Shown piece after piece: positions 1 through 64,000 of a DNA stretch of 64,000 nucleotides. Position numbers and translations under genes: made by a program. Source of the stretch: Actinomycetes bacterium (GTDB lineage: Bacteria > Actinomycetota > Actinomycetes > Streptosporangiales > Streptosporangiaceae). Every line of letters begins with the position of its first letter. Position 1 is the first letter of the stretch. The stretch is from NCBI GenBank assembly GCA_025964575.1, contig JAOPYO010000237.1, positions 3,855 to 67,854 of the forward strand. Reading direction: 5' to 3'. A model generated the notes under the pieces. The model saw only the letters and a program-made list of their open reading frames with translations, did no database searches and had not been told where the DNA came from.

Positions 1-1
1 A

Positions 2-256
2 GGGCTGGAACCGGAGTCGGAGGACTGGCAGGGCTCCAGGCCTGGCGCACGACGCGGCGAAGGTGTTCTGCCCATCTACCTCGCGGCGGCGGAGGCTGCC
101 GAGGAACCCGGCACGGAAGTGGCCGGCACCAGGGTCGCAGGCCGAGAACGCGGGCCCCGGGGCCGCTGGGCCACGCTGCTGCGGCGCCGGAAGGTCATCG
201 AGGTCTCCGAGCCGGACGGCTCGGCCACCCCGGAGGTCGCACCCGGCGCGGCCTGA
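2..256 (+). CDS. 3' end of an upstream gene (partial, product unknown)
   Basis: The frame is open from the window edge to TGA at 254-256 and has mostly G/C third positions. It is absent from the ORF track because it has no start in the window. The Arg/Pro-rich 63..317 part of track ORF 63..1718 looks like an off-frame reading of this gene. Confidence 0.35.
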   Translation, partial: GLEPESEDWQGSRPGARRGEGVLPIYLAAAEAAEEPGTEVAGTRVAGRERGPRGRWATLLRRRKVIEVSEPDGSATPEVAPGAA

Positions 257-317
257 CCGTCTCCCGGTCTCGGATCGATCGCGAGGAAAGGGCCCGTCCC
301 TACCCCCAGGAGTTCCC

Positions 318-1718
318 ATGGCCCCGCATATCCACATTCGACTACGTTCCGCTGTCATTCCGACACATATGGCAATTGGGGCATCACTTGTCATAGCGGG
401 CTGCTCCAGCGGATCCGGTTCGGACCGGGCCGCGAGCGCCATCGGGTGGGCGGACACCGGCGTGAACACGGTCAGCAAGCCCATGAGCGGTGCCGGCGTC
501 ACCGCCGTCACCAGCCTCTCCAAAGGCGGCGCGCTGGAGACGGCCGTCTACGAACTGGCGGGCGGTAAGCGGCTGTGGGTCCGGCCGGCGACCATGGCGG
601 GTCGGCCGGCCGGTATGGGAGTCCAGCCGCCCGCCGTGGTCGGTGCCGGGGGCGCGACGGTCGTCGTGGCCCTCGAACCCCAGAAGAAGGGCAAATGGAA
701 CGCCACCCTGGTGGCCCGCGACGCCCGTACCGGGCAGCAGAAGTGGACCCGTCCGGTCGATTCGACGTTCGGCCCGGTGCGCTGCGGGCCGTACCTCTGC
801 CTGTCGGAGTTCACCGCCAGCAAGGACGCGCGCTTCGTCGCGCTGGATCCGGCCACCGGGCGCGGCATGTGGAAAATGCCCGGCATCGCCGAGGTGGAGT
901 GGAGCGACGGCCTGGGGGCGGCGGGCGGTGGCCAGGGGGGCGCGCCGAGGGTCGTCGTGTTCCGGATGGCCAAGCACCCGGCCCTGGAGTCCCGCGACCT
1001 GAAGACCGGGAAAACGCTGTGGTCGTTCCCCGTGGAGCAGGCGGTGGGCTCGGGCGTAAACCTTTCCGGCGGCTGGGCGTTCGGCTCCCTCGGCGACGCC
1101 CTGATCGGCTATCTCGCGCCCTACCAGGCGAAGAAGGGCGAGCCGCTGTCCACCTTCGGGTTCTTCGGACTGCGGCTGGCCGACGGCCAGCAGACCTGGG
1201 CCCGGCCGGGGATGCTCCGGGTTTACCCGAGCGCCAACCCCGCCATCGCGCTGATCACCCGTGAGGTCGATCCGTCCGGGAGGTATGGCGGCTTCGCCCA
1301 GCTCGACCCGCGTTCCGGCCAGACGACCTCCCGGATCCCGGCCGAGAAGGTCCCGCAGAGCGCCTGGTGGCTGGCCTTCCCGTCGGATCTGTCGACGCTG
1401 GGTTTCCTCTCCAAGGACCACGGGGGCGCCGCCTACGACCTGCACGCCGCCACCCCGGTCCGGCTCAAGGGGCGTAAGTCCTGGTCGTTCTGCACGGTCG
1501 ACCCGGCTCAGTTGCAGATCCCGGGCCAGCCGGGCTTCTACCCTGTCGCGTCGCTGTGCGCGTACGACCTGGCGACCGGCAAGCGGATCGGCAACCCCGG
1601 CCCGCCGCCCGGCTGGTACACCGGGGCGGTCGACGGCTGGCGGGTCTGGCGGGACGAGAACGGCGCGCTGCACGGCGCCCACGACGCGAAAGGCACCAGC
1701 CCTGGCATGTACGGGTGA
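318..1718 (+). CDS. Secreted lipoprotein, PQQ-like/BamB-like beta-propeller repeat protein
   Basis: ATG at 318 gives MAPHIHIRLRSAVIPTHMAIGASLVIAGCSSGS, a signal peptide plus lipobox IAGC. Recurring blocks TGQQKWTRPV, TGRGMWKMPG, TGKTLWSFPV and DGQQTWARPG resemble PQQ-like propeller repeats. Confidence 0.7.
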   Translation: MAPHIHIRLRSAVIPTHMAIGASLVIAGCSSGSGSDRAASAIGWADTGVNTVSKPMSGAGVTAVTSLSKGGALETAVYELAGGKRLWVRPATMAGRPAGMGVQPPAVVGAGGATVVVALEPQKKGKWNATLVARDARTGQQKWTRPVDSTFGPVRCGPYLCLSEFTASKDARFVALDPATGRGMWKMPGIAEVEWSDGLGAAGGGQGGAPRVVVFRMAKHPALESRDLKTGKTLWSFPVEQAVGSGVNLSGGWAFGSLGDALIGYLAPYQAKKGEPLSTFGFFGLRLADGQQTWARPGMLRVYPSANPAIALITREVDPSGRYGGFAQLDPRSGQTTSRIPAEKVPQSAWWLAFPSDLSTLGFLSKDHGGAAYDLHAATPVRLKGRKSWSFCTVDPAQLQIPGQPGFYPVASLCAYDLATGKRIGNPGPPPGWYTGAVDGWRVWRDENGALHGAHDAKGTSPGMYG

Positions 1719-1794
1719 TGCCTTCGGAGTGAACGGCCCGGCTTGACGGGTATGTCTGGGAGATATTGACCGAACTGGTCGACTGAAGACTGGT

Positions 1795-3651
1795 ATGAGG
1801 GAGCTGGACGCCATGGGCATAGGTAGCTATCCGGCGATTTCCGATTACGCGTTTCTCAGCGACTGCCATTCGCTGGCGCTGGTCGGCCGCGACGCATCCG
1901 TGGAGTGGGCGTGCTTCCACCGGTTCGACGGCTCCCCTGTGTTCGCCCGGATACTGGACCGGGACCGCGGCGGCTACTTCCGGATCGCCCCGAGCGGGGA
2001 CTTCCGCGCCACGCGAAGATACCTCCCGCGCACCAACGTGCTGGAGACCCGTTTCGAGACCGAGACGGGCGCGGTCACCGTGACCGACTGCCTGCCGGTG
2101 CGGGAGGACCACACCAGGCCGGGCGTGCCCGAACGCCGCCCGCCGGGCCACCTGCTCCTGCGCCGGGTGCGAGGGGAAGCCGGCACGGTGGAGCTGGACA
2201 TGATCTTCGCCCCGAGGTTCGAGTACGGGATGACCACCCCGTTCCTCGAACTGTCCGGCGAGGACCTGGCAAGAGTGGTCGGGGGCCCTGACGAGCTTCT
2301 GCTCCAGAGCGACCTCGCGCCGTTACGCCCTACGGGAACCGGCGGCTGCACGGCGCGGACGACCCTGGCGGCGGGCGAGGAGCGCTACGTCGCCCTCACC
2401 CATGCGAGGGCCGGCAGGTTGGCCGTCCGCCGGTGGTCCGAAGTCGAGCTGCGCGGCCGGCTGGAGGAGACGGTGGAGTTCTGGACCCACTGGGCCGACC
2501 GATGCACCTACGTGGGTCCGTATCGGGACATGGTGATGCGCAGCGCACTCGTCCTCAAGGGCCTCATCTACGACCAGAGTGGCGCCTGGGCCGCGGCGGC
2601 GACCACCTCGCTGCCGGAGGAGATCGGTGGCGAGCGCAATTGGGACTACCGCTACACGTGGTTGCGCGATTCGGCCGCCATGCTGGCGGCACTCGCGAGT
2701 ATCGGCTATCTGGACGAGGCGCAGCATTTCACTGACTGGCTGATGCGGACCACGGTCGGCCGGGCCGAGGATCTGCAGATCGTGTATGGCATCAACGGAG
2801 AGCGGCTGCTGCACGAGGTTCACCTCGACCATCTGGAGGGCTACCGGGGCTCCCGCCCGGTGCGCATCGGCAACGCCGCCTGGAACCAGTTCCAGCTCGA
2901 CACTTACGGGGAACTGCTGGCGGCGGCCTGGTTCATCACCGGCCAGCACGGCTGGCGACCCATCACCCCGCATGCCGCCTCGTTCATCCGTGACGTCGTC
3001 GAGCTGAACATTCAGCGCTGGGAGGAGCCGGGCGAAGGCATCTGGGAGATCCGCGGCGAGCCCCGGCACTTCGTCTCCTCCAAGCTCATGGCGTGGCTTG
3101 CCGTCGACCGCGGCATTCACATGCTTGACCTTGGCCTGCTCCCGAGCTCGGCCACGGACACCGCGCTCCGCGAGCGTTGGGATCGGGCGCGCGAGGAGAT
3201 CCGCACCGCCCTGGAGACCAGGGGAGTCGACCCCAAGACCGGGGCGTTCGTGCAGGCGTTCGACCACGAGGCGTTGGACGCGTCCGCTCTGCAGGTCGGG
3301 CTGCGCGGCTTCCTGCCGTTCGACGATCCCCGGATTCTCGCCACCATCGACCGGATCGAGGCCGAACTGACCCGCAACGGTCACGTCTACCGCTACCTGA
3401 ACGAGGACGGCCTGCCCGGGGAAACGGGCTCGTTCGTGTTCTGCACGCTCTGGCTGGTCAGCGCCCTCGGCCGGGCCAGGCGCATCGGGGCCGCCGAAGC
3501 GCATCTGGCCCAGGTTCTTGACTGTGCCAACGACCTTGGCCTGCTCGCCGAGGAGATCGACCCTGACAGCGGGGAACAACTCGGCAACTTCCCCCAGGGG
3601 TTCAGCCATCTCGGCGTCATCGCAGCCGTGCTGAATCTGGACTATGCGTAG
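1795..3651 (+). CDS. Glycoside hydrolase family 15 (glucoamylase/trehalase-like)
   Basis: 618-aa ORF. The N-terminal ISDYAFLSDCHSLALVGRDASVEWACFHRFD and the NWDYRYTWLRDSA block are typical of GH15 enzymes. An alternative ATG lies at 1813. Confidence 0.9.
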   Translation: MRELDAMGIGSYPAISDYAFLSDCHSLALVGRDASVEWACFHRFDGSPVFARILDRDRGGYFRIAPSGDFRATRRYLPRTNVLETRFETETGAVTVTDCLPVREDHTRPGVPERRPPGHLLLRRVRGEAGTVELDMIFAPRFEYGMTTPFLELSGEDLARVVGGPDELLLQSDLAPLRPTGTGGCTARTTLAAGEERYVALTHARAGRLAVRRWSEVELRGRLEETVEFWTHWADRCTYVGPYRDMVMRSALVLKGLIYDQSGAWAAAATTSLPEEIGGERNWDYRYTWLRDSAAMLAALASIGYLDEAQHFTDWLMRTTVGRAEDLQIVYGINGERLLHEVHLDHLEGYRGSRPVRIGNAAWNQFQLDTYGELLAAAWFITGQHGWRPITPHAASFIRDVVELNIQRWEEPGEGIWEIRGEPRHFVSSKLMAWLAVDRGIHMLDLGLLPSSATDTALRERWDRAREEIRTALETRGVDPKTGAFVQAFDHEALDASALQVGLRGFLPFDDPRILATIDRIEAELTRNGHVYRYLNEDGLPGETGSFVFCTLWLVSALGRARRIGAAEAHLAQVLDCANDLGLLAEEIDPDSGEQLGNFPQGFSHLGVIAAVLNLDYA

Positions 3652-3691
3652 GGTCCCCACCTCGCGTTACGGCGAAATGCGGCCCAGCACA

Positions 3692-3729
3692 CAGGGCGCC
3701 CTGGCTGAGGCCAGGACGCCCTGTTTCTC
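3692..3729. terminator. Hairpin between convergent genes (GH15 and MMPL)
   Basis: CAGGGCGCCCTGG-ctgagg-CCAGGACGCCCTG forms a 13-bp stem with 1 mismatch, followed by TTTCTCG. Confidence 0.6.
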
Positions 3730-3857
3730 GTCGAGTCGCGGCGAGCGCGCCACTGGGACGCCTCCTCGGAGGCGACTCACCAGGAGCCGACGTTCTTAGA
3801 ACAGCGTGTCCCGTAGATCTATGTCCGGCTGCGACGGGCGAGACCCACGGGACTCAC

Positions 3858-6008
3858 CTAGTGGACCGCTGTGGGCGTGCGTTGCGGCTCCTGACCCGGC
3901 TGGTCGGCGACCGCGTCGCCGTGCCCCGGCCACCACGCCTTGTGGCCCAGCAGGGCGGTAATGCCCGGAACCAGGAAGGCGGACATCACGAAGGCCGAGA
4001 GCAGGATGCCGATCGCGACTCCGAAGCCGATCTGGGCCAAGAACGACATCGGGGACAGCACCAGTACCCCGAAGGTGCCGGCCAGGATCACTCCCGCGGC
4101 AGCCACCGTCGGGCCCGCGTGCTGGACACCGAGTTCGGCCGCGCGCCGCGGGCTGTGACCCTCACGGGCCTCCTCCCGCAGGCGGGCGATCATGAGGATG
4201 TTGTAGTCCGTTCCGATCGCCATCACGAAGAGGTAGAGGAAGATCGGCAACTGGAAGATCAGACCGGGCTTGCCCTCGATCCCCTGGAAGAGGAACACCG
4301 TGGCGCCGAGGGTCGCCGTGAAGCCGAGGAGCACCGCCACCACCAGATACACCGGTGCCACCAGCGAGCGCAGCAGCAGAGCCAGGATGATCGCGATCAG
4401 GATCACCGCGACCGGCAGGATGACCGACAGATCCCGGTTGTTGATGACGTTGATGTCGGCGAAGGCCGCCGTCTGACCGCCGACCAGCGCCTTGGTGCCG
4501 GGCGGGGCGTTCTTGTGGACGTAGTCCCGCAGCGGCCCCTTGACCAGGCTGATCGCCTCATTGGAGCTGGGGTTCTGCTTGAGCACCAGGTTGATCTTGG
4601 CGACGGACTTGTCCGTGCCGAGCACGGCCGGGGCGACCTGAGCGACCCCCGGAGCACCCGACAGGGTCTTCCCATAGGAGGTGAGCGTGCTCTGGTCGAG
4701 CGGCCCGCTGCCCTGCACATAGACCTCGGTCGGGGTCAGCGTCCCGGCCGCGAAGTTCTTGCGCAGATCCTTCATGGCCTTGGCCGATTCGGTGTTCTGC
4801 GGGGCACCGGCGGTGAAGTCGTAGTCGGCCTTGAAGCCGAGTGCACCACCGGCGAGCACGAGGAGCATCAGGCCGGCGGCCGCCACGGTGACCGCCGGAC
4901 GGCGTCCGACGGCACCGCCGAGCTTGACCCACAGACCCGGCTTCGGCTCCTTCTTCCAGGCCTTCGACGGCCAGAAGACGACCCGGCCGAGCAGCGAGAC
5001 CAACGCGGGCACCAGGGTCATGGAAGTGACGAACATGACGCCTACCGCGATCGCCAGCTGCGGGCCGAGTGCGCCGAAGGACTTGAAGGAGGCGAGCAGC
5101 AGCACGAGGAACGCCACGATGACCGCGCCGGCCGCGGAGGCGATGGCCTCGCCCACCCGCTCGACCGTGGTGATCATCGCGGTCTTCTTGTCCTCGCCCA
5201 GCCGCAGCCGCTCCCGGTAACGGAAGAGCAGGAACAGGATGTAGTCGGTGCCGATTCCGTACAGCACCACCAGGACGATCGTCTCGAAACCCTTGTCGAT
5301 GTTGAGGCCGACCGCGTTCCCGATGATCGCGGTGACCGCGCTCGACACGACCGACACCAGAGCGATGATCAGGATCGGCAGCAGCGCGGCGATGGGGCTG
5401 CGGAAAATGATCGCCAAGATGGTGATGATCAGCACGACGGTGGCGATGCCGATCAGAGCCAGGGTCTGCTGGTCGGACTTCTCGTTGTCCACGTTCGTGG
5501 CGGCGTCACCGGTCACGCCGTAGGTCAGCGGGCTGCCGCGGATCTCGTCGGTGGTCACCGTGCGGATCTGCTTGACGGCATCGCTGTTCTTCTTCTGCAG
5601 ATCCTGGTCGAAGCCCTGGGGCAGCGGCGCCGCGATCAGCTGCATCGAGTGGTCTTTGGCCAGCATCTCGGGGCTGGACACCACCTTGGTGACCTGGGGG
5701 ATGTGCTTGGCCTCGAGCGCCTGGGCGATCTGGGTGACCTTCTGCTGGTCCGCCGGGGTGAGCGGCTGCCCGTCACTCCGCTTGACCACGATCATGGCGG
5801 GGCTGGTCTTCTGGTCCTTGCTGGGGAACGCCTTCTCCGCCAGCTTGCCTGCCTGTACGGACTCGTACTTGGACGGCAGGAAGTCGGTCTGATCGGTCTT
5901 GGTCTTGAGATTGGGAGCGAATGCGATGAGGGCGACGGCGGTGACCAGCCACGCCACGATCGTCCACCATGGATGTCGTACTACGACGCGTCCGAGCCGC
6001 CCGAACAT
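3858..6008 (-). CDS. MMPL family RND-type membrane transporter
   Basis: ATG at 6008 (MFGRLGRVVVRHPWWTIVAWL) follows GGAAAGAAGG. The motifs GTDYILFLLFRYRE and GTDYNILMIARLREE are duplicated, with two 6-TM bundles and large loops. Confidence 0.9.
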   Translation of the reverse strand: MFGRLGRVVVRHPWWTIVAWLVTAVALIAFAPNLKTKTDQTDFLPSKYESVQAGKLAEKAFPSKDQKTSPAMIVVKRSDGQPLTPADQQKVTQIAQALEAKHIPQVTKVVSSPEMLAKDHSMQLIAAPLPQGFDQDLQKKNSDAVKQIRTVTTDEIRGSPLTYGVTGDAATNVDNEKSDQQTLALIGIATVVLIITILAIIFRSPIAALLPILIIALVSVVSSAVTAIIGNAVGLNIDKGFETIVLVVLYGIGTDYILFLLFRYRERLRLGEDKKTAMITTVERVGEAIASAAGAVIVAFLVLLLASFKSFGALGPQLAIAVGVMFVTSMTLVPALVSLLGRVVFWPSKAWKKEPKPGLWVKLGGAVGRRPAVTVAAAGLMLLVLAGGALGFKADYDFTAGAPQNTESAKAMKDLRKNFAAGTLTPTEVYVQGSGPLDQSTLTSYGKTLSGAPGVAQVAPAVLGTDKSVAKINLVLKQNPSSNEAISLVKGPLRDYVHKNAPPGTKALVGGQTAAFADINVINNRDLSVILPVAVILIAIILALLLRSLVAPVYLVVAVLLGFTATLGATVFLFQGIEGKPGLIFQLPIFLYLFVMAIGTDYNILMIARLREEAREGHSPRRAAELGVQHAGPTVAAAGVILAGTFGVLVLSPMSFLAQIGFGVAIGILLSAFVMSAFLVPGITALLGHKAWWPGHGDAVADQPGQEPQRTPTAVH

Positions 6009-6162
6009 GAAGCCTTCTTTCCACGAGTCTTTTAGAATGCATCCCAACGCTATGAGGCGATCCACGCGATTTGATCGCCCTAGGCGTGGAAATCCGGCCT
6101 GCTACCTCTGGGGGAGCCCCTCCTCCTCTGGTAGGGGATGGTGAACGGCTAACCTCAGGGTC

Positions 6163-7353
6163 ATGACTCACAGGGGGTCTCAGGGGGGCGCAGCCCCGCT
6201 GAGGGACACAGCCGACATTGCCGGGTTCGAGACGCTCGCCATTCACGCGGGCCAGGAGCCTGATCCGACGACCGGTGCGGTGGTACCGCCGATCTACCAG
6301 GTCTCCACCTACAAGCAGGACGGCGTCGGGGGACTGCGCGGCGGCTACGAGTACAGCCGTAGCGCCAACCCCACCCGCACCGCGCTGGAAGAGTGCCTGG
6401 CCGCGATCGAGCACGGCGTCCGTGGGCTGGCCTTCGCCTCCGGGCTGGCCGCCGAGGACGCGCTGCTCCGGACGATCTGCAAGCCGGGTGACCACGTGAT
6501 CATCCCGAACGACGCGTACGGCGGCACGTACCGGCTGTTCGCCAAGGTCCTGCAGCCGTGGGGGGTGGCGTACGACCCCGTACCACTGGGCGACCTCGAT
6601 GCCGTACGGGCCGCCATCCGCCCCGAGACCGTGGCGATCTGGGTCGAGACGCCGACCAACCCGCTGCTCGGTATCGCGGATATCGCGGCGCTCGCCCAGA
6701 CGGCCCATTCCGCCGGCGCTCTGCTGATCGTCGACAACACGTTCGCCTCGCCGTACCTGCAGCGGCCGCTGGAGCTGGGTGCGGACGTCGTGGCGCACTC
6801 GACCACCAAATACCTCGGTGGCCACTCCGACGTCGTCGGAGGTGCGCTGGTCGTCGCCGACGCCGAGTTGGGGGAGCGGCTGGCTTTCCACCAGAACGCC
6901 ATGGGTGCCATCGCGGGGCCGTTCGACGCGTGGCTGACCCTGCGCGGGATCAAGACCCTCGGGGTGCGCATGGACCGGCACTGCGCCAACGCCGAGAAGA
7001 TCGTCGAGATGCTCGTCCGCCATCCGAAGGTGACGCAGGTGCTCTACCCCGGGCTTCCCGACCACCCGGGGCACGAGATCGCGGTCAAGCAGATGAAGGC
7101 CGGTGGCGGCATGGTGTCCTTCCGTCTCCGCGCCGGTGAGGACGAGGCCGTACGCGTGTGCGAGCGGACGAAGCTGTTCACACTGGGAGAGTCCCTGGGC
7201 GGAGTCGAGTCCCTGATCGAGCACCCCGGCCGGATGACGCATGCCTCGGCGGCGGGTTCGCCGCTGGAGGTGCCGGCCGACCTGGTCCGGTTGTCGGTCG
7301 GCATCGAGGACGCCGTCGACCTGCTCGCCGACCTGGAGCAGGCTCTTACCTGA
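6163..7353 (+). CDS. metB: Cystathionine gamma-synthase/gamma-lyase family PLP enzyme
   Basis: ETLAIHAGQEPDPTTGAVVPPIYQVSTY and the PLP-lysine motif HSTTKYLGGHSD are present. CGS and CGL cannot be separated by eye; the symbol is given on synteny with greA/mca. Confidence 0.8.
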   Translation: MTHRGSQGGAAPLRDTADIAGFETLAIHAGQEPDPTTGAVVPPIYQVSTYKQDGVGGLRGGYEYSRSANPTRTALEECLAAIEHGVRGLAFASGLAAEDALLRTICKPGDHVIIPNDAYGGTYRLFAKVLQPWGVAYDPVPLGDLDAVRAAIRPETVAIWVETPTNPLLGIADIAALAQTAHSAGALLIVDNTFASPYLQRPLELGADVVAHSTTKYLGGHSDVVGGALVVADAELGERLAFHQNAMGAIAGPFDAWLTLRGIKTLGVRMDRHCANAEKIVEMLVRHPKVTQVLYPGLPDHPGHEIAVKQMKAGGGMVSFRLRAGEDEAVRVCERTKLFTLGESLGGVESLIEHPGRMTHASAAGSPLEVPADLVRLSVGIEDAVDLLADLEQALT

Positions 7354-7403
7354 CCCGCCATGATCTCGCAGTTCGGGTCGGCATGAACCGCAAGATATAA
7401 GGC

Positions 7404-7434
7404 AAGGGGGAGGGGCGTAACCCCTCCCCCTTTT
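7404..7434 (+). terminator. Rho-independent terminator after metB
   Basis: AAGGGGGAGGGG-cgtaa-CCCCTCCCCCTT is a perfect 12-bp stem running into a TTTT tract. Confidence 0.85.
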
Positions 7435-7695
7435 CCGGGTCAGTAGTGACCGCCAACCCCGCTGTGGCCGAGGCAACTCTCCCGTACAGACGCATGCGTT
7501 CTCCTTTGGGTTCTGAACTGCTTGCCGGGAACGAGTCTTCTGAGCCCGCCCGGCGGCGGACAGGGCGCCCGGACCTATCCAGGGACCCAACATGGTCTGC
7601 GAGATCACGGCGGATTGGAGGGGACTGCGGAGTATTTCGTGATCGAACCAATATGCTGTGCATCTCTCCTCCCTCCCCCCAGGAAAGGGACGCCT

Positions 7696-8625
7696 GTGCG
7701 CAAGGTGCTGGTCCTCGGCATGACTCTCGTCGTCGCCGGGACGACCGCGGTGGGAGCGCCCCTCACCGCGGCCACCGCGGCCGTGCCCGAGGCCACCGTC
7801 GCCGCGGCCGCGTTCACGGGGTCTCCCGCGGTCGTGGCGCGTTCCCTCGAGCAGCGCACCTACGCGTACGGGACGGACGCGCGCCAGCAGCTCGACGCCT
7901 ATTGGGGAACGCCCAAGAGCGGCAGGCAGCCCGCCGTGCTGCTGCTGCACGGCGGATACTGGCTCGGCGGTGACAAGGCATCGTGGAAGACCTTTGCGCA
8001 GAAGCTTTCCGCCCGGGGCTATGCCGCATTCGCGGCGAATTACCGATTGAGTCAGCAGAAGCGGTGGCCGGCTCAGCGCAATGACTCGGTGGCCGCATTG
8101 GCCTATATCAAACGGCATGCGGCCCGGTTCCATCTCGACCCGAACCGGGTCGTGGTCATCGGCGCCTCTGCGGGCGGTCAGCTGGCGACCATGCTGGGGA
8201 CCTATGGTGCCGGTAGGAACAATGTGCGCGGTGTCGTGGCGCTATCGCCAGTGAACTCGCCGTACCTCGCCTACCTCGACGGCGCGAAGGCGAGGGCCAG
8301 GGCCTCCCAGCGCAAACTCCGCGCATCCGTGGTGCAGTTGATCGGCTGCACCCCTCGGCCGGAGAGCGCCGCTTGCTGGGATCGCGTTCAGGACGTCACT
8401 CCGGTCAACCATGTGGACAAGGGCGACGCGCCGATGCTGCTGATGCACTCGGCAGGTGACTTCGTGCCGTATGAGCAGAGCATCGCACTGCGGGACGCCC
8501 TCACCACGGCCGAGATCCCGGTGACTCTCACCAAGGTGAAGGGATCGGCCCATGGCGCGACTCTGCTCAACGACGCCCGGGTGGAGAAGACCGTACTCAA
8601 CTGGGTCTATGCCAAGACTCGGTAG
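7696..8625 (+). CDS. Secreted alpha/beta hydrolase (esterase/lipase-like)
   Basis: GTG at 7696 follows AGGAAAGGGA. A signal peptide VRKVLVLGMTLVVAGTTAVGAPLTAATA is present, with HGGYW and the nucleophile elbow GASAGG. Confidence 0.8.
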   Translation: MRKVLVLGMTLVVAGTTAVGAPLTAATAAVPEATVAAAAFTGSPAVVARSLEQRTYAYGTDARQQLDAYWGTPKSGRQPAVLLLHGGYWLGGDKASWKTFAQKLSARGYAAFAANYRLSQQKRWPAQRNDSVAALAYIKRHAARFHLDPNRVVVIGASAGGQLATMLGTYGAGRNNVRGVVALSPVNSPYLAYLDGAKARARASQRKLRASVVQLIGCTPRPESAACWDRVQDVTPVNHVDKGDAPMLLMHSAGDFVPYEQSIALRDALTTAEIPVTLTKVKGSAHGATLLNDARVEKTVLNWVYAKTR

Positions 8626-8628
8626 CTT

Positions 8629-9186
8629 TCAGCCCACGTTCCAGACCATCAAGAAGAGGATCACCAGCCAGATCAGGGTGATCACACCGGACAAGGCGGA
8701 GATCCGTCCGCGCTCGACCTCGGCGATCTTGCCGGGCACGTTCGGCCGCGCGGGTTCGGGTGCGGGCTGCGGCTCGGGAGTGGCTGAGTCCTTCTGCGCG
8801 GATGAGGCCTCGGCGTCAGCAGGTGCCTCCGAGGCCGTCGGCTCGGCCGGCGGAGCGGGCTGTCGCTCGGCGACGGCCAGTTCCAGGGCGTGCACCGCCT
8901 TTCCCTGGTCGCGGTCGACGATGAGCAGCAGCACCAGGGCGACGATGAACAGCGTCATCGATGCCGACAGCCACACCCTGGCGAAGTCCCCCTTTGCGAG
9001 GAACAGACCGACTAAGAAGATGCCCAGCGTTGCCAGACCGTAGATCCGGGTCACTCGGTGTAGGTAGCGCAGGACGGCGATGTTCCGCGCGCGGATGTAA
9101 CGCGGCGTCGCCATGGTCGCCGCCGTCAGCGGACCTAGCGTGAAGATCGCGAAGCCGATGTGCAGAGTCAGCAGCAGACGGTCCAT
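8629..9186 (-). CDS. Integral membrane protein, unknown function
   Basis: 185-aa ORF with four hydrophobic helices and a Pro/Ala/Glu-rich loop. Its G/C third positions are consistent with coding. Confidence 0.7.
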   Translation of the reverse strand: MDRLLLTLHIGFAIFTLGPLTAATMATPRYIRARNIAVLRYLHRVTRIYGLATLGIFLVGLFLAKGDFARVWLSASMTLFIVALVLLLIVDRDQGKAVHALELAVAERQPAPPAEPTASEAPADAEASSAQKDSATPEPQPAPEPARPNVPGKIAEVERGRISALSGVITLIWLVILFLMVWNVG

Positions 9187-9246
9187 GAGATCGACATTAG
9201 TTCGGTGGTGCCTCCGCGCAAAGGAGGGCCCGGACGGGCGCGCCGG

Positions 9247-11199
9247 TCAGCTCGCCCGACGGCGTACCCGCAGGTAGTCGCTGACGACGTACTCGCCGAG
9301 CCGGTCGGCCGCGGGCGCGAACACCCGGCCGCCGTTGCGCCGGGCGACCTCTTCCACGAAGGACACCAGCCGCCGGTCTTCGGCCAGCATGAAGACGTTC
9401 AAGGTGGCTCCCCGCCGGGTCATCTTGTCCACCTCGGCCAGGGTCATTGTCACTGTCTCCGGTGACGGCGGGTAGTCGAAGAGCGAGCGGCCGTCCGGGA
9501 GCAGGTGCGCGGTCGGCTCACCATCGGTGACCACCAGCACGATCGGCTCGAAGTCCGGGTGCTGATCCAGATGGCGCCCGGCGATCATCAGCGCATGGTG
9601 CAGATTGGTGCCCTGCACCATGTCCCAGTCCAACCCGGCCATCTCGGTCGTGTGCAGGACCCGGGCATAGTTGGAGAAGCCGATGATCTGGATGGCGTCC
9701 TGCGGATACTTGGTGGAGACCAGTGCGTGCAGGGCCAGTGCGGTCTGCTTGGCCGCACCCCAGGTGCCGCGCAGCACCATCGAGTACGACAGGTCCACCA
9801 GCAGGCACACTGCGGCAGCCGTACGACGTTCGGTCTCGAGCACCTCGAAGTCGTCCACCTCGAGCGTGATGCGAGGGGCACGGGCGCCCCTCCGGACCGC
9901 ATTGCCGAGCGTACGGACCACGTCGATCGGCTGCTCGTCACCGAACCGCCATTCCCGGCTGGCCCCGGTGAGCTCGCCCGCCTGGCCCGCGTCCCGCTGA
10001 TCATGGTCGCCGCGACGACCGGCCTCCAGCTGTGAGAACACCCGCCGCAACGCGGTCTCGCCGAGCCTGCGCACGGCCTTGGGGGTCAGTTCGAGCCCGC
10101 CACCCTTACGGCGCAGATATCCCTGGCGTTCCAGCTCCGCCTCGATGCGACGCAGCCCGGCCAGATCGTCGACCGCCTGGCGGCCGAGCGCCCGGCGGAT
10201 CGCCTCCTCGTCTATGTCGTCCATCCGCGCCCCGGGATAGTCCTGGCCCAGGGCGGCCTCGAGATCGGCCAGGTCGGCGAGCTCGGCCAGCGCGGTGGTC
10301 GCGTCGCCCATGCCGAGAGGGTCATCGCCGGTCATGTGCTCGGGACTGCCCCAATCCAGGTCGGGGCGGCGCCCGTGCAATGCGTCGGAGAGCCGTGACA
10401 TCTCCAGCGCCAGACCCGCGTCCTCCAGCGTCTGCTCCATGAGCGCGGACAGCTCCGCGCGCTGATCGGGGGTCAGCGACGCCATCAGCCGGTTCATGGC
10501 CGCCGCCCGCCGGGCCAGCGAGTCGACGAGCTCCTCCAGATTCTGCGGGTCGTCGGGGAAGAAGTCGCCGTACTCCCGCATGAACTGCTCGAAGTCCTCC
10601 TGCGTGTGCTCGCCGCGCGCGTCTCTTTCGAGCATGGTGTTGAGCGCGCCCATCATCTCCTTGACCCGCTCCATGGCCTGCGGATCCTGGTTCTGGAGGG
10701 CCTCGCGCATACCGCGGAACTGGGAGTCCAGAACGTCCCGGCGGAGCAGGTTCTTGAGCTCTTCGAAGGTCTGACGGGCCTGCGGAGAACGCCAGTCATA
10801 GTCCGTCAGCCGCCGAATGGCCTGCGAGGTGTCGCCGGGAAGGGTGTCGAGCTCCGCCTCGCGCATCCGGGCTTCGTCATCGGGATCGGGGAACAGAGCT
10901 GCCCGCTCCTGCCCGATCGCCTTGTCCAGCAGTGCCCGCGCCTGCTCGAGGGTTCCGTCCAGCCGCCCCTGGCCGCGCAGACTCCGGCGGCGTTCACGCA
11001 CCTGGCGAAGGAGATCGTCCAGCCCGCGCCGCCGGTCGCCTCCCGGCAGACCACGGCGGAGCAGGTCGCGCAGCGCCTCGGCGGGCTCGGTGCCGTCGAG
11101 GACCGCGTCGCCCATCTCGTCGAGGGCGGTCCGTACGTCGTACGGTGGCGCCAGCGGATCCGGTCCCTCGCTATAGGACCCATACCTGTAGCGACTCAT
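9247..11199 (-). CDS. von Willebrand factor A (vWA) domain protein, partner of the upstream AAA+ ATPase
   Basis: 650 aa with a long helical Arg/Glu-rich N-terminal part. The C-terminal vWA domain carries the MIDAS motif VDLSYSM. The RBS GGAGAGAAGGTGG lies upstream of the ATG at 11199. Confidence 0.85.
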   Translation of the reverse strand: MSRYRYGSYSEGPDPLAPPYDVRTALDEMGDAVLDGTEPAEALRDLLRRGLPGGDRRRGLDDLLRQVRERRRSLRGQGRLDGTLEQARALLDKAIGQERAALFPDPDDEARMREAELDTLPGDTSQAIRRLTDYDWRSPQARQTFEELKNLLRRDVLDSQFRGMREALQNQDPQAMERVKEMMGALNTMLERDARGEHTQEDFEQFMREYGDFFPDDPQNLEELVDSLARRAAAMNRLMASLTPDQRAELSALMEQTLEDAGLALEMSRLSDALHGRRPDLDWGSPEHMTGDDPLGMGDATTALAELADLADLEAALGQDYPGARMDDIDEEAIRRALGRQAVDDLAGLRRIEAELERQGYLRRKGGGLELTPKAVRRLGETALRRVFSQLEAGRRGDHDQRDAGQAGELTGASREWRFGDEQPIDVVRTLGNAVRRGARAPRITLEVDDFEVLETERRTAAAVCLLVDLSYSMVLRGTWGAAKQTALALHALVSTKYPQDAIQIIGFSNYARVLHTTEMAGLDWDMVQGTNLHHALMIAGRHLDQHPDFEPIVLVVTDGEPTAHLLPDGRSLFDYPPSPETVTMTLAEVDKMTRRGATLNVFMLAEDRRLVSFVEEVARRNGGRVFAPAADRLGEYVVSDYLRVRRRAS

Positions 11200-11219
11200 A
11201 CGAGCCCCCCACCTTCTCT

Positions 11220-11268
11220 CCTTCCGTGATCATGCAATCAGTCGATGACGACTGCATGATCACGAAGG
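11220..11268. repeat. Extragenic palindrome, CGTGATCATGCA family (copy A)
   Basis: CCTTCCGTGATCATGCA-(16 nt)-TGCATGATCACGAAGG gives 16 bp of pairing with one bulged C. It sits between the AAA+ stop and the vWA RBS. Confidence 0.8.
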
Positions 11269-11274
11269 GTTGTG

Positions 11275-12693
11275 TCATGTTCGGTAGGTGCCGGTGTCGT
11301 CCTTGGACAGGCGGCGGGTGAGGAAGAGGCCCTCGAGGGCGAACTCCAGTGCGGCAGCGGCCTGCCCTGGGGACTCTCCGGTCAGGCCGAGCCGTTCCAT
11401 GATCTTCGCCAGGCCGGGTACCTTACCGATGCGGTGCAGCAGTTCGGGCGCGGCGATGAGCTCGCCGGACTCGACGGTCTCGCCGGAGTCGAACTTGTCG
11501 AGCAGCCCGGTGAGGTCGGCAGGCCCCAGCGTGTGCCGGTAGGTCTCGGCAGTGGCCCGCCGCAACAGGTGCTCCAGCACCTCCTGCTCACGGCCCTCCT
11601 CGCTGACCTCGAACTCCACCTTGCCGAGCAGGGTCGGCACCACGGCGGGCAGGTCGCAGACTCGCGCCACCGGGTTCTCCTCGCCGGTGAGCGCCGCCCG
11701 CCGTACGGCTCCGGCCGCGACGGTCTCCGCTCCGGCGATGGCGAACCGGGCGGACACCCCGGAACGGGAGTCCACTGCGGTCGACTCACGGACCAGCCTG
11801 GTGAACCGGCCGATGATCTCGAGGAGGTGATCGGGCACTTCCGCGCCCAGATCCACGAGCCCTGCCTCCTGGCGGATCAGCTCCAGCTCCGTGGAGTGCT
11901 CGAGCGGATAGTGGGTGCGGATCTCGGCGCCGAACCGGTCCTTCAGCGGGGTGATGATGCGGCCCCGATTGGTGTAGTCCTCGGGGTTGGCGCTGGCCAC
12001 CAGCAGCACGTCCAGCGGTAGCCGCAGTGCATACCCGCGGATCTGGATGTCGCGCTCCTCGAGCACGTTCAGCAGCGCCACCTGGATGCGTTCGGCCAGG
12101 TCGGGGAGCTCGTTGATGGAGAAGATCCCCCGGTTGGTGCGCGGCACCAGGCCGAAATGGACCGTCTCCGGGTCGCCGAGGGTCCGGCCCTCGGCCACCT
12201 TGATCGGGTCAATGTCGCCGATCAGGTCACCGACGCTGGTGTCCGGCGTGGCCAGCTTCTCGCCGTACCGTTCGCTGCGGTGCTTCCAGGAGACCGGCAG
12301 CGCGTCGCCAAGTTCTGCCGCGAGCCGACGGCAGCGCACGCAGACCGGCTCGTAGGGGTGGTCGTTGATCTCACAGCCGTCGATGACCGGCGTCCACTCG
12401 TCGAGCAGTCCGACCAGGGTGCGGATCAGCCGGGTCTTGCCCTGGCCGCGTTCCCCCAGAAGGACGAGGTCATGCCCGGCGATCAGCGCGCGCTCCAGGT
12501 GGGGGAGCACGGTGTCGTCGAACCCGACGATCCCCGGAAAGCGGTTCTCCCCGGATCTCAGCCGGGTCAGAAGGTTGTGCCGTAGCTCGGCCTTGACGGA
12601 GCGCTGCACGTGGCCGCTCGTTCGCAGCTCACTCAGCGTGGTCTCTTGAGGTTTGGAATCACGCACGGGTTCGACCCTACGTCGCTGATGCAC
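11275..12693 (-). CDS. AAA+ ATPase, BchI/ChlI (Mg-chelatase)-like / sigma-54-interaction-type
   Basis: Walker A GERGQGKT and a Walker B-like FSINELPDL are present, with C-terminal helical domains. The start is GTG; the N-terminus is uncertain by about 10 codons. Confidence 0.85.
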   Translation of the reverse strand: MHQRRRVEPVRDSKPQETTLSELRTSGHVQRSVKAELRHNLLTRLRSGENRFPGIVGFDDTVLPHLERALIAGHDLVLLGERGQGKTRLIRTLVGLLDEWTPVIDGCEINDHPYEPVCVRCRRLAAELGDALPVSWKHRSERYGEKLATPDTSVGDLIGDIDPIKVAEGRTLGDPETVHFGLVPRTNRGIFSINELPDLAERIQVALLNVLEERDIQIRGYALRLPLDVLLVASANPEDYTNRGRIITPLKDRFGAEIRTHYPLEHSTELELIRQEAGLVDLGAEVPDHLLEIIGRFTRLVRESTAVDSRSGVSARFAIAGAETVAAGAVRRAALTGEENPVARVCDLPAVVPTLLGKVEFEVSEEGREQEVLEHLLRRATAETYRHTLGPADLTGLLDKFDSGETVESGELIAAPELLHRIGKVPGLAKIMERLGLTGESPGQAAAALEFALEGLFLTRRLSKDDTGTYRT

Positions 12694-12909
12694 GCACTTG
12701 CACCTGGACCTGCCGCCATCTGGTCACCCTGGTGCACGAAGAGGCCCAAAGAATGCGACATATCGCCTATTCGGGGGTCAACTCATACGGCAGTAGTGTC
12801 AATATCACGGTCCGAGACGGGAGAATGGAACCGGCGGGGCAGGTCCTCGCATGGCTCCCGGATTCCAGGGGACCGACAGTAGACGGACGACGAGGATGAG
12901 GGGGACGCC

Positions 12910-14094
12910 GTGGCTCGGTTCGGTGATGGGCTGGCGCTCGGCCCGGATCTCCTGAGCGCGGCGGAGTCGGCGGTACGGCAGGCGGTGGCGCCCCTGGCCG
13001 GCCGTCCCGACCTGGTGTGCGTGTTCGTCACCGGCGATGACCCCGACGAGGTCGAAGAAGCGGCCCGGCGCGCGATGGCGGTCGCGAACGCCCGCGCGGT
13101 CCTCGGCTGCAGCGCCAGTGGAGTGATCGGCGGCGGCCGGGGGGTCGAGGAGGTCAGCGCGGTGAGCGTGTGGGCCGCGGTGCTCCCCGGCGCACGGTTG
13201 GAGCCGTTCCGCTTGGAGACACTCCGGACCGAGGACCGGCTCGTCGTGGTCGGCATGCCAGAGGGCCAGGACGACGACGTGGTGGGCGTGCTGCTCGCTG
13301 ACCCGTTCAGCTTCCCGGTGGACGCGTTCGTGGAGCGATCTGGGGAGGTGCTGCCCGGTCTGCCACTGGTCGGGGGCCTCGCGGGCGGCGAGGATCGGGG
13401 CTCGACCAGACTGTTCGTGGACGACGAGGTCTTCGACTCGGGAGCGGTGGGCGTGGTGATCGGCGGGCCGGTCACCGCCATGACCCTGGTCAGCCAGGGC
13501 GCCCGGCCGATCGGCCCGGACATGGTCGTGACCAGGGCCGACGAGAACGTGCTGTACGAACTGGCCGGTGCGCCCGCACTCGACAAGCTCGAGCAGATCG
13601 TCGCCGGGCTGCCCGAGGACGATCAGGAGCTGGCGGCCAAGGGCCTGTTGATCGGCGTGGCGATGAACGAGTACGCCGAGGAGCACGAGCAGGGTGATTT
13701 CCTGGTCCGTGGTGTCGTCGGCGCCGACACCGACACCGGTGCGATCGCCATCGGCGATGTGGTGGAGGTCGGCAGGACGGTCCGCTTCCAGGTGCGCGAC
13801 GCCGGTGCTGCCGACGACGACCTGGCGGAGCTGCTGGCACGGTTCGAGGTCGGCCCGGTCGAGGGCGCGCTGCTGTTCTCGTGCAACGGCCGAGGGCGGG
13901 CGATGTTCCCCAACTCTGACCATGATGTACGGGTCGTACGGCGCACGCTCGGCGCGGGAGGAGTGGGTGGATTCTTCGCGGCGGGGGAGATCGGCCCGGT
14001 GGGCGGCCGCAACCACGTGCACGGGTTCACCGCGTCGATCTTGGCCTTCGGGGAGGCCACCGACCATGGTGCGGGGGGAAACGGCGATGAGTGA
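12910..14094 (+). CDS. FIST N/C domain-containing sensor-like protein
   Basis: 394 aa. The architecture (PDLVCVFVTGDD..., LGCSASGVIGGG..., ALLFSCNGRG) matches my recollection of FIST_N/FIST_C proteins. The start is GTG. Confidence 0.75.
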   Translation: MARFGDGLALGPDLLSAAESAVRQAVAPLAGRPDLVCVFVTGDDPDEVEEAARRAMAVANARAVLGCSASGVIGGGRGVEEVSAVSVWAAVLPGARLEPFRLETLRTEDRLVVVGMPEGQDDDVVGVLLADPFSFPVDAFVERSGEVLPGLPLVGGLAGGEDRGSTRLFVDDEVFDSGAVGVVIGGPVTAMTLVSQGARPIGPDMVVTRADENVLYELAGAPALDKLEQIVAGLPEDDQELAAKGLLIGVAMNEYAEEHEQGDFLVRGVVGADTDTGAIAIGDVVEVGRTVRFQVRDAGAADDDLAELLARFEVGPVEGALLFSCNGRGRAMFPNSDHDVRVVRRTLGAGGVGGFFAAGEIGPVGGRNHVHGFTASILAFGEATDHGAGGNGDE

Positions 14095-15040
14095 CGAACG
14101 GCCGGTGCTGGCGATCGACATCGGGAGCGCCAAGCTCGCGGCGGGCCTGGTGGAACCCGGCGGCAGGATCTTCGGCTACGAGCGGACCGAGACGGTGGCT
14201 GGCTGCCAGCCCGACGCCGATGGGCTCTGGCACACGCTGGAGTCGATGCTCGACAAACTGCTCGCCGACAACGGACATCCTGAGCTCGCAGGGGTGGGCG
14301 TGGGCTGCGGCGGCCCCATGACCTGGCCGGCAGGCGAGGCGTCGCCGTTGAACATTCCCGCCTGGAAGGCCTTCCCGTTGCGGGAACTGCTCCGGGAACG
14401 CTATCCCGGTCTGCCCTTGCGGGTGCACAATGACGCGGTCTGTGTAGCCGTCGGCGAGCACTGGCGCGGCGCGGGCCGTGGCGCCGACAGTGTCCTCGGC
14501 ATGGTGGTGTCCAACGGTGTCGGCGGCGGGCTCATTCTCGGCGGGCACTTGATCGACGGGGCGAGCGGCAACGCCGGCCACATCGGCCACGTCATCGTCG
14601 ACCCCGACGGTCCTGACTGCGTCTGCGGTGGCAGGGGTTGCCTGGAGGCCATCGCCCGGGGCCCCGCGCTGGTCGCCTGGGCTCAGGGACAGGGCTGGCG
14701 CCCGGGCATGCCCAAGGTGACCAGCGTGGATCTGGCCGACGACGCCCGGCGCGGGCACCCCGTCGCGATCGCCGCGATGCAGCGGGCGGGGCGAGCGCTC
14801 GGGATCGCGATCGTCTCGGCCACCCATCTGCTGGATCTCGAGGTGGTCTCGGTCGGGGGTGGGCTCTCCCAGGCCGGACCGCTGCTGTTCGACCCGCTGG
14901 ACGAGGCGTTCCGCGCGCATGCCCACATGGAATACGCCCGGCAGGTACGGGTCGTACCTGCCGCCCTCGGCCAGACCGCCGGCCTGATCGGCGCCGCCGC
15001 CCTGGTCTTCGCTGGTGACCGCTATTGGAACGGCGACTGA
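14087..15040 (+). CDS. ROK family sugar kinase (no N-terminal HTH)
   Basis: ATG at 14087 overlaps the FIST stop by 8 nt. LAIDIGSAKLAAGLV is the ATPase phosphate-1 motif and CVCGGRGCLE is the ROK zinc motif. Confidence 0.85.
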   Translation: MSDERPVLAIDIGSAKLAAGLVEPGGRIFGYERTETVAGCQPDADGLWHTLESMLDKLLADNGHPELAGVGVGCGGPMTWPAGEASPLNIPAWKAFPLRELLRERYPGLPLRVHNDAVCVAVGEHWRGAGRGADSVLGMVVSNGVGGGLILGGHLIDGASGNAGHIGHVIVDPDGPDCVCGGRGCLEAIARGPALVAWAQGQGWRPGMPKVTSVDLADDARRGHPVAIAAMQRAGRALGIAIVSATHLLDLEVVSVGGGLSQAGPLLFDPLDEAFRAHAHMEYARQVRVVPAALGQTAGLIGAAALVFAGDRYWNGD

Positions 15041-15140
15041 TCCGCGTTTGTAAGTAGTCGTTCAGCCGGTTCTCATATTGCGTTGAGCTGGGACTGTCAA
15101 GCTGCTGCCGATATGTCTCTCTCGGTGCAGGAGTGCTTTT

Positions 15141-16604
15141 GTGACTGTCGACGCCCCGCCTCGACCGCAGTCGAGCAGCATCGCGGGGCGTGACCTCCGC
15201 TCCTGGGGTGGGCTCGTCGTTCCGGCGCTGACCGGGCTGCTCGCGGGTCTGTGGGGGATCGGTTCGCCGTCCTATTGGCGGGATGAGGCCGCCACGCTGG
15301 AAGTGGCCAGGTTTTCGCTCCCGGACACGTTTCATGTGCTGTCCCATGTCGACGCGGTGCACGGTGCCTACTACCTGTTCATGCACGTCGTGGTGGGGTT
15401 TCTGGGCGGGGGTGAGACGGCCACCCGGCTTCCGTCGGTGCTGGCCGCCGGGGCGGCGGCGGCGGGTACGGCGGCGCTGGGACGCAGGTTGGCGGGCCCG
15501 TCGACGGGGCTGGTCGCGGGCCTGATCGTCGCTCTGTCCCCGACCGTGACCCGATACGCCCAGGAGGCTCGGTCCTACACCATCGTCATGGCGCTGGCGG
15601 TCCTGGCGACCTTCCTGTTCGTTCGCGCGCTGGACATGCGCACCCGGCAGGCATTCGCCGCTTATGCCGTCGCAATGGCCGCCGTGGTCCTGGTCCACGG
15701 CTTCGCGCTGCTGCTGCTCCCGGTGCACGCGCTCGTCCTGTGGAGGCAGGAGCGCATGATCGTACGGCGTTGGGTGATGGGCGCGGGGGCCGCACTGGTC
15801 GTCGACGCGCCGCTCTTCGCCGTGGACCAGCGCCAGAGCCACGCCATCTCCTGGATCGCCGTGCCGACGCTGACCGATGTCCGCCTCCTGGTCGAATCCT
15901 TCGCCGGGTCGGCGTGGCTGATCGCACCCGTCTTGGTCTTGATCGGGTTCGGACTGTGGCGGCGCCGATCCCCGGATACCCCTGTGGACCTGCGACTTCT
16001 CGCGGTCGCTTGGGCCCTGGTGCCGCCCGTGCTGCTGCTCGGGATCTCCCTGGTCCACCCGGTGTACGTCTTCCGCTACGTACTCTTCTGTGTTCCTGCG
16101 CTGGCCCTGCTCGCGGCCGCGGGCCTCACCCGGTTGCCGCGGTGGCCTGCCGTCACGGTCGGCGTGCTTCTGGTCGCGCTTTCCATCCCTCAGCAACTGG
16201 CGGTACGCGGACAGGCCACCCGGCAGGACGACCTGCACCGGCTCGCGGTGATCTTGCGCGCCCACGAACGAACGGGAGACGCGGTGGTCTACTGCCGGGT
16301 CTCCTACCGTCACATCGCTGCCGCCTACCCGGATGTCTTCACGAACCTGCGCGACGTGGGCTTGCTGAAGCCCGCCGCCCAGGCCGGCAACCTCAACGGC
16401 GTTGAGGTCCCGTACCGGGAACTGTCCCTGCGCCTCAAGACCATCGAGCGGGTCTGGTTCATCAAGAACACGGGCTGCGCGAAGGCGGGCACCGGCTATG
16501 AGGCGGCCAAGCTGAGGCTGCTCAGCCGATCCAGCGGCCTCCGGCTGACCGGAACCTGGTCGTACCACGGAGGGCAGGCCTCTCTCTTCGAAAGGCGCGC
16601 ATAA
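15141..16604 (+). CDS. GT-C fold membrane glycosyltransferase (GT39/ArnT-like mannosyltransferase)
   Basis: Polytopic N-terminal part with YWRDEAATLEVAR and HGAYYLFMH motifs, plus a soluble C-terminal domain. The start is GTG. Confidence 0.75.
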   Translation: MTVDAPPRPQSSSIAGRDLRSWGGLVVPALTGLLAGLWGIGSPSYWRDEAATLEVARFSLPDTFHVLSHVDAVHGAYYLFMHVVVGFLGGGETATRLPSVLAAGAAAAGTAALGRRLAGPSTGLVAGLIVALSPTVTRYAQEARSYTIVMALAVLATFLFVRALDMRTRQAFAAYAVAMAAVVLVHGFALLLLPVHALVLWRQERMIVRRWVMGAGAALVVDAPLFAVDQRQSHAISWIAVPTLTDVRLLVESFAGSAWLIAPVLVLIGFGLWRRRSPDTPVDLRLLAVAWALVPPVLLLGISLVHPVYVFRYVLFCVPALALLAAAGLTRLPRWPAVTVGVLLVALSIPQQLAVRGQATRQDDLHRLAVILRAHERTGDAVVYCRVSYRHIAAAYPDVFTNLRDVGLLKPAAQAGNLNGVEVPYRELSLRLKTIERVWFIKNTGCAKAGTGYEAAKLRLLSRSSGLRLTGTWSYHGGQASLFERRA

Positions 16605-16640
16605 CCGGCAGCATCCCGATCTGGGGCGGAGCGCCCATCT

Positions 16641-19600
16641 TCAGGCGGTGAACAGCCGGTCCACCACGCGGGCCGCGGCGCACCCGTCGGCCACGGGGTG
16701 GAACTCCGAGATGAACCGGTCGTACGCCTGCCGGTGCGCGCCGGCGACCGTGTCGAGGTCGCGGAGGGCCTCGATCACGTCGTCGGAGGTGGCCAGCAGC
16801 GGGCCTGGGGCACGGGCCTCGAAGTCGAAGTAGAAGCCGCGCAGCTCGTCTCGGTATTCCTCCAGGTCGTAGGTGAAGAACAGCATCGGCCGACCGGTGC
16901 CCGCAAAGTCGAACATCGCCGACGAGTAGTCCGTGATGAGCACGTCGCTGACCAGATAGAGATCGGCGATGTCCGGATACGACGTCACGTTGATCACGAA
17001 GTCGCCGTACGCCGGGTCGTAGACGTCGTCGGCGATCAGATGGTGACCGCGCACCAGCACCACATGGTCCTCGCCCAGTTCCTTGCGCGCCCGCTGCAGA
17101 TCCAACCGCAGGTCGAAGCGGTAGCGGCCGCCGCCGTAGAACTGGTCGTCCCGCCAGGTCGGCGCGTACAGCACCACCTTCTTCCCCACGGGGATGCCCA
17201 ACCGGGCCCGCACGGAGGCGGCGAGCGCGGGCGCGGCGGCGGAGTGCAGGACGTCGTTGCGGGGGTATCCGGTCTCGAGGATCTCCCTGTCGAAGCGGAA
17301 CGCCTGGCGCAGGATCGGGGTGCTGAAGGGGTTGGGCGACAGCATCACGTCCCACTTGGCGACGTCCTCGGCCAGGTGGTCGAGATAGCTGCTGCCGCTG
17401 GCGAACCGCACCCGCTCGATGTCGAAGCCGATCCGCTTCAGCGGGGTGCCGTGCCAGGTCTGCAGATAGGTCTGTCCCTCGCGCTTGACGTAGCTCTTCG
17501 GCATGTCGTCATTGGTGATCAGATAGCGGGACCGGGCCAGCGCCTCGTAGTAGTCCCGGCTCCACTGGCGGACGACGGTCGCACCGGGCGGGGCCTGGGT
17601 CGAGGTGTCCCGGACCACCCACAGGTGCTCGCGGTCGTCGCCCCTGCGGCGCAGCTCATCGGCGATCGCGCGCGGGTTGTCGGCGCACTGCTTGCCCTTC
17701 CAGCTGATGAAGACCACCGAGTCGCGCAGCCGCAGCGACCGGTGCAGCGGATAGAACTTCTCCTGCAGCACGCGCTGGGCGTACGCTCCGCTTTCGCCGG
17801 GGGCGGAGTCGGCGCGGACCTCGATCACCGGGATGTCGAACTGCGAGCAGACGAACCGGAACCTCTTGTCGCCCAGAACCACCGGCTTCTCACCGAGCTC
17901 GGGCAGCCGGGCGTGGTCGAACTTGGTGTAGATCAGCCGGTCGTCGCCGAGCGGTTCCACCGGGCGGACCGTGATGTCCCAGGTGCCGTCCCGCAGCGAT
18001 GCTTTCAGGCCGTACGAGCTCGCCGCGGTCACCTTGAGCTCCACCGAAAAGCGGTCGCCATTCCGCACAAAAGGAAAGACGTGCAGGTCGCCGGCGCCCC
18101 GGCGCCGCAGCACGGTCTCCAGCGGACCAGGCCCCAGGTAGGAGCCGCGCAGCACCAGGTGCCCGTCCGCCGTCCACTCCTGGGTCTCGATCACCGGACG
18201 GAAGGTGCGTTCGGCGATGGCCAGGTTGCCGTCGCGGGTGTGCAGGATCGCGATCTCGCGGGCCCGGTAGGCGTACCGCCGCTCGGAGAGCGCGCCGGTG
18301 ACCGCGATGCGTATCGTCTCGGCACCACCGCGCCCGCCGTCCACACGCAGATACGTCTCCCAGTACGCATAGTCGCCCGCGACGGGCTCCTGGTCGAGCA
18401 GCCCGTCGAGAGGGACCCGGGCAGTGCAGCGGCCCTCGTTGACCGTCGCAGGGTAGGCGAGGGTCGTGGCGCCGTCCTGCAGTTTCACCACCAGCTCGGC
18501 GGTCGCCGCCCGGGGGAGGGGCCGGTCCAGTGCCGCCGTCAGAACGAGCTCGTCGCCGTCGAGGCGATAGCCGGTCGCCACCGCGTGCAGCCGGATCAAG
18601 CCGAGGTCCAACCGGTCCCCGACCCATCGGGCGAGCAGCCGGCTGCCCGGCCCCACCTCGGCGTACGGTGGCCGCTGCGGCCGGCCGCGGACCGGGGTGG
18701 TGAGCGGCGCCGAACGCCACAGCCCGCGACCGCGCACCACGGCGTGGCAGCGCCAGGTCTCGTCCGGGCGCCATCCGAACAAACGGAAGCGCCGGGGGTC
18801 GATGGTGCAGGTGAATCCGGCCCAGTCGTAGACGTAGCGGTCCTGGCCGGACCGGGCGGTGGCGTCGGGATGGTGCACCGAGCGCATTCGGACCAGGATC
18901 GGCGGCCGGAGCCGGCGCCGTGGACGCAGCACGAGGAACTTGGTGGTGTCCCGCCTGGCGCGCAGATCGCGGTACGGCACGTACGCCCGTCCGGCCACGT
19001 GCAGCCGCCCGTCCCGCCACTCGATCTCGTCCACTCGGGTGACCGGGGTGGTCTCGGCGACCGACAGCCGGAAGACCCGGTCCGGGATGCCCAGCTCGCC
19101 GCGGAAGGGCAGATCGGCGTAGAGACGTCCCCGGCGGCGTACGACGGACTCGGTGGGGCGGGTGCGCTCCCAGGCGAGCAACTCCAGTAGCTCGGGCATC
19201 AGCCGGCGCCGGGCCAGGTGGAACTTCAGCTTCTCCCGGGAGGTGAGGCCCCTGAGCGCGCTCGGATGCACCTGGTCGAGATAGCGGTTGACCAGGTCGA
19301 GGAAGACCTCGCGGTAGTCGTCGCCGACCCGGTGCAGTTCCCTGAAGTAGAGCGGCAGATCGTTGCCGACGGCCTTGCGCTGATGGAGACGGAGCAGCTT
19401 GGTGGAGGCGCGTTCTCTCAGGAAGGTGTCGATGGTCAGCAGTGCGCCGACCCGGTCCCGCAGGTTGGTGAGGCTGTCGCGGCGCTGGGTGATCGACAGG
19501 TTGGCGCCGACCCGTTCCCGCCAGTGATAGATCGTCTCGGTGATGACGTCCGCTCGCCGCGCGAGGCAGTGGATCCGGATGGCCAGTTGGATGTCCTCGT

Positions 19601-20222
19601 AGAGGACACCTTCCGGGAATCGGAAGCCGTGCTCGTCCCAGAACGTCCGGCGGAACAGCTTGTTCCACATGGTCACGTCATAGAGCAGGCTGGGAGTCCC
19701 GGTGATGTGGGTGCCCGTGTGCTCGGCCCGGATCGCCTTGTCGTGCAGGTGGGAGGGCTTGACCCCGAACGCGCCGATCCGCTGTACGCCGCCGGCGACC
19801 AGGTCGGAGCCCGACTCCTCGAGGGTCCGCAGCATCAGCTGGTAGGCGTGGGGGGTCACCAGGTCGTCGCCGTCGACGAAGGCGAGAAACTCGCCGCGCG
19901 CTCTTTCGATGCCGGCGTTGCGGGCCCGTCCCGGCCCGCCGTGGTCGAGCCGGATCAGGATGAACCGGGGGTCGCGATCCGCGTACGACTGGGCGATGAA
20001 GGCGCTGTCGTCGGTCGAACCGTCATCGACCAGGATCACCTCGAGGTCGCGGACGGTCTGGCCGGCGATGGAGGCGAGGCAGTCGTCGAGGAATTCGGCC
20101 ACGTTGTAAAAGGGGACGACGACACTGAGCCTGGGTTTGGTTCTGCTCTCCGCAACCGGTTGCGCGACAATTCTCTCGGATGCGGATAGCGCCACAGAAA
20201 TCCCCTCTCGGTTGCCGGGCAT
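16641..20222 (-). CDS. Bifunctional GT2 glycosyltransferase / CDP-glycerol glycerophosphotransferase (TagF-like)
   Basis: ATG at 20222. The N-terminus has LSVVVPFYNVAEFLDDCLASI, LVDDGSTDDS and FVDGDD (GT2). The C-terminus has YLQTWHGTPLKRIGFD and LITDYSSAMFDF (TagF family). About 500 central residues have no motif I recognise. Confidence 0.9.
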   Translation of the reverse strand: MPGNREGISVALSASERIVAQPVAESRTKPRLSVVVPFYNVAEFLDDCLASIAGQTVRDLEVILVDDGSTDDSAFIAQSYADRDPRFILIRLDHGGPGRARNAGIERARGEFLAFVDGDDLVTPHAYQLMLRTLEESGSDLVAGGVQRIGAFGVKPSHLHDKAIRAEHTGTHITGTPSLLYDVTMWNKLFRRTFWDEHGFRFPEGVLYEDIQLAIRIHCLARRADVITETIYHWRERVGANLSITQRRDSLTNLRDRVGALLTIDTFLRERASTKLLRLHQRKAVGNDLPLYFRELHRVGDDYREVFLDLVNRYLDQVHPSALRGLTSREKLKFHLARRRLMPELLELLAWERTRPTESVVRRRGRLYADLPFRGELGIPDRVFRLSVAETTPVTRVDEIEWRDGRLHVAGRAYVPYRDLRARRDTTKFLVLRPRRRLRPPILVRMRSVHHPDATARSGQDRYVYDWAGFTCTIDPRRFRLFGWRPDETWRCHAVVRGRGLWRSAPLTTPVRGRPQRPPYAEVGPGSRLLARWVGDRLDLGLIRLHAVATGYRLDGDELVLTAALDRPLPRAATAELVVKLQDGATTLAYPATVNEGRCTARVPLDGLLDQEPVAGDYAYWETYLRVDGGRGGAETIRIAVTGALSERRYAYRAREIAILHTRDGNLAIAERTFRPVIETQEWTADGHLVLRGSYLGPGPLETVLRRRGAGDLHVFPFVRNGDRFSVELKVTAASSYGLKASLRDGTWDITVRPVEPLGDDRLIYTKFDHARLPELGEKPVVLGDKRFRFVCSQFDIPVIEVRADSAPGESGAYAQRVLQEKFYPLHRSLRLRDSVVFISWKGKQCADNPRAIADELRRRGDDREHLWVVRDTSTQAPPGATVVRQWSRDYYEALARSRYLITNDDMPKSYVKREGQTYLQTWHGTPLKRIGFDIERVRFASGSSYLDHLAEDVAKWDVMLSPNPFSTPILRQAFRFDREILETGYPRNDVLHSAAAPALAASVRARLGIPVGKKVVLYAPTWRDDQFYGGGRYRFDLRLDLQRARKELGEDHVVLVRGHHLIADDVYDPAYGDFVINVTSYPDIADLYLVSDVLITDYSSAMFDFAGTGRPMLFFTYDLEEYRDELRGFYFDFEARAPGPLLATSDDVIEALRDLDTVAGAHRQAYDRFISEFHPVADGCAAARVVDRLFTA

Positions 20223-20449
20223 GGCAGAGCCAGGCCTCACGCTGGGTAAGCGAAGAGCCCTCGGCACGAGGGTGGGGCAGGGAGTGGGCTTGCCGGGTGG
20301 GTCGGGCCGCTGACCTGCGCGGCCGAGAGCTTCCGGCAAGTGTATTCAGTCTTACTGGTATCTGAATAGAGCGTAGGAATTCGGTTACGTGACGTTAACG
20401 TACGGCCTCTCCCTGAGCGGATTCGTTCGCGCTTCCGAGGTGCCCGGAG

Positions 20450-21682
20450 GTGGGACACTGGAGCGTGAGACACGTCAGCGTTGACGACATTCGGGCCGCC
20501 CGTGAGATGCTCCGCGGCGTCGCGGTGGCCACCCCGCTACAACGCTCCCGGTTCCTGTCGGAGTTGGTCGGGGGACCGGTCTACCTCAAGTGCGAGAACC
20601 TGCAACGCACCGGCTCGTTCAAGATCCGGGGCGCGTACGTCCGGATCGCCCGGCTGACCGACGCCGAACGGGCCCAGGGGGTCGTCGCGGCGAGCGCGGG
20701 GAACCACGCGCAGGGCGTGGCGCTGGCCGCCTCGATGCTCGGCTGCAAGGCCACCGTCTTCATGCCGGAGGGAGCGCCGCTGCCCAAGGTGGCCGCGACC
20801 AAGGCGTACGGCGCGGACGTGGTGTTCCCGGCGCAGACCGTGGACGGCTGCCTGACGGCGGCCCAGGTCTACGCAGAGGAGCATGGCGCGGTCTTCATCC
20901 ACCCCTTCGACCACCCGGACGTGGTGGCCGGGCAGGGCACCATCGGGCTGGAGATCCTGGAGCAGTGCCCCGACGTCCGCACGATCGTCGCACCGGTCGG
21001 CGGCGGCGGGCTGGTGGCCGGCATCGGTGTGGCGGTCAGCGAAGCACTGCAGGCCCAGCGAGACGGTGCCGTGATCGGAGTGCAGGCCAAGCGGGCCGCC
21101 GCGTTCCCGCCGTCGCTGGCCGCCGGGCAGCCGGTCCGGATCGAGGTCGGTCCGACCATGGCCGACGGCATCGCGGTGGGCCAGCCCGGTGAACTCACCT
21201 TCGAGCTCATCTCGGAGCTGGTCCGATCCGTGGTGACCGTGTCGGAGGAGTCGCTGTCGCAGGCGCTGTTGCTCTGCCTCGAACGCTCCAAGCAGGTCGT
21301 TGAACCTGCGGGGGCAGCCGGGGTGGCCGCCATCCTGGAGCACTCGTACGCCTTCGAGCCGCCCGTCGTCGCGGTCCTGTCGGGCGGCAACATCGACCCG
21401 CTGCTCATGGCCAAGGTGCTACGGCACGGGCTGGCGGTGGCCGGGCGCTATCTGGCGATCAGCTGTCGGCTGGCCGACCGGCCCGGCGCGCTGGTCACCC
21501 TGCTGGGGGAGCTCGCCGAACTCGGCGTCAACGTCCTCGATGTGACGCACGAGCGGGTGGCCGCCCGGTTGCACGTCGAGGAGGCCGAGGTCCTGCTGCA
21601 CCTGGAGACCCGCGGGCCCGAGCACTGTGACGAGGTCATGAGCCGCCTCCGCCAACAGGGCTACACCCTCCACAGATCCTGA
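20450..21682 (+). CDS. ilvA: Threonine ammonia-lyase (threonine dehydratase) with C-terminal ACT-like domain
   Basis: The PLP-lysine motif GSFKIRGAY and GGGGLVAGIG are present, with a short regulatory C-terminus. An alternative GTG lies at 20465. Confidence 0.9.
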   Translation: MGHWSVRHVSVDDIRAAREMLRGVAVATPLQRSRFLSELVGGPVYLKCENLQRTGSFKIRGAYVRIARLTDAERAQGVVAASAGNHAQGVALAASMLGCKATVFMPEGAPLPKVAATKAYGADVVFPAQTVDGCLTAAQVYAEEHGAVFIHPFDHPDVVAGQGTIGLEILEQCPDVRTIVAPVGGGGLVAGIGVAVSEALQAQRDGAVIGVQAKRAAAFPPSLAAGQPVRIEVGPTMADGIAVGQPGELTFELISELVRSVVTVSEESLSQALLLCLERSKQVVEPAGAAGVAAILEHSYAFEPPVVAVLSGGNIDPLLMAKVLRHGLAVAGRYLAISCRLADRPGALVTLLGELAELGVNVLDVTHERVAARLHVEEAEVLLHLETRGPEHCDEVMSRLRQQGYTLHRS

Positions 21683-21724
21683 CCGCCGTGGGCGACTGGA
21701 CCTGTGATGGCAGTCCCAAGAGAG

Positions 21725-21784
21725 TTCTGTGGCGGAGAGAGCACGGATCGGCGCGTGTGCGGCGGTGCTTTTTCCGCCACAGAA
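21725..21784. terminator. Long hairpin between convergent ilvA and M1 peptidase genes
   Basis: TTCTGTGGCGGA-(36 nt)-TCCGCCACAGAA has perfect 12-bp arms. The inner GTGCTTTTT provides a T tract in the plus orientation. Confidence 0.55.
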
Positions 21785-21809
21785 CATGGTTCGGTAGAAG
21801 GTCGCCTCG

Positions 21810-23219
21810 TCAGAGCGTGGGCTTGCTGCCTGTGTAGAGCCAGGCCTTGAAGAGCGGGCCGAGGTTCTGGTGGGAGACCTGCTCGGCGGTCTTGATGAAC
21901 GCGGCCGTGGTGACGTTGCCGTACCGGTTCTGGTCGGCCCAGCGCTTGATCAGCGCAAAGAAGGCCTTGTCGCCGATCTTCTTGCGGAGGACCTGCAGGG
22001 TCATGGCGCCCCGGCTGTACACGGTCCAGTCGAAGATGTGGTCCCGGCCCGGATCGGCGGTCTTCAACTTCCACCGGGCGTCCGCCGCGTCCGCCGCGTA
22101 CACCTGGTCGAAGCTCTTCTGCACGGTCACGCCGCGGGTCTTCTCGGCGTAGAGCCACTCGGTGTAGGTCGCGAAGCCCTCGTTGAGCCAGATGTCGGCC
22201 CACCTGGCCGGGGTGAGGCTGTCACCGAACCACTGGTGGCCGATCTCGTGCGCGATGGTGGACTCGTCGAGAGCGCTGGAGTTCTGGTCGTACACCGGCC
22301 GGCTCTGGGTCTCCAGTGCGTAGCCGACGTTCGCCTTGACGATGATCCCGCCGGTGGAGTCGAAGGGATAGCGGCCATAGATGCCCGACTCCCAGGTCAC
22401 CACGTCGCCGGTGAGCTTGTTGAACGCCGTGCCCTGACCGGGCTTGGTGTCCAGCGCGGTCTGGATCGCGGTGATGTTCGGAATGCCGCCGATGGTCGTG
22501 CTCTTGGTGACGTCGAACTTCCCGATGGCGACCATGGAGAGCTCGCTCGCCGTCGGCTTGCGGATCTCCCAGCCGAACGTCGTCTTGCCGCCCTTGGACC
22601 ACGTGCCGGTGGGCTCGCCGTTGGCCAGCGCGGTCAGGCCCTTCGGCACAGTGATCCGGTAGCTGTAGGTGGCCTTGTCCAACGGGGTGTCGTTGACCGG
22701 GTAGTACGTGGCGGCGCCGAACGGCTGGTTCAGCCCCACAGCGCCGTCGGCGGTGGCCGCCCAGCCGGAGATGCCCAGCGCGGGGTCGTTGATCTTCTTC
22801 GGGATGCCGGAGTAGGTGACCGAGACCGTGAAGTGGCTGCCGCGTGGCAGCCCGCGCTTGGGCGTGATCACGAGTTCCTGGGCGCCGGTCCGCTTGAAGG
22901 CGGCCTTCTTGCCGTTGACGGTCAGTTTGCTGATCTTGAGCGGGCCGAGGAAGTCCAGGTCGAAGCGCGACAGATTCTGGGTCGCCTTCGCGCTGATCAC
23001 GGCTTTGCCGCGCAGCACCTTCGTCGCCGGGTCGTAGGCCAGGCCTAGGTCGTAGTGGCCGACGTCGTAGCCGCCGTTGCCCATGTCCGGGAAGTACGGC
23101 TCACCCGCGCCCGACGCGCCCGGCGTGAATGTCCCGGTGGCGTTCGCCGTGGCCGCGGGGACCAGCAGTCCCGCGGCCACGGTGATGGCGGTGGCGGTGC
23201 TCAGTAGCCTGCTACTCAT
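21810..23219 (-). CDS. Secreted M1 family metallopeptidase
   Basis: A signal peptide is present, with the complete zinc motif HEIGHQWFGD-x-WLNEGFATY (HEXXH-X18-E). Confidence 0.9.
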   Translation of the reverse strand: MSSRLLSTATAITVAAGLLVPAATANATGTFTPGASGAGEPYFPDMGNGGYDVGHYDLGLAYDPATKVLRGKAVISAKATQNLSRFDLDFLGPLKISKLTVNGKKAAFKRTGAQELVITPKRGLPRGSHFTVSVTYSGIPKKINDPALGISGWAATADGAVGLNQPFGAATYYPVNDTPLDKATYSYRITVPKGLTALANGEPTGTWSKGGKTTFGWEIRKPTASELSMVAIGKFDVTKSTTIGGIPNITAIQTALDTKPGQGTAFNKLTGDVVTWESGIYGRYPFDSTGGIIVKANVGYALETQSRPVYDQNSSALDESTIAHEIGHQWFGDSLTPARWADIWLNEGFATYTEWLYAEKTRGVTVQKSFDQVYAADAADARWKLKTADPGRDHIFDWTVYSRGAMTLQVLRKKIGDKAFFALIKRWADQNRYGNVTTAAFIKTAEQVSHQNLGPLFKAWLYTGSKPTL

Positions 23220-23349
23220 TCAGTTCATCCTCAGTCACGGGGAGTGTGAAGCGTCGCAATGGTGACCACGTTTTCAGCGGGCCACACCTGAGGACAAGCG
23301 CGGTTTGATCTCAAATCGGCAAGCACCCAGGTCAACGGGCACACGACGT

Positions 23350-24882
23350 CTACCAGTTGGTCGGACGAGTCTTTCCGTACAGCCAGGCCTGGAACAGCGT
23401 GTCCAGCTTCATGCCCGACACCCGCTCGGCCGTCGAGATGAACTCCGGGGTGGTGCCGTTGGCGTGCCGGTGTTCCTTGGCCCAGGTGCGCAGGATCGTC
23501 CAGAACTTGTCATCGCCGACCCGCTTGCGCAGGGCGTGCAGTGTCATCGCCGCCCGGTCGTAGACCGCGAACTGGTCGAACATGTCTTTCCTGCCCGGAT
23601 CGCCCGGCGGCTTCTTCCAGCGGGGGTCGTTCACCAGACGATACAGGTCGTCGTATTTCTTCTGCACTGAGGGGCCGCCGGAGCGCTCGCCCCAGGTCCA
23701 TACGGAGTAGGTCGCGAACCCCGCGTTGAGCCCGATGTCCTGCCACTTGGTCACGCTGACGCTGTCACCGAACCACTCGTGGGCGAGCTCGTGAGCGAGG
23801 ATCTCAGGCTGGGCGCCGAAGCCCCCGAACACGGGCCGGGTCTGGGTCTCCAGCGCGAAGCCGACGTCCGCGTTGTCGACGATGGCGCCGGTGGAGGTGA
23901 ACGGGTAAGGGCCGAACAGCTTGGCCCACGCGTCGGTGATCTGAGCGGTATTGGCGTAGACGTCGTTGACGTTCGCCGAACCGATGCTGGGGTCGACGGC
24001 CACGATGATCGGCACACCGCCCGGCGTCTTGCCGGTCTTGACCTGGAAGTTGCCGATGTCGACGGTGGCGAGGTACGTCGCCATCGGGTCCTTGACCTGC
24101 CAGTGGCTGGTCGTCGTCTCCCGCCGGGCGGACGCGGTGATGATCGTCGGTGACTGGGTGGCCCCGGGCTTCGATGTGCCACCGGGAGAGGACTGCCCGG
24201 GTGCTTCGCCTACGGGGTCACCGTTGGCGATGACCGTGAGTCCCTTCGGCACGGTGATCTCGAAGTCGAAGGTGGCCTTGTCGCTGGGGTGGTCATTGGC
24301 GGGGAACCAGGTGTGCGCGCCACTCGGCTGGCAGGCGATGAAGACCCCGTCCGAGGTACGGATCCAGCCGTACCTTCCCAGGAGCGGGTCGTTGACCGGC
24401 TCAGGGGTGCCGGAGTAGGCGACGGAGACGATGAACTTCGCGTCCTTGGCCAGCGGCTTGGCAGGGGTGACGACCAGCTCGCTGCTCTGCCGCTCGTACT
24501 TGGCCGCCGCGCCGTCGACCGTGACCGAAGCGACGTTCAGTCCCGTCAGATCCAGGTCGAACCGGGACAGGTACTTGGTGGCCTGCGCGGTGATCTCGGC
24601 GGTGCCGTCCAGGGCCTTGGCCTGATCGCCGGGGTCGATGGCCAGCTTCAGTCCGTAGTGCTGGACGTCGTACCCCCCGTTGCCGTCGCCCGGGGTGTAA
24701 AGGTCCCCGGCCGACGACTCGCTGGGATCGAGGGCGGCCGGAGCCTGGGGCGCGATCGAACCGGCGGACGCGGAGGCGCTCGGCGACGTACCGCCGATTT
24801 TGCAGCCCGAGGTACCGAGCAGGGCCACCGCTGTGGCCGCTACCGCGATCCTGTGGACCAACCGGAGGGTAGGTGTCGTCAT
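23350..24882 (-). CDS. M1 family metallopeptidase paralogue, lipoprotein, with Glu->Ala at the third zinc-ligand position
   Basis: ATG at 24882 gives MTTPTLRLVHRIAVAATAVALLGTSGC (lipobox). HELAHEWFGD is followed 18 residues later by GLNAGFATY instead of LNEGFATY. Confidence 0.9.
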   Translation of the reverse strand: MTTPTLRLVHRIAVAATAVALLGTSGCKIGGTSPSASASAGSIAPQAPAALDPSESSAGDLYTPGDGNGGYDVQHYGLKLAIDPGDQAKALDGTAEITAQATKYLSRFDLDLTGLNVASVTVDGAAAKYERQSSELVVTPAKPLAKDAKFIVSVAYSGTPEPVNDPLLGRYGWIRTSDGVFIACQPSGAHTWFPANDHPSDKATFDFEITVPKGLTVIANGDPVGEAPGQSSPGGTSKPGATQSPTIITASARRETTTSHWQVKDPMATYLATVDIGNFQVKTGKTPGGVPIIVAVDPSIGSANVNDVYANTAQITDAWAKLFGPYPFTSTGAIVDNADVGFALETQTRPVFGGFGAQPEILAHELAHEWFGDSVSVTKWQDIGLNAGFATYSVWTWGERSGGPSVQKKYDDLYRLVNDPRWKKPPGDPGRKDMFDQFAVYDRAAMTLHALRKRVGDDKFWTILRTWAKEHRHANGTTPEFISTAERVSGMKLDTLFQAWLYGKTRPTNW

Positions 24883-24930
24883 CACGAGCACAGCCTGCCT
24901 TTCGTGGGGCAGGCGGGGCAAGCCGGACGG

Positions 24931-25680
24931 TCAGTACTTCGTGGTGGCATAAGGGTCGGGATCCCCCGGATTGACCTTCATGACGACGGTCTTTGCCGCC
25001 TTGTCGTGCAGGCATTGCCTGCGTGGGTCCCAGAGGATCCAGAGCACGTTGATGAGGCCGAAGCAGCTGCAGACGTTGCCCACCACCGCGTAGATCAGGG
25101 CGCGCATGAGGGCCTGACTGTTGCTGATGGGCCCACGGTCCTCGGCCCGGACGACCCTGATGCCGAGGGCTTTCTTGCCCACTGTCTGCCCGCTCCACTT
25201 GTAGGTCAGCAGCCAGAAGTAGCAGAAACCGATGATCAGAGTGACGAGGTTGTACTTGTAGAACTCCGAGAGCGAGATGGACTCACCCGCTTGAGTCACG
25301 AATATACGGCCCCAGTTGACGAACGGCAAAGAGATCACGAAGTCGACGGCGCTCAGGATGAGCCCATCGATGATGGCCGCTCCGAGCCGCGCCCATCGGC
25401 TCGCGAGCCCGGCCGCAGGGTCCTGGTAGCCGTACGTGCCGCCGGCGTACTGCGGCAGAGCGCATTGGCCGGCCGGGTCGTACGGGGGCGGCTGCTGACC
25501 GCCCCTGCCGTATGGCTGCGGTGTGGGCTGGCCGTACGTTCCGCCGTACGCGGGCGGCCTGCCGTGGGGATCCTGCGGAGGCGGTGCGGAGCCGTACGGG
25601 TCTTGCGGGTTCGGTTGTGACGAACCCGGGTTCTGCCAGGGCCGATCCTCCGGCGTCGCGTTCTCGGGCGGTTGGCTCAT
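24931..25680 (-). CDS. Proline-rich RDD family membrane protein (Pra-like)
   Basis: ATG at 25680. The N-terminal ~90 aa are a Pro/Gln/Gly/Tyr-rich repeat region, followed by RWARLGAAIIDGLIL and RQCLHDKAAKTVV, typical of RDD domains. Confidence 0.8.
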   Translation of the reverse strand: MSQPPENATPEDRPWQNPGSSQPNPQDPYGSAPPPQDPHGRPPAYGGTYGQPTPQPYGRGGQQPPPYDPAGQCALPQYAGGTYGYQDPAAGLASRWARLGAAIIDGLILSAVDFVISLPFVNWGRIFVTQAGESISLSEFYKYNLVTLIIGFCYFWLLTYKWSGQTVGKKALGIRVVRAEDRGPISNSQALMRALIYAVVGNVCSCFGLINVLWILWDPRRQCLHDKAAKTVVMKVNPGDPDPYATTKY

Positions 25681-25785
25681 GCCGAGAACGTGTGCTCGGC
25701 AGTGTCCTGCCAAACCGTGACACGCACGCCATGGAGGGATCTTTACCGCTTGATCATCAAAGGTTTCCGCGGCAGGCGCCTGGTG

Positions 25786-25860
25786 CGTGATCATGCAATC
25801 GTTGCCACCCGATGGCGAGAGCTCCGCGAGCAGGTGGGGGAACGACTGCATGACCACACG
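25786..25860. repeat. Extragenic palindrome, CGTGATCATGCA family (copy C, imperfect)
   Basis: CGTGATCATGCAATCGTT-(37 nt)-AACGACTGCATGACCACACG has arms that pair with a few mismatches. It lies between the greA stop and the RDD gene start. Confidence 0.65.
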
Positions 25861-25932
25861 TCGTGGGTTGCCGGTCTTGGCGAGGGAGCAATCCCGTTCT
25901 CCGGGGTTCCGTCAGGGGCCGGGACCGTTCCG

Positions 25933-26433
25933 TTACATGCCGGCGTACGGCGTGGCGTCGAGGACCTCGACGGACATGCTGCGCCCGTTCGGCATGTTGT
26001 ACGACGCCTTCTCCCCGACCTTCTTGCCGTTGATGGCGGCGCCCAGGGGGGACTTGGGCGAGTACACGTCGATCGGGGAGCCGCTCTCCTCTCGTGAGGC
26101 GAGCAGGAAGGTGACCTCCTCGTCGTCACCCTCGAACCGGATCGTTACGGTCATGCCAGGGCCGACCACGCCCACGGTGCGCGGCGGCTCGCCGACTCGG
26201 GAGGTCTCCAGGATGTGGGTGAGCTGGAGGATCCGTCCCTCGATCTTGCCCTGCTCGTCCTTGGCGGCGTGGTAGCCGCCGTTCTCCTTAAGATCCCCTT
26301 CTTCCCGGGCTGCCTCGATCTTTTGCGCGATCTCGATGCGTCCGGGCCCCGAGAGGTGATCCAGCTCATTCTTGAGCCGGTCGTACGCCTCCTGGGTAAG
26401 CCAGGAAACGGTATCTGCGCGGGTCTCGGTCAC
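25933..26433 (-). CDS. greA: Transcription elongation factor GreA
   Basis: GTG at 26433 lies 7 nt after GAGGAG. The sequence VSWLTQEAYDRLKNELDHLSGPGR...GDLKENGGYHAAKDEQ is present. The track ORF extends to 26478. Confidence 0.9.
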   Translation of the reverse strand: MTETRADTVSWLTQEAYDRLKNELDHLSGPGRIEIAQKIEAAREEGDLKENGGYHAAKDEQGKIEGRILQLTHILETSRVGEPPRTVGVVGPGMTVTIRFEGDDEEVTFLLASREESGSPIDVYSPKSPLGAAINGKKVGEKASYNMPNGRSMSVEVLDATPYAGM

Positions 26434-26701
26434 GGTGGTGCTCCTCATCCACGTGAATGTGGTCAGGTGAAACCTCAAGCGTATCTGGTGCGTAAGAGTA
26501 AAGGTTCCCCCTTGCGGAGTTCCGGAACGTCTGATCGGCCACAGAGTGTGAGCTCGGGAATCCAGGTACGGGGGGTGGGCGTTTGTCAGGGAGAATTAAA
26601 ACCCGCGTGGGGCAGCGACCCCCGTTCACGTCCGATTGTCGGTGGCCCCCGGTAGCGTGGGGGCTGATCGTTCGCACTGGTTGCAGAGGGAGTCCCCCAA
26701 G

Positions 26702-27598
26702 GTGGCTGAGACACCGCGCCCCATCGAGTCGAGGCTGCGGCTGATGGCCGTGCACGCGCACCCGGACGACGAGTCCAGCAAGGGCGCCGCGACCATGGCG
26801 CGTTACGTGCACGAGGACGTCGAGGTCCTGGTCGTCACCTGCACCGGCGGGGAACGCGGCGACATCCTGAATCCGGCGATGGAGCGGCCGGAGATCAAGG
26901 AGAACATCGCCAAGGTCCGGGAGGAGGAGATGAACCGGGCCAGGGAGATCCTCGGCGTCCGGCAGAGCTGGCTGGGCTTCGTCGACTCGGGCTTCCCCGA
27001 GGGCGACCCGCTGCCGCCACTGCCGGCGGACTGCTTCGCGGTGCAGCCGCTCGAGGTCGCGGCCGAGCCGCTGGTGCGGGCGGTCCGGGAGTTCCGGCCG
27101 CACGTGATCCTGACCTATGACGAGAAGGGCGGCTACCCGCACCCCGACCACGTCAAGTGCCACGAGGTCTCGATGGAGGCGTTCGAGGCGGCCGGTGACC
27201 CGGACCGCTACCCGGGCACGGGCGAGCCGTGGCAACCGCTCAAGCTCTACTACCACCTCACCTTCACCAAGGATCGCCTGGTCGCACTGCACGAGGCGAT
27301 GGTTCGGGCCGGGATCGAGTCGCCCTACACCGACTGGCTCAAGCGGATGGACGAGCAGCCGCAGCCGTGGGCGGTCACCACCAGGGTGCCGTGCGCGGAC
27401 TACTTCGAGACCCGGGACCAGGCACTGCTCGCGCACGCCACCCAGATCGACCCGAACGGCTTCTGGTTCGCCTGCCCGCTGGAGGTCCAACAGGAGGCAT
27501 GGCCGACAGAGGACTACCATTTGGCCAGGTCCTTGGTCGACACCGAGCTGCCGGAGGACGATCTGTTCGCCGGCATCCGGGAGAAGGTGTGTCTGTAG
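26702..27598 (+). CDS. mca: Mycothiol conjugate amidase Mca (LmbE/MshB family deacetylase)
   Basis: GTG at 26702 follows [25 protein letters not shown] and [11 protein letters not shown] are present. The Mca-versus-MshB call rests on greA adjacency. Confidence 0.8.
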
Positions 27599-27840
27599 TG
27601 TTCACTCCGCTCGCGATCCCTCTGAACAATGACACGGTGACACCGGGTTTTCTCGGTTTCGGTGTCGTCATCGCCTTGGGCGTGGCCCTGTTCTTCCTGC
27701 TCCGCTCGATGAACAAGCAGATCTCGCGGATTGAGGCCCCCAAGGAAGCCGAGCTCAAGCAGGCCGAATGGGAGCGCGCGAACCCCGTCCCCACCGACGA
27801 CGAGCCCGCCCCGACCGAGCCCAACGGTAAGGCGCCTTAG
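27598..27840 (+). CDS. Small membrane protein (one TM, acidic/Pro-rich tail)
   Basis: GTG at 27598 overlaps the mca TAG by 1 nt. The sequence is [41 protein letters not shown]. The rest of track ORF 27229.. is an off-frame reading of mca. Confidence 0.6.
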   Translation: MFTPLAIPLNNDTVTPGFLGFGVVIALGVALFFLLRSMNKQISRIEAPKEAELKQAEWERANPVPTDDEPAPTEPNGKAP

Positions 27841-27852
27841 AGACCGCGTCTC

Positions 27853-29196
27853 TTAGCCGGCCTGATCCTCCCCGGCGGGCAACAGCAGGGTGAAGACCGG
27901 GGGCGCAGGCCGGCGCAGCACCAGCCGGCCGCCCTCCGCCTCGGCCAGCGAGCGGGCCAGGGCCAGTCCGATGCCGTGCCCGCCGCCGCCCGCCGATGAG
28001 GGGGCGCGGCGGGTGAAGATGTCGTCGCCGTCCGGGACCCCGGGGCCCTCGTCCCCGACTTCGATGGCCACTCCCGTCCCGACATCCACCGCCGCGACGG
28101 TGATCCGACCCTGACCGTGCCGCAGCGCATTGTCGATCAGCACATCGAGGATCTGACGGATCGCGCCCCGCGAGGCGCGCACCTCCGGCAGCGGCTCCTG
28201 CCCAGCGATGGTCATGCTGCGCCCGGCCGCGGTCAACGGTCCCTGCCACTGGGCTCGGGTGTCCGCGAGGAGGTCGGTGAGATCGAGCACCTCCCGGGCG
28301 GGCCGGCTGTCGCGGGCCAACCGGAGCAGATCCTCGATGATGTCCTGGAGATGTTCGCCGCGCTTCAGAGCGGTGCGGATGGCGGCCTCCGGGTCCGCAC
28401 CGGGCCGGGTGAGCGAGGACTCCAGGCCCAGCAGCATCCCGGTGAGCGGGGTACGCAGCTGGTGGGAGACATCGGCGCTGAAGGCCCGCTCCCGTTCCAG
28501 TAGATCGCCCAGCCGGCGCGCGGTGGCCTCCAGCGCCAGACCCGCCGCGTCGGCCTCTGGGACCCCCGAGTGCTGTGCCCGGATGCTGAAGTCGCCTCCG
28601 CCGAGTGCCTGGGCGGCGGCGGTGAGCCGCTCGAGCGGCCCCGCCAGCCTGGCCGCCTGGCGGCGGGCGAAGACGGTGGCCAGAAACAGGACGATCAGTG
28701 CCAGCGCGGTCATGAGCAGCCAGGTGCCCTGGGTCCGATCGGAGACCTTGTCGTAGGGCGTACTGACCCGTACCACCCCGATCAGGCCCTGCTCGGAGGG
28801 GACCGGTGCCGCCACGGCGAGCGCACCGTGTTCGACCGCCTCGTGGATCCGCCCGTCCCGGGCGTGCATGGCCACGCCGGACCAGGTCGGCCCGGTGCCG
28901 ATGATGTGATTTCCGCCGAGCCCATAGATGCCGACCGACAGCCGGGACGACAACCCTGAGGGGATCCGCACCGGACCCGGATCGGTGACGACGCTGTCCG
29001 GCACGACGGCCGCGATACGAGTGGCGTCCCGTTCGAGGGTGGTGATGGCCTCCTCGCGATAGAGCCGTTGCACCGCCACCGCCAGCGGGATCGCGAACAG
29101 CACGACCGCCAGCGCCGCGACGCCCACGATCGCGGTCAACACCTGCCGCCGCAGCGGAGTCGCCTGTTGATTCACGCTGGGAAGCCTCTCATCCAT
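27853..29196 (-). CDS. Sensor histidine kinase (2 TM, HAMP, HisKA, HATPase_c)
   Basis: H box FSADVSHQLRTPLT, N box LIDNALRHG, G boxes GDEGPGVP and GGHGIGLALARSL. Confidence 0.9.
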   Translation of the reverse strand: MDERLPSVNQQATPLRRQVLTAIVGVAALAVVLFAIPLAVAVQRLYREEAITTLERDATRIAAVVPDSVVTDPGPVRIPSGLSSRLSVGIYGLGGNHIIGTGPTWSGVAMHARDGRIHEAVEHGALAVAAPVPSEQGLIGVVRVSTPYDKVSDRTQGTWLLMTALALIVLFLATVFARRQAARLAGPLERLTAAAQALGGGDFSIRAQHSGVPEADAAGLALEATARRLGDLLERERAFSADVSHQLRTPLTGMLLGLESSLTRPGADPEAAIRTALKRGEHLQDIIEDLLRLARDSRPAREVLDLTDLLADTRAQWQGPLTAAGRSMTIAGQEPLPEVRASRGAIRQILDVLIDNALRHGQGRITVAAVDVGTGVAIEVGDEGPGVPDGDDIFTRRAPSSAGGGGHGIGLALARSLAEAEGGRLVLRRPAPPVFTLLLPAGEDQAG

Positions 29197-29346
29197 GGAA
29201 GGCGGCGGGGGTATCGCGCCGCCAGCCCGCCGGTTCTGACCGCACGGTCATCCGACGTAAACGTTTTGTTAACTCGGCGCTGACCGGCTACTGACTCGCT
29301 CGGCCCTAGGGTCGCTGTACGCATCCGAGTAAGGCGCCCATCTCCT

Positions 29347-29925
29347 ATGTCCAACGATGATCTGTTTCGGCTGGTCAATGGCTTTTCCCGGCACACGCGT
29401 TGGCTCCATGGTCCGATGGCGGCCTACGCCACGTACGGTGTCGGTCTCTTCGCCGCACTGCTGGTCGTCGGGTGGTGGTTCGCTCGCGGGCACGGTCCAG
29501 CCATCATGGCTGCGGCGCTCTGGGCTCCGCTCGGTGCAGTGCTGGCGGTCGTGGTCAACCAGCCGATCGTGAACGCCGTCGACCAGCGCCGGCCGTACGC
29601 CGCGCTTCCGCACGTCCTTGTGCTGGTCCACCGTACAACCGACCCGTCCGCACCCAGCGACCACGTCACCGTGGCGGGGGCCGTTGCGGTCGGACTGTTC
29701 TTCGCCCACCGACGCCTCGGCCTGATCGCGGCTGCCGCCGCGATTCTCATGGGGGTGGCGCGTGTTTACGTCGGTGTGCACTATCCAGGTGACGTACTGA
29801 GCGGCCTGCTGCTCGGTGGCATCGTGACCATGCTCGGCTTCGTGCTGGCCAAAGGACCCTTGGTGTACGTCGTCACCCGGCTCCGTACGACCCAGCTGCG
29901 CCCGCTGGTGGCGGCTCGAGGCTAA
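29347..29925 (+). CDS. PAP2 family membrane phosphatase
   Basis: The three PAP2 motifs are VDQRRPY, PSDH and ARVYVGVHYPGD. Confidence 0.85.
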   Translation: MSNDDLFRLVNGFSRHTRWLHGPMAAYATYGVGLFAALLVVGWWFARGHGPAIMAAALWAPLGAVLAVVVNQPIVNAVDQRRPYAALPHVLVLVHRTTDPSAPSDHVTVAGAVAVGLFFAHRRLGLIAAAAAILMGVARVYVGVHYPGDVLSGLLLGGIVTMLGFVLAKGPLVYVVTRLRTTQLRPLVAARG

Positions 29926-29930
29926 GTCAC

Positions 29931-30911
29931 ATGGGTCTCACGGGGGGTTTCTTCATCGTCATCGTCGTGCTCACGGCGGTGGTCTTCATGGTGGCCTGTG
30001 TGCGCCTGGCACCGGCGGTGTCCGGCCGCGGCATCCGCCACGTTCTGGCCCGGCTGGGCCTGGTGGCCGCCAGTCAGGTGAGCCTGCTGGCCGCGGTGGC
30101 CGTTGTGGTCAACTCCAGTTTCGACTTCTACTCGTCGTGGAGTGATCTGCTCGGCACCGAGAACGGCCCGGTGCAGGTGAGCGATCACTATCACCGCCCG
30201 GAGCGTGCCACCGAGGTGCTCACCTCCGTGTCGGATCAGCTCAAGCACCAGGTGCCGGCCGAGCACGGGCGGCTCGACCCGGTCCTGATTCACGGTGTCC
30301 GGACCGGTCTCAACGCCCAGTCGTTCATCTACCTTCCCCCGCAGTACTTCAAGGAGCCGAAGCTGCGCTTCCCTGCGGTCCTCGTGCTCTCCGCGGACCC
30401 ACATGCGATGATCCGTGATCTCGACCCACATACCGCCCCGGCCGTCTACGTCGTGACCGGCCCACCGCCGGGCAGTTGTACGGATGTGCCGGGCGGACCG
30501 CAGGCGGAGAGCTTTCTGGCCCAGGACGTCCCAGATGCCGTTCGCGGGGCCTATCGGATCAATGGCGGCTGGGGTGTGCTCGGCGACCAGGTGGGCGGCC
30601 TGTGCGCCGCCAAGCTGGCGTTGCGGCACAGCGACCTGTTCCTCGCCGCGGTCTCCGCCGCGACGGCGTACGACCTTCCGTACGGGGATCTCTATGGTCG
30701 CAGCGCGGCCATCCGCAACGAGAACGACGTGCGGTGGCGGCTGCAGCACCGGACGCCCCCGCCGGTAGACCTCCTGCTCACCGACAACTCGCAGTCCCGG
30801 CAGCTGGCCGGGCTCGCCAGGCCCCCGCTCCGAGTCGAACTGACCCGCGAAACGTGGGCACACGACCTGCCCGTCCTGCTGCGCCGGCTCACACCGGGAG
30901 GCCGCCCATGA
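29931..30911 (+). CDS. Membrane-anchored esterase-family (alpha/beta) protein, nucleophile Ser replaced by Gln
   Basis: Two N-terminal TM helices are followed by an esterase-like fold. The nucleophile elbow reads GDQVGG (codon CAG at 30588-30590), where the downstream paralogue has GDSTGG. Confidence 0.8.
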   Translation: MGLTGGFFIVIVVLTAVVFMVACVRLAPAVSGRGIRHVLARLGLVAASQVSLLAAVAVVVNSSFDFYSSWSDLLGTENGPVQVSDHYHRPERATEVLTSVSDQLKHQVPAEHGRLDPVLIHGVRTGLNAQSFIYLPPQYFKEPKLRFPAVLVLSADPHAMIRDLDPHTAPAVYVVTGPPPGSCTDVPGGPQAESFLAQDVPDAVRGAYRINGGWGVLGDQVGGLCAAKLALRHSDLFLAAVSAATAYDLPYGDLYGRSAAIRNENDVRWRLQHRTPPPVDLLLTDNSQSRQLAGLARPPLRVELTRETWAHDLPVLLRRLTPGGRP

Positions 30912-31996
30912 CCCTCACCGGCACATTGCTGCAGGTGCTGCTCGTCGTCCTCGCGCTGGCCGCGCTCGGGGTCACGGTGTGGCTGATGCCCCGGATGAAG
31001 CGGTCCTTAGGCCGGATCGGGATGCTGCTGGGCTGTCAGCTCTGCGCCCTGCTGGCCCTGCTGGCCGTCGGCAACGCCTATTTCGACTTTTACCACTCCT
31101 GGGGAGATCTGACCGGCAATGTCTCCGAAGCGGCGGCCGGGCCCGGGCTCACGGGAGTCGCGGAGGTCACTCATGTGCGGGACTCGTTCATCGACGCGCA
31201 CCGGCTCTCCCCCTCCGACGGTGGACTCCAGTCCGTTGTCATCCATGGCCGGAGGTCGGGGATCAGCACCCCGGCCTACATCTACCTGCCGCCGCAGTAC
31301 GCCAAGGAACCGAATCGGCGCTTCCCGGTGACGGTGGCCTTCACCGGCTACCCCGGCAACGCGCAGAACCTCATCACCCGGATGCAGCTTCCTCAACTGG
31401 CCTCACACGAGATCGCCGCCGCCCGGACCCAACCGATGATCTTCGTGATGCTGCGGCCCATGGTCACCCCACCTCGGGACACCGAGTGCACCGACGTCCC
31501 GGGTGGGCCACAGGCCGAGACGTTCTTCGCCCAGGATCTGCCGACGGCGATCGGCGCCGCCTATCACACCGCTGCCGGACCGCACGGCTGGGGCCTGCTC
31601 GGCGACTCGACCGGCGGCTACTGCGCGGCCAAGTTAGTCATGCGGCACTCCGACCGGTTCTCCGCCGCCGTGTCCCTGTCCGGATATTTTCACGCGCTGA
31701 CCGACTTCACGACCGGCGACCTCTACGGCGGCAGCAAGGCCTACCGGGGCGAGAACGACCTGTTCTGGAGGCTCGAGCACCTGCCGCCGCCGCCCGTCAG
31801 CATCCTGGTCACCTCCAGTCGCAGCGGCGAGCGCGACTACCCCCAGGTCCAGCGGTTCATCAAGCTGGCCAGGCCGCCGACGGAGGTGGACTCCCTGATC
31901 CTGCCCAGCGGAGGACATCACTTCAGCGTCTGGCGCCGTGAGCTGCCCTCAGCGCTGCGCTGGCTCAGCGACAGGCTGATGGGCCAGCGGGGCTAG
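30908..31996 (+). CDS. Membrane-anchored esterase family alpha/beta hydrolase
   Basis: ATG at 30908 overlaps the upstream stop (ATGA). It is a paralogue of the previous gene. It has a GDSTGG elbow (Ser codon 31607-31609) and SGGHHFSVW near the C-terminus. Confidence 0.8.
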   Translation: MTLTGTLLQVLLVVLALAALGVTVWLMPRMKRSLGRIGMLLGCQLCALLALLAVGNAYFDFYHSWGDLTGNVSEAAAGPGLTGVAEVTHVRDSFIDAHRLSPSDGGLQSVVIHGRRSGISTPAYIYLPPQYAKEPNRRFPVTVAFTGYPGNAQNLITRMQLPQLASHEIAAARTQPMIFVMLRPMVTPPRDTECTDVPGGPQAETFFAQDLPTAIGAAYHTAAGPHGWGLLGDSTGGYCAAKLVMRHSDRFSAAVSLSGYFHALTDFTTGDLYGGSKAYRGENDLFWRLEHLPPPPVSILVTSSRSGERDYPQVQRFIKLARPPTEVDSLILPSGGHHFSVWRRELPSALRWLSDRLMGQRG

Positions 31997-32028
31997 CGCA
32001 TGTCCCGCGGATCTGCGGACGAGCATGA

Positions 32029-32718
32029 TCAGGGTTCGACCTCGTAGCGATAGCCGCGGCCGCGGAGGGTCGTGATCCGGTTCGGGTCCTCACCGAGCTC
32101 ACCGAGCTTGCGGCGCAGCGCGGAGACATGGACGTCCAGCGTCTTGGTCGAGCCGAACCAGTTCACATCCCACACCTCCTCCATCAACTGCTCGCGGGAG
32201 ATCATCTCGCCGGCCCGGGTGACCAGCGTGGCCAGCAGGTCGAACTCCTTGGGGCGCAGCGGCAACTCGGTGCTGTCCACGTAGGCCCGGCGGGCCGCCA
32301 GATCCAGCCGCAGCCGCCCCACGTTCATGATGCGGTCGTCGGGTGCCGACGCCTGTCTGCGCAAATGGGCCCGCAGCCGGGCCATCAGCTCGGTGAGCCG
32401 GAACGGTTTGGTCAGGTAGTCGTCGGCGCCCGCGTCCAGTGCGACCACCACCTCGAACTCCTGGGCGCGCGCCGTCAGCACGACGATCACCGTGAGGGGG
32501 AGTGCGCTGCGCAGCCGCCGGCAGAGCGCGACGCCGTCCACATCGGGGAGACCGAGGTCGAGCAGGACGAGATCGGGCGGATGGCCGGGTACGTCATTCA
32601 GCGCTTCCAGCCCGGTCGCGGCCAACGCCGCGTCGTATCCATGGCCTTTCAGCGCCTCGACCAGCTCAGAGCCGATCGCCGGATCGTCCTCGATGACCAG
32701 CACACGGGCAGGAGACAC
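32029..32718 (-). CDS. OmpR/PhoB-type response regulator
   Basis: Receiver domain VLVIEDDP...DLVLLDLGLPDVDG and winged helix ...TLRGRGYRYE. Confidence 0.9.
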   Translation of the reverse strand: MSPARVLVIEDDPAIGSELVEALKGHGYDAALAATGLEALNDVPGHPPDLVLLDLGLPDVDGVALCRRLRSALPLTVIVVLTARAQEFEVVVALDAGADDYLTKPFRLTELMARLRAHLRRQASAPDDRIMNVGRLRLDLAARRAYVDSTELPLRPKEFDLLATLVTRAGEMISREQLMEEVWDVNWFGSTKTLDVHVSALRRKLGELGEDPNRITTLRGRGYRYEVEP

Positions 32719-32808
32719 AGCTGGCAGTCTATGGCTTGATCTGCGGTGGACGGCCCGCCACCAGGGGCGAGGCGCCTACCGGCCGTACAACAGGGGTAGG
32801 GGCTGGTC

Positions 32809-34176
32809 ATGAGTGCCAAAGAAGTCGACGTCGTCGTCATTGGAATGGGACCCGGTGGAGAGGACGCGGCCGGAAAACTGGCCGAGGCGGGACTGGTGGT
32901 CGCCGGAGTCGAGGCCCGGCTGGTCGGTGGCGAATGCCCGTACTTCGGCTGTATTCCCACCAAGATGATGGTCCGGGCGGCCGACCTCCTCGCCGATGGC
33001 CGCCGGATCCCGGACTTCGCGGGTGACGCGACGGTACGGCCGGACTGGGCACCCGTTGCGCGGCGGATCCGGGCCGAGGCCACCGATTCCTGGAACGACA
33101 AGGCCGCCGCCGACCGGTTCACCGGCAAGGGCGGACTGCTCTTTCGGGGCTGGGGCCGGATCACCGGGCCCGGCGAGGTCACCGTGGCGACCGAGGACGG
33201 CGACCAGGTCCTGCGAGCCCGCCGCGGCATCGTGATCAACGTCGGCACCGAGCCGGCCGTCCCCCCGATCGAAGGTCTGGCCGGCACCCCGTACTGGACC
33301 AACCGCGAGGCCGTGCGGACCGAGGAGGTGCCGGACTCGCTGATCGTGCTCGGCGGCGGGGCGATCGGGGCGGAGTTCGCCCAGGTGTTCGCCCGGTTCG
33401 GCAGCGAGGTCACCGTGGTCGAGGCGATGGACCGGATGCTGCCGCTGGACGAACCCGAGTCCGGAGAGCTGGTGGCCGAGGTCTTCGAACGTGAGGGCAT
33501 CCGCGTGCGCACCGGCACCAGTGCCACCAAGGTCACCCATGACGGGGCCTTCACCGTCGACCTGGGTGATGAGGCGCTGACCGCGACCAACCTGCTGGTC
33601 GCCACCGGACGGCGCACCGACCTCAAGACGCTCGGGGTCGGAACCATCGGTCTGGACGAGGGCGCGAAGACGATCGACGTGGACGAGCGGTTGCGGGCGG
33701 CGCCCCGCGTATGGGCGATCGGCGACATCACCGGCAAGGGCGCCTTCACCCACGTGTCGATGTACCAGGCGGCAATCGTAGTCCGGGAGATCCTCGGCGA
33801 GGACGGGCCGCCCGCCGACTATCGAGCGCTGCCCCGAGTGACCTTCACCGACCCCGAGATCGGCTCGGTCGGGCTGACCGAGGCTCAGGCCAGAGAACGG
33901 GGACTGACCGTTCGCACCGGCGCCTCGCAGGTCGCTTCCTCGACTCGCGGCTGGATTCACAAGGGCGAGGGCTTCATCAAGCTGGTGGAGGACGTCGGCC
34001 GCGGGGTGCTCGTGGGTGCGACCTCCGCCGGGCCGATCGGCGGGGAGGTGCTCGGGGCGTTGGTCGTGGCCATCCATGGTGAGGTGCCCACCGAACGACT
34101 CCGGCACATGATCTACGCCTTTCCGACGTTTCACCGAGGCATCGAGGATGCGCTCCGTGACCTCGCGGAAGAGTGA
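32809..34176 (+). CDS. Class I pyridine nucleotide-disulfide oxidoreductase (dihydrolipoyl dehydrogenase/mercuric reductase-like)
   Basis: FAD fold VVVIGMGPGGEDAA, redox pair GGECPYFGCIPTK, NAD(P) fold VLGGGAIGAEFA, and a dimerisation C-terminus. Confidence 0.85.
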   Translation: MSAKEVDVVVIGMGPGGEDAAGKLAEAGLVVAGVEARLVGGECPYFGCIPTKMMVRAADLLADGRRIPDFAGDATVRPDWAPVARRIRAEATDSWNDKAAADRFTGKGGLLFRGWGRITGPGEVTVATEDGDQVLRARRGIVINVGTEPAVPPIEGLAGTPYWTNREAVRTEEVPDSLIVLGGGAIGAEFAQVFARFGSEVTVVEAMDRMLPLDEPESGELVAEVFEREGIRVRTGTSATKVTHDGAFTVDLGDEALTATNLLVATGRRTDLKTLGVGTIGLDEGAKTIDVDERLRAAPRVWAIGDITGKGAFTHVSMYQAAIVVREILGEDGPPADYRALPRVTFTDPEIGSVGLTEAQARERGLTVRTGASQVASSTRGWIHKGEGFIKLVEDVGRGVLVGATSAGPIGGEVLGALVVAIHGEVPTERLRHMIYAFPTFHRGIEDALRDLAEE

Positions 34177-34261
34177 TCTCAGGCATCATTTGTCCCAGCA
34201 GTTCGCAAGCGATCAGCAATAATCGTTTATGCGGGTGATTCGCTGGTGCATTGCTGCTTCT

Positions 34262-35644
34262 ATGGGCATCATGTCGTCACCTGTCGCACATCGATCGGCC
34301 GCGGTTTTGCTGATCGTGGTCACGGCGGCCTGCACTTCCGTCGCGGGCACGGCCGGGAGTCCGCACCCCGGCACGCGGCCGTGGTCGGCGGCCACCCCGC
34401 AGCGCACCCAGGCGGGGCCGAAGTCCGCCGGGCCGGCGGCGCACAAGGCCCCGCACTTCACCCGTACGTTCCATGTCGACGCGGTCCACGGCGACGACGG
34501 TAACTCGGGCAGGACCCCCGCCACCGCCTGGAAGACGCTGGGCAAGCTGGACCGGTCGGCCTTCAAGCCCGGTGACGGGATCCTGCTCAAGCGCGGCGGC
34601 ACCTGGCACGGCTCGCTGCGCCTGCGCCGCCAGGGCACCGCGAAGGCGAAGATCACTTTGGGGGCGTACGGCTCCGGCGCGCGCCCAGTGATCTCCGGCG
34701 GCGGTGTGGGGGTCGACGGCTCCTACTGGGTCATCAGCTCAATCCGGACGACCGGCGGCCGCTGGGCCGGTGTCGAGCTGGGCGGCACCCACAACGAGGT
34801 GCGCGACATCCACACCGACCACAACGTCGTCGGGGTGTCGGTGACGGAGCGCTCATCGGACAACCTCATCACCGACAGTGAGATCGTCGATAACAACAAG
34901 ATGAGCGTGAACACCCCGAAATCACAGAATCCCGACGACGACTCGGGAGCGTTCGGCGTCCTGCTCAATGGTGATCGCAATACCGTCACCCACAATAAGA
35001 TCTCCGGCAGTTTCGCGAAGAGCTACGACTATGGCACCGACGGCGCCGCGGTGGAGATCTACAACGGTGATCGAAATACCATTTCGCACAACGTCACCAG
35101 CGACAATGACACCTTCACCGAACTCGGCCGCTCTGGTCGCCAGACCGCCGACGGCAACGTCTTCGTCTACAACGTCGTCACCACCACCAAGGACCGCGGC
35201 GCCTTCCTGGTGACGCGCGGCGCGGGCACCCCGCTCGGGCCGGTGCGGGGCACTGTCGTCGCCAACAACACGGTCTCGCTGCCCGGCAAGGGCGGTGGCT
35301 GGGTCTGCTACGCCGGGTGCGCTCCGGGCATCCTCAAACTCCGCAACAACGTGATCTCCGTCGGAGGGGTGGTCGGCCAGGAGGACGGCGCCGGCGCCGA
35401 TGACGATACCGGCGTCTATCAGGGGCGCCTGCGGTTCAAGCCCGGGCCGAGGTCCCTCGTGGCGGACCCCCGGTTCGTCAGCCGGGCGGATCTGCATCTG
35501 CGGGCGAACAGCCCGGCGATCGGGCGCGCGGTGCCCCTGCCCGCTATAGCGAACTATTCCGGTGACGTGGACGGCCAGCGACTTCCGGCGGGTGGAAGAA
35601 CGGACGGGAAGCTGGACGCCGGCGCCTACGAGCGGACCCGCTGA
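34262..35644 (+). CDS. Right-handed parallel beta-helix repeat lipoprotein
   Basis: Signal peptide plus lipobox [11 protein letters not shown]. Successive beta-helix turns are seen ([54 protein letters not shown]). Start is ATG 34262 or 34271. Confidence 0.75.
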
Positions 35645-35717
35645 GCCCTGGCCGCCCGGGCTGAGCCTCGGGCCGGGCAGACGGGGGCTACCGATCCCCG
35701 CGGTTTACGCTGGCCGT

Positions 35718-37706
<1,989 letters not shown>

Positions 37707-37929
37707 TGGCATGGCTATTGGATTTCCCAGCAACAATCGATGGTGATGTGACCGTTGCCTGTGCGAAGGTGGGGGCTACTAGCGAGTAGGAGAAATCCGG
37801 ATGACTGATTGTGGTCAATGTGGTGCAGGTGACCTCAGCCGTCACCGGGTATCTGGACGATCGTTGTCTTTGTAGTCCATAGTCGGGTGACCCGGGTGCT
37901 CCGGGACGGGGATTCAAGGGAGTGTTGCT

Positions 37930-39117
37930 GTGCGCAGGCCGAGCCGGCGAGTTCTACCGACGGTCATCGGCGTTTCCCTGCTGACCACGCTCGCCGCCAA
38001 CATCTCGGTGGTCGTGGCGCACACGAACTCCGCCAGACCTCGGACTCAGGCCGCCAAGAAGCAGGGCTTCGTGGCCAGCGCGGCCTCCTCGCCGTACTCC
38101 GCGAGCACCGCCGTCGCCACCCTGCAACAGCGGCTGTCTCCGCAGATCCTCGTCGCCGGCGGGACCACACTGCCCGCCGACGTGATCGCTAAGATCCGCG
38201 GGTACAAGGGCGTCAAAGGCGTCGAGGTCGTCGACGCGGTGCAGGCCCTGGTGGCCGGTAAGCGGGTCGGGCTCATGGGCGTCGACCCGTCGACCTTCCG
38301 CGCCTACACGCCCAAGCCCACGGCCGAGTCCGACGCGCTGTGGCGCAACGTCGCCGCGGGTGATGTCGCGGTGTCCTTCACACTGGGCAAGGACGGCGGG
38401 CTGCAACTCGACAGCCGTGTGCCCATCGGCGGCAAGACCCGGCAGGAGCAGACCCGCGTCGGCGCCTACGCCACCATGGGAATCGGCGATGTCGACGCCG
38501 TGGTCTCGCACGCTGTGGCCCGGTCCCTGGGGATGCCGTCCGGCAACGCCCTGCTGATCAGCGCACCCAAGATCAAACTCGACAAGCTCAACAAGTGGCT
38601 GGCCAAGAAGGCGCTGCCCAAGGGCGCGAAGTCCGTACTGCTCAACGCCAAGCTCGACTACGTGCGCAGTAGCGGGGCCGGCCAGCTGCCGCAGTCCAAC
38701 GGTCAGTTCTTGACCGGGACACAGATCTCCGTTGCGATCAGGGCGGGTTACACCAAGCTCGGGATGCCCTACGTTTGGGGTGGTGAGTCCGACGCCGAGG
38801 GCGGTTATGACTGCTCTGGACTCGTCCAGTGGGCGTTCCGCCAGGCCGGCATCACGATGCCGCGAGTGGCCGCCGACCAGGCCCGCACCGGTCCCATCGT
38901 GCCGTACGACCAGGCTCGTCCGGGGGACCTGCTGATCTGGGCCAACGACCCGACCGCACCCGGCTACATCTCGCACATCGCGATCTACATCGGTGGCAAC
39001 AAGATGCTGGTGGCGCCGCACACCGGTGACGTCGTCAAGATCCAGACGGTGTATCTGCGGAACTTCAAGGGCGCTGTCCGGGTCAACCCGCAGCTCGCCG
39101 GCCACGTGGCCGGCTGA
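37930..39117 (+). CDS. NlpC/P60 (C40) peptidoglycan endopeptidase
   Basis: GTG start and signal anchor. The C-terminal GMPYVWGGESDAEGGYDCSGLVQW (catalytic Cys) and ISHIAIYIGGNKMLVAPHTGD (His) are present. Confidence 0.9.
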   Translation: MRRPSRRVLPTVIGVSLLTTLAANISVVVAHTNSARPRTQAAKKQGFVASAASSPYSASTAVATLQQRLSPQILVAGGTTLPADVIAKIRGYKGVKGVEVVDAVQALVAGKRVGLMGVDPSTFRAYTPKPTAESDALWRNVAAGDVAVSFTLGKDGGLQLDSRVPIGGKTRQEQTRVGAYATMGIGDVDAVVSHAVARSLGMPSGNALLISAPKIKLDKLNKWLAKKALPKGAKSVLLNAKLDYVRSSGAGQLPQSNGQFLTGTQISVAIRAGYTKLGMPYVWGGESDAEGGYDCSGLVQWAFRQAGITMPRVAADQARTGPIVPYDQARPGDLLIWANDPTAPGYISHIAIYIGGNKMLVAPHTGDVVKIQTVYLRNFKGAVRVNPQLAGHVAG

Positions 39118-39133
39118 GCCACCCGAGATCCGT

Positions 39134-39736
39134 TCAGAGCGGGCACCCGGCTGACAGGTAGTCCAGGCCGCGTTCGAGCAGGTCGAGCAGGTCGCTTTCG
39201 CCGACATTCTCGACCCAGGTGAGGATGGTGGCCTGCCAGACCCCGAGCAGTGCGCCGGAGAACGCGCGGAGCTCGAAGTCATCCGGGGACCGGCCTACCC
39301 GCTCGGCCAGCGTCTGGGCGATGAGCAGTTGAGTGTCCTGCATATTCTCCCACTGACGGGCCCGCAGCGCCGGGACCGACATGGAGAGGGTGACCCGTTC
39401 GACGATGCGTTGCCGGTCCTCGGCGCGCATCATGCCGATGATCTCTCTCAGAGTGGCGCGTAGCGCCTCCACCGGAGACAGATCACCGGGCTGGGCGCGG
39501 AGCGATTCGACGATCAGCGGGTCGTACTCATCGGTGACGACGACGTCTTCCTTGCTGGGGAAGTAGCGAAAGAACGTGCTGGGCGAGACCTCCGCGGCCT
39601 CGGCTATCTGCTCGACGGTGGTGGCGTCGTACCCGTTGGCCAGAAAGAGCCGGAGGGCGTGTTCCTGGATCGCCCTCCGGGTCTTCAGCTTCTTGCGCTC
39701 GCGCAGCCCGAGCCGCTCAAGCGGAGACGTGGTCAT
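39134..39736 (-). CDS. TetR family transcriptional regulator
   Basis: ATG at 39736. LRERKKLKTRRAIQEHALRLFLANGYDATTVEQIAEAAEVSPSTFFRYF is the TetR HTH. Confidence 0.9.
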   Translation of the reverse strand: MTTSPLERLGLRERKKLKTRRAIQEHALRLFLANGYDATTVEQIAEAAEVSPSTFFRYFPSKEDVVVTDEYDPLIVESLRAQPGDLSPVEALRATLREIIGMMRAEDRQRIVERVTLSMSVPALRARQWENMQDTQLLIAQTLAERVGRSPDDFELRAFSGALLGVWQATILTWVENVGESDLLDLLERGLDYLSAGCPL

Positions 39737-39989
39737 GCGACGATTCTCCGGCATGATCGGCCGGAGACGCATCTCCGGCCGCGTGCCGCGGCAGCAGGAG
39801 TGCGGCGAACACCACGATGTACGCGGCCACGATCCACTGCAGGTCACTGGTGCCCGCACCCAGCTGGGTCGAGAGCGTCGGCAGCGCCACATTCAGGATG
39901 GTCGTGTCCAGTCCGATGACCAGGATGCTGAGGACCAGTGCGCCCAGCGCCCACCAGCGACGTGCTCCAGGGGGCCTTGAGTAGCTCAT
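39717..39989 (-). pseudogene. N-terminal remnant of a DHA2-type MFS efflux transporter
   Basis: MSYSRPPGARRWWALGALVLSILVIGLDTTILNVALPTLSTQLGAGTSDLQWIVAAYIVVFAALLL matches TM1-TM2 of EmrB/QacA-type MFS proteins. It then degenerates and stops inside the tetR start region, leaving about 70 of the ~480-500 aa expected. Confidence 0.6.
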
Positions 39990-40002
39990 GGCAGTCAACT
40001 TC

Positions 40003-40040
40003 TTTCGAGAGTCAATTTGAAATAAAAGTAACTCTCAAAA
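40003..40040. promoter_or_regulatory. AT-rich inverted repeat in the MFS-remnant/tetR upstream region (candidate TetR operator)
   Basis: TTTCGAGAGT-(18 nt, AT-rich)-ACTCTCAAAA pairs at 9 of 10 positions. It lies in the most AT-rich stretch of the window. Confidence 0.3.
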
Positions 40041-40104
40041 GATGGTCACTGCCAAACCTCTTCCAAGCTTGGCTTTGCCAGGATCACGATGTAATTTTGA
40101 TTAC

Positions 40105-40617
40105 ATGACAAGCAATGGAAGCGTGCAAGGCTGGTTCTCCGGCCGGCTGCCCGAGGGATGGTTCGAGGCGGCACCCGAGGTAGTGCTGGACCGCGAGGAG
40201 ATCACGGTGGTCGGCCGGCTGCCCGAGCCCACGGTGGTGGAAGACGTCTCGGAGGGTGTGCGAGCCGGTGCCATCGCCGGGCACCTTCAGCGGTTCCGGG
40301 AGGACACCCGAGACCAACGCATCGCCATCGCCCGTGAGGCGGAACACCGGTTCGGCCGCAAGGTGTCGTGGGGTGTCGAGTGCGGCGACCAACGGGAAAT
40401 GTTCACCACGCTCTCGGTTCCCGTCATGACCCGGCTGCGGCAGCCTGAGCGGCGCGTCCTGGACACGCTGGTCGAGGCGGGGGTGGCGCGCAGCCGCAGC
40501 GACGCGCTCGCCTGGTGTGTACGGCTCGTGGGCAAGAACGCCGACGAATGGCTCGGTGAACTGCGCGAGGCCCTGCAGCACGTCGAACGGGCCCGCGCCT
40601 CCGGCCCCGCGGTGTGA
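40105..40617 (+). CDS. Conserved hypothetical protein, C-terminal helical segment possibly RHH-like
   Basis: ATG at 40105, with good G/C third positions. The C-terminal RQPERRVLDTLVEAGVARSRSDALAWCVRLV is possibly RHH-like (my guess). No catalytic motif is present. Confidence 0.7.
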   Translation: MTSNGSVQGWFSGRLPEGWFEAAPEVVLDREEITVVGRLPEPTVVEDVSEGVRAGAIAGHLQRFREDTRDQRIAIAREAEHRFGRKVSWGVECGDQREMFTTLSVPVMTRLRQPERRVLDTLVEAGVARSRSDALAWCVRLVGKNADEWLGELREALQHVERARASGPAV

Positions 40618-40702
40618 GGAGGGCCGCCGCGCAGGGGACCGAGTGCGCAAAGGTTGGGTCAGGCGTGTAGATCACGGCTGTGAGCTGGCTTATTGTGCGG
40701 AT

Positions 40703-41320
40703 GTGGGGGGACTTCGCTGTGTCGACGGATCAGTGCTCGCGGTGATTCCTGTGCCGTCGCACGATCGCGGCGGCAGGCCTTTCGAGATCACTCTCGAGCT
40801 CGTACGTGACGGAGAGTCCTTCGGCTCGGTAGGGGAGCGCTGCGGCTTCCATCTGGCCCGGCTGGCCCGGCTGGTCAGTGTGGCGCGCGCCGATGACTCC
40901 CCTCAGGCCGTCCGGTGGGCCGACCCCGATGACCGTTTTCCCGACCCGCCGCTCGACCAGTCCGCTCAGGCGCTGCCCGCGCTCGCGGCCCAGTTGCCCC
41001 GAGAGCCGGAGTTGTTCTCCTTCCGCTACCGGGACCGGGGCGACCTGGCCAGCACCGGCGAGCTGCGCTGCTCCTTGCGCACTTCCTCGTTCTGGGTCGG
41101 AGACCAGGCCACGAGCGCCGCTGGCATCTATGGTGGCTGGCGGATCGCCCGCCGCGCGATCGTCGAGGCATGGGGGGCGGGAGGCCGTGGAATACGAGCC
41201 GTGGTGACGTCCACGGAGCTCCAACACTTCCTGATCGAGGTCCTCGAGGAGGCCGAACACGCAGGGGCAAGTTACAGAGATATGACGGTCCGGACATCTA
41301 CGGGGCGATTCAGGCGATAA
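40703..41320 (+). CDS. Hypothetical protein (orphan-like)
   Basis: This is the only long frame here not explained as an antisense shadow. The start is uncertain (GTG 40703 or 40733). By eye, third-position G/C is lower than in neighbouring genes. I recognise no motif. Confidence 0.45.
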   Translation: MGGLRCVDGSVLAVIPVPSHDRGGRPFEITLELVRDGESFGSVGERCGFHLARLARLVSVARADDSPQAVRWADPDDRFPDPPLDQSAQALPALAAQLPREPELFSFRYRDRGDLASTGELRCSLRTSSFWVGDQATSAAGIYGGWRIARRAIVEAWGAGGRGIRAVVTSTELQHFLIEVLEEAEHAGASYRDMTVRTSTGRFRR

Positions 41321-41365
41321 TTGGTTGTCGTTGCCACCACGACCATCGCTGGAGGAGTTGCCCAC

Positions 41366-42178
41366 ATGCGGGGTTCGGCTCGGATGAGTTCGGCGATTCG
41401 CCGGAGCAGGCCGTACGCGGGTTTCCGCGATCTCGTCTACCGGTGGTACGAGCACCGCGTCGAGGATTCCCTGCCTACCGACATCGTCCCGCGGCACGTG
41501 GGTGTCATCCTCGACGGAAACCGCCGTTGGGCCCGCTCCATGGGGATCGCCGACGTCAACACCGGACACCAGCGCGGTGCCGACAAGATCTCCGAGCTGC
41601 TGCACTGGTCCACCGAGACCGGCGTCGAGGTGGTCACGCTGTGGCTGCTGTCCACCGACAACCTGAACCGCCCGGCCAAGGAACTGGCCCCGCTGCTGGA
41701 GATCATCGAGAACACGGTCCAGCAGCTCGCCGACGACGGCTGGCACGTCAAGCCTGTGGGGGCCCTCGACCTTCTGCCCGACAAAACAGCGCGTGTCCTT
41801 AAAGATGCCGGTGAAGCTACATCTGGCGTCCCTGGGCTGATTGTGAACGTCGCCGTTGGGTATGGAGGTAGACGTGAGATCGCTGATGCGGTGCGCTCTC
41901 TGCTCTACGAGCAGGCGAGTAAAGGCACCAGCATCGAGGAGCTCGCTGAGAGCCTCGATGTCGAGCACATCGCTGAGCATCTCTACACGCGCGGTCAGCC
42001 CGACCCCGATCTGGTCATCCGGACGTCGGGAGAGCAACGCCTATCCGGCTTCATGCTCTGGCAGAGCGCACACTCGGAGTTCTACTTCTGCGAAGTCCAC
42101 TGGCCGGACTTCCGCAAGGTCGACTTCCTCCGTGCACTCCGTTCTTACGCCGCGCGGCACCGGCGCTACGGCTCTTAA
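41366..42178 (+). CDS. uppS: cis-Prenyltransferase (isoprenyl/undecaprenyl-type diphosphate synthase)
   Basis: ATG at 41366 lies 8 nt after GGAGGAG. The sequence is HVGVILDGNRRWAR...RTSGEQRLSGFMLWQSAHSEFYF. Confidence 0.9.
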   Translation: MRGSARMSSAIRRSRPYAGFRDLVYRWYEHRVEDSLPTDIVPRHVGVILDGNRRWARSMGIADVNTGHQRGADKISELLHWSTETGVEVVTLWLLSTDNLNRPAKELAPLLEIIENTVQQLADDGWHVKPVGALDLLPDKTARVLKDAGEATSGVPGLIVNVAVGYGGRREIADAVRSLLYEQASKGTSIEELAESLDVEHIAEHLYTRGQPDPDLVIRTSGEQRLSGFMLWQSAHSEFYFCEVHWPDFRKVDFLRALRSYAARHRRYGS

Positions 42179-42289
42179 CTCCCAGGTCGGGGCTGTGGCA
42201 TCTGTCACTTTCCCAAACTTGACAATGAGACGTAGCGTGGCAGCAGTGTTCCCCCGAGGTAAGGGCATCGTCCACCAGGCGAACACCTG

Positions 42290-43702
42290 GTGGCGCCCGA
42301 AGGAGAGCGAGTGGCCACTTCCTCCCCGCGCCGTGTTCCCGCACAGCCCGCTTCCGCGGCTGCTGGTACGGATCGGCGCACGTACGTCCTCGACACCAGT
42401 GTCTTGCTTGCCGACCCGGGGGCGATGACCCGGTTCGCCGAGCACGAGGTCGTGCTTCCCATCGTCGTCATCACCGAACTCGAAGCCAAGCGCCACCACC
42501 CGGAGCTCGGCTATTTCGCCCGGCAGGCGCTGCACACCCTGGACGACCTCAGGGTCGACCATGGCCGTCTCGACGAACCGATCGCCCTCGGTGATCAGGG
42601 CGGGACGCTCCGGGTCGAGCTCAACCACTCCGACGCGAGTGTGCTGCCCGACGGGTTCCGGCTGGGCGACAACGACACCCGGATCCTCTCGGTGGCCCGT
42701 TGGCTGTCCATTGAGGGCCGCGACGTCGTACTCGTCTCCAAAGACCTGCCGCTGCGGGTCAAGGCGGCAAGTGTCGGGCTGGCCGCGGAGGAATACCGCG
42801 CGGAGCTGGCGGTCGTCGAGTCCGGCTGGACCGGCATGCGTGAGTTGGAGGTGACGACCGACAAGGTCGAGGAACTGTACGAATCCGGCCGACTCGATCT
42901 CGAGACCGTGCTGGTTCGGGGGGCGAACTCTGAAACCCCCGTGGACGTCCGGGAGTTGCCCTGCCACACGGGCCTCCGGCTGTTGTCGGCCAGTGGTTCG
43001 GCGCTCGGCCGGGTGCTGCCCGACAAGTCCGTACGGCTCGTCCGAGGCGACCGTGAGGTCTTCGGGCTACGCGGACGCTCTGCCGAACAGCGGATAGCCC
43101 TCGACCTGCTCATGGACGAGGACGTGGGCATCGTGTCCCTCGGTGGCCGGGCCGGCACCGGCAAGTCGGCGCTCGCGCTGTGCGCGGGGCTGGACGCCGT
43201 GCTGGAGCGCCGCAGGCACCGCAAGGTCGTGGTCTTCAGGCCCTTGTACGCCGTCGGCGGGCAGGACCTCGGCTACCTCCCTGGATCCGAGAACGAGAAG
43301 ATGTCGCCCTGGGCCCAGGCCGTCTACGACACCCTGTCGGCGGTGACGACCCCAGAGGTCATCGATGAGGTTTTGGACCGTGGCATGCTCGAGGTGCTGC
43401 CGCTGACCCACATCCGGGGGCGTTCACTGCACGATGCCTTCGTGATCGTGGACGAGGCACAGTCCCTGGAGCGCGGAGTGCTGCTCACGGTGCTGTCCCG
43501 GATCGGCACGGGGTCGCGGGTGGTGCTGACCCACGACGTGGCGCAGCGCGACAACCTCCGGGTGGGCCGGCACGACGGCGTCGCCGCCGTGGTGGAGCGG
43601 CTCAAGGGCCATCCGCTGTTCGCTCATGTGACCCTGACCCGGTCCGAGCGCTCGCCGATCGCCGCTCTGGTCACCGATCTCCTGGGTGATATCGGCGCCT
43701 GA
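42290..43702 (+). CDS. phoH2: PhoH2: PIN-domain RNase fused to PhoH-like ATPase
   Basis: The PIN start is [13 protein letters not shown]. The PhoH part has Walker A GRAGTGKS and DEAQ. GTG at 42311 after GAAGGAGAG is a plausible alternative start. Confidence 0.9.
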
Positions 43703-43714
43703 CCGTCTCTCCTC

Positions 43715-43761
43715 CTCCGTGATCATGCAATGGATTTCGCATCCATTGCATGATCACGGAG
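43715..43761. repeat. Extragenic palindrome, CGTGATCATGCA family (copy B, perfect); likely phoH2 terminator
   Basis: CTCCGTGATCATGCAATGGAT-ttcgc-ATCCATTGCATGATCACGGAG is a perfect 21-bp stem followed by CTTTT. Confidence 0.85.
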
Positions 43762-43818
43762 CTTTTAACGGTCCAATTCCGACTACTCATTGCGCTTGGG
43801 TGCCCGCTATCCGTCATG

Positions 43819-43836
43819 GTGTGATTAACATCACAC
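43819..43836. promoter_or_regulatory. CRP/FNR-family binding site, perfect TGTGA-N6-TCACA
   Basis: GTGTGATTAACATCACAC lies about 285 nt upstream of the TTG start at 44120. A TTGACA hexamer is at 43898-43903. Confidence 0.55.
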
Positions 43837-44119
43837 ATCGATCGCAGCACCGAGAAAGCCCAGGTCCTGGTGTGGATTTGGTCATTCTTAGGTCAAGTTG
43901 ACAATGGGTCTGCTGGGACCATTCATCACGTTTCGGTTGCGAGGTACCCCCTGACCTCGGGCAGGGTGGTGCGCCGTAAGCACCTCCCAGGTCCATGACC
44001 CCCCGGTTGGACGATCTGATGGGCATGCCGCTCGCCGCCTCTCTGGTGGCGGGTGAGCCCCAGGAGGTGAACGCACCTCGAGCGCGCCCATTGCGCGTCC
44101 GACCGTCGGAAGGATCGCC

Positions 44120-45037
44120 TTGTACGGAGACCGAAACGGGTCCCCCGATGGCGCGCCGGGACAGTCGACGCCGTTCTCGTTTGGGAATGAGAGCGAGCAG
44201 GGCATCGGCTGGGACGCCCCCCTCACCCCGGACTACGGCATACCGCCCACCGATGTGAAGGTGGCGGGCGGTCCTGCCACGGCGATGCCGACCCCTCCGG
44301 ATGACGAATGGGCCCGCGACGAGGTCGCCGACGCGGACGACTTGCGTCCCGCAGGCCGCCGATCGGCTTCTCCGGCGGGCCGCCCCGTGGCCAAGATCGC
44401 TGTAGTGGCGGCCGTGGCCGCCGTGCTGGTGGGCGGTGGGACCGTCGCGGCCTTCGCGCTCACCGGCGGTTCTGGAGGCGGCAAGGCCACCGCCGCGGTG
44501 GTTCCCTCGACGCCGACCTCGGTCCAGGCCGATCCGGCCAACGACCCAGCGGCCCAGCAGGCCGCCGAGGCCGCGGTCCGCAGGCAGTTGCTCGACCGCG
44601 CCTCCCGGGCCGCCCGGAAGGACTCGGGCAAGCACCCGGCGCTCGCGTTGAAGGGCTCGCCGTCCCCGAGCCCCAGCTCCAGCAGTAGCGGCAGCGGCGG
44701 CAGTGGTGGCGGAGGCGGTACGGACCCGATTCCGGCCGGTCAGGCTCAGCAGATCGCCAAGGGCATGCTGGCTAGCTTCGGCTTCAGCGGCTCGGGCCAG
44801 TTCGGCTGCCTGGTGAACCTCTGGAACCGTGAGAGCCATTGGAACGCCCATGCGGCCAACCCGTCGGGCGCCTATGGCATCCCACAGGCCAAGCCGGGCA
44901 GCAAGATGCAAAGCGCGGGCTCCGACTGGCATGACAACGCGACCACCCAGATCAAGTGGGGTCTCGGCTACATCAAGGCCCGCTACAGCACTCCCTGCGG
45001 TGCGTGGGGCCACTCCCAGTCGATCGGCTGGTACTGA
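44120..45037 (+). CDS. Membrane-anchored transglycosylase-like cell-wall protein
   Basis: TTG at 44120 follows GGAAGGA. It has an acidic/Pro-rich N-terminus, one TM (IAVVAAVAAVLVGGGTVAAFAL) and a Ser/Gly linker. I recognise the C-terminal CLVNLWNRESHWNAHAANPSGAYGIPQAKPGSKM...WGLGYIKARYSTPCGAWGHSQSIGWY as the actinobacterial transglycosylase-like/Apf C-terminal-like domain. Confidence 0.8.
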   Translation: MYGDRNGSPDGAPGQSTPFSFGNESEQGIGWDAPLTPDYGIPPTDVKVAGGPATAMPTPPDDEWARDEVADADDLRPAGRRSASPAGRPVAKIAVVAAVAAVLVGGGTVAAFALTGGSGGGKATAAVVPSTPTSVQADPANDPAAQQAAEAAVRRQLLDRASRAARKDSGKHPALALKGSPSPSPSSSSSGSGGSGGGGGTDPIPAGQAQQIAKGMLASFGFSGSGQFGCLVNLWNRESHWNAHAANPSGAYGIPQAKPGSKMQSAGSDWHDNATTQIKWGLGYIKARYSTPCGAWGHSQSIGWY

Positions 45038-45281
45038 TCCGGTCCTCACCGGAGGGATCGCCCCGCTGAGGGGTGCCGCTTCATCAACCGCCACGGCGCC
45101 CCTCTCGAGCCCATGGTTGGGCGTCCGTGGCGGATGAGCCGGGGCCCGCGTTTCTCCTGGAGTCACATCAGGAGTCAGGTCAGGGCGGCAGCCGGTGCCG
45201 CCTGGGATGGCGCGCAAGACCAGGTCGACGGCGTGGGCCGGTTCCCGGCGAGTGGCGTGGACGGCCAGGCCGCTCCATGTC

Positions 45282-46676
45282 TTAGTGGGGCCTGGTCATG
45301 CTGAGCACGTCGAGGGCGGTGTCGAGTTGCTCCAGGGTCAGCAGGCCCTGGTCGACGTAGCCACGCTCCACGACCACCTGGCGGATGGTCTTGCGTTCAG
45401 CGAGGGCCTGCTTGGCCACGACCGCCGCCTGCTCGTAGCCGAGGTAGCGGTTGAGCGGGGTCACGATCGACGGGGACGACTCGGCGTACTCCCGGCAACG
45501 GTCGACGTCGGCCTCGATGCCGTCGATGCAGCGGTCCGCGAACAGCCGGGACACGTTGGTCAGCAGCCGGATCGATTCGAGTAGGTTGCGGGCCAGCACG
45601 GGCAGCATGACATTGAGCTCGAAGTTGCCGGCGGCCCCGCCGAACGTGATCGCCGCGTCGTTGCCGATCACTTGGGCGACCACCTGGCACACGGCCTCGG
45701 GGATCACCGGATTCACCTTGCCCGGCATGATCGACGAGCCCGGTTGCAGATCGGGCAGGTGGATCTCGGCCAGCCCCGCGCGCGGCCCGGACCCCATCCA
45801 CCGGAGATCGTTGGCGATCTTGTTGAGGCTCACCGCGACGGTCCGGAGCGCGCCGCTGGCCTCGACGAGCGCGTCCCGGGCACCCTGGGCCTCGAAGTGG
45901 TCGCGTGCCTCCCTGAGCGGCAGCCCGGTGGCCCGGGAGACCTCCGCGATCACGCGGCCCGAGAATCCCGGTGGCGTGTTGATGCCGGTGCCGACGGCCG
46001 TACCGCCGAGGGGCAGCTCACCGAGCCGGGGAAGCACGTTCTCGAGCCGCTCGACTCCGAGCCGTACCTGCGCCGCGTATCCGCCGAACTCCTGGCCCAG
46101 GGTGACCGGAGTGGCGTCCATCAGATGTGTCCGGCCGGACTTCACGACCGTCGCGAACTGCCCGGCCTTACGGTCGAGGGCGTCCGCCAGATGCCGCAAG
46201 GCGGGAATGAGCTCGCCGGTGACGGCCCCGGTCGCCGCGATGTGGATCGAGGACGGGAACACGTCATTGGACGACTGAGACGCGTTCACGTGATCGTTGG
46301 GATGGATCTGCCGGCCCAGCCGCTCGTGTGCGAGCGAGGCGATGACCTCGTTGGCGTTCATGTTGGAGGAGGTGCCCGATCCGGTCTGGAAGACATCGAT
46401 CGGGAACTGGTCGTCCCAGGCCCCGCCCGCCACCTCCTGGGCCGCCTCCGCGATCGCGTCGGCCAACTCCTTGTCGATCACTCCGAGCTCGGCGTTGACC
46501 TTGGCGGCCGCCGCCTTGATGTGAGCCAGTGCCGCGATGTGCGCGCGCTCCAGCCGGGCCCCCGAGATCGGGAAGTTCTCCACGGCCCGCTGGGTCTGGG
46601 CCCGCCACTTGGCGTCGGCCGGGACCCGCACCTCGCCCATGGAGTCGTGCTCGATCCGGAATTCCTGCTCGCCCAT
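45282..46676 (-). CDS. fumC: Class II fumarate hydratase
   Basis: ATG at 46676. [30 protein letters not shown] and [11 protein letters not shown] (the SS loop) are present. Confidence 0.95.
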
Positions 46677-46773
46677 CGACGGGACCTCATGTTCCTCGCA
46701 CCAGGAGGAGGGCTTGCCCTCCGCCTTCACTCAGCTTACGAGTGCACCCTACGAGCCCGGGTGTACGAGAGCT

Positions 46774-48051
46774 TCAGCCAGCCTTCTCGACGGTGTATTC
46801 CTGGCGCACTCCGGCTCGGCCGGAGGTCTGCTCCTTGCCGTTGATCCAGACCCGGCACGAGGAGGGATCGTCGAAGACCGCCGTGAGGGTCTTCATGTCG
46901 TACTGCAGGCCCTGGCCCTTGGGAAGCACTCCGTTGTAGAGGACCTGTGCGTTGCCGGGTATCCCGAGGTAGACCTTGCAGTTGTCGCCGGTGGCCTGGA
47001 CGACCAGAGCGTTGGCGGCGGCGCCCGCGGGCGCGACCTTCGCCTGCGCCGTCGCGCTTGTGGCGGAGGTGCTCGATGCACCTTTGGGCGAGTCGTGTGT
47101 CATCCCCACGGCCAGCGCCCCGGCGCCGATGCCACAGGTCGCGCAGGTGGCGGCGATGAGGGCGAGGGCGATCAGCAGCCGTCGGCGCGGGTTGGTCTCC
47201 CGCTGGCGCCGGGCCCGGGGCCCTGCCACCGCTCGGTCCAGCCGGTCGATGACCCGGGCGTGGGACATCCGGCGGAGGGGATTCTTCTGCAGCAGCCCGT
47301 TGATCACGGGGGCCAGCGCCTCGGCTCGCTGCAGGGGCGCGGGGTCCTCGGTGAGCACCGCAGACAGCGTCGCCATCACGTTGGGGTGGTCGTAGGGCGG
47401 CCGGCCTTCGACTGCGGTATAGAGGGTCGCGCCCAGCGACCACAGATCGGACTGCGGGGTGGCCTTTTCACCCCGGGCGACCTCGGGGGCGACGTAGGCG
47501 GGCGACCCCATGAAGCTGTCCGACCTGGTGATGCGCGCCGACCGATCCGTGATGGCCAGGCCGAAGTCGGTGAGCACCACCCGGCCGTTGTCGGCGAAAA
47601 GCACATTGCTGGGCTTGATATCACGGTGCAAAATGCCGGCGTTGTGCGCGGTGGAGAGGGCGTCGAGCAGCTGTCGGGCGATCTCGGCCACCTTGGCCGG
47701 GGGCAGCGGCCCCTCTTTCTCGATCAGCTGGTCGAGATTGGGGGCTTCGACCAGCTCCATGACGATCCAGGGACAGCCGTGCTCGACCACGACGTCGTAC
47801 ACATCGATGATCGACGGATGCCGTAGTTGCGCGGGCGTCCGCGCCTCGCGCAGGGTCCGCCGGTAGAAGACCGTGCGCTCTTCGTCGTTCAGGTCCGGCG
47901 GTGGTCGCAGCTCCTTGACCGCCACGGTCCGGTCGAGACGCTCGTCGTGGGCCCGCCAGACCGTGCCCATGGCACCACTGCCCAGCTCTGTAACCAGTCG
48001 ATAGCGACCTGCTATCGAGACGTCACTCTGCTGGGCCATGGCGCAAAACAT
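46774..48051 (-). CDS. Ser/Thr protein kinase with one TM and a small extracellular domain
   Basis: GSGAMGTVW, VAVK, HRDIKPSNV, DFG and SPAYVAPE are present. The C-terminal ATGDNCKVYLG...SSCRVWINGKEQ resembles a RodZ-C/DUF4115-like domain. Start is ATG 48051 or 48039. Confidence 0.9.
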   Translation of the reverse strand: MFCAMAQQSDVSIAGRYRLVTELGSGAMGTVWRAHDERLDRTVAVKELRPPPDLNDEERTVFYRRTLREARTPAQLRHPSIIDVYDVVVEHGCPWIVMELVEAPNLDQLIEKEGPLPPAKVAEIARQLLDALSTAHNAGILHRDIKPSNVLFADNGRVVLTDFGLAITDRSARITRSDSFMGSPAYVAPEVARGEKATPQSDLWSLGATLYTAVEGRPPYDHPNVMATLSAVLTEDPAPLQRAEALAPVINGLLQKNPLRRMSHARVIDRLDRAVAGPRARRQRETNPRRRLLIALALIAATCATCGIGAGALAVGMTHDSPKGASSTSATSATAQAKVAPAGAAANALVVQATGDNCKVYLGIPGNAQVLYNGVLPKGQGLQYDMKTLTAVFDDPSSCRVWINGKEQTSGRAGVRQEYTVEKAG

Positions 48052-48189
48052 ACCGGAATGAAGTGGGTTGCTGTTGGGCAGATGGCGTCAACGTCTTGGA
48101 TTTGGCAATGGATCGTGTCGAGGTTGGTGAACGCCCTCATAACTCCACGAAAACTGGCAGGTAGTTCCGTGTTTTTGGTTACTGGCGAG

Positions 48190-49833
<1,644 letters not shown>

Positions 49834-49885
49834 GTTTCCTGTTTCTTTCAGCGACTCTGACCGCCCACCAGGGTACGACCCACTC

Positions 49886-50318
49886 TCAGCGATCTTTCCG
49901 TCGAGCCGGGCGGAGGCCGATCACCACTCCGGCCGCCACCAGCGCCGCACCGGCCAGGTCGGCGGGTCCCAGGGTGCCCAGCCCGAGTGTGACGGTCGTG
50001 ACGACGGCGCTGATCGGGATGATGCCGGCGAACAGCCCGGCCCGGTCCGCGCCCAGCCGGCCGAGTGAGTCGTACCAGAGGATGAAGACGCCCACCGTGA
50101 TGAACCGCGAACAGGAAGAACGCGGCCACGGCGTAACGGACCGCCTGCCCGCCGAAGACGGGATAGTCGTTGATCGTGGCCGATACCGAGGCGAGCGTGC
50201 CGACAAAGAACATCGTGATGCCCGCGCCGGCCACTCCACGCAGCGCACCATGGTCGGCGCGGACGTTCGTGGTGATGACGGGCGAGGCGGGGACGCTGAA
50301 GCCGGTGGAACCTTCCAT
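49886..50318 (-). pseudogene. Decayed EamA/DMT family transporter
   Basis: One frame (49848..50318) reads an N-terminal EamA-like GITMFFVGTLASVSATINDYPVFGGQAVRYAVAAFFLF. A second frame (49886..50323) reads a C-terminal [59 protein letters not shown]. Together they give about 150 aa instead of ~300, which implies a frameshift near 50100 plus an internal deletion. Confidence 0.55.
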
Positions 50319-50449
50319 GGCATGGAACGCTAAGGACCTCGTGGCCCGGGTCCCAGGGCCAATTCCCTCCCCTGGACCGGACCAATTTCGTGGTCATGGC
50401 TCAGCAGCCGGGCATGACGTGATCGCGTGTCGCGAGCTCATGCCTGCGA

Positions 50450-51457
50450 TCAGCTCTGCGGCGGTAGTTCACCGGACCCGCGGACGATCAGCTTCACCGG
50501 AAGCACGACTCGCCGGGGCGGGCCGGTCTCCCCGTTGATCCGGTCGAACAGCAACTCGGCGGCCTGGTTCCCGAGCCGCTTGGGGTCTTGGTAGACGGCG
50601 GTGACCGGAGGGCTGAGCGATTCGGCGCCTTGGAAGTCGTCGAAGCTGATGTGCGCGATGTCGGTGCGCCCGCTCAGGTGCAGAGCGCGGATCACGCCCA
50701 GGGAGGTCTTCGCGTCCGCCGACAGCACCGCTGTCGGACCCAAATCGGCCTCCAGCAGCTTCACCAACCAGGCGGTGGAGTTCTGCTGCCCCATCCCGTC
50801 GAACTGGACCAGCCGCTCGTCGACAGCGAGCCCGGCGTCCAGCATGGCCGCCCGGAAACCCTGATACCGCAGCCTGGTCGTGTAGATGTGCGACCGGTAG
50901 CCGACGAAGGCGATGCGGCGGTGGCCGTGCTCGATCAGATGTCTGGTCGCCATCCGGCTGCCGTTCTCGTTGTCCGCGAGCACGGTGTCGGAGTCATGCT
51001 GGATCGGCGGGCGGTCGACAAAGACGGCGGGGAGCCGCGGTGCCGTCTGATTGAGGTAGGAGTGGTCGCCCGAAGTCGGGATGATCATCAGTCCGGCGAC
51101 ACTGCGGTTCGTCAGCCCGCTGACCGCGACCCGTTCGTTTTCGGGGGCGTAGCCAGAACTGGTGATGATGACGAACATGCCACGCTCGCGGGCGGCCTCC
51201 TCGACCGCGCCGATCACTTCGGCGAAGAAGGGGTCCGCGATGTTCTCCACCACCAGGCCGATGGCGTCGTCCCGGCCTAAGCGCAGCGAACGAGCCACCG
51301 GATTCGGGCGGTACCCGAGTTCCCGGATCGCCACCTGAACACGCTTTGCGGTGGCGGGCGCGACCCCGGGATCATCGTTGATGACCCGGGAGACTGTCTT
51401 CGGGCTCACCCCGGCGAGCACCGATACGTCCCGCAGTGTGGGCCGGCGGGACATCAT
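50450..51457 (-). CDS. LacI family transcriptional regulator
   Basis: PTLRDVSVLAGVSPKTVSRVIND is the HTH, followed by a periplasmic-binding-fold effector domain. The ATG overlaps the pfkB-family stop (ATGA). Confidence 0.9.
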   Translation of the reverse strand: MMSRRPTLRDVSVLAGVSPKTVSRVINDDPGVAPATAKRVQVAIRELGYRPNPVARSLRLGRDDAIGLVVENIADPFFAEVIGAVEEAARERGMFVIITSSGYAPENERVAVSGLTNRSVAGLMIIPTSGDHSYLNQTAPRLPAVFVDRPPIQHDSDTVLADNENGSRMATRHLIEHGHRRIAFVGYRSHIYTTRLRYQGFRAAMLDAGLAVDERLVQFDGMGQQNSTAWLVKLLEADLGPTAVLSADAKTSLGVIRALHLSGRTDIAHISFDDFQGAESLSPPVTAVYQDPKRLGNQAAELLFDRINGETGPPRRVVLPVKLIVRGSGELPPQS

Positions 51458-52455
51458 GCCCCCATTCGTGCGGCTGAGTCGGCGGCCAGATCACGTTCCG
51501 TGCGGGCCGTGCCGGCCAGGAGCGCCGCGATCTGCCTTGCCCGTTCGGGGTCGACCCCGCCGGCGAGTTCCTGCTCGACGGAGGCGGTGGCCGTGGCGAC
51601 CGCGAAGATGACGGCGTCGACCCCGGTCGTGCCCGCTTCCAGCGCCTCCACCAGACCGCCGACGAACGAGTCGCCCGCTCCGATGGGGTTGACGACCCGC
51701 ACCGGGACCGTGGGCACCCAGAACACCTCCTGGGCGTCGCCGAAGGCGGTCCCGGCCGCTCCGGCGGTCACCGCCGCCGAGCGGGCGCCACGGTCGCACA
51801 GTTCCTTGACCGCGGCACAGGCGCGCAGCGGGACATCGTCGCCGGTCTCGGCCACCGCCTCATCGGAATGTCCCCAGAGGACACCCTCGGCCTCGGCCAG
51901 GTTCGGCGTGACGACGTCGGGGTGAGCGCCCAGCACCCCGGCCAGCGCCGTACGCGCCGCGTCGACCACCACGCTCACCCCGGCGCGGTGTGCGATGGCG
52001 ACGAGGCGACCGTATCCGGAGTCGGGCACGCCGGGGGGCATGCTCCCCGAGCACACCAGCGTCCGGTGCCGACCAGCAGCCAGCTCATCGGCCACCATCT
52101 GCTCGTAGCGGTGCCAGGCGTCGGCGGGAATCTCCGGCCCCGGCTCGTTGAGCACGGTCACCCGGCCGGAGTCCTCCAGATAGATGGAGGCCACCCGTAC
52201 CTCGCCGGCGACGGGGACTCCGATGAACTCCACCGGTTCGACGGCGAAGAGCCGGGCGAGCCAGGCGGCGTCGGTCTCCGGCTGGAAGCTCATCAGCGTG
52301 GCCGGCGGTCCGAACGCCGCGGCCACGCGGCCGACGTTGAGACCCTTGCCGCCCGCGGTCACTGCCGCGCGGGACGGCCGTAGCACGCTCCCTGGCCGCA
52401 GTTCAGGCAGCCGGAGTGTCCGGTCCACCGTGATGTTGGGGGTCGCGATGAGCAA
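51454..52455 (-). CDS. PfkB family hexose-phosphate kinase (1-phosphofructokinase/tagatose-6-phosphate kinase-like)
   Basis: TTG start lies 6 nt after GGAGGGA. MLIATPNITVDRT, TAGGKGLNV and the C-terminal NPIGAGDSFVGG are present. Confidence 0.85.
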   Translation of the reverse strand: MLIATPNITVDRTLRLPELRPGSVLRPSRAAVTAGGKGLNVGRVAAAFGPPATLMSFQPETDAAWLARLFAVEPVEFIGVPVAGEVRVASIYLEDSGRVTVLNEPGPEIPADAWHRYEQMVADELAAGRHRTLVCSGSMPPGVPDSGYGRLVAIAHRAGVSVVVDAARTALAGVLGAHPDVVTPNLAEAEGVLWGHSDEAVAETGDDVPLRACAAVKELCDRGARSAAVTAGAAGTAFGDAQEVFWVPTVPVRVVNPIGAGDSFVGGLVEALEAGTTGVDAVIFAVATATASVEQELAGGVDPERARQIAALLAGTARTERDLAADSAARMGA

Positions 52456-52482
52456 GGGTCCCTCCAGGTCGGAAATCGATGT

Positions 52483-53142
52483 CTAAAGGCTCGTGACATC
52501 GTTGTCAACGATACCGGTCACGTATTCGTGGAACGTGCCCAGCAGGACCGCTGTGACCTGATCCACAACGGCCGCCGTGGTGTCCACGGGGATGTGCGGC
52601 ACCGCTGGTGGATCGGTCACACCGGAGGCCAGAAACGCGTCGAGGTCGGCCAGCTTGCGCCGGTCGCGTGCCGCGCCGCGAGTTGTGAGGCGGCGCACGA
52701 GCTCGTCGGGTGGGCAGTCGGCCCAGACGAGCACGACGCCGCCCGGCGGGTGCAGACGCGCGACGAGCTTCAGCCAGGCGGCCGGGTCGGACCGCTCGGC
52801 GGTGAAGGGCGCCACCAGCACCACCGGGACATCGGCCGCCAGGCATCCCTCGGCGGTGTGGAGGAGCGCGTCGTAGGTCGCCTGGCGCGTCGCGGAGCGC
52901 ACCCGCGGGTCGTCGAGATCGCCGGGCGCCGCCCCTACCAGCTCGGCGACCACCGCTGTGAGCGGTCCGGTGAGAACGTCCTGGTCGAGCAGGGCCGCAT
53001 GGATCCGCCGGGACAGCGCCGCCCCGAGCACGCTCTTACCGCTGGCCGGCGCTCCGGCCACGACGTACGCCCGGACCGGCCCACGTGACCGCCGCCGCAC
53101 CCTGTCCTCGGATCCGTGTTCCTGACGCCCGGCGCTGTTCAC
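52483..53142 (-). CDS. P-loop kinase (AAA_33/gluconokinase-like fold), substrate unknown
   Basis: GTG at 53142 overlaps the upstream TGA (GTGA). The Walker A motif is GAPASGKS. It is about 220 aa with no other domain. Confidence 0.7.
   Translation of the reverse strand: MNSAGRQEHGSEDRVRRRSRGPVRAYVVAGAPASGKSVLGAALSRRIHAALLDQDVLTGPLTAVVAELVGAAPGDLDDPRVRSATRQATYDALLHTAEGCLAADVPVVLVAPFTAERSDPAAWLKLVARLHPPGGVVLVWADCPPDELVRRLTTRGAARDRRKLADLDAFLASGVTDPPAVPHIPVDTTAAVVDQVTAVLLGTFHEYVTGIVDNDVTSL
52494..52507. promoter_or_regulatory. LacI-type operator-like palindrome TGACATCGTTGTCA (internal copy)
   Basis: This 14-mer is identical to the one at 60858-60871. It lies in the last codons of the P-loop kinase gene, 39 nt upstream of the pfkB-family start. 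Confidence 0.6.
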
Positions 53143-54161
53143 GGCGTGACCTGTCCTCCGTACGACTCGTACCAGTCGGCGGGCATGGCGGCCGCCGCGG
53201 TGCCGACCGAGACCCATTCGGCCCACGGCCGACCGTGTGCCCGGACGATCCCGTTCAGCGTGGCGAGCCGCTCACCCGCCTGGGCCACCGACTTACGCCG
53301 CTGTGCCTCTGGCAGATGGCCCACCGCGTCGCCCCAGATCGCCCGTCCGGCGATGTATCCGCTCGCCCCCGCCTGTGCGGTGATCTCTATTTGAACCGCG
53401 AAGTCCTCGTATCCTGCGCCCTCGCTGAGCAAGACCCAGGGAACGTCGATGGCGGCGTCGAGTTCGCGGGCCGCGGCGGTGGCTGATGCGCGGTCCGCGG
53501 CCGACTCGATCGAACCGGGAAACTGCACCTTGAGTATGTCGGCGCCCAGGTTCGCGAACTCCGCCGCCGCGGCGACGATGGCGTCCGCGCGGCGGCCTCG
53601 CATCGCGGGTTCGGCGAGGTCCTCGCCCTCGAGGGGGTACCAGATCGGCTCGACGATCAGTGGCAGCTGGAGTTCCCGGCAGGACGCGACCAGGTCGGCC
53701 ACCAGCTTGCGCTGTCCGGCGGCGATTTCGTCGAGTTCGGTGCGGTAGAAGACGAAGAGCTTCACCCCGTCGGCACCGATCTTCGCGATCTTCTCCAGGG
53801 TCCAGTCCGGACGTAGTTTCGTCTCCAGGCGCCAGCCGCCCGGCGTATAGCCGAGCTGTTCGATCGGGGCCACCAGGCCTACTGAGCCGGGCAGCGCACG
53901 GGTCGCGATCGCCTGCCCCAGCGACCACATCGGGTCGACGAGCAGTGCGGACGCATGCCGCGACAATTCGGCCACCAGCTCCAGCTTGGAGGCCACCACG
54001 GTCTCGTGCGGGACGCGGGAGATGTCTTTGTCGAACAGCTCCAGGTAGTTCTCCGGGTGGTCGATCGCGGCGATGAGAAAGAAGCCGTCCTCGCTGGCGA
54101 GACGGGTCAGCCTGCGTACCGTGCCGAGCCGCTGGAGATCGACGGCGGGCTCTGGATTCAT
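53139..54161 (-). CDS. LacD/YihT-family class I aldolase-like protein (divergent N-terminal motif)
   Basis: ATG at 54161. IAAIDHPENY stands where LacD has DQRG. ADILKVQFPG (candidate Schiff-base Lys) and GYIAGRAIWGDAV are present, plus a ~40-aa C-terminal extension. Confidence 0.7.
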   Translation of the reverse strand: MNPEPAVDLQRLGTVRRLTRLASEDGFFLIAAIDHPENYLELFDKDISRVPHETVVASKLELVAELSRHASALLVDPMWSLGQAIATRALPGSVGLVAPIEQLGYTPGGWRLETKLRPDWTLEKIAKIGADGVKLFVFYRTELDEIAAGQRKLVADLVASCRELQLPLIVEPIWYPLEGEDLAEPAMRGRRADAIVAAAAEFANLGADILKVQFPGSIESAADRASATAAARELDAAIDVPWVLLSEGAGYEDFAVQIEITAQAGASGYIAGRAIWGDAVGHLPEAQRRKSVAQAGERLATLNGIVRAHGRPWAEWVSVGTAAAAMPADWYESYGGQVTP

Positions 54162-54200
54162 GTCGCGCCCTTCTGCGGTGATGCGGTTGGCGGATGGTGC

Positions 54201-54231
54201 GGTGCCGGGCCCGGCCCGCAGGCCCGGCACC
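54201..54231 (-). promoter_or_regulatory. Intercistronic stem-loop after the solute-binding-protein gene
   Basis: GGTGCCGGGCC-cggcccgca-GGCCCGGCACC is a perfect 11-bp stem with no U tract on the coding (minus) strand. Confidence 0.5.
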
Positions 54232-54246
54232 GTGCTGCCGGGTGGG

Positions 54247-55257
54247 TCAGCACTTGTCCTTGTAGATGTACTTGTTGACCGCGGGGTCGTTGATGTTGTC
54301 CTTGGTCACGATGAGCGATTCGGTGGCGATGCTCGCCTGCACCGGCTTGCCCTCCAGCGCGTTGGCGGCCTGCTCGACTCCCTGAACGCCGATGTCGTAC
54401 GGCTTCTGCGCGACCAGGGCCTGCACGTCACCCGCTTGCAGCTGCTTGATCTGGTCCGGGCCCGCGTCGAAGCCGACCACCTTGACCTTTCCTCCCTTGC
54501 CGGCCGCCCGGATGCCCGTCGAGGTGCCCTGGGCGGAGAACAGGTTGGTGGCGAAGACGCCCACCAGGTCGGGGGTGCGCTGCAGCTCCGCCTGGACGAT
54601 CTTCGCGGCTTCCTGCGGCGAGTTGTGCGAGTACTGTGTGGCGGCGGCCAGCGTGAAGTTCGGGTACTTGGTCTTGACCGCCTCCTCGAAGCCGGCCACC
54701 CGGGCGTCCACCGAGGACACCCCGGGGTCGGTCGAGATGACCAGCACCTTGCCCTTCGCTCCGTTCATGAGCGTGTTCAGCGCCTCGGCCGCCTTTGCCC
54801 CACCCAGCTTGTTGTCGGTGGCGATGCGGGAGGCGCCGATGGTGGTGTCAGTGACCGTGGTGTCGACGAGCACCACCTTGCTGCCCGCGTCCTGGATCCG
54901 CTTCAGCGGTGTGGCGGAGGCCTTGACGTCGTTGGGTGCCACCAGCAGCGCGGCCGGCTTGGCCGCGCCAACCGCGTCGAGCAGCGGGTTCTGCAGCGTC
55001 GCGTCGAACTTGTCCGGACCCTGCACCTGCAGGTTGACGCCGAGAGCCTTGGCCTTCTCCTTGGCCCCGCATTCCATCGAGACGTAGAACGGGTCGCCCT
55101 TGACGCCGACCATGAGCACGAACTTCTTGCCGGAGACCCCGCCGGTGGTCGATCCCGAGCCGGAAGTGGAACCCGAATCGGAATTCCCCCCGCACGCGGC
55201 CAGGAACAGCAGACCGGCGGTGATCGTCGTGCCCATCACGGTTCTGTGCATTCTCAT
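54247..55257 (-). CDS. ABC sugar transporter substrate-binding lipoprotein (RbsB/FrcB type, PBP type I)
   Basis: The lipobox is LLFLAACGG, with a Ser/Gly linker and a typical ribose-binding-protein-like fold sequence (KFVLMVGVKGDPFY...VVLVDTTV). Confidence 0.9.
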   Translation of the reverse strand: MRMHRTVMGTTITAGLLFLAACGGNSDSGSTSGSGSTTGGVSGKKFVLMVGVKGDPFYVSMECGAKEKAKALGVNLQVQGPDKFDATLQNPLLDAVGAAKPAALLVAPNDVKASATPLKRIQDAGSKVVLVDTTVTDTTIGASRIATDNKLGGAKAAEALNTLMNGAKGKVLVISTDPGVSSVDARVAGFEEAVKTKYPNFTLAAATQYSHNSPQEAAKIVQAELQRTPDLVGVFATNLFSAQGTSTGIRAAGKGGKVKVVGFDAGPDQIKQLQAGDVQALVAQKPYDIGVQGVEQAANALEGKPVQASIATESLIVTKDNINDPAVNKYIYKDKC

Positions 55258-55314
55258 GACACCCTCCTCAAGGTGTGGCGGTGAACTGCGGTGGATGAGG
55301 TGGTGGTGCGGATA

Positions 55315-56376
55315 TCAGCTGCGGTCGCGGGAGCGCCGCCGCAACTGGTCGAACCAGACGGCCGCGATGAGGACGAAGCCCACCGCGACGTCCTGCCAGT
55401 AGGGCTGGACCCCGACGATGACGAAGCCGTTCTTCAGCACCGCCGGAATCCAGACGCCGATGAGGGTGCCCACGATCGAGCCGACACCGCCGAACAGGCT
55501 GGTGCCGCCCAAGGCCACCGCGGTGATGGCCTGCAGGTTGTCGGTGGAGTGCCCGCCGACACTGGTGGTACCGAAATAGGCCAGCGACAGGAACCCGGCG
55601 AAGCCGGCCGCCGTCCCCCCGATGATGTAGATCTTGAGCAGATGCCGTTCGACGTTGATCCCCGCGCGGCGCGCCGCCTCCGGGTTGGATCCGATGGCGA
55701 ACGTGTGCCGTCCGAACACCGCCATGTGCAGCAGTACGTAGCCGCCGATGACCGTGAGCAGCGCGATCGGGATCAGATTGGGCACACCCGCGATCAACGA
55801 GCCGTGCCCGACCGGGTCCAGCGCGTAGGTCGCCGTGTTCACCCCGTTCTGCAGGATCAGCGCCATGCCCAGACCGGCGCCGAGCGTGCCCAAGGTGGCC
55901 AGCAGAGGCGGCACCTTCAGGTAGGCGACCACGACCCCGTTGATGGTGCCGATGATCAGTCCGGCCACCAGTGCCCCGGCCAGCGCCACCAGGATGTAGA
56001 ACGCACTGGTCTTGTCGGCCGTGACGTCCGCCGCGGTCGTCCCGGGACCGGTGCTTATCAGCTTGAGGGCCTGCACGGCGAAAACTTCGCCCAGGACGAT
56101 GCCACTGGGAATGGACAGGTCCACACCCGCCGTGATGACCACGAACGTCGTGCCGACGCTGACCACGGTCAGAATCGCGACGTTCTGGGCCAGCTGCACG
56201 AAGTTGCTGCTCTGGGTGAACAGCCCGGGTGCCAGGAGGGAGAAGGTCGCAATGATCAGCAGCAGCACGGTGAACGTCACGATCGACGGGTTGCGAACGA
56301 TCGTGCGCACCACCGACTCGCGCGGGGTCAACATTTCTTGGGCCTGCGGCGAGCTCGGCTCTGTCTCTAGGCTCAT
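55315..56376 (-). CDS. ABC sugar transporter permease (RbsC/FrcC type)
   Basis: 353 aa and about 10 TM helices, with the conserved GGTSLFGGVGSIVGT block. Confidence 0.9.
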   Translation of the reverse strand: MSLETEPSSPQAQEMLTPRESVVRTIVRNPSIVTFTVLLLIIATFSLLAPGLFTQSSNFVQLAQNVAILTVVSVGTTFVVITAGVDLSIPSGIVLGEVFAVQALKLISTGPGTTAADVTADKTSAFYILVALAGALVAGLIIGTINGVVVAYLKVPPLLATLGTLGAGLGMALILQNGVNTATYALDPVGHGSLIAGVPNLIPIALLTVIGGYVLLHMAVFGRHTFAIGSNPEAARRAGINVERHLLKIYIIGGTAAGFAGFLSLAYFGTTSVGGHSTDNLQAITAVALGGTSLFGGVGSIVGTLIGVWIPAVLKNGFVIVGVQPYWQDVAVGFVLIAAVWFDQLRRRSRDRS

Positions 56377-57149
56377 GGTGCCACCTCGTTCGTGAACGCC
56401 CCGGAGATCGCGGCGATCAGACGGTCGACGTCGGTTTCGCCGCGGCGGAACCGGGCGACCCGGACGCCCAGGCGCAGCACTTCGATGCGGTCGGCGACCT
56501 GCAGCACCTCGGGAAGGTTGTGGGAGACGAGCACGACAGCGATGCCCCGGTCACGGATGTTCTGGACCAGTTCCAGTACCTTCGCCGTCTGGATGACGCC
56601 GAGCGCGGCGGTCGGCTCGTCCATGATGATCACTTCTGTCGCCCACATGGCCGCCCGCGCGATGGCCACGGACTGCTTCTGGCCGCCGGAGAACGCCGCG
56701 ACCGGTGCCCGCATGTCCTGCACCAGACCGACGCCCATGTCGCTGAACGCGGCGGCGGTCCGCCGTCGCATCTCCGGGTGGTCGTGCAGGAAACCCCAGC
56801 GGCGCACCTCACGGCCGAGGAAGACGTTCGCCGCCGCGTCCAGGTCGGGGGCGAGTGCGAGATCCTGATAGACGGTCTCGATTCCCCGGTTCTTGGCGTC
56901 GTGCGGGTCCGTCAGGCGAACCGCGGCACCGTTGATGCGCACCTCGCCCTCGTCCGGCGCCTGCACCCCGGACAGGATCTTGATGAGGGTGGATTTGCCC
57001 GCCCCGTTGTCACCGACCAGCGCGGTGACCTCGCCAGGGAACGCCTCGAACGAGGCGCTGCGCAAGGCCCGCACCTGCCCGAAGCTCTTCACCACGTTGG
57101 ACGTGCTCAGCGCGGGCACAGCGCCGTTGCCGTCCGCATCGCCGGTCAT
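56373..57149 (-). CDS. ABC sugar transporter ATP-binding protein (single cassette, FrcA type)
   Basis: Walker A GDNGAGKST, signature FSGGQKQ, Walker B IIMDEPTAAL. Both ends overlap their neighbours with ATGA. Confidence 0.9.
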   Translation of the reverse strand: MTGDADGNGAVPALSTSNVVKSFGQVRALRSASFEAFPGEVTALVGDNGAGKSTLIKILSGVQAPDEGEVRINGAAVRLTDPHDAKNRGIETVYQDLALAPDLDAAANVFLGREVRRWGFLHDHPEMRRRTAAAFSDMGVGLVQDMRAPVAAFSGGQKQSVAIARAAMWATEVIIMDEPTAALGVIQTAKVLELVQNIRDRGIAVVLVSHNLPEVLQVADRIEVLRLGVRVARFRRGETDVDRLIAAISGAFTNEVAP

Positions 57150-58051
57150 CGTCCCCCGACCTCACGCCAGGACGGACCGTGGCCTTCGATCGCCGTATTG
57201 AGGGCCGTCATCCGCTCCAGCGCCGTGGTCCGCAGGAAGTCCCGCCGCTCCTCCCCGAGGAGCGTCACGGCCTCGCCCCAGAACGCGCGCCCGGCGATGT
57301 ACCCGCACGCCCCCGCGTCCATCGCGGTGAGTACCCGCTCGACGAACTGGTCGTACTTCACGCCGGCTGAGAGCAGCGCCCATGGCACGTTCCCGCAGAC
57401 CTTGCTGGTCTCGAGGCAGCCGTCCTCGTCGCCCGGCCACTCCAGCTTCAGCAGGTCCGGACCCAGTTCGGCCAGCAGTTCCGCAGACCGGATGACCATC
57501 TTCTTCTGCTGTTCGGCGGAGAACGGGTCCTCGGTCGGCAGATGTGTCACCAGTGGCTCGATGACCGACGGAATGCCGTGCTCGCGGCAGTCGGCGATGA
57601 CGGCCGAGACCGCGTCGAGGGCCTCCTGTGCCAGATCGGGCTCGCCGGAGATCACGGGGCGGTCGGGCCGCCAGCGGACCAGGAACTTCAGTGCCACGCC
57701 ACCGTTGCCGCTCACGAAGGCCGGACCGCGGTCGGCACCTGAGTACTCCGTCCGCTGCTCACCGTTCCAGACCGGCTGCGGTGACCGCTCGCTCGAGATG
57801 AGCAGTCCCGCGGACTGGTCGAGCGCACCGGCGGCCCGCACCGGACCGACGCCGTACTCGACATCGGTGAGCACCCCGGAGGCCAGCGGCGAGAGGGCAC
57901 TGATCACGTCCACCTTGAAAGCGCTCAGGTCCTCGTCGGCCGACGGCCGACCGGCCTTGTCGAGCATTCTGCGCAAGGTTCCTCGCTGGTCCATGGCGAG
58001 GATGGCGAACTTTCCCGCGTCGTCAGCGATCCGATCCAGACTGAAGGACAT
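57146..58051 (-). CDS. LacD/YihT-family class I aldolase (tagatose-1,6-bisphosphate aldolase-like)
   Basis: ILAMDQRGTL (LacD has ALAFDQRG), DLLKLEWPG and GYIAGRAFWGEAV are present. Confidence 0.8.
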   Translation of the reverse strand: MSFSLDRIADDAGKFAILAMDQRGTLRRMLDKAGRPSADEDLSAFKVDVISALSPLASGVLTDVEYGVGPVRAAGALDQSAGLLISSERSPQPVWNGEQRTEYSGADRGPAFVSGNGGVALKFLVRWRPDRPVISGEPDLAQEALDAVSAVIADCREHGIPSVIEPLVTHLPTEDPFSAEQQKKMVIRSAELLAELGPDLLKLEWPGDEDGCLETSKVCGNVPWALLSAGVKYDQFVERVLTAMDAGACGYIAGRAFWGEAVTLLGEERRDFLRTTALERMTALNTAIEGHGPSWREVGGR

Positions 58052-58057
58052 GTGGTG

Positions 58058-59434
58058 CTACCTCTCTATGCTGGGGCGGACTGCCCCTGGGTTTGGGTGA
58101 GTGGCCGCGGCCGGCAACGAAACACCGACGGCGGCCGCCGCCAGCAGCGCGGCACCGTAGGCGCCGAGTTCGGCGACGTCCGTGATGGTCATCGCTGGGT
58201 ACTGCCGGTGCTTGGCGGCGAGCAGAGCGGGGTTGTGCAGCCAGCCGCCCGCCGCGACGACCCGTTGGTAGGGGCCGACCAGTGCGTCGATGCGGGCCAA
58301 TACCCGCTCGGCGTCAGCGGTCAGGCCGTCCACCGCGGCACGCCAAAGCCGCGCCGGAGTGACACCATCGGTGATGCCGGCGAGACCGAAGTGCTTGTCC
58401 CGCGGGTCGACCAGCCGGAGCGTGGGGTGGTCTCCGGGCACGGCCAGCGCCTGCTCACCCAGCGCCATGCGATCGGCGCTGGAGGTCATGCCGAGCATCG
58501 TGGCGATCCGGTTGAGGGTCAGCCCCGTCGGCAGCCCGGCGAGGACACACAGATGATCGGCGACGACTCCCCAGCCCGCGGACATGCCTTGAGCGGTCAG
58601 TGCGCCGATGCGCTCGGGAGCCAATGGCGGAAGCACCGTACGGACCAGCGCCTCAGCCGTTCCCAATGAGTCGAACAGGGCGCCGTCGGCCGCGGCGCCG
58701 ACACCGTAGGCCGCGACCTGGTGATCGTGGCCGGCGACCGTCAGAACCGCCCCATGCAGAGTGGCAGGCACGCTGTCACCGCCGGCGCGACCGGCCGGAG
58801 TACCCGCCACCATCGGGTCGGGCAGCAGGGACGGCCAGCCGAGCAGACTGAGTGCCTCATCCCAGGGGCGGGCGCGCCTGAGCTCGAATACACCGGTCCG
58901 GCTGGCCAGCGACAGCTCCGTGACGGATTCGCCGCCGAGTCGGCGAACCACCCACTCGGCAACCGAGTAGAACCGGATGGCGTTCTTGGTGTCCGGGCGG
59001 TTCCGGCGCAGCCACAGCAGTTTGGCCAGTGACGGCATCGCGGTCAGCGGCAGGCCGGTGGTGGTCTGGAACGTCTCGGTGCCCAGTTCTCGTGCGATCG
59101 TGTCGACGTCGCCCCGCGGGTCGTGCCAGGCGATCGCGGAGGCCAGCGGCCGGTCCCGCCCGTCCACCAGCACCCCTGTCTCGGCCATTCCGGTGACACC
59201 GATCGCCAGCACCCGAGGATCGTGGTCGGCGCGTGCCCCGGCGGCGGCCGCGGCCTCCGCCGCCACGGTCTGGGCGAGTTGCACGAGGCTCATCGGATCG
59301 AGCTCTGACCGGCCTCCGCCACCGCGCCAGGGGGTGGACCGCTCCGATCCGCCACAGACCGTGCCCTGCGGGTCCACGGCGATCGCCTTGACCCGGGTGG
59401 TGCCGACGTCGATGCCGACGAACAGGTCGATCAC
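58058..59434 (-). CDS. FGGY family carbohydrate kinase
   Basis: GTG at 59434 overlaps the isomerase TGA (GTGA). LFVGIDVGTTRVKA and the C-terminal GGWLHNPALL...ELGAYGAALLAA are present. Confidence 0.85.
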   Translation of the reverse strand: MIDLFVGIDVGTTRVKAIAVDPQGTVCGGSERSTPWRGGGGRSELDPMSLVQLAQTVAAEAAAAAGARADHDPRVLAIGVTGMAETGVLVDGRDRPLASAIAWHDPRGDVDTIARELGTETFQTTTGLPLTAMPSLAKLLWLRRNRPDTKNAIRFYSVAEWVVRRLGGESVTELSLASRTGVFELRRARPWDEALSLLGWPSLLPDPMVAGTPAGRAGGDSVPATLHGAVLTVAGHDHQVAAYGVGAAADGALFDSLGTAEALVRTVLPPLAPERIGALTAQGMSAGWGVVADHLCVLAGLPTGLTLNRIATMLGMTSSADRMALGEQALAVPGDHPTLRLVDPRDKHFGLAGITDGVTPARLWRAAVDGLTADAERVLARIDALVGPYQRVVAAGGWLHNPALLAAKHRQYPAMTITDVAELGAYGAALLAAAAVGVSLPAAATHPNPGAVRPSIER

Positions 59435-60477
59435 CGCGCTGTCCCCATGTGCTGGGGCAGCGGTGGCCGGCAGACGATGGCCTCGGCCATCCCTTCCAGT
59501 TGCCACTCTCCGGCGAGGAAGGGAACGACCGCCACCTCGCCACGACTCAGGTCGAGACTCTCCCCGGACTCGGTGACCAGGCGGCCCGAGCCGGTCGTGA
59601 CGAGCGCCACCGCGAAGCCGGCGGCCACGACAGGGCTGGTGCCGACCGCACGCAGTCGATGGGCCCGGAAGTAGGGCTCGGCTGCGACAGGCAGCAGGCC
59701 GACGATGCCGGCCGTGTCAAGTCGCTCTCGGGGCAGCAGCAGACCATCGAGATCGGATTCGTTCAGCGCGCCGAGGTGCAACGCGCCGAGGGCGATGTCG
59801 AAACCCAGCCCCAGATGGCCGTCTCGACGCAGATCAAGGGTGAGTCCTTCCGCCTCAAGCATGATCGACAGGTCGGTGGGTTCCTGTAGTTCCAGGACGA
59901 ACACACCCGCGTCGATGGAGTGGGGAAGGCCCGCCGGCACCAGGACCGCGTCGCCCGGTCGTACGGTGTGGGCGCGCAACGACCCGACCAGGCCGTCGGA
60001 GTCCCCGGCGTCGACCATCGCCCGCACCTGTGACAGGCGCATGGACTCGGCGAAGCCGAGCCGGACCCTGGCCCCTTCATCGACGTCCAGGACGATCCAC
60101 GCCTCGGTCTTGCCGTGCGGGATCCCCAGGTGCTTTCGAGAGAACGCACGGTCGGGATGCAGGTGCACCGGCAGCCGCTGGCCGGCGTCGAGCAGCTTGA
60201 CCAGAAGCTCGGTGGACGCACCGTAGCTGTCCACATGTGCTGGTCCGAGCCAGCTCTGCGGGTCCGCCATGACCGCGTCACGCAGCAGGGTGCCCTCGGG
60301 GAGCCTCGAGAGCCCACGCGCCGGATCCGATGTCATCGTGGTCATCGAAGCGATCCACTCCTCCGGGCGGCGGGGTCCGTCGGCCCCACTGCCGCCGCGC
60401 AACGCGGTGATGCGGTCGCCGCCCCGGTAGGAGTGCTCGACCTGGTTCACCGGTAGCAGGTGCGTACGGGCTTTCAT
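59431..60477 (-). CDS. Class I mannose-6-phosphate isomerase-like cupin
   Basis: ATG at 60477 follows AGGAG. LLVKLLDAGQRLPVHLHPD and HGKTEAWIVL are the PMI type I metal-binding blocks. Confidence 0.75.
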   Translation of the reverse strand: MKARTHLLPVNQVEHSYRGGDRITALRGGSGADGPRRPEEWIASMTTMTSDPARGLSRLPEGTLLRDAVMADPQSWLGPAHVDSYGASTELLVKLLDAGQRLPVHLHPDRAFSRKHLGIPHGKTEAWIVLDVDEGARVRLGFAESMRLSQVRAMVDAGDSDGLVGSLRAHTVRPGDAVLVPAGLPHSIDAGVFVLELQEPTDLSIMLEAEGLTLDLRRDGHLGLGFDIALGALHLGALNESDLDGLLLPRERLDTAGIVGLLPVAAEPYFRAHRLRAVGTSPVVAAGFAVALVTTGSGRLVTESGESLDLSRGEVAVVPFLAGEWQLEGMAEAIVCRPPLPQHMGTAR

Positions 60478-60530
60478 GCGGCTCCTGCCATGGTCATCAC
60501 CGTTGCCGCAGGTTCGCTCGCACGACCATG

Positions 60531-60552
60531 CCGGACATCCGCGGATGTCCGG
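60531..60552. promoter_or_regulatory. Perfect 22-bp palindrome in the operon leader
   Basis: CCGGACATCCGCGGATGTCCGG lies 54-75 nt upstream of the isomerase ATG. Confidence 0.35.
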
Positions 60553-60616
60553 CGGCGCCGGGGCGGGTGAGTCTCCGTGGTGTGCACGTCGCCTCCAGAG
60601 TCGATGGTCAGAGCGA

Positions 60617-60630
60617 TGACATCGATGTCG
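60617..60630. promoter_or_regulatory. LacI-type operator-like palindrome TGACATCGATGTCG
   Basis: It matches the 14-mer at 52494 and 60858 at 12 of 14 positions and contains the perfect 12-bp palindrome GACATCGATGTC. Confidence 0.55.
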
Positions 60631-60857
60631 TGGCCGGGACGTTAGCTCGCAGGACCGTGCAGGTCAAGAGGTCGGGTAGCGCGTGAGATGTATTCGTAAC
60701 ACGTTGGAAACACACGGCGCACATTCCGCCGACATTTTGGCTAAATCGGGTAAATGACGGTGAAGTTCCTCGTCAAGATGAATGCAAGATGAGGACTAAG
60801 TGAAATCTTGTGGCGCATTGGGCTGTGCCGTCGGCATTGGATTTGATTCCTAAAGAC

Positions 60858-60871
60858 TGACATCGTTGTCA
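60858..60871. promoter_or_regulatory. LacI-type operator-like palindrome TGACATCGTTGTCA
   Basis: It is identical to 52494-52507 and lies in the AT-richer part of the 530-bp divergent intergenic region. Confidence 0.6.
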
Positions 60872-61006
60872 TTTTCCGAAGCGTTTTCGCGGGCCGTCCT
60901 TGGACCTCAAAAACTGCGGCCGACCCCGCGGAGTTGACGGGTCAGTGATTGCCCGGGAAGACAGCGGGTAGTACTCGCGTCCCCGACACAAGGAGGCGAC
61001 TCGTCC

Positions 61007-61237
61007 ATGAGTCTCGATGAAGCCGCCCGGCAGCTACGTTCCACCGCCCACGACGCCCAGGTGGCCTTCGACTGCGTGGGACTGGGGGACCTGGAACGTG
61101 CTCACCTCCACGTGATCACCGCGCGTACCGCGGCCGACGCCGCGGAGGCGGCGTTGCGTGAGGCTCTCGCGCGGATGTCACCCGAGGAGGCGGCCATCGA
61201 GGGCGAACGGGCCATCGCCGCCACCGAAGGCGCCTGA
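61007..61237 (+). CDS. Small hypothetical helical protein (76 aa)
   Basis: The ATG lies 9 nt after AAGGAGG. The ORF is Ala/Glu-rich with G/C third positions. I recognise no motif. Confidence 0.5.
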   Translation: MSLDEAARQLRSTAHDAQVAFDCVGLGDLERAHLHVITARTAADAAEAALREALARMSPEEAAIEGERAIAATEGA

Positions 61238-61243
61238 CTCCTG

Positions 61244-61321
61244 CCCGCCGTGATCTTTCGTCGTGCCGGAGTCATGACGGCAGGCTTCGCCTGCTGACAC
61301 GAATTGCAAGATCACGGCGGG
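61244..61321. repeat. Extragenic inverted repeat related to the CGTGATCATGCA family (copy D); probable bidirectional terminator
   Basis: CCCGCCGTGATCTT-(50 nt)-AAGATCACGGCGGG has perfect 14-bp arms. The right end TTGCAAGATCACGG matches copy B (TTGCATGATCACGG) at 13 of 14 positions. It is followed by GGTGGGGTTTTG. Confidence 0.65.
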
Positions 61322-61336
61322 GGTGGGGTTTTGCGG

Positions 61337-62554
61337 TCAGACGACGGGGCGCTCCATGACCGCCGGGTTCTCCACGGCACCCTCGACGGGCGTAGGTTCA
61401 AAACCCTTCGCCAGCATGAGGATCACCAGGATGAGGATCGTCGGCACGATGAAGGCGATGCGGACCGGCGTGATGGCCCCGAGAATCGCCGCACCGAGCA
61501 CGAACCCGACGTAGTTGAAGATGTTGACCCGGGCCACCGCGACGCCGAGCCCGGTCGGGTCGACCCTGGCGACGGCAGAGAACGACACCGGAGCGACCAC
61601 ACAGAGGCCCAGGCCCATGATGGTGAACGCGACGATGGCCAGGGGGGCGTTGGGCGCGACCACGACTCCGATCATGCCGACCAGACCGACCAGGCTGCCC
61701 ACCCTCACGACCTGGGTGGCGCCGTACCTGCGCACGCCGAAGTCCGCGATGCCCCGGCTCAGCACCATGGCCACCTGATAGACGACGTAGGCGAGCGGGG
61801 CGACTGCGGTGCTGCTCTTCAGATCGTCGGTCAGGTATTTGGTGCCATAGAGGGAGACGGCGGCGTCGGCGATGTAGAAGCAACCCATGGCGGTGCCGAC
61901 GATGAGGATCGGTCGCCACGGCACCCGCTTGGCCGCGGCCTTGAGGGCTTCGGAACTGGGTGCCGAACCCTCTTCGTCCTTGCCGAAGAGCCGGTGGCCG
62001 GTGGCGAGAGAGGCTCCGATGCCGACGACGGCGGGGATCAAGAAGCCGACGAGCAGCGACATGTCCACCTTGTTCGCCAGCGAGGCCCAGAGCCCGCCGA
62101 GGATGCCGGCGACGCTCCAGATCGCGTAGAAGCCGGTGAGCATGCTCTGCCCGTAGCGGCGTTCGACCGCGACGGCCTGGGCGTTCATCGACGCGTCGAC
62201 CGCGCCGACGAAGAGACCGAAGAGCGCCGTGCAGACGTACAGCGCGGGGTTGTTGTCGCCGGTCAGGCCGATCAGCGCGATGGTCACGCATACAGCGGGC
62301 TGGCTGATGCGCAGCACGATCGCGCTGCCGAATCGGGGGAAGACCAGACCGGACAGCACGCTTCCCACACCCGCGATCACGGGGACCAGGAGCAGCACGA
62401 TCCCGATCGCGCTGTCGCTCAGGTGGTGGGCCTTCTGGATCTGCGGCACCCGCGTCACCAGTGAGGCGAAACAGAGGCCTTGGATGGCGAAAGCGGCATA
62501 GGCCGAGATCCGTGCCTGACGATCCCGTGTGGTGATGCCGGAGGTCATTGGCAT
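61337..62554 (-). CDS. MFS transporter
   Basis: 12 predicted TM helices. Start is ATG 62554 or 62548, after GAGAGAGGG. Confidence 0.85.
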   Translation of the reverse strand: MPMTSGITTRDRQARISAYAAFAIQGLCFASLVTRVPQIQKAHHLSDSAIGIVLLLVPVIAGVGSVLSGLVFPRFGSAIVLRISQPAVCVTIALIGLTGDNNPALYVCTALFGLFVGAVDASMNAQAVAVERRYGQSMLTGFYAIWSVAGILGGLWASLANKVDMSLLVGFLIPAVVGIGASLATGHRLFGKDEEGSAPSSEALKAAAKRVPWRPILIVGTAMGCFYIADAAVSLYGTKYLTDDLKSSTAVAPLAYVVYQVAMVLSRGIADFGVRRYGATQVVRVGSLVGLVGMIGVVVAPNAPLAIVAFTIMGLGLCVVAPVSFSAVARVDPTGLGVAVARVNIFNYVGFVLGAAILGAITPVRIAFIVPTILILVILMLAKGFEPTPVEGAVENPAVMERPVV

Positions 62555-62689
62555 CCCTCTCTCGCGCGCCTGCGAATCGGATGCTCGACAGGTCCGGATT
62601 TGGACAGATAACATGAAGAATGTTCACGTCAGGGTAGGCATCGACCCAAGCCGGGTCAAGAGTACTGTTCCGCGGCTATCGTCTGAATC

Positions 62690-63304
62690 GTGGAAGACCC
62701 CCGACCCCCGACTCCAGGTGAGCGGCATGTCCCGACCCGAGACCTGCGGGCCTCCGACGCGGACCGGGAACGTGTGGTCACGCTACTGGGAGACGCGCTG
62801 GCCGACGGCAGGCTCACCGCCGTGGAGCACTCCGAGCGGACGGAACAGGCCTACACCGCCCGCACCCTGGGTGAGCTGACCGGGCTGACCACCGACCTGA
62901 TCCCGGCCGAGGGGCAGCCGATCCGGATCGACTCCCGATCGCTGCACGCCCTGTTCGGTTCGGTCCGGCGGGACGGCCGCTGGGTGGTGCCGGTCCGGCT
63001 TCCGGTGCTGGCGGTGTTCGGCTCGGTGGAGCTGGATCTGCGGGAGGCGATCCTGCAGCGCAAACACATCGTGATCGAGGCCGCCGTGCTCGCTGGGAGC
63101 ATCACGCTCCTCGTCCCGGACGGCGTCCAGGTCAATGTCACAGGCCGGATGATTCTCGCCTCCCGCGATCTGCGGGTCCGTCCCGTGGTGGACGGACCCG
63201 TCATCGAGATCAGCGGCAATCTGATCCTCGGTTCCATCAAGGCCGCGGCGCCCAAACGAACCTGGCGCCAACGCGTCAAGGGCCGCATCCGCCGCGGCGG
63301 CTGA
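62690..63304 (+). CDS. DUF1707 (SHOCT-like) domain protein with LiaF-like C-terminal domain
   Basis: LRASDADRERVVTLLGDALADGRLTAVEHSERTEQAY is the DUF1707 signature. The start is GTG. Confidence 0.8.
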   Translation: MEDPRPPTPGERHVPTRDLRASDADRERVVTLLGDALADGRLTAVEHSERTEQAYTARTLGELTGLTTDLIPAEGQPIRIDSRSLHALFGSVRRDGRWVVPVRLPVLAVFGSVELDLREAILQRKHIVIEAAVLAGSITLLVPDGVQVNVTGRMILASRDLRVRPVVDGPVIEISGNLILGSIKAAAPKRTWRQRVKGRIRRGG

Positions 63305-63355
63305 CGCCGCAAACGCTCGCCGATCTTGAGGTGAGCCACCTTCCGGCCGCGCGGG

Positions 63356-64000
63356 CTACAAGGCGCGGTCGAAGTTGATGGCGCTGTAGGCCCGCAGCTT
63401 GCCGAGCTGGTGCTCGCTCTGGACCCTGCGGATGGTGCCGCTGCGGGCGCGCATGACGAGCGAATGTGTGGAAGCGGTCCCCTTGCGGTAGCGGACGCCG
63501 CTCACCAACTCGCCGTCGGTGATGCCCGTGGCGGCGAAGAACACGTCGTCGGAGGTGACCAGGTCGTCGGTGGTCAGCACCCGCGAAAGGTCATGCCCGG
63601 CATCGATGGCCTTCTGCCGCTCCGCCTCGTCCAGAGGCCACAGCTTGCCCTGGATCACGCCGCCGAGGGCCTTGATCGCACAGGCGGTGATGATGCCCTC
63701 GGGGGTGCCGCCGACGCCGAGCAGCAGGTCGACACCGGTGCCCTCCCGGGCGGCCATGATCGCGCCGGCCACGTCACCATCGGTGATGAACTTGATGCGT
63801 GCGCCGGCCTCGCGGATCTCCTTGACGATGCCCTCGTGCCGGGGACGGTCCAGGATGATGACCGTCACATCCTCGACGGAGGAGCCCTTGGCACGGGCCA
63901 CGGCCCTGATGTTGTCACCGACCGGGCGCTCGATGTCGACCGCGTCGGCGGCCTCCGGCCCGGTGACGAGCTTCTCCATGTAGAACACCGCTGACGGGTC
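63356..64000 (-). CDS. glpX: Class II fructose-1,6-bisphosphatase GlpX (C-terminal part; 5' end beyond window)
   Basis: DPSAVFYMEKLVTGPEAA...GVGGTPEGIITACAIKALGG...SHSLVMRARSGTIR is present. The frame stays open to position 64000, and the track's first 'M' is an internal GTG (Val). Confidence 0.9.
   Translation of the reverse strand, partial: DPSAVFYMEKLVTGPEAADAVDIERPVGDNIRAVARAKGSSVEDVTVIILDRPRHEGIVKEIREAGARIKFITDGDVAGAIMAAREGTGVDLLLGVGGTPEGIITACAIKALGGVIQGKLWPLDEAERQKAIDAGHDLSRVLTTDDLVTSDDVFFAATGITDGELVSGVRYRKGTASTHSLVMRARSGTIRRVQSEHQLGKLRAYSAINFDRAL

Follow-up and report, generated by a model that had tools for sequence, protein, structure and literature searches.

A conserved ten-gene actinobacterial operon with two LacD/YihT-family aldolases and three kinases, a candidate locus for ketose uptake and cleavage

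A pathway for a Rhizobiales locus comprising an ABC importer, a COG3684 aldolase, a ROK kinase and a P-loop kinase has already been predicted in print, on bioinformatic grounds alone, with mannoheptulose converted via its 7-phosphate and 1,7-bisphosphate to DHAP and E4P (Leyn et al. 2017, PMC5507952); the first-pass annotation of the DNA studied here had missed this simpler relative. We confirmed the mannoheptulose-type locus on Rhizobium and Aureimonas plasmids, where the ROK and P-loop kinases are fused in one protein, the regulator is of the SorC type, and the only aldolase belongs to a clade of its own. An ABC-fed D-tagatose cluster from E. coli Nissle 1917, validated experimentally, proceeds from Tag-6-P through TBP to DHAP and G3P (Ha et al. 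2022, PMC9720028), with a class II GatY-like aldolase, a two-NBD ATPase, an aldose 1-epimerase, a DeoR regulator and housekeeping PfkA as the second kinase. In the Gram-positive LacABCD system, PTS uptake and the RpiB-type LacAB isomerase are followed by a ketose-phosphate kinase of the PfkB family, and a class I aldolase of the LacD family splits the (3S,4S) ketose bisphosphate. The L-fucose and L-rhamnose pathways couple an isomerase to an FGGY kinase and then a DHAP-releasing class II aldolase, with a single phosphorylation and a lactaldehyde oxidoreductase, and in the sulfo-EMP and sulfohexulose pathways (YihS/V/T/U; the Paracoccus onubensis 8TNF type) a PfkB-family kinase adjoins the aldolase.

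The window, a 64,000-nucleotide stretch of an Actinomycetes bacterium (Streptosporangiaceae; contig JAOPYO010000237.1), contains ten co-directional minus-strand ORFs, mostly overlapping, at 50450–60477. Profile searches with all ten proteins and direct reading of the sequence bore out the families, junctions and motifs that the first-pass annotation had given for a coupled operon. The first gene encodes a class I PMI-like cupin (59431–60477; Pfam MPI_cupin_dom and PMI_typeI_cat) and shares a GTGA overlap with an FGGY kinase gene (58058–59434; FGGY_N, 112 bits), which is separated by a 6-nt gap from the gene for a class I aldolase, Ald2 (57146–58051; DeoC/LacD). ATGA overlaps join Ald2 to a single-NBD ABC ATPase (56373–57149; ABC_tran) and the ATPase to a ribose-type permease (55315–56376; BPD_transp_2), followed by an RbsB-type binding lipoprotein with a LAAC lipobox (54247–55257). 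The remaining genes encode a second class I aldolase, Ald1 (53139–54161; DeoC/LacD), joined through a GTGA overlap to an AAA_33 P-loop kinase (52483–53142; AAA_33, 55 bits), and a PfkB kinase with a TTG start (51454–52455), joined through an ATGA overlap to the last gene of the operon, a LacI regulator (50450–51457; LacI and Peripla_BP_3). The longest ORFs are too long for three genes, for which the likely starts are 54161 (Ald1), 59434 (FGGY) and 53142 (AAA_33). The FGGY, AAA_33 and PfkB kinases have three unrelated folds, as had been claimed.

Of 80 fetched loci, 18 contain all ten genes and 11 more carry nine of the ten. They are spread over Micromonosporaceae, Microtetraspora, Nocardioidaceae, Nitriliruptoraceae and Intrasporangiaceae, follow at least three distinct gene orders, and have no further conserved neighbour beside the ten genes; carriers include Allorhizocola rhizosphaerae, Phytohabitans aurantiacus and Aeromicrobium sp. 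CTD01-1L150. The ten-gene arrangement is far beyond chance and is a real, widely conserved actinobacterial operon. Neither a dehydrogenase nor a glycosidase nor an exporter is conserved across about 40 related loci. The view that the gene set fits no established pathway held up, and we found no experimentally characterized locus of this composition.

Simpler actinobacterial variants are informative. Streptomyces javensis carries AAA_33, LacI, FGGY, Ald2 and an MFS transporter, with AAA_33 as the sole second kinase; Pseudonocardia acaciae carries AAA_33, PfkB, LacI, FGGY, Ald2 and the ABC importer; another locus (L088) consists of the cupin, FGGY, Ald2, the ABC importer and PfkB; and Thermopolyspora has the cupin, FGGY, Ald1 and PfkB. 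Minimal variants of this kind show that a transporter, one aldolase and two kinases are enough, so the window operon seems to have brought together two alternative kinase/aldolase sets. One module appears to consist of the transporter, Ald2 and AAA_33 and the other of the cupin, PfkB and Ald1, with FGGY, which is present in every variant of the actinobacterial locus, common to both. Ald2 always adjoins the transporter genes, and Ald1 is habitually paired with a PfkB kinase across genomes, as in Terrabacter. The two converging isomerase/kinase/aldolase branches suggested earlier for two related sugars survive in part, as two apparently merged modules sharing FGGY, in a sense that differs from the original one.

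The binding protein has its best PDB match in 5DKV (1.8e-55; overall identity 40%), Agrobacterium vitis Avis_5339, target EFI-511225. In a sequence alignment to the ribose-contact residues of E. coli RBP, rather than a comparison with the 5DKV structure, it is identical to 5DKV/Avi_5339 at 11/11 canonical sugar-contact positions, with the signature DFYADTRNNDQ, which recurs in 30 of 31 actinobacterial orthologues. The corresponding positions read NFFNDRRFNDQ in E. coli RBP, and the E. coli Nissle tagatose binding protein, 28% identical to that of the window, has a different pocket, HFYSDVRIGDQ. The ligand in 5DKV is, we presume, tagatopyranose. The window protein is accordingly a predicted binder of a lyxo/manno-configured 2-ketopyranose, D-mannoheptulose or D-tagatose. 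Avi_5339 has been reported to bind mannoheptulose, an unpublished observation quoted second-hand (PMC5507952). The importer as a whole is homologous to that of the alphaproteobacterial mannoheptulose locus, with binding proteins 40–45% identical, an ATPase sharing 45% identity with its single-NBD counterpart in the Rhizobium tumorigenes locus, and a permease 34% identical to its Rhizobium counterpart.

Both aldolases retain the Schiff-base lysine and the phosphate-binding serine and arginine residues. With 203 bits, Ald1 passes the NCBIfam PRK12858 cutoff of 184; Ald2 reaches 166 bits with the same model. Ald1 carries the motifs AAIDHPENY, LKVQ and GYIAGRAIWG, and its catalytic Lys212, Glu172, Lys135 and Arg274 do not vary among 14 homologues; it belongs to a distinct "DH" clade with an invariant AAIDHPENY where Ald2 has DQRG, the only major difference between the two near the active site. 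A Foldseek search with its AF2 model (pLDDT 87.7) returned 8TNF at the top (TM 0.77, about 31% identity), a Paracoccus onubensis entry with the title sulfohexulose-1-phosphate aldolase; LacD and YihT came next. Ald2, with motifs AMDQRG, LKLE and GYIAGRAFWG, has its best PDB match in E. coli YihT (7AG1, 1.1e-32), is 33% identical to the E. coli Nissle YihT orthologue, and falls in a sister clade of YihT in an NJ tree. Its LKLE lysine aligns with YihT Lys193, and LSAG and AGRA with Ser226/227 and Arg253 (YihT residues from PMC8006165). The closest characterized relatives of both aldolases act on sulfosugar 1-phosphates, not bisphosphates. A DUF2090/IolC identity for the aldolases was rejected, with Pfam placing Ald1 in DeoC/LacD only; the best PDB match of Ald1 is labelled DUF2090, yet the title of that entry is sulfohexulose-1-phosphate aldolase. 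In Pantoea, an Ald1-like aldolase lies beside a PfkB kinase and a PTS EIIC, suggesting a sequence from sugar phosphate to bisphosphate to aldolase, and in Microbacterium an Ald1-like aldolase adjoins a phosphosugar isomerase (SIS).

Turning to the kinases, FGGY has its best NCBIfam scores with XylB (108 bits) and GlpK (91 bits), neither of which comes near the cutoff, and this protein would be the first kinase to act on the imported ketose. Because the FGGY family includes C1-kinases such as fuculokinase and rhamnulokinase, the two phosphates could also be added in the opposite order. The AAA_33 gene follows immediately 3' of Ald1 in almost every locus, and its product shares homology with the C-terminal domain of the Rhizobiales ROK–P-loop fusion kinase (hhalign probability 96.7%, E 3.9e-10); the S. 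javensis orthologue matches the fusion kinase in blastp (4e-5), and conversely the C-terminus of the fusion kinase matches AAA_33. The AAA_33 protein is a candidate ketose-phosphate kinase adding the second phosphate. PfkB scores 202 bits against TIGR03168 (1-PFK/hexose kinase; cutoff 216) and 190 bits against TIGR03828 (1-phosphofructokinase), with PDB matches to FruK (3e-24), LacC (1e-19) and Pfk-2 (2e-18) and only E 0.005 to the sulfofructose kinase YihV. With its SGSMPPG segment and the arginine of the TR motif, it is placed by sequence in the FruK/LacC/Pfk-2 subfamily of phospho-ketose kinases and is a putative alternative second kinase. The cupin scores 62 bits against TIGR00218 manA, below the cutoff of 116, but keeps the HxH...GKTE...H metal motif and has its best PDB match in B. 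subtilis PMI (1QWR, 1.3e-14); we regard it as a putative metal-dependent aldose/ketose (phosphate) isomerase.

Together, these proteins may form a LacI-controlled system for the uptake and cleavage of a rare sugar of plant type, a neutral lyxo/manno-configured 2-ketose, most likely D-mannoheptulose (C7) and/or D-tagatose (C6), a reading that we consider to have about an even chance of being correct. The ketose would be imported by the lipoprotein-dependent ABC transporter and would receive its first phosphate from FGGY, most simply on the terminal CH2OH as with sedoheptulokinase and xylulokinase, and its other phosphate from the AAA_33 P-loop kinase or the FruK/LacC-like PfkB. The LacD/YihT-family aldolases would then cleave the ketose-1,7- (or 1,6-) bisphosphate via a lysine Schiff base to yield DHAP and D-erythrose-4-phosphate, or glyceraldehyde-3-phosphate in place of the latter for a C6 sugar. 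No dehydrogenase would be needed, because both cleavage products enter central metabolism directly. The cupin would serve as an auxiliary isomerase, probably feeding a related aldose or aldose phosphate into the ketose-phosphate pool.

This scheme shares with the alphaproteobacterial mannoheptulose locus a class I aldolase of the LacD family, a homologous P-loop kinase of AAA_33 type and the logic of two kinases and one aldolase; in the window operon, FGGY replaces ROK, the regulator is LacI, and PfkB, the "DH"-clade aldolase and the PMI-like cupin are extra. The E. coli Nissle tagatose cluster follows the same route logic with non-homologous parts. Compared with LacABCD, the operon lacks the LacAB isomerase and PTS and has ABC uptake and three kinases, and its proteins fall far short of the LacC (87 versus a cutoff of 409) and LacD (50–67 versus 432) equivalogs. 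Among the hypotheses offered earlier, an ABC-fed variant of the tagatose-6-phosphate route comes closest, favored by the ketose-binder pocket, the phospho-ketose PfkB and the full class I catalytic set, although the substrate may be a C7 ketose yielding erythrose-4-phosphate; its further proposal, that the cupin replaces LacAB, is unsupported, related loci for the same sugar having no cupin. The scheme gives no reason for at least 18 genomes to keep both second kinases alongside both aldolases, or for the cupin to be translationally coupled to FGGY.

That coupling favors an alternative that joins fucose/rhamnose-type logic to a FruK step: the cupin would isomerize a free manno/talo-configured aldose to the ketose, FGGY would phosphorylate C1, the FruK-like PfkB (or AAA_33) would phosphorylate the distal end, and the aldolases would cleave the bisphosphate, the physiological substrate being the aldose, or the aldose and its ketose. 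PMI enzymes do isomerize free lyxose, mannose and talose weakly, the best PfkB models are 1-phosphofructokinases, and the cupin–FGGY pair is also found elsewhere, in freshwater actinobacterial contigs and Enemella, with a class I aldolase and an oxidoreductase that complete the classical isomerase/kinase/aldolase/oxidoreductase set. Yet the binding pocket matches that of a ketose binder, the cupin is absent from loci with the same transporter in Rhizobiales, P. acaciae and Phycicoccus, and cupin homologues at 58% identity have housekeeping genes as their surroundings, which suggests a genuine phosphosugar (M6P-type) isomerase; we consider this route unlikely. The window operon differs from the fucose and rhamnose pathways themselves in its class I aldolases, further kinases and absence of an oxidoreductase. 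A two-substrate, EMP-like scheme would account for all ten genes: FGGY would phosphorylate the terminal hydroxyl of both a ketose (mannoheptulose) and a related aldose, the ketose phosphate passing to AAA_33 and Ald2 and the aldose phosphate, after isomerization by the cupin, to PfkB and Ald1, with kinases and aldolases doubled because the bisphosphates differ in chain length or C3/C4 configuration. Consistent with this, AAA_33 plus Ald2 plus transporter and cupin plus FGGY plus PfkB plus Ald1 each occur alone, the Microbacterium neighbors follow the same kinase–isomerase–kinase–aldolase logic, and the N-terminal DHPENY/DQRG motif is the one major point near the active site at which Ald1 and Ald2 differ. 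The pairing is not strict, however, because PfkB and Ald2 occur without Ald1 (L088) and AAA_33, PfkB and Ald2 occur together (P. acaciae), and AAA_33 adjoins Ald1, not Ald2, in almost all loci. We also know of no FGGY kinase that acts on aldopyranoses, which counts against the scheme, and we judge it rather improbable.

The aldolases' nearest solved relatives, YihT (Ald2, 1e-32) and 8TNF (Ald1), could instead point to sulfo-EMP-like catabolism of sulfoquinovose, sulfofucose or sulfo-mannose, also raised in the first-pass annotation, in which the cupin would exploit sulfonate mimicry of phosphate, PfkB would be a sulfoketose kinase, and Ald1 and Ald2 sulfohexulose-1-phosphate aldolases. Genuine 8TNF-type loci encode an SSADH-like sulfolactaldehyde dehydrogenase, a TSUP/AEC exporter, an SBP_bac_1-type ABC importer, and a FucI-like isomerase or GH31-like barrel, all of which are missing from the window operon and about 40 related loci; the operon likewise has no sulfolactaldehyde reductase or sulfoquinovosidase, and its transporter is of another class. 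PfkB is not YihV-like and keeps phosphosugar-kinase features absent from SF kinases (PMC8006165), a sulfosugar would not call for three kinases, the pocket matches that of a neutral-ketose binder, and the sulfoquinovose isomerases described to date are YihS or FucI-like enzymes rather than PMI-like ones (PMC9594981). We therefore hold this reading, which the evidence does not support, to be very improbable. Still less probable is an Lsr-like system for AI-2 or a related small diketone, composed of an RbsB-type importer, an LsrK-like FGGY and an LsrF-like DeoC-family enzyme: weak NCBIfam matches to LsrB (40 bits), LsrK (49 bits) and LsrA/C/D exist, but they lie far under cutoffs and under the matches to other sugar systems, the aldolases are of LacD/YihT and not LsrF type, LsrG is absent, and the pocket is that of a hexo/heptulopyranose binder.

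Finally, two kinds of noncoding element were read from the sequence. Past the stop codon of the binding-protein gene, a GC-rich hairpin on the minus strand (54201–54231) has an 11-bp GC stem, GGTGCCGGGCC-9 nt-GGCCCGGCACC; it has no T-run and is thus probably an mRNA-stabilizing or processing element, not a terminator. The promoter region (60530–60631) contains palindromes that are candidate LacI operators: a perfect 24-bp palindrome, GCCGGACATCCG|CGGATGTCCGGC, at 60530–60553 and a second candidate, ATGACATCGATGTCGT, at 60616–60631, with a weaker third at 60857–60872. Five loci (L001, L003, L007, L008 and L009) have the exact palindrome TGACATCGATGTCA upstream of their cupin gene, and another (L004) has it before PfkB; in shuffled sequence, the mean is 0.01 palindrome matches per window.

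The ten minus-strand genes at 50450-60477 belong, according to ORF calls and Pfam/NCBIfam searches, to the families named in the first-pass annotation: a PMI-like cupin isomerase, an FGGY kinase, a LacD/YihT-type aldolase (Ald2, 57146-58051), a single-NBD ABC ATPase, a permease, an RbsB-type binding lipoprotein, a second aldolase (Ald1, 53139-54161), a P-loop kinase (AAA_33), a PfkB kinase and a LacI regulator. Direct reading of the sequence bore out its account of the junctions: the cupin/FGGY and Ald1/AAA_33 boundaries are GTGA overlaps, those of Ald2 with the ATPase, the ATPase with the permease and PfkB with LacI are ATGA overlaps, and 6 nt separate FGGY from Ald2. The hairpin 3' of the binding-protein stop codon (54201-54231) has an 11-bp G+C stem and lacks a T-run. 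Likely start positions are 54161 for Ald1, 59434 for FGGY and 53142 for AAA_33. On one side of the operon lie a class II fumarase, FumC (45282-46730), and a class I Fe-S fumarase (48190-49833), with a Ser/Thr protein kinase gene between them (46774-48051); on the other, upstream, are an MFS transporter gene (61337-62614, minus strand) and a glpX-type fructose-1,6-bisphosphatase gene (63356-63988) that runs past the window end. Because these flanks are unrelated core genes, the operon is a self-contained insert with its own promoter region, which is AT-richer in a window of about 68% G+C. The two fumarases are non-homologous, yet nearly adjacent on the minus strand (45282-49833). Upstream of the fumarase region, a gene unrelated to the operon encodes a PhoH-like ATPase with an N-terminal PIN domain (42290-43702). 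Between the operon promoter and the MFS gene, the plus strand has a short ORF (61008-61238, about 76 codons) that is rich in Ala and Glu and has no assigned family.

Five related loci have a 16-bp palindrome with the core TGACATCGATGTCA in front of the cupin gene, and a sixth has it before PfkB. In the window, a one-mismatch copy (60616-60631) and a weaker copy (60857-60872) precede the cupin gene, and the AT-richer promoter region contains a perfect 24-bp palindrome (60530-60553) with the same GACATC/GATGTC arms. These three palindromes are good candidates for LacI operators. No riboswitch or other Rfam family was matched across 49800-61400. A promoter scan gave no sigma-70-like match, and terminator-like matches were within noise.

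To sample related loci, one genome per species was scanned with the Ald1 alignment, yielding 80 loci whose gene content was assessed by tblastn with the ten window proteins. All ten genes occur together in 18 loci and nine of the ten in a further 11, in Micromonosporaceae, Microtetraspora, Nocardioidaceae, Nitriliruptoraceae and Intrasporangiaceae. The genes are arranged in at least three different orders in the conserved loci, and four pairings stand out as stable: cupin-FGGY, Ald1-AAA_33, PfkB-LacI and Ald2-transporter. Clustering of neighbouring ORFs in about 40 loci revealed no further conserved neighbour such as a dehydrogenase, mutarotase or second transporter; the genes flanking them code for GroEL, an amino-acid permease, an acyl-CoA ligase and the like. 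The locus family is distributed among soil Actinomycetota and plant-associated Rhizobiales, and in public databases its annotation goes no further than 'tagatose-bisphosphate aldolase / predicted kinase / mannose-6-phosphate isomerase'.

Several loci carry reduced versions of the set: AAA_33, LacI, FGGY, an Ald2-like aldolase and an MFS transporter in Streptomyces javensis; AAA_33, PfkB, LacI, FGGY, an Ald2-like aldolase and an ABC transporter in Pseudonocardia acaciae; cupin, FGGY, Ald2, ABC transporter, PfkB and LacI in a MAG (L088); cupin, FGGY, Ald1, PfkB and LacI in Thermopolyspora; and the whole set minus the cupin in Phycicoccus. Two kinases, one aldolase and a transporter therefore suffice. 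From these gene contents, PfkB and AAA_33 are predicted to be interchangeable, as are Ald1 and Ald2, and the cupin is predicted to be dispensable for the imported sugar. In the window operon, module A (transporter, Ald2, AAA_33), which S. javensis and Rhizobiales have, seems to have been joined to module B (cupin, PfkB, Ald1), which is seen in Thermopolyspora, with FGGY common to both.

Both aldolases can be assigned, by a predicted Schiff-base lysine, a C1-phosphate site and family HMMs, to the LacD/YihT class I family. In the alignment, the lysine equivalent to YihT Lys193 and LacD Lys205 is the K of ILKVQFP in Ald1 and LLKLEWP in Ald2 (DLYKVEMP in YihT, where Lys193 is the Schiff-base lysine; PMC8006165), and it is invariant across 14 Ald1 homologues. 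The C1-phosphate site reads LLSEG...AGRAIW in Ald1 and LLSAG...AGRAFW in Ald2, against ILSSG...AGRAVW in YihT, so that the Ser/Arg residues of both align with YihT Ser226/Ser227/Arg253 (PMC8006165). Ald1 and Ald2 match Pfam DeoC (PF01791) at 84 and 67 bits (cutoff 23.8); for NCBIfam PRK12858 (cutoff 184), Ald1 scores above the cutoff at 203 bits and Ald2 below it at 166 bits. The AF2 model of Ald1 (pLDDT 87.7) agrees with the (beta/alpha)8 fold of the family and has TM scores of 0.77-0.79 to 8TNF and LacD, with 8TNF, titled sulfohexulose-1-phosphate aldolase from Paracoccus onubensis, as the top structural match, followed by LacD and YihT. The first-pass annotation had raised the DUF2090/IolC fold (5-dehydro-2-deoxyphosphogluconate aldolase) as an explanation that would remove the puzzle; this was ruled out, as DeoC was the only Pfam match for either protein and NCBIfam gave no support. 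No iol genes or inositol-catabolism context are present at the operon, and the NCBIfam myo_kin_aldol model matches only PfkB, weakly (15 bits). The structure 8TNF itself carries a DUF2090 label, as against its sulfohexulose-1-phosphate title.

The two aldolases diverge at the N-terminal (A/L)DQR(G/E) motif, which is AMDQRG in Ald2 and is replaced by AIDHPENY in Ald1. 'DH' stands in place of 'DQR' throughout the Ald1 clade, including members from Pantoea, Microbacterium and Chloroflexota. A neighbour-joining tree places Ald2 as sister to YihT and Ald1 in a separate 'DH' clade, with 8TNF, which keeps DQR, at the base of the Ald1 clade and the Rhizobiales aldolase as a third branch. In Pantoea, the Ald1-like gene lies with genes for DeoR, PfkB and PTS EIIC; in Terrabacter, PfkB adjoins it; and in Microbacterium sp. 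A204 (L050:7427-11534), the aldolase carries a DHLADF motif and has as its neighbours on either side a SIS-domain phosphosugar isomerase of 187 aa and an additional paralogue of triose-phosphate isomerase, with an RbsB-type ABC transporter nearby. These genomic contexts point to a putative role in ketose-bisphosphate cleavage.

Turning to the substrate, the closest solved relative of the binding protein is 5DKV (1.8e-55; 40% identity overall), titled as Agrobacterium vitis Avis_5339, target EFI-511225, the ligand of which we take to be alpha-D-tagatopyranose. Sugar-contact positions were defined as those aligned to the residues that touch ribose in E. coli ribose-binding protein (RBP); the RBP sequence was checked against 2DRI, and we take the contact list from the RBP structure. 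All 11 positions are identical between the binding protein and 5DKV (DFYADTRNNDQ, versus NFFNDRRFNDQ in RBP), and the same signature is found in 30 of 31 actinobacterial orthologues. Judged by the 5DKV match and these positions, the operon probably encodes an Avi_5339-type binding protein. A single-sequence AF2 model of it was poor (pLDDT 41), and full-text literature searches by the PDB codes 8TNF and 5DKV returned nothing relevant. Avi_5339 has been reported, as an unpublished EFI observation, to bind mannoheptulose, a sugar likened to D-tagatose by the same authors (Leyn et al. 2017, PMC5507952).

The mannoheptulose prediction of Leyn et al. also appears, by analogy, to be the nearest relative system. 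For a Rhodobacteraceae locus encoding an ABC transporter, a COG3684 aldolase and ROK and P-loop kinases, they predicted conversion of mannoheptulose to the 7-phosphate, the 1,7-bisphosphate, and then DHAP and erythrose-4-phosphate (PMC5507952). We found the same locus type on plasmids of Rhizobium tumorigenes (L081) and Aureimonas (L082), where the binding protein shares about 87% identity with 5DKV. Adjoining the LacD-like aldolase there, the 'ROK family protein' (L081:5296-6753, L082:5265-6698) is a fusion in which a ROK sugar kinase is joined to a C-terminal P-loop domain matching Pfam AAA_33. The operon AAA_33 is homologous to this domain (hhalign probability 96.7%, E 3.9e-10), as is its S. 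javensis orthologue (blastp 4e-5); the link rests on these two comparisons because the best 120 matches in a homologue search were all stand-alone actinobacterial kinases. The Leyn locus and the operon thus have in common a COG3684 aldolase (Ald1, Ald2) and a COG0529-like P-loop kinase (AAA_33), and differ in the first kinase, which is ROK in the former and FGGY in the latter; no ROK gene is present in the operon, and FGGY fills the ROK role in all actinobacterial variants. The FGGY protein is divergent, its top models, XylB and GlpK, both being sub-threshold; sedoheptulokinase is an FGGY member. In the Aureimonas locus, an unannotated 315-aa protein with no Pfam match is encoded after the ATPase gene (L082:11971-12918).

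Taken as a whole, the operon is real and explained by no experimentally established pathway, in keeping with the first-pass annotation, and by analogy we describe it as a putative actinobacterial expansion of a predicted route through a ketose bisphosphate, of mannoheptulose/tagatose type. We propose, at roughly even odds, that it directs the import, double phosphorylation and aldolase cleavage of a lyxo/manno-configured 2-ketose, D-mannoheptulose and/or D-tagatose. The imported ketose would be phosphorylated by FGGY and then by AAA_33 or PfkB, and the bisphosphate would be cleaved by Ald2 and/or Ald1 to DHAP and erythrose-4-phosphate, or glyceraldehyde-3-phosphate from a C6 sugar. The operon would have no dehydrogenase because both cleavage products are central metabolites. 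Obvious candidate reasons for keeping both modules in at least 18 genomes are C6 versus C7 chain length, or stereochemistry at C3/C4. Possible, with rather less confidence, is a dedicated pathway for seven-carbon ketoses (D-mannoheptulose, perhaps with heptoses or heptitols feeding in), which would be the first in bacteria and would bring three new kinds of activity: an FGGY heptulokinase, a P-loop (AAA_33) ketose-phosphate kinase and two specialised class I aldolases. The aldolases might then be specialised by chain length or C3/C4 stereochemistry, the 'DHPENY' clade might be an unrecognised specificity class releasing erythrose-4-phosphate, and the cupin might be a heptose-7-phosphate (or talose-6-phosphate) isomerase joining aldoses to the pathway.

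Two other arrangements were weighed. A fucose/rhamnose-like order of isomerase, C1-kinase and FruK-like kinase would use the stable cupin-FGGY pair and the PfkB protein, which falls in the FruK/LacC/Pfk-2 subfamily and retains its phosphate-recognising features; set beside the variants without a cupin, we consider this order unlikely. A two-substrate EMP-like split has in its favour the two modules with their paralogous aldolases and, on the other side, the apparent interchangeability of their parts, and seems to us less probable still. An Lsr/AI-2 reading drew only sub-threshold matches. The LacABCD tagatose-6-phosphate pathway was rejected: no LacAB (RpiB-type) isomerase or PTS genes were found in the operon or conserved neighbourhoods, and equivalog scores fall far under cutoff, at 87 bits for lacC TIGR01231 (cutoff 409.6) and 50 and 67 bits for Ald1 and Ald2 with lacD TIGR01232 (cutoff 432). 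Among experimentally proven systems, the nearest analogue appears to be a D-tagatose cluster in E. coli Nissle that is fed by an ABC importer and in which Tag-6-P is converted to TBP and then to DHAP and G3P (PMC9720028). Its parts are non-homologous to those of the operon: the aldolase is of class II, and the binding protein, at 28% identity and with a different pocket, was rejected as an orthologue.

The sulfo-EMP-like route entertained by the first-pass annotation was likewise rejected, as genuine sulfosugar loci differ in gene content and the operon has no sulfolactaldehyde enzyme, exporter, YihV-type kinase or sulfoquinovose isomerase. Neither a sulfolactaldehyde reductase/dehydrogenase nor a sulfonate exporter is present in the window flanks or about 40 related loci. 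In loci of the 8TNF type (Shinella, Deinococcus), an exporter and an SSADH-like sulfolactaldehyde dehydrogenase are found with an ABC importer of another class, a FucI-like isomerase or a GH31-like barrel, none of which occurs in the locus family described here; the source paper for 8TNF was not found in the sulfoquinovose literature examined. The sole isomerase in the operon is PMI-like, and no PF07221, FucI-like or GH31 genes (sulfoquinovose isomerase YihS/SqvD, sulfoquinovosidase) occur there, SqvD/SftI being FucI-like (PMC9594981). PfkB matches the sulfofructose kinase YihV of E. coli Nissle at E 0.005; it keeps the SGSMPPG segment, which YihV does not have, and an Arg aligned with R90 of what we take to be the Pfk-2 sequence, whereas YihV-type kinases are without the TR motif and RRS triad. 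In the yih region of E. coli Nissle 1917 (L093:20203-28761), no yihS or yihQ is annotated in the stretch shown and the gene after the YihT-like aldolase encodes a zinc-dependent alcohol dehydrogenase, a layout that presumably differs from that of K-12.

Plants and foods contain heptuloses such as mannoheptulose and sedoheptulose as well as the rare hexulose tagatose, which also serves as a sweetener and crop-protection agent; to our knowledge, the bacterial catabolism of these sugars is mostly uncharted. The locus family offers a complete, compact candidate enzyme set, with natural 'knock-out' variants that show interchangeable parts. If confirmed, it would give a function to a large 'DH' clade of LacD-like aldolases, an AAA_33 kinase family and a widespread PMI-like cupin family, and rare-sugar synthesis would gain new aldolases and kinases of defined stereochemistry.

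The cupin keeps the PMI metal ligands and belongs to a family that is very large in actinobacteria, some members of which are paired with FGGY next to genes for an FbaB-like aldolase and a Gfo/Idh/MocA oxidoreductase. In a very abundant freshwater actinobacterial contig type with 213 member sequences (L083:5955-10390), the cupin-FGGY pair diverges from the genes for a class I aldolase of FbaB/LsrF-like type and a Gfo/Idh/MocA oxidoreductase, with PPK2 nearby, and appears to be part of a further uncharacterised isomerase/kinase/aldolase unit. Homologues about 58% identical to the cupin occur in several actinobacterial MAGs (L086:8001-9047, L087:7001-8047) in a conserved housekeeping neighbourhood of ppa, a dacB-like S13 peptidase, the cupin, Zincin_2, tilS, hpt, ftsH and folE/P/B/K, where the family may represent the ordinary cellular phosphomannose isomerase. 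In Enemella evansiae (L054:2221-14409), a sorbitol/mannitol locus of standard type (SBP_bac_1 ABC importer, SDR, PfkB, mannitol dehydrogenase) is extended by a Zn-ADH/Ald1-like aldolase/FGGY operon and a convergent LacI-cupin pair, which hints at entry of a polyol (hexitol or heptitol) into the same chemistry.
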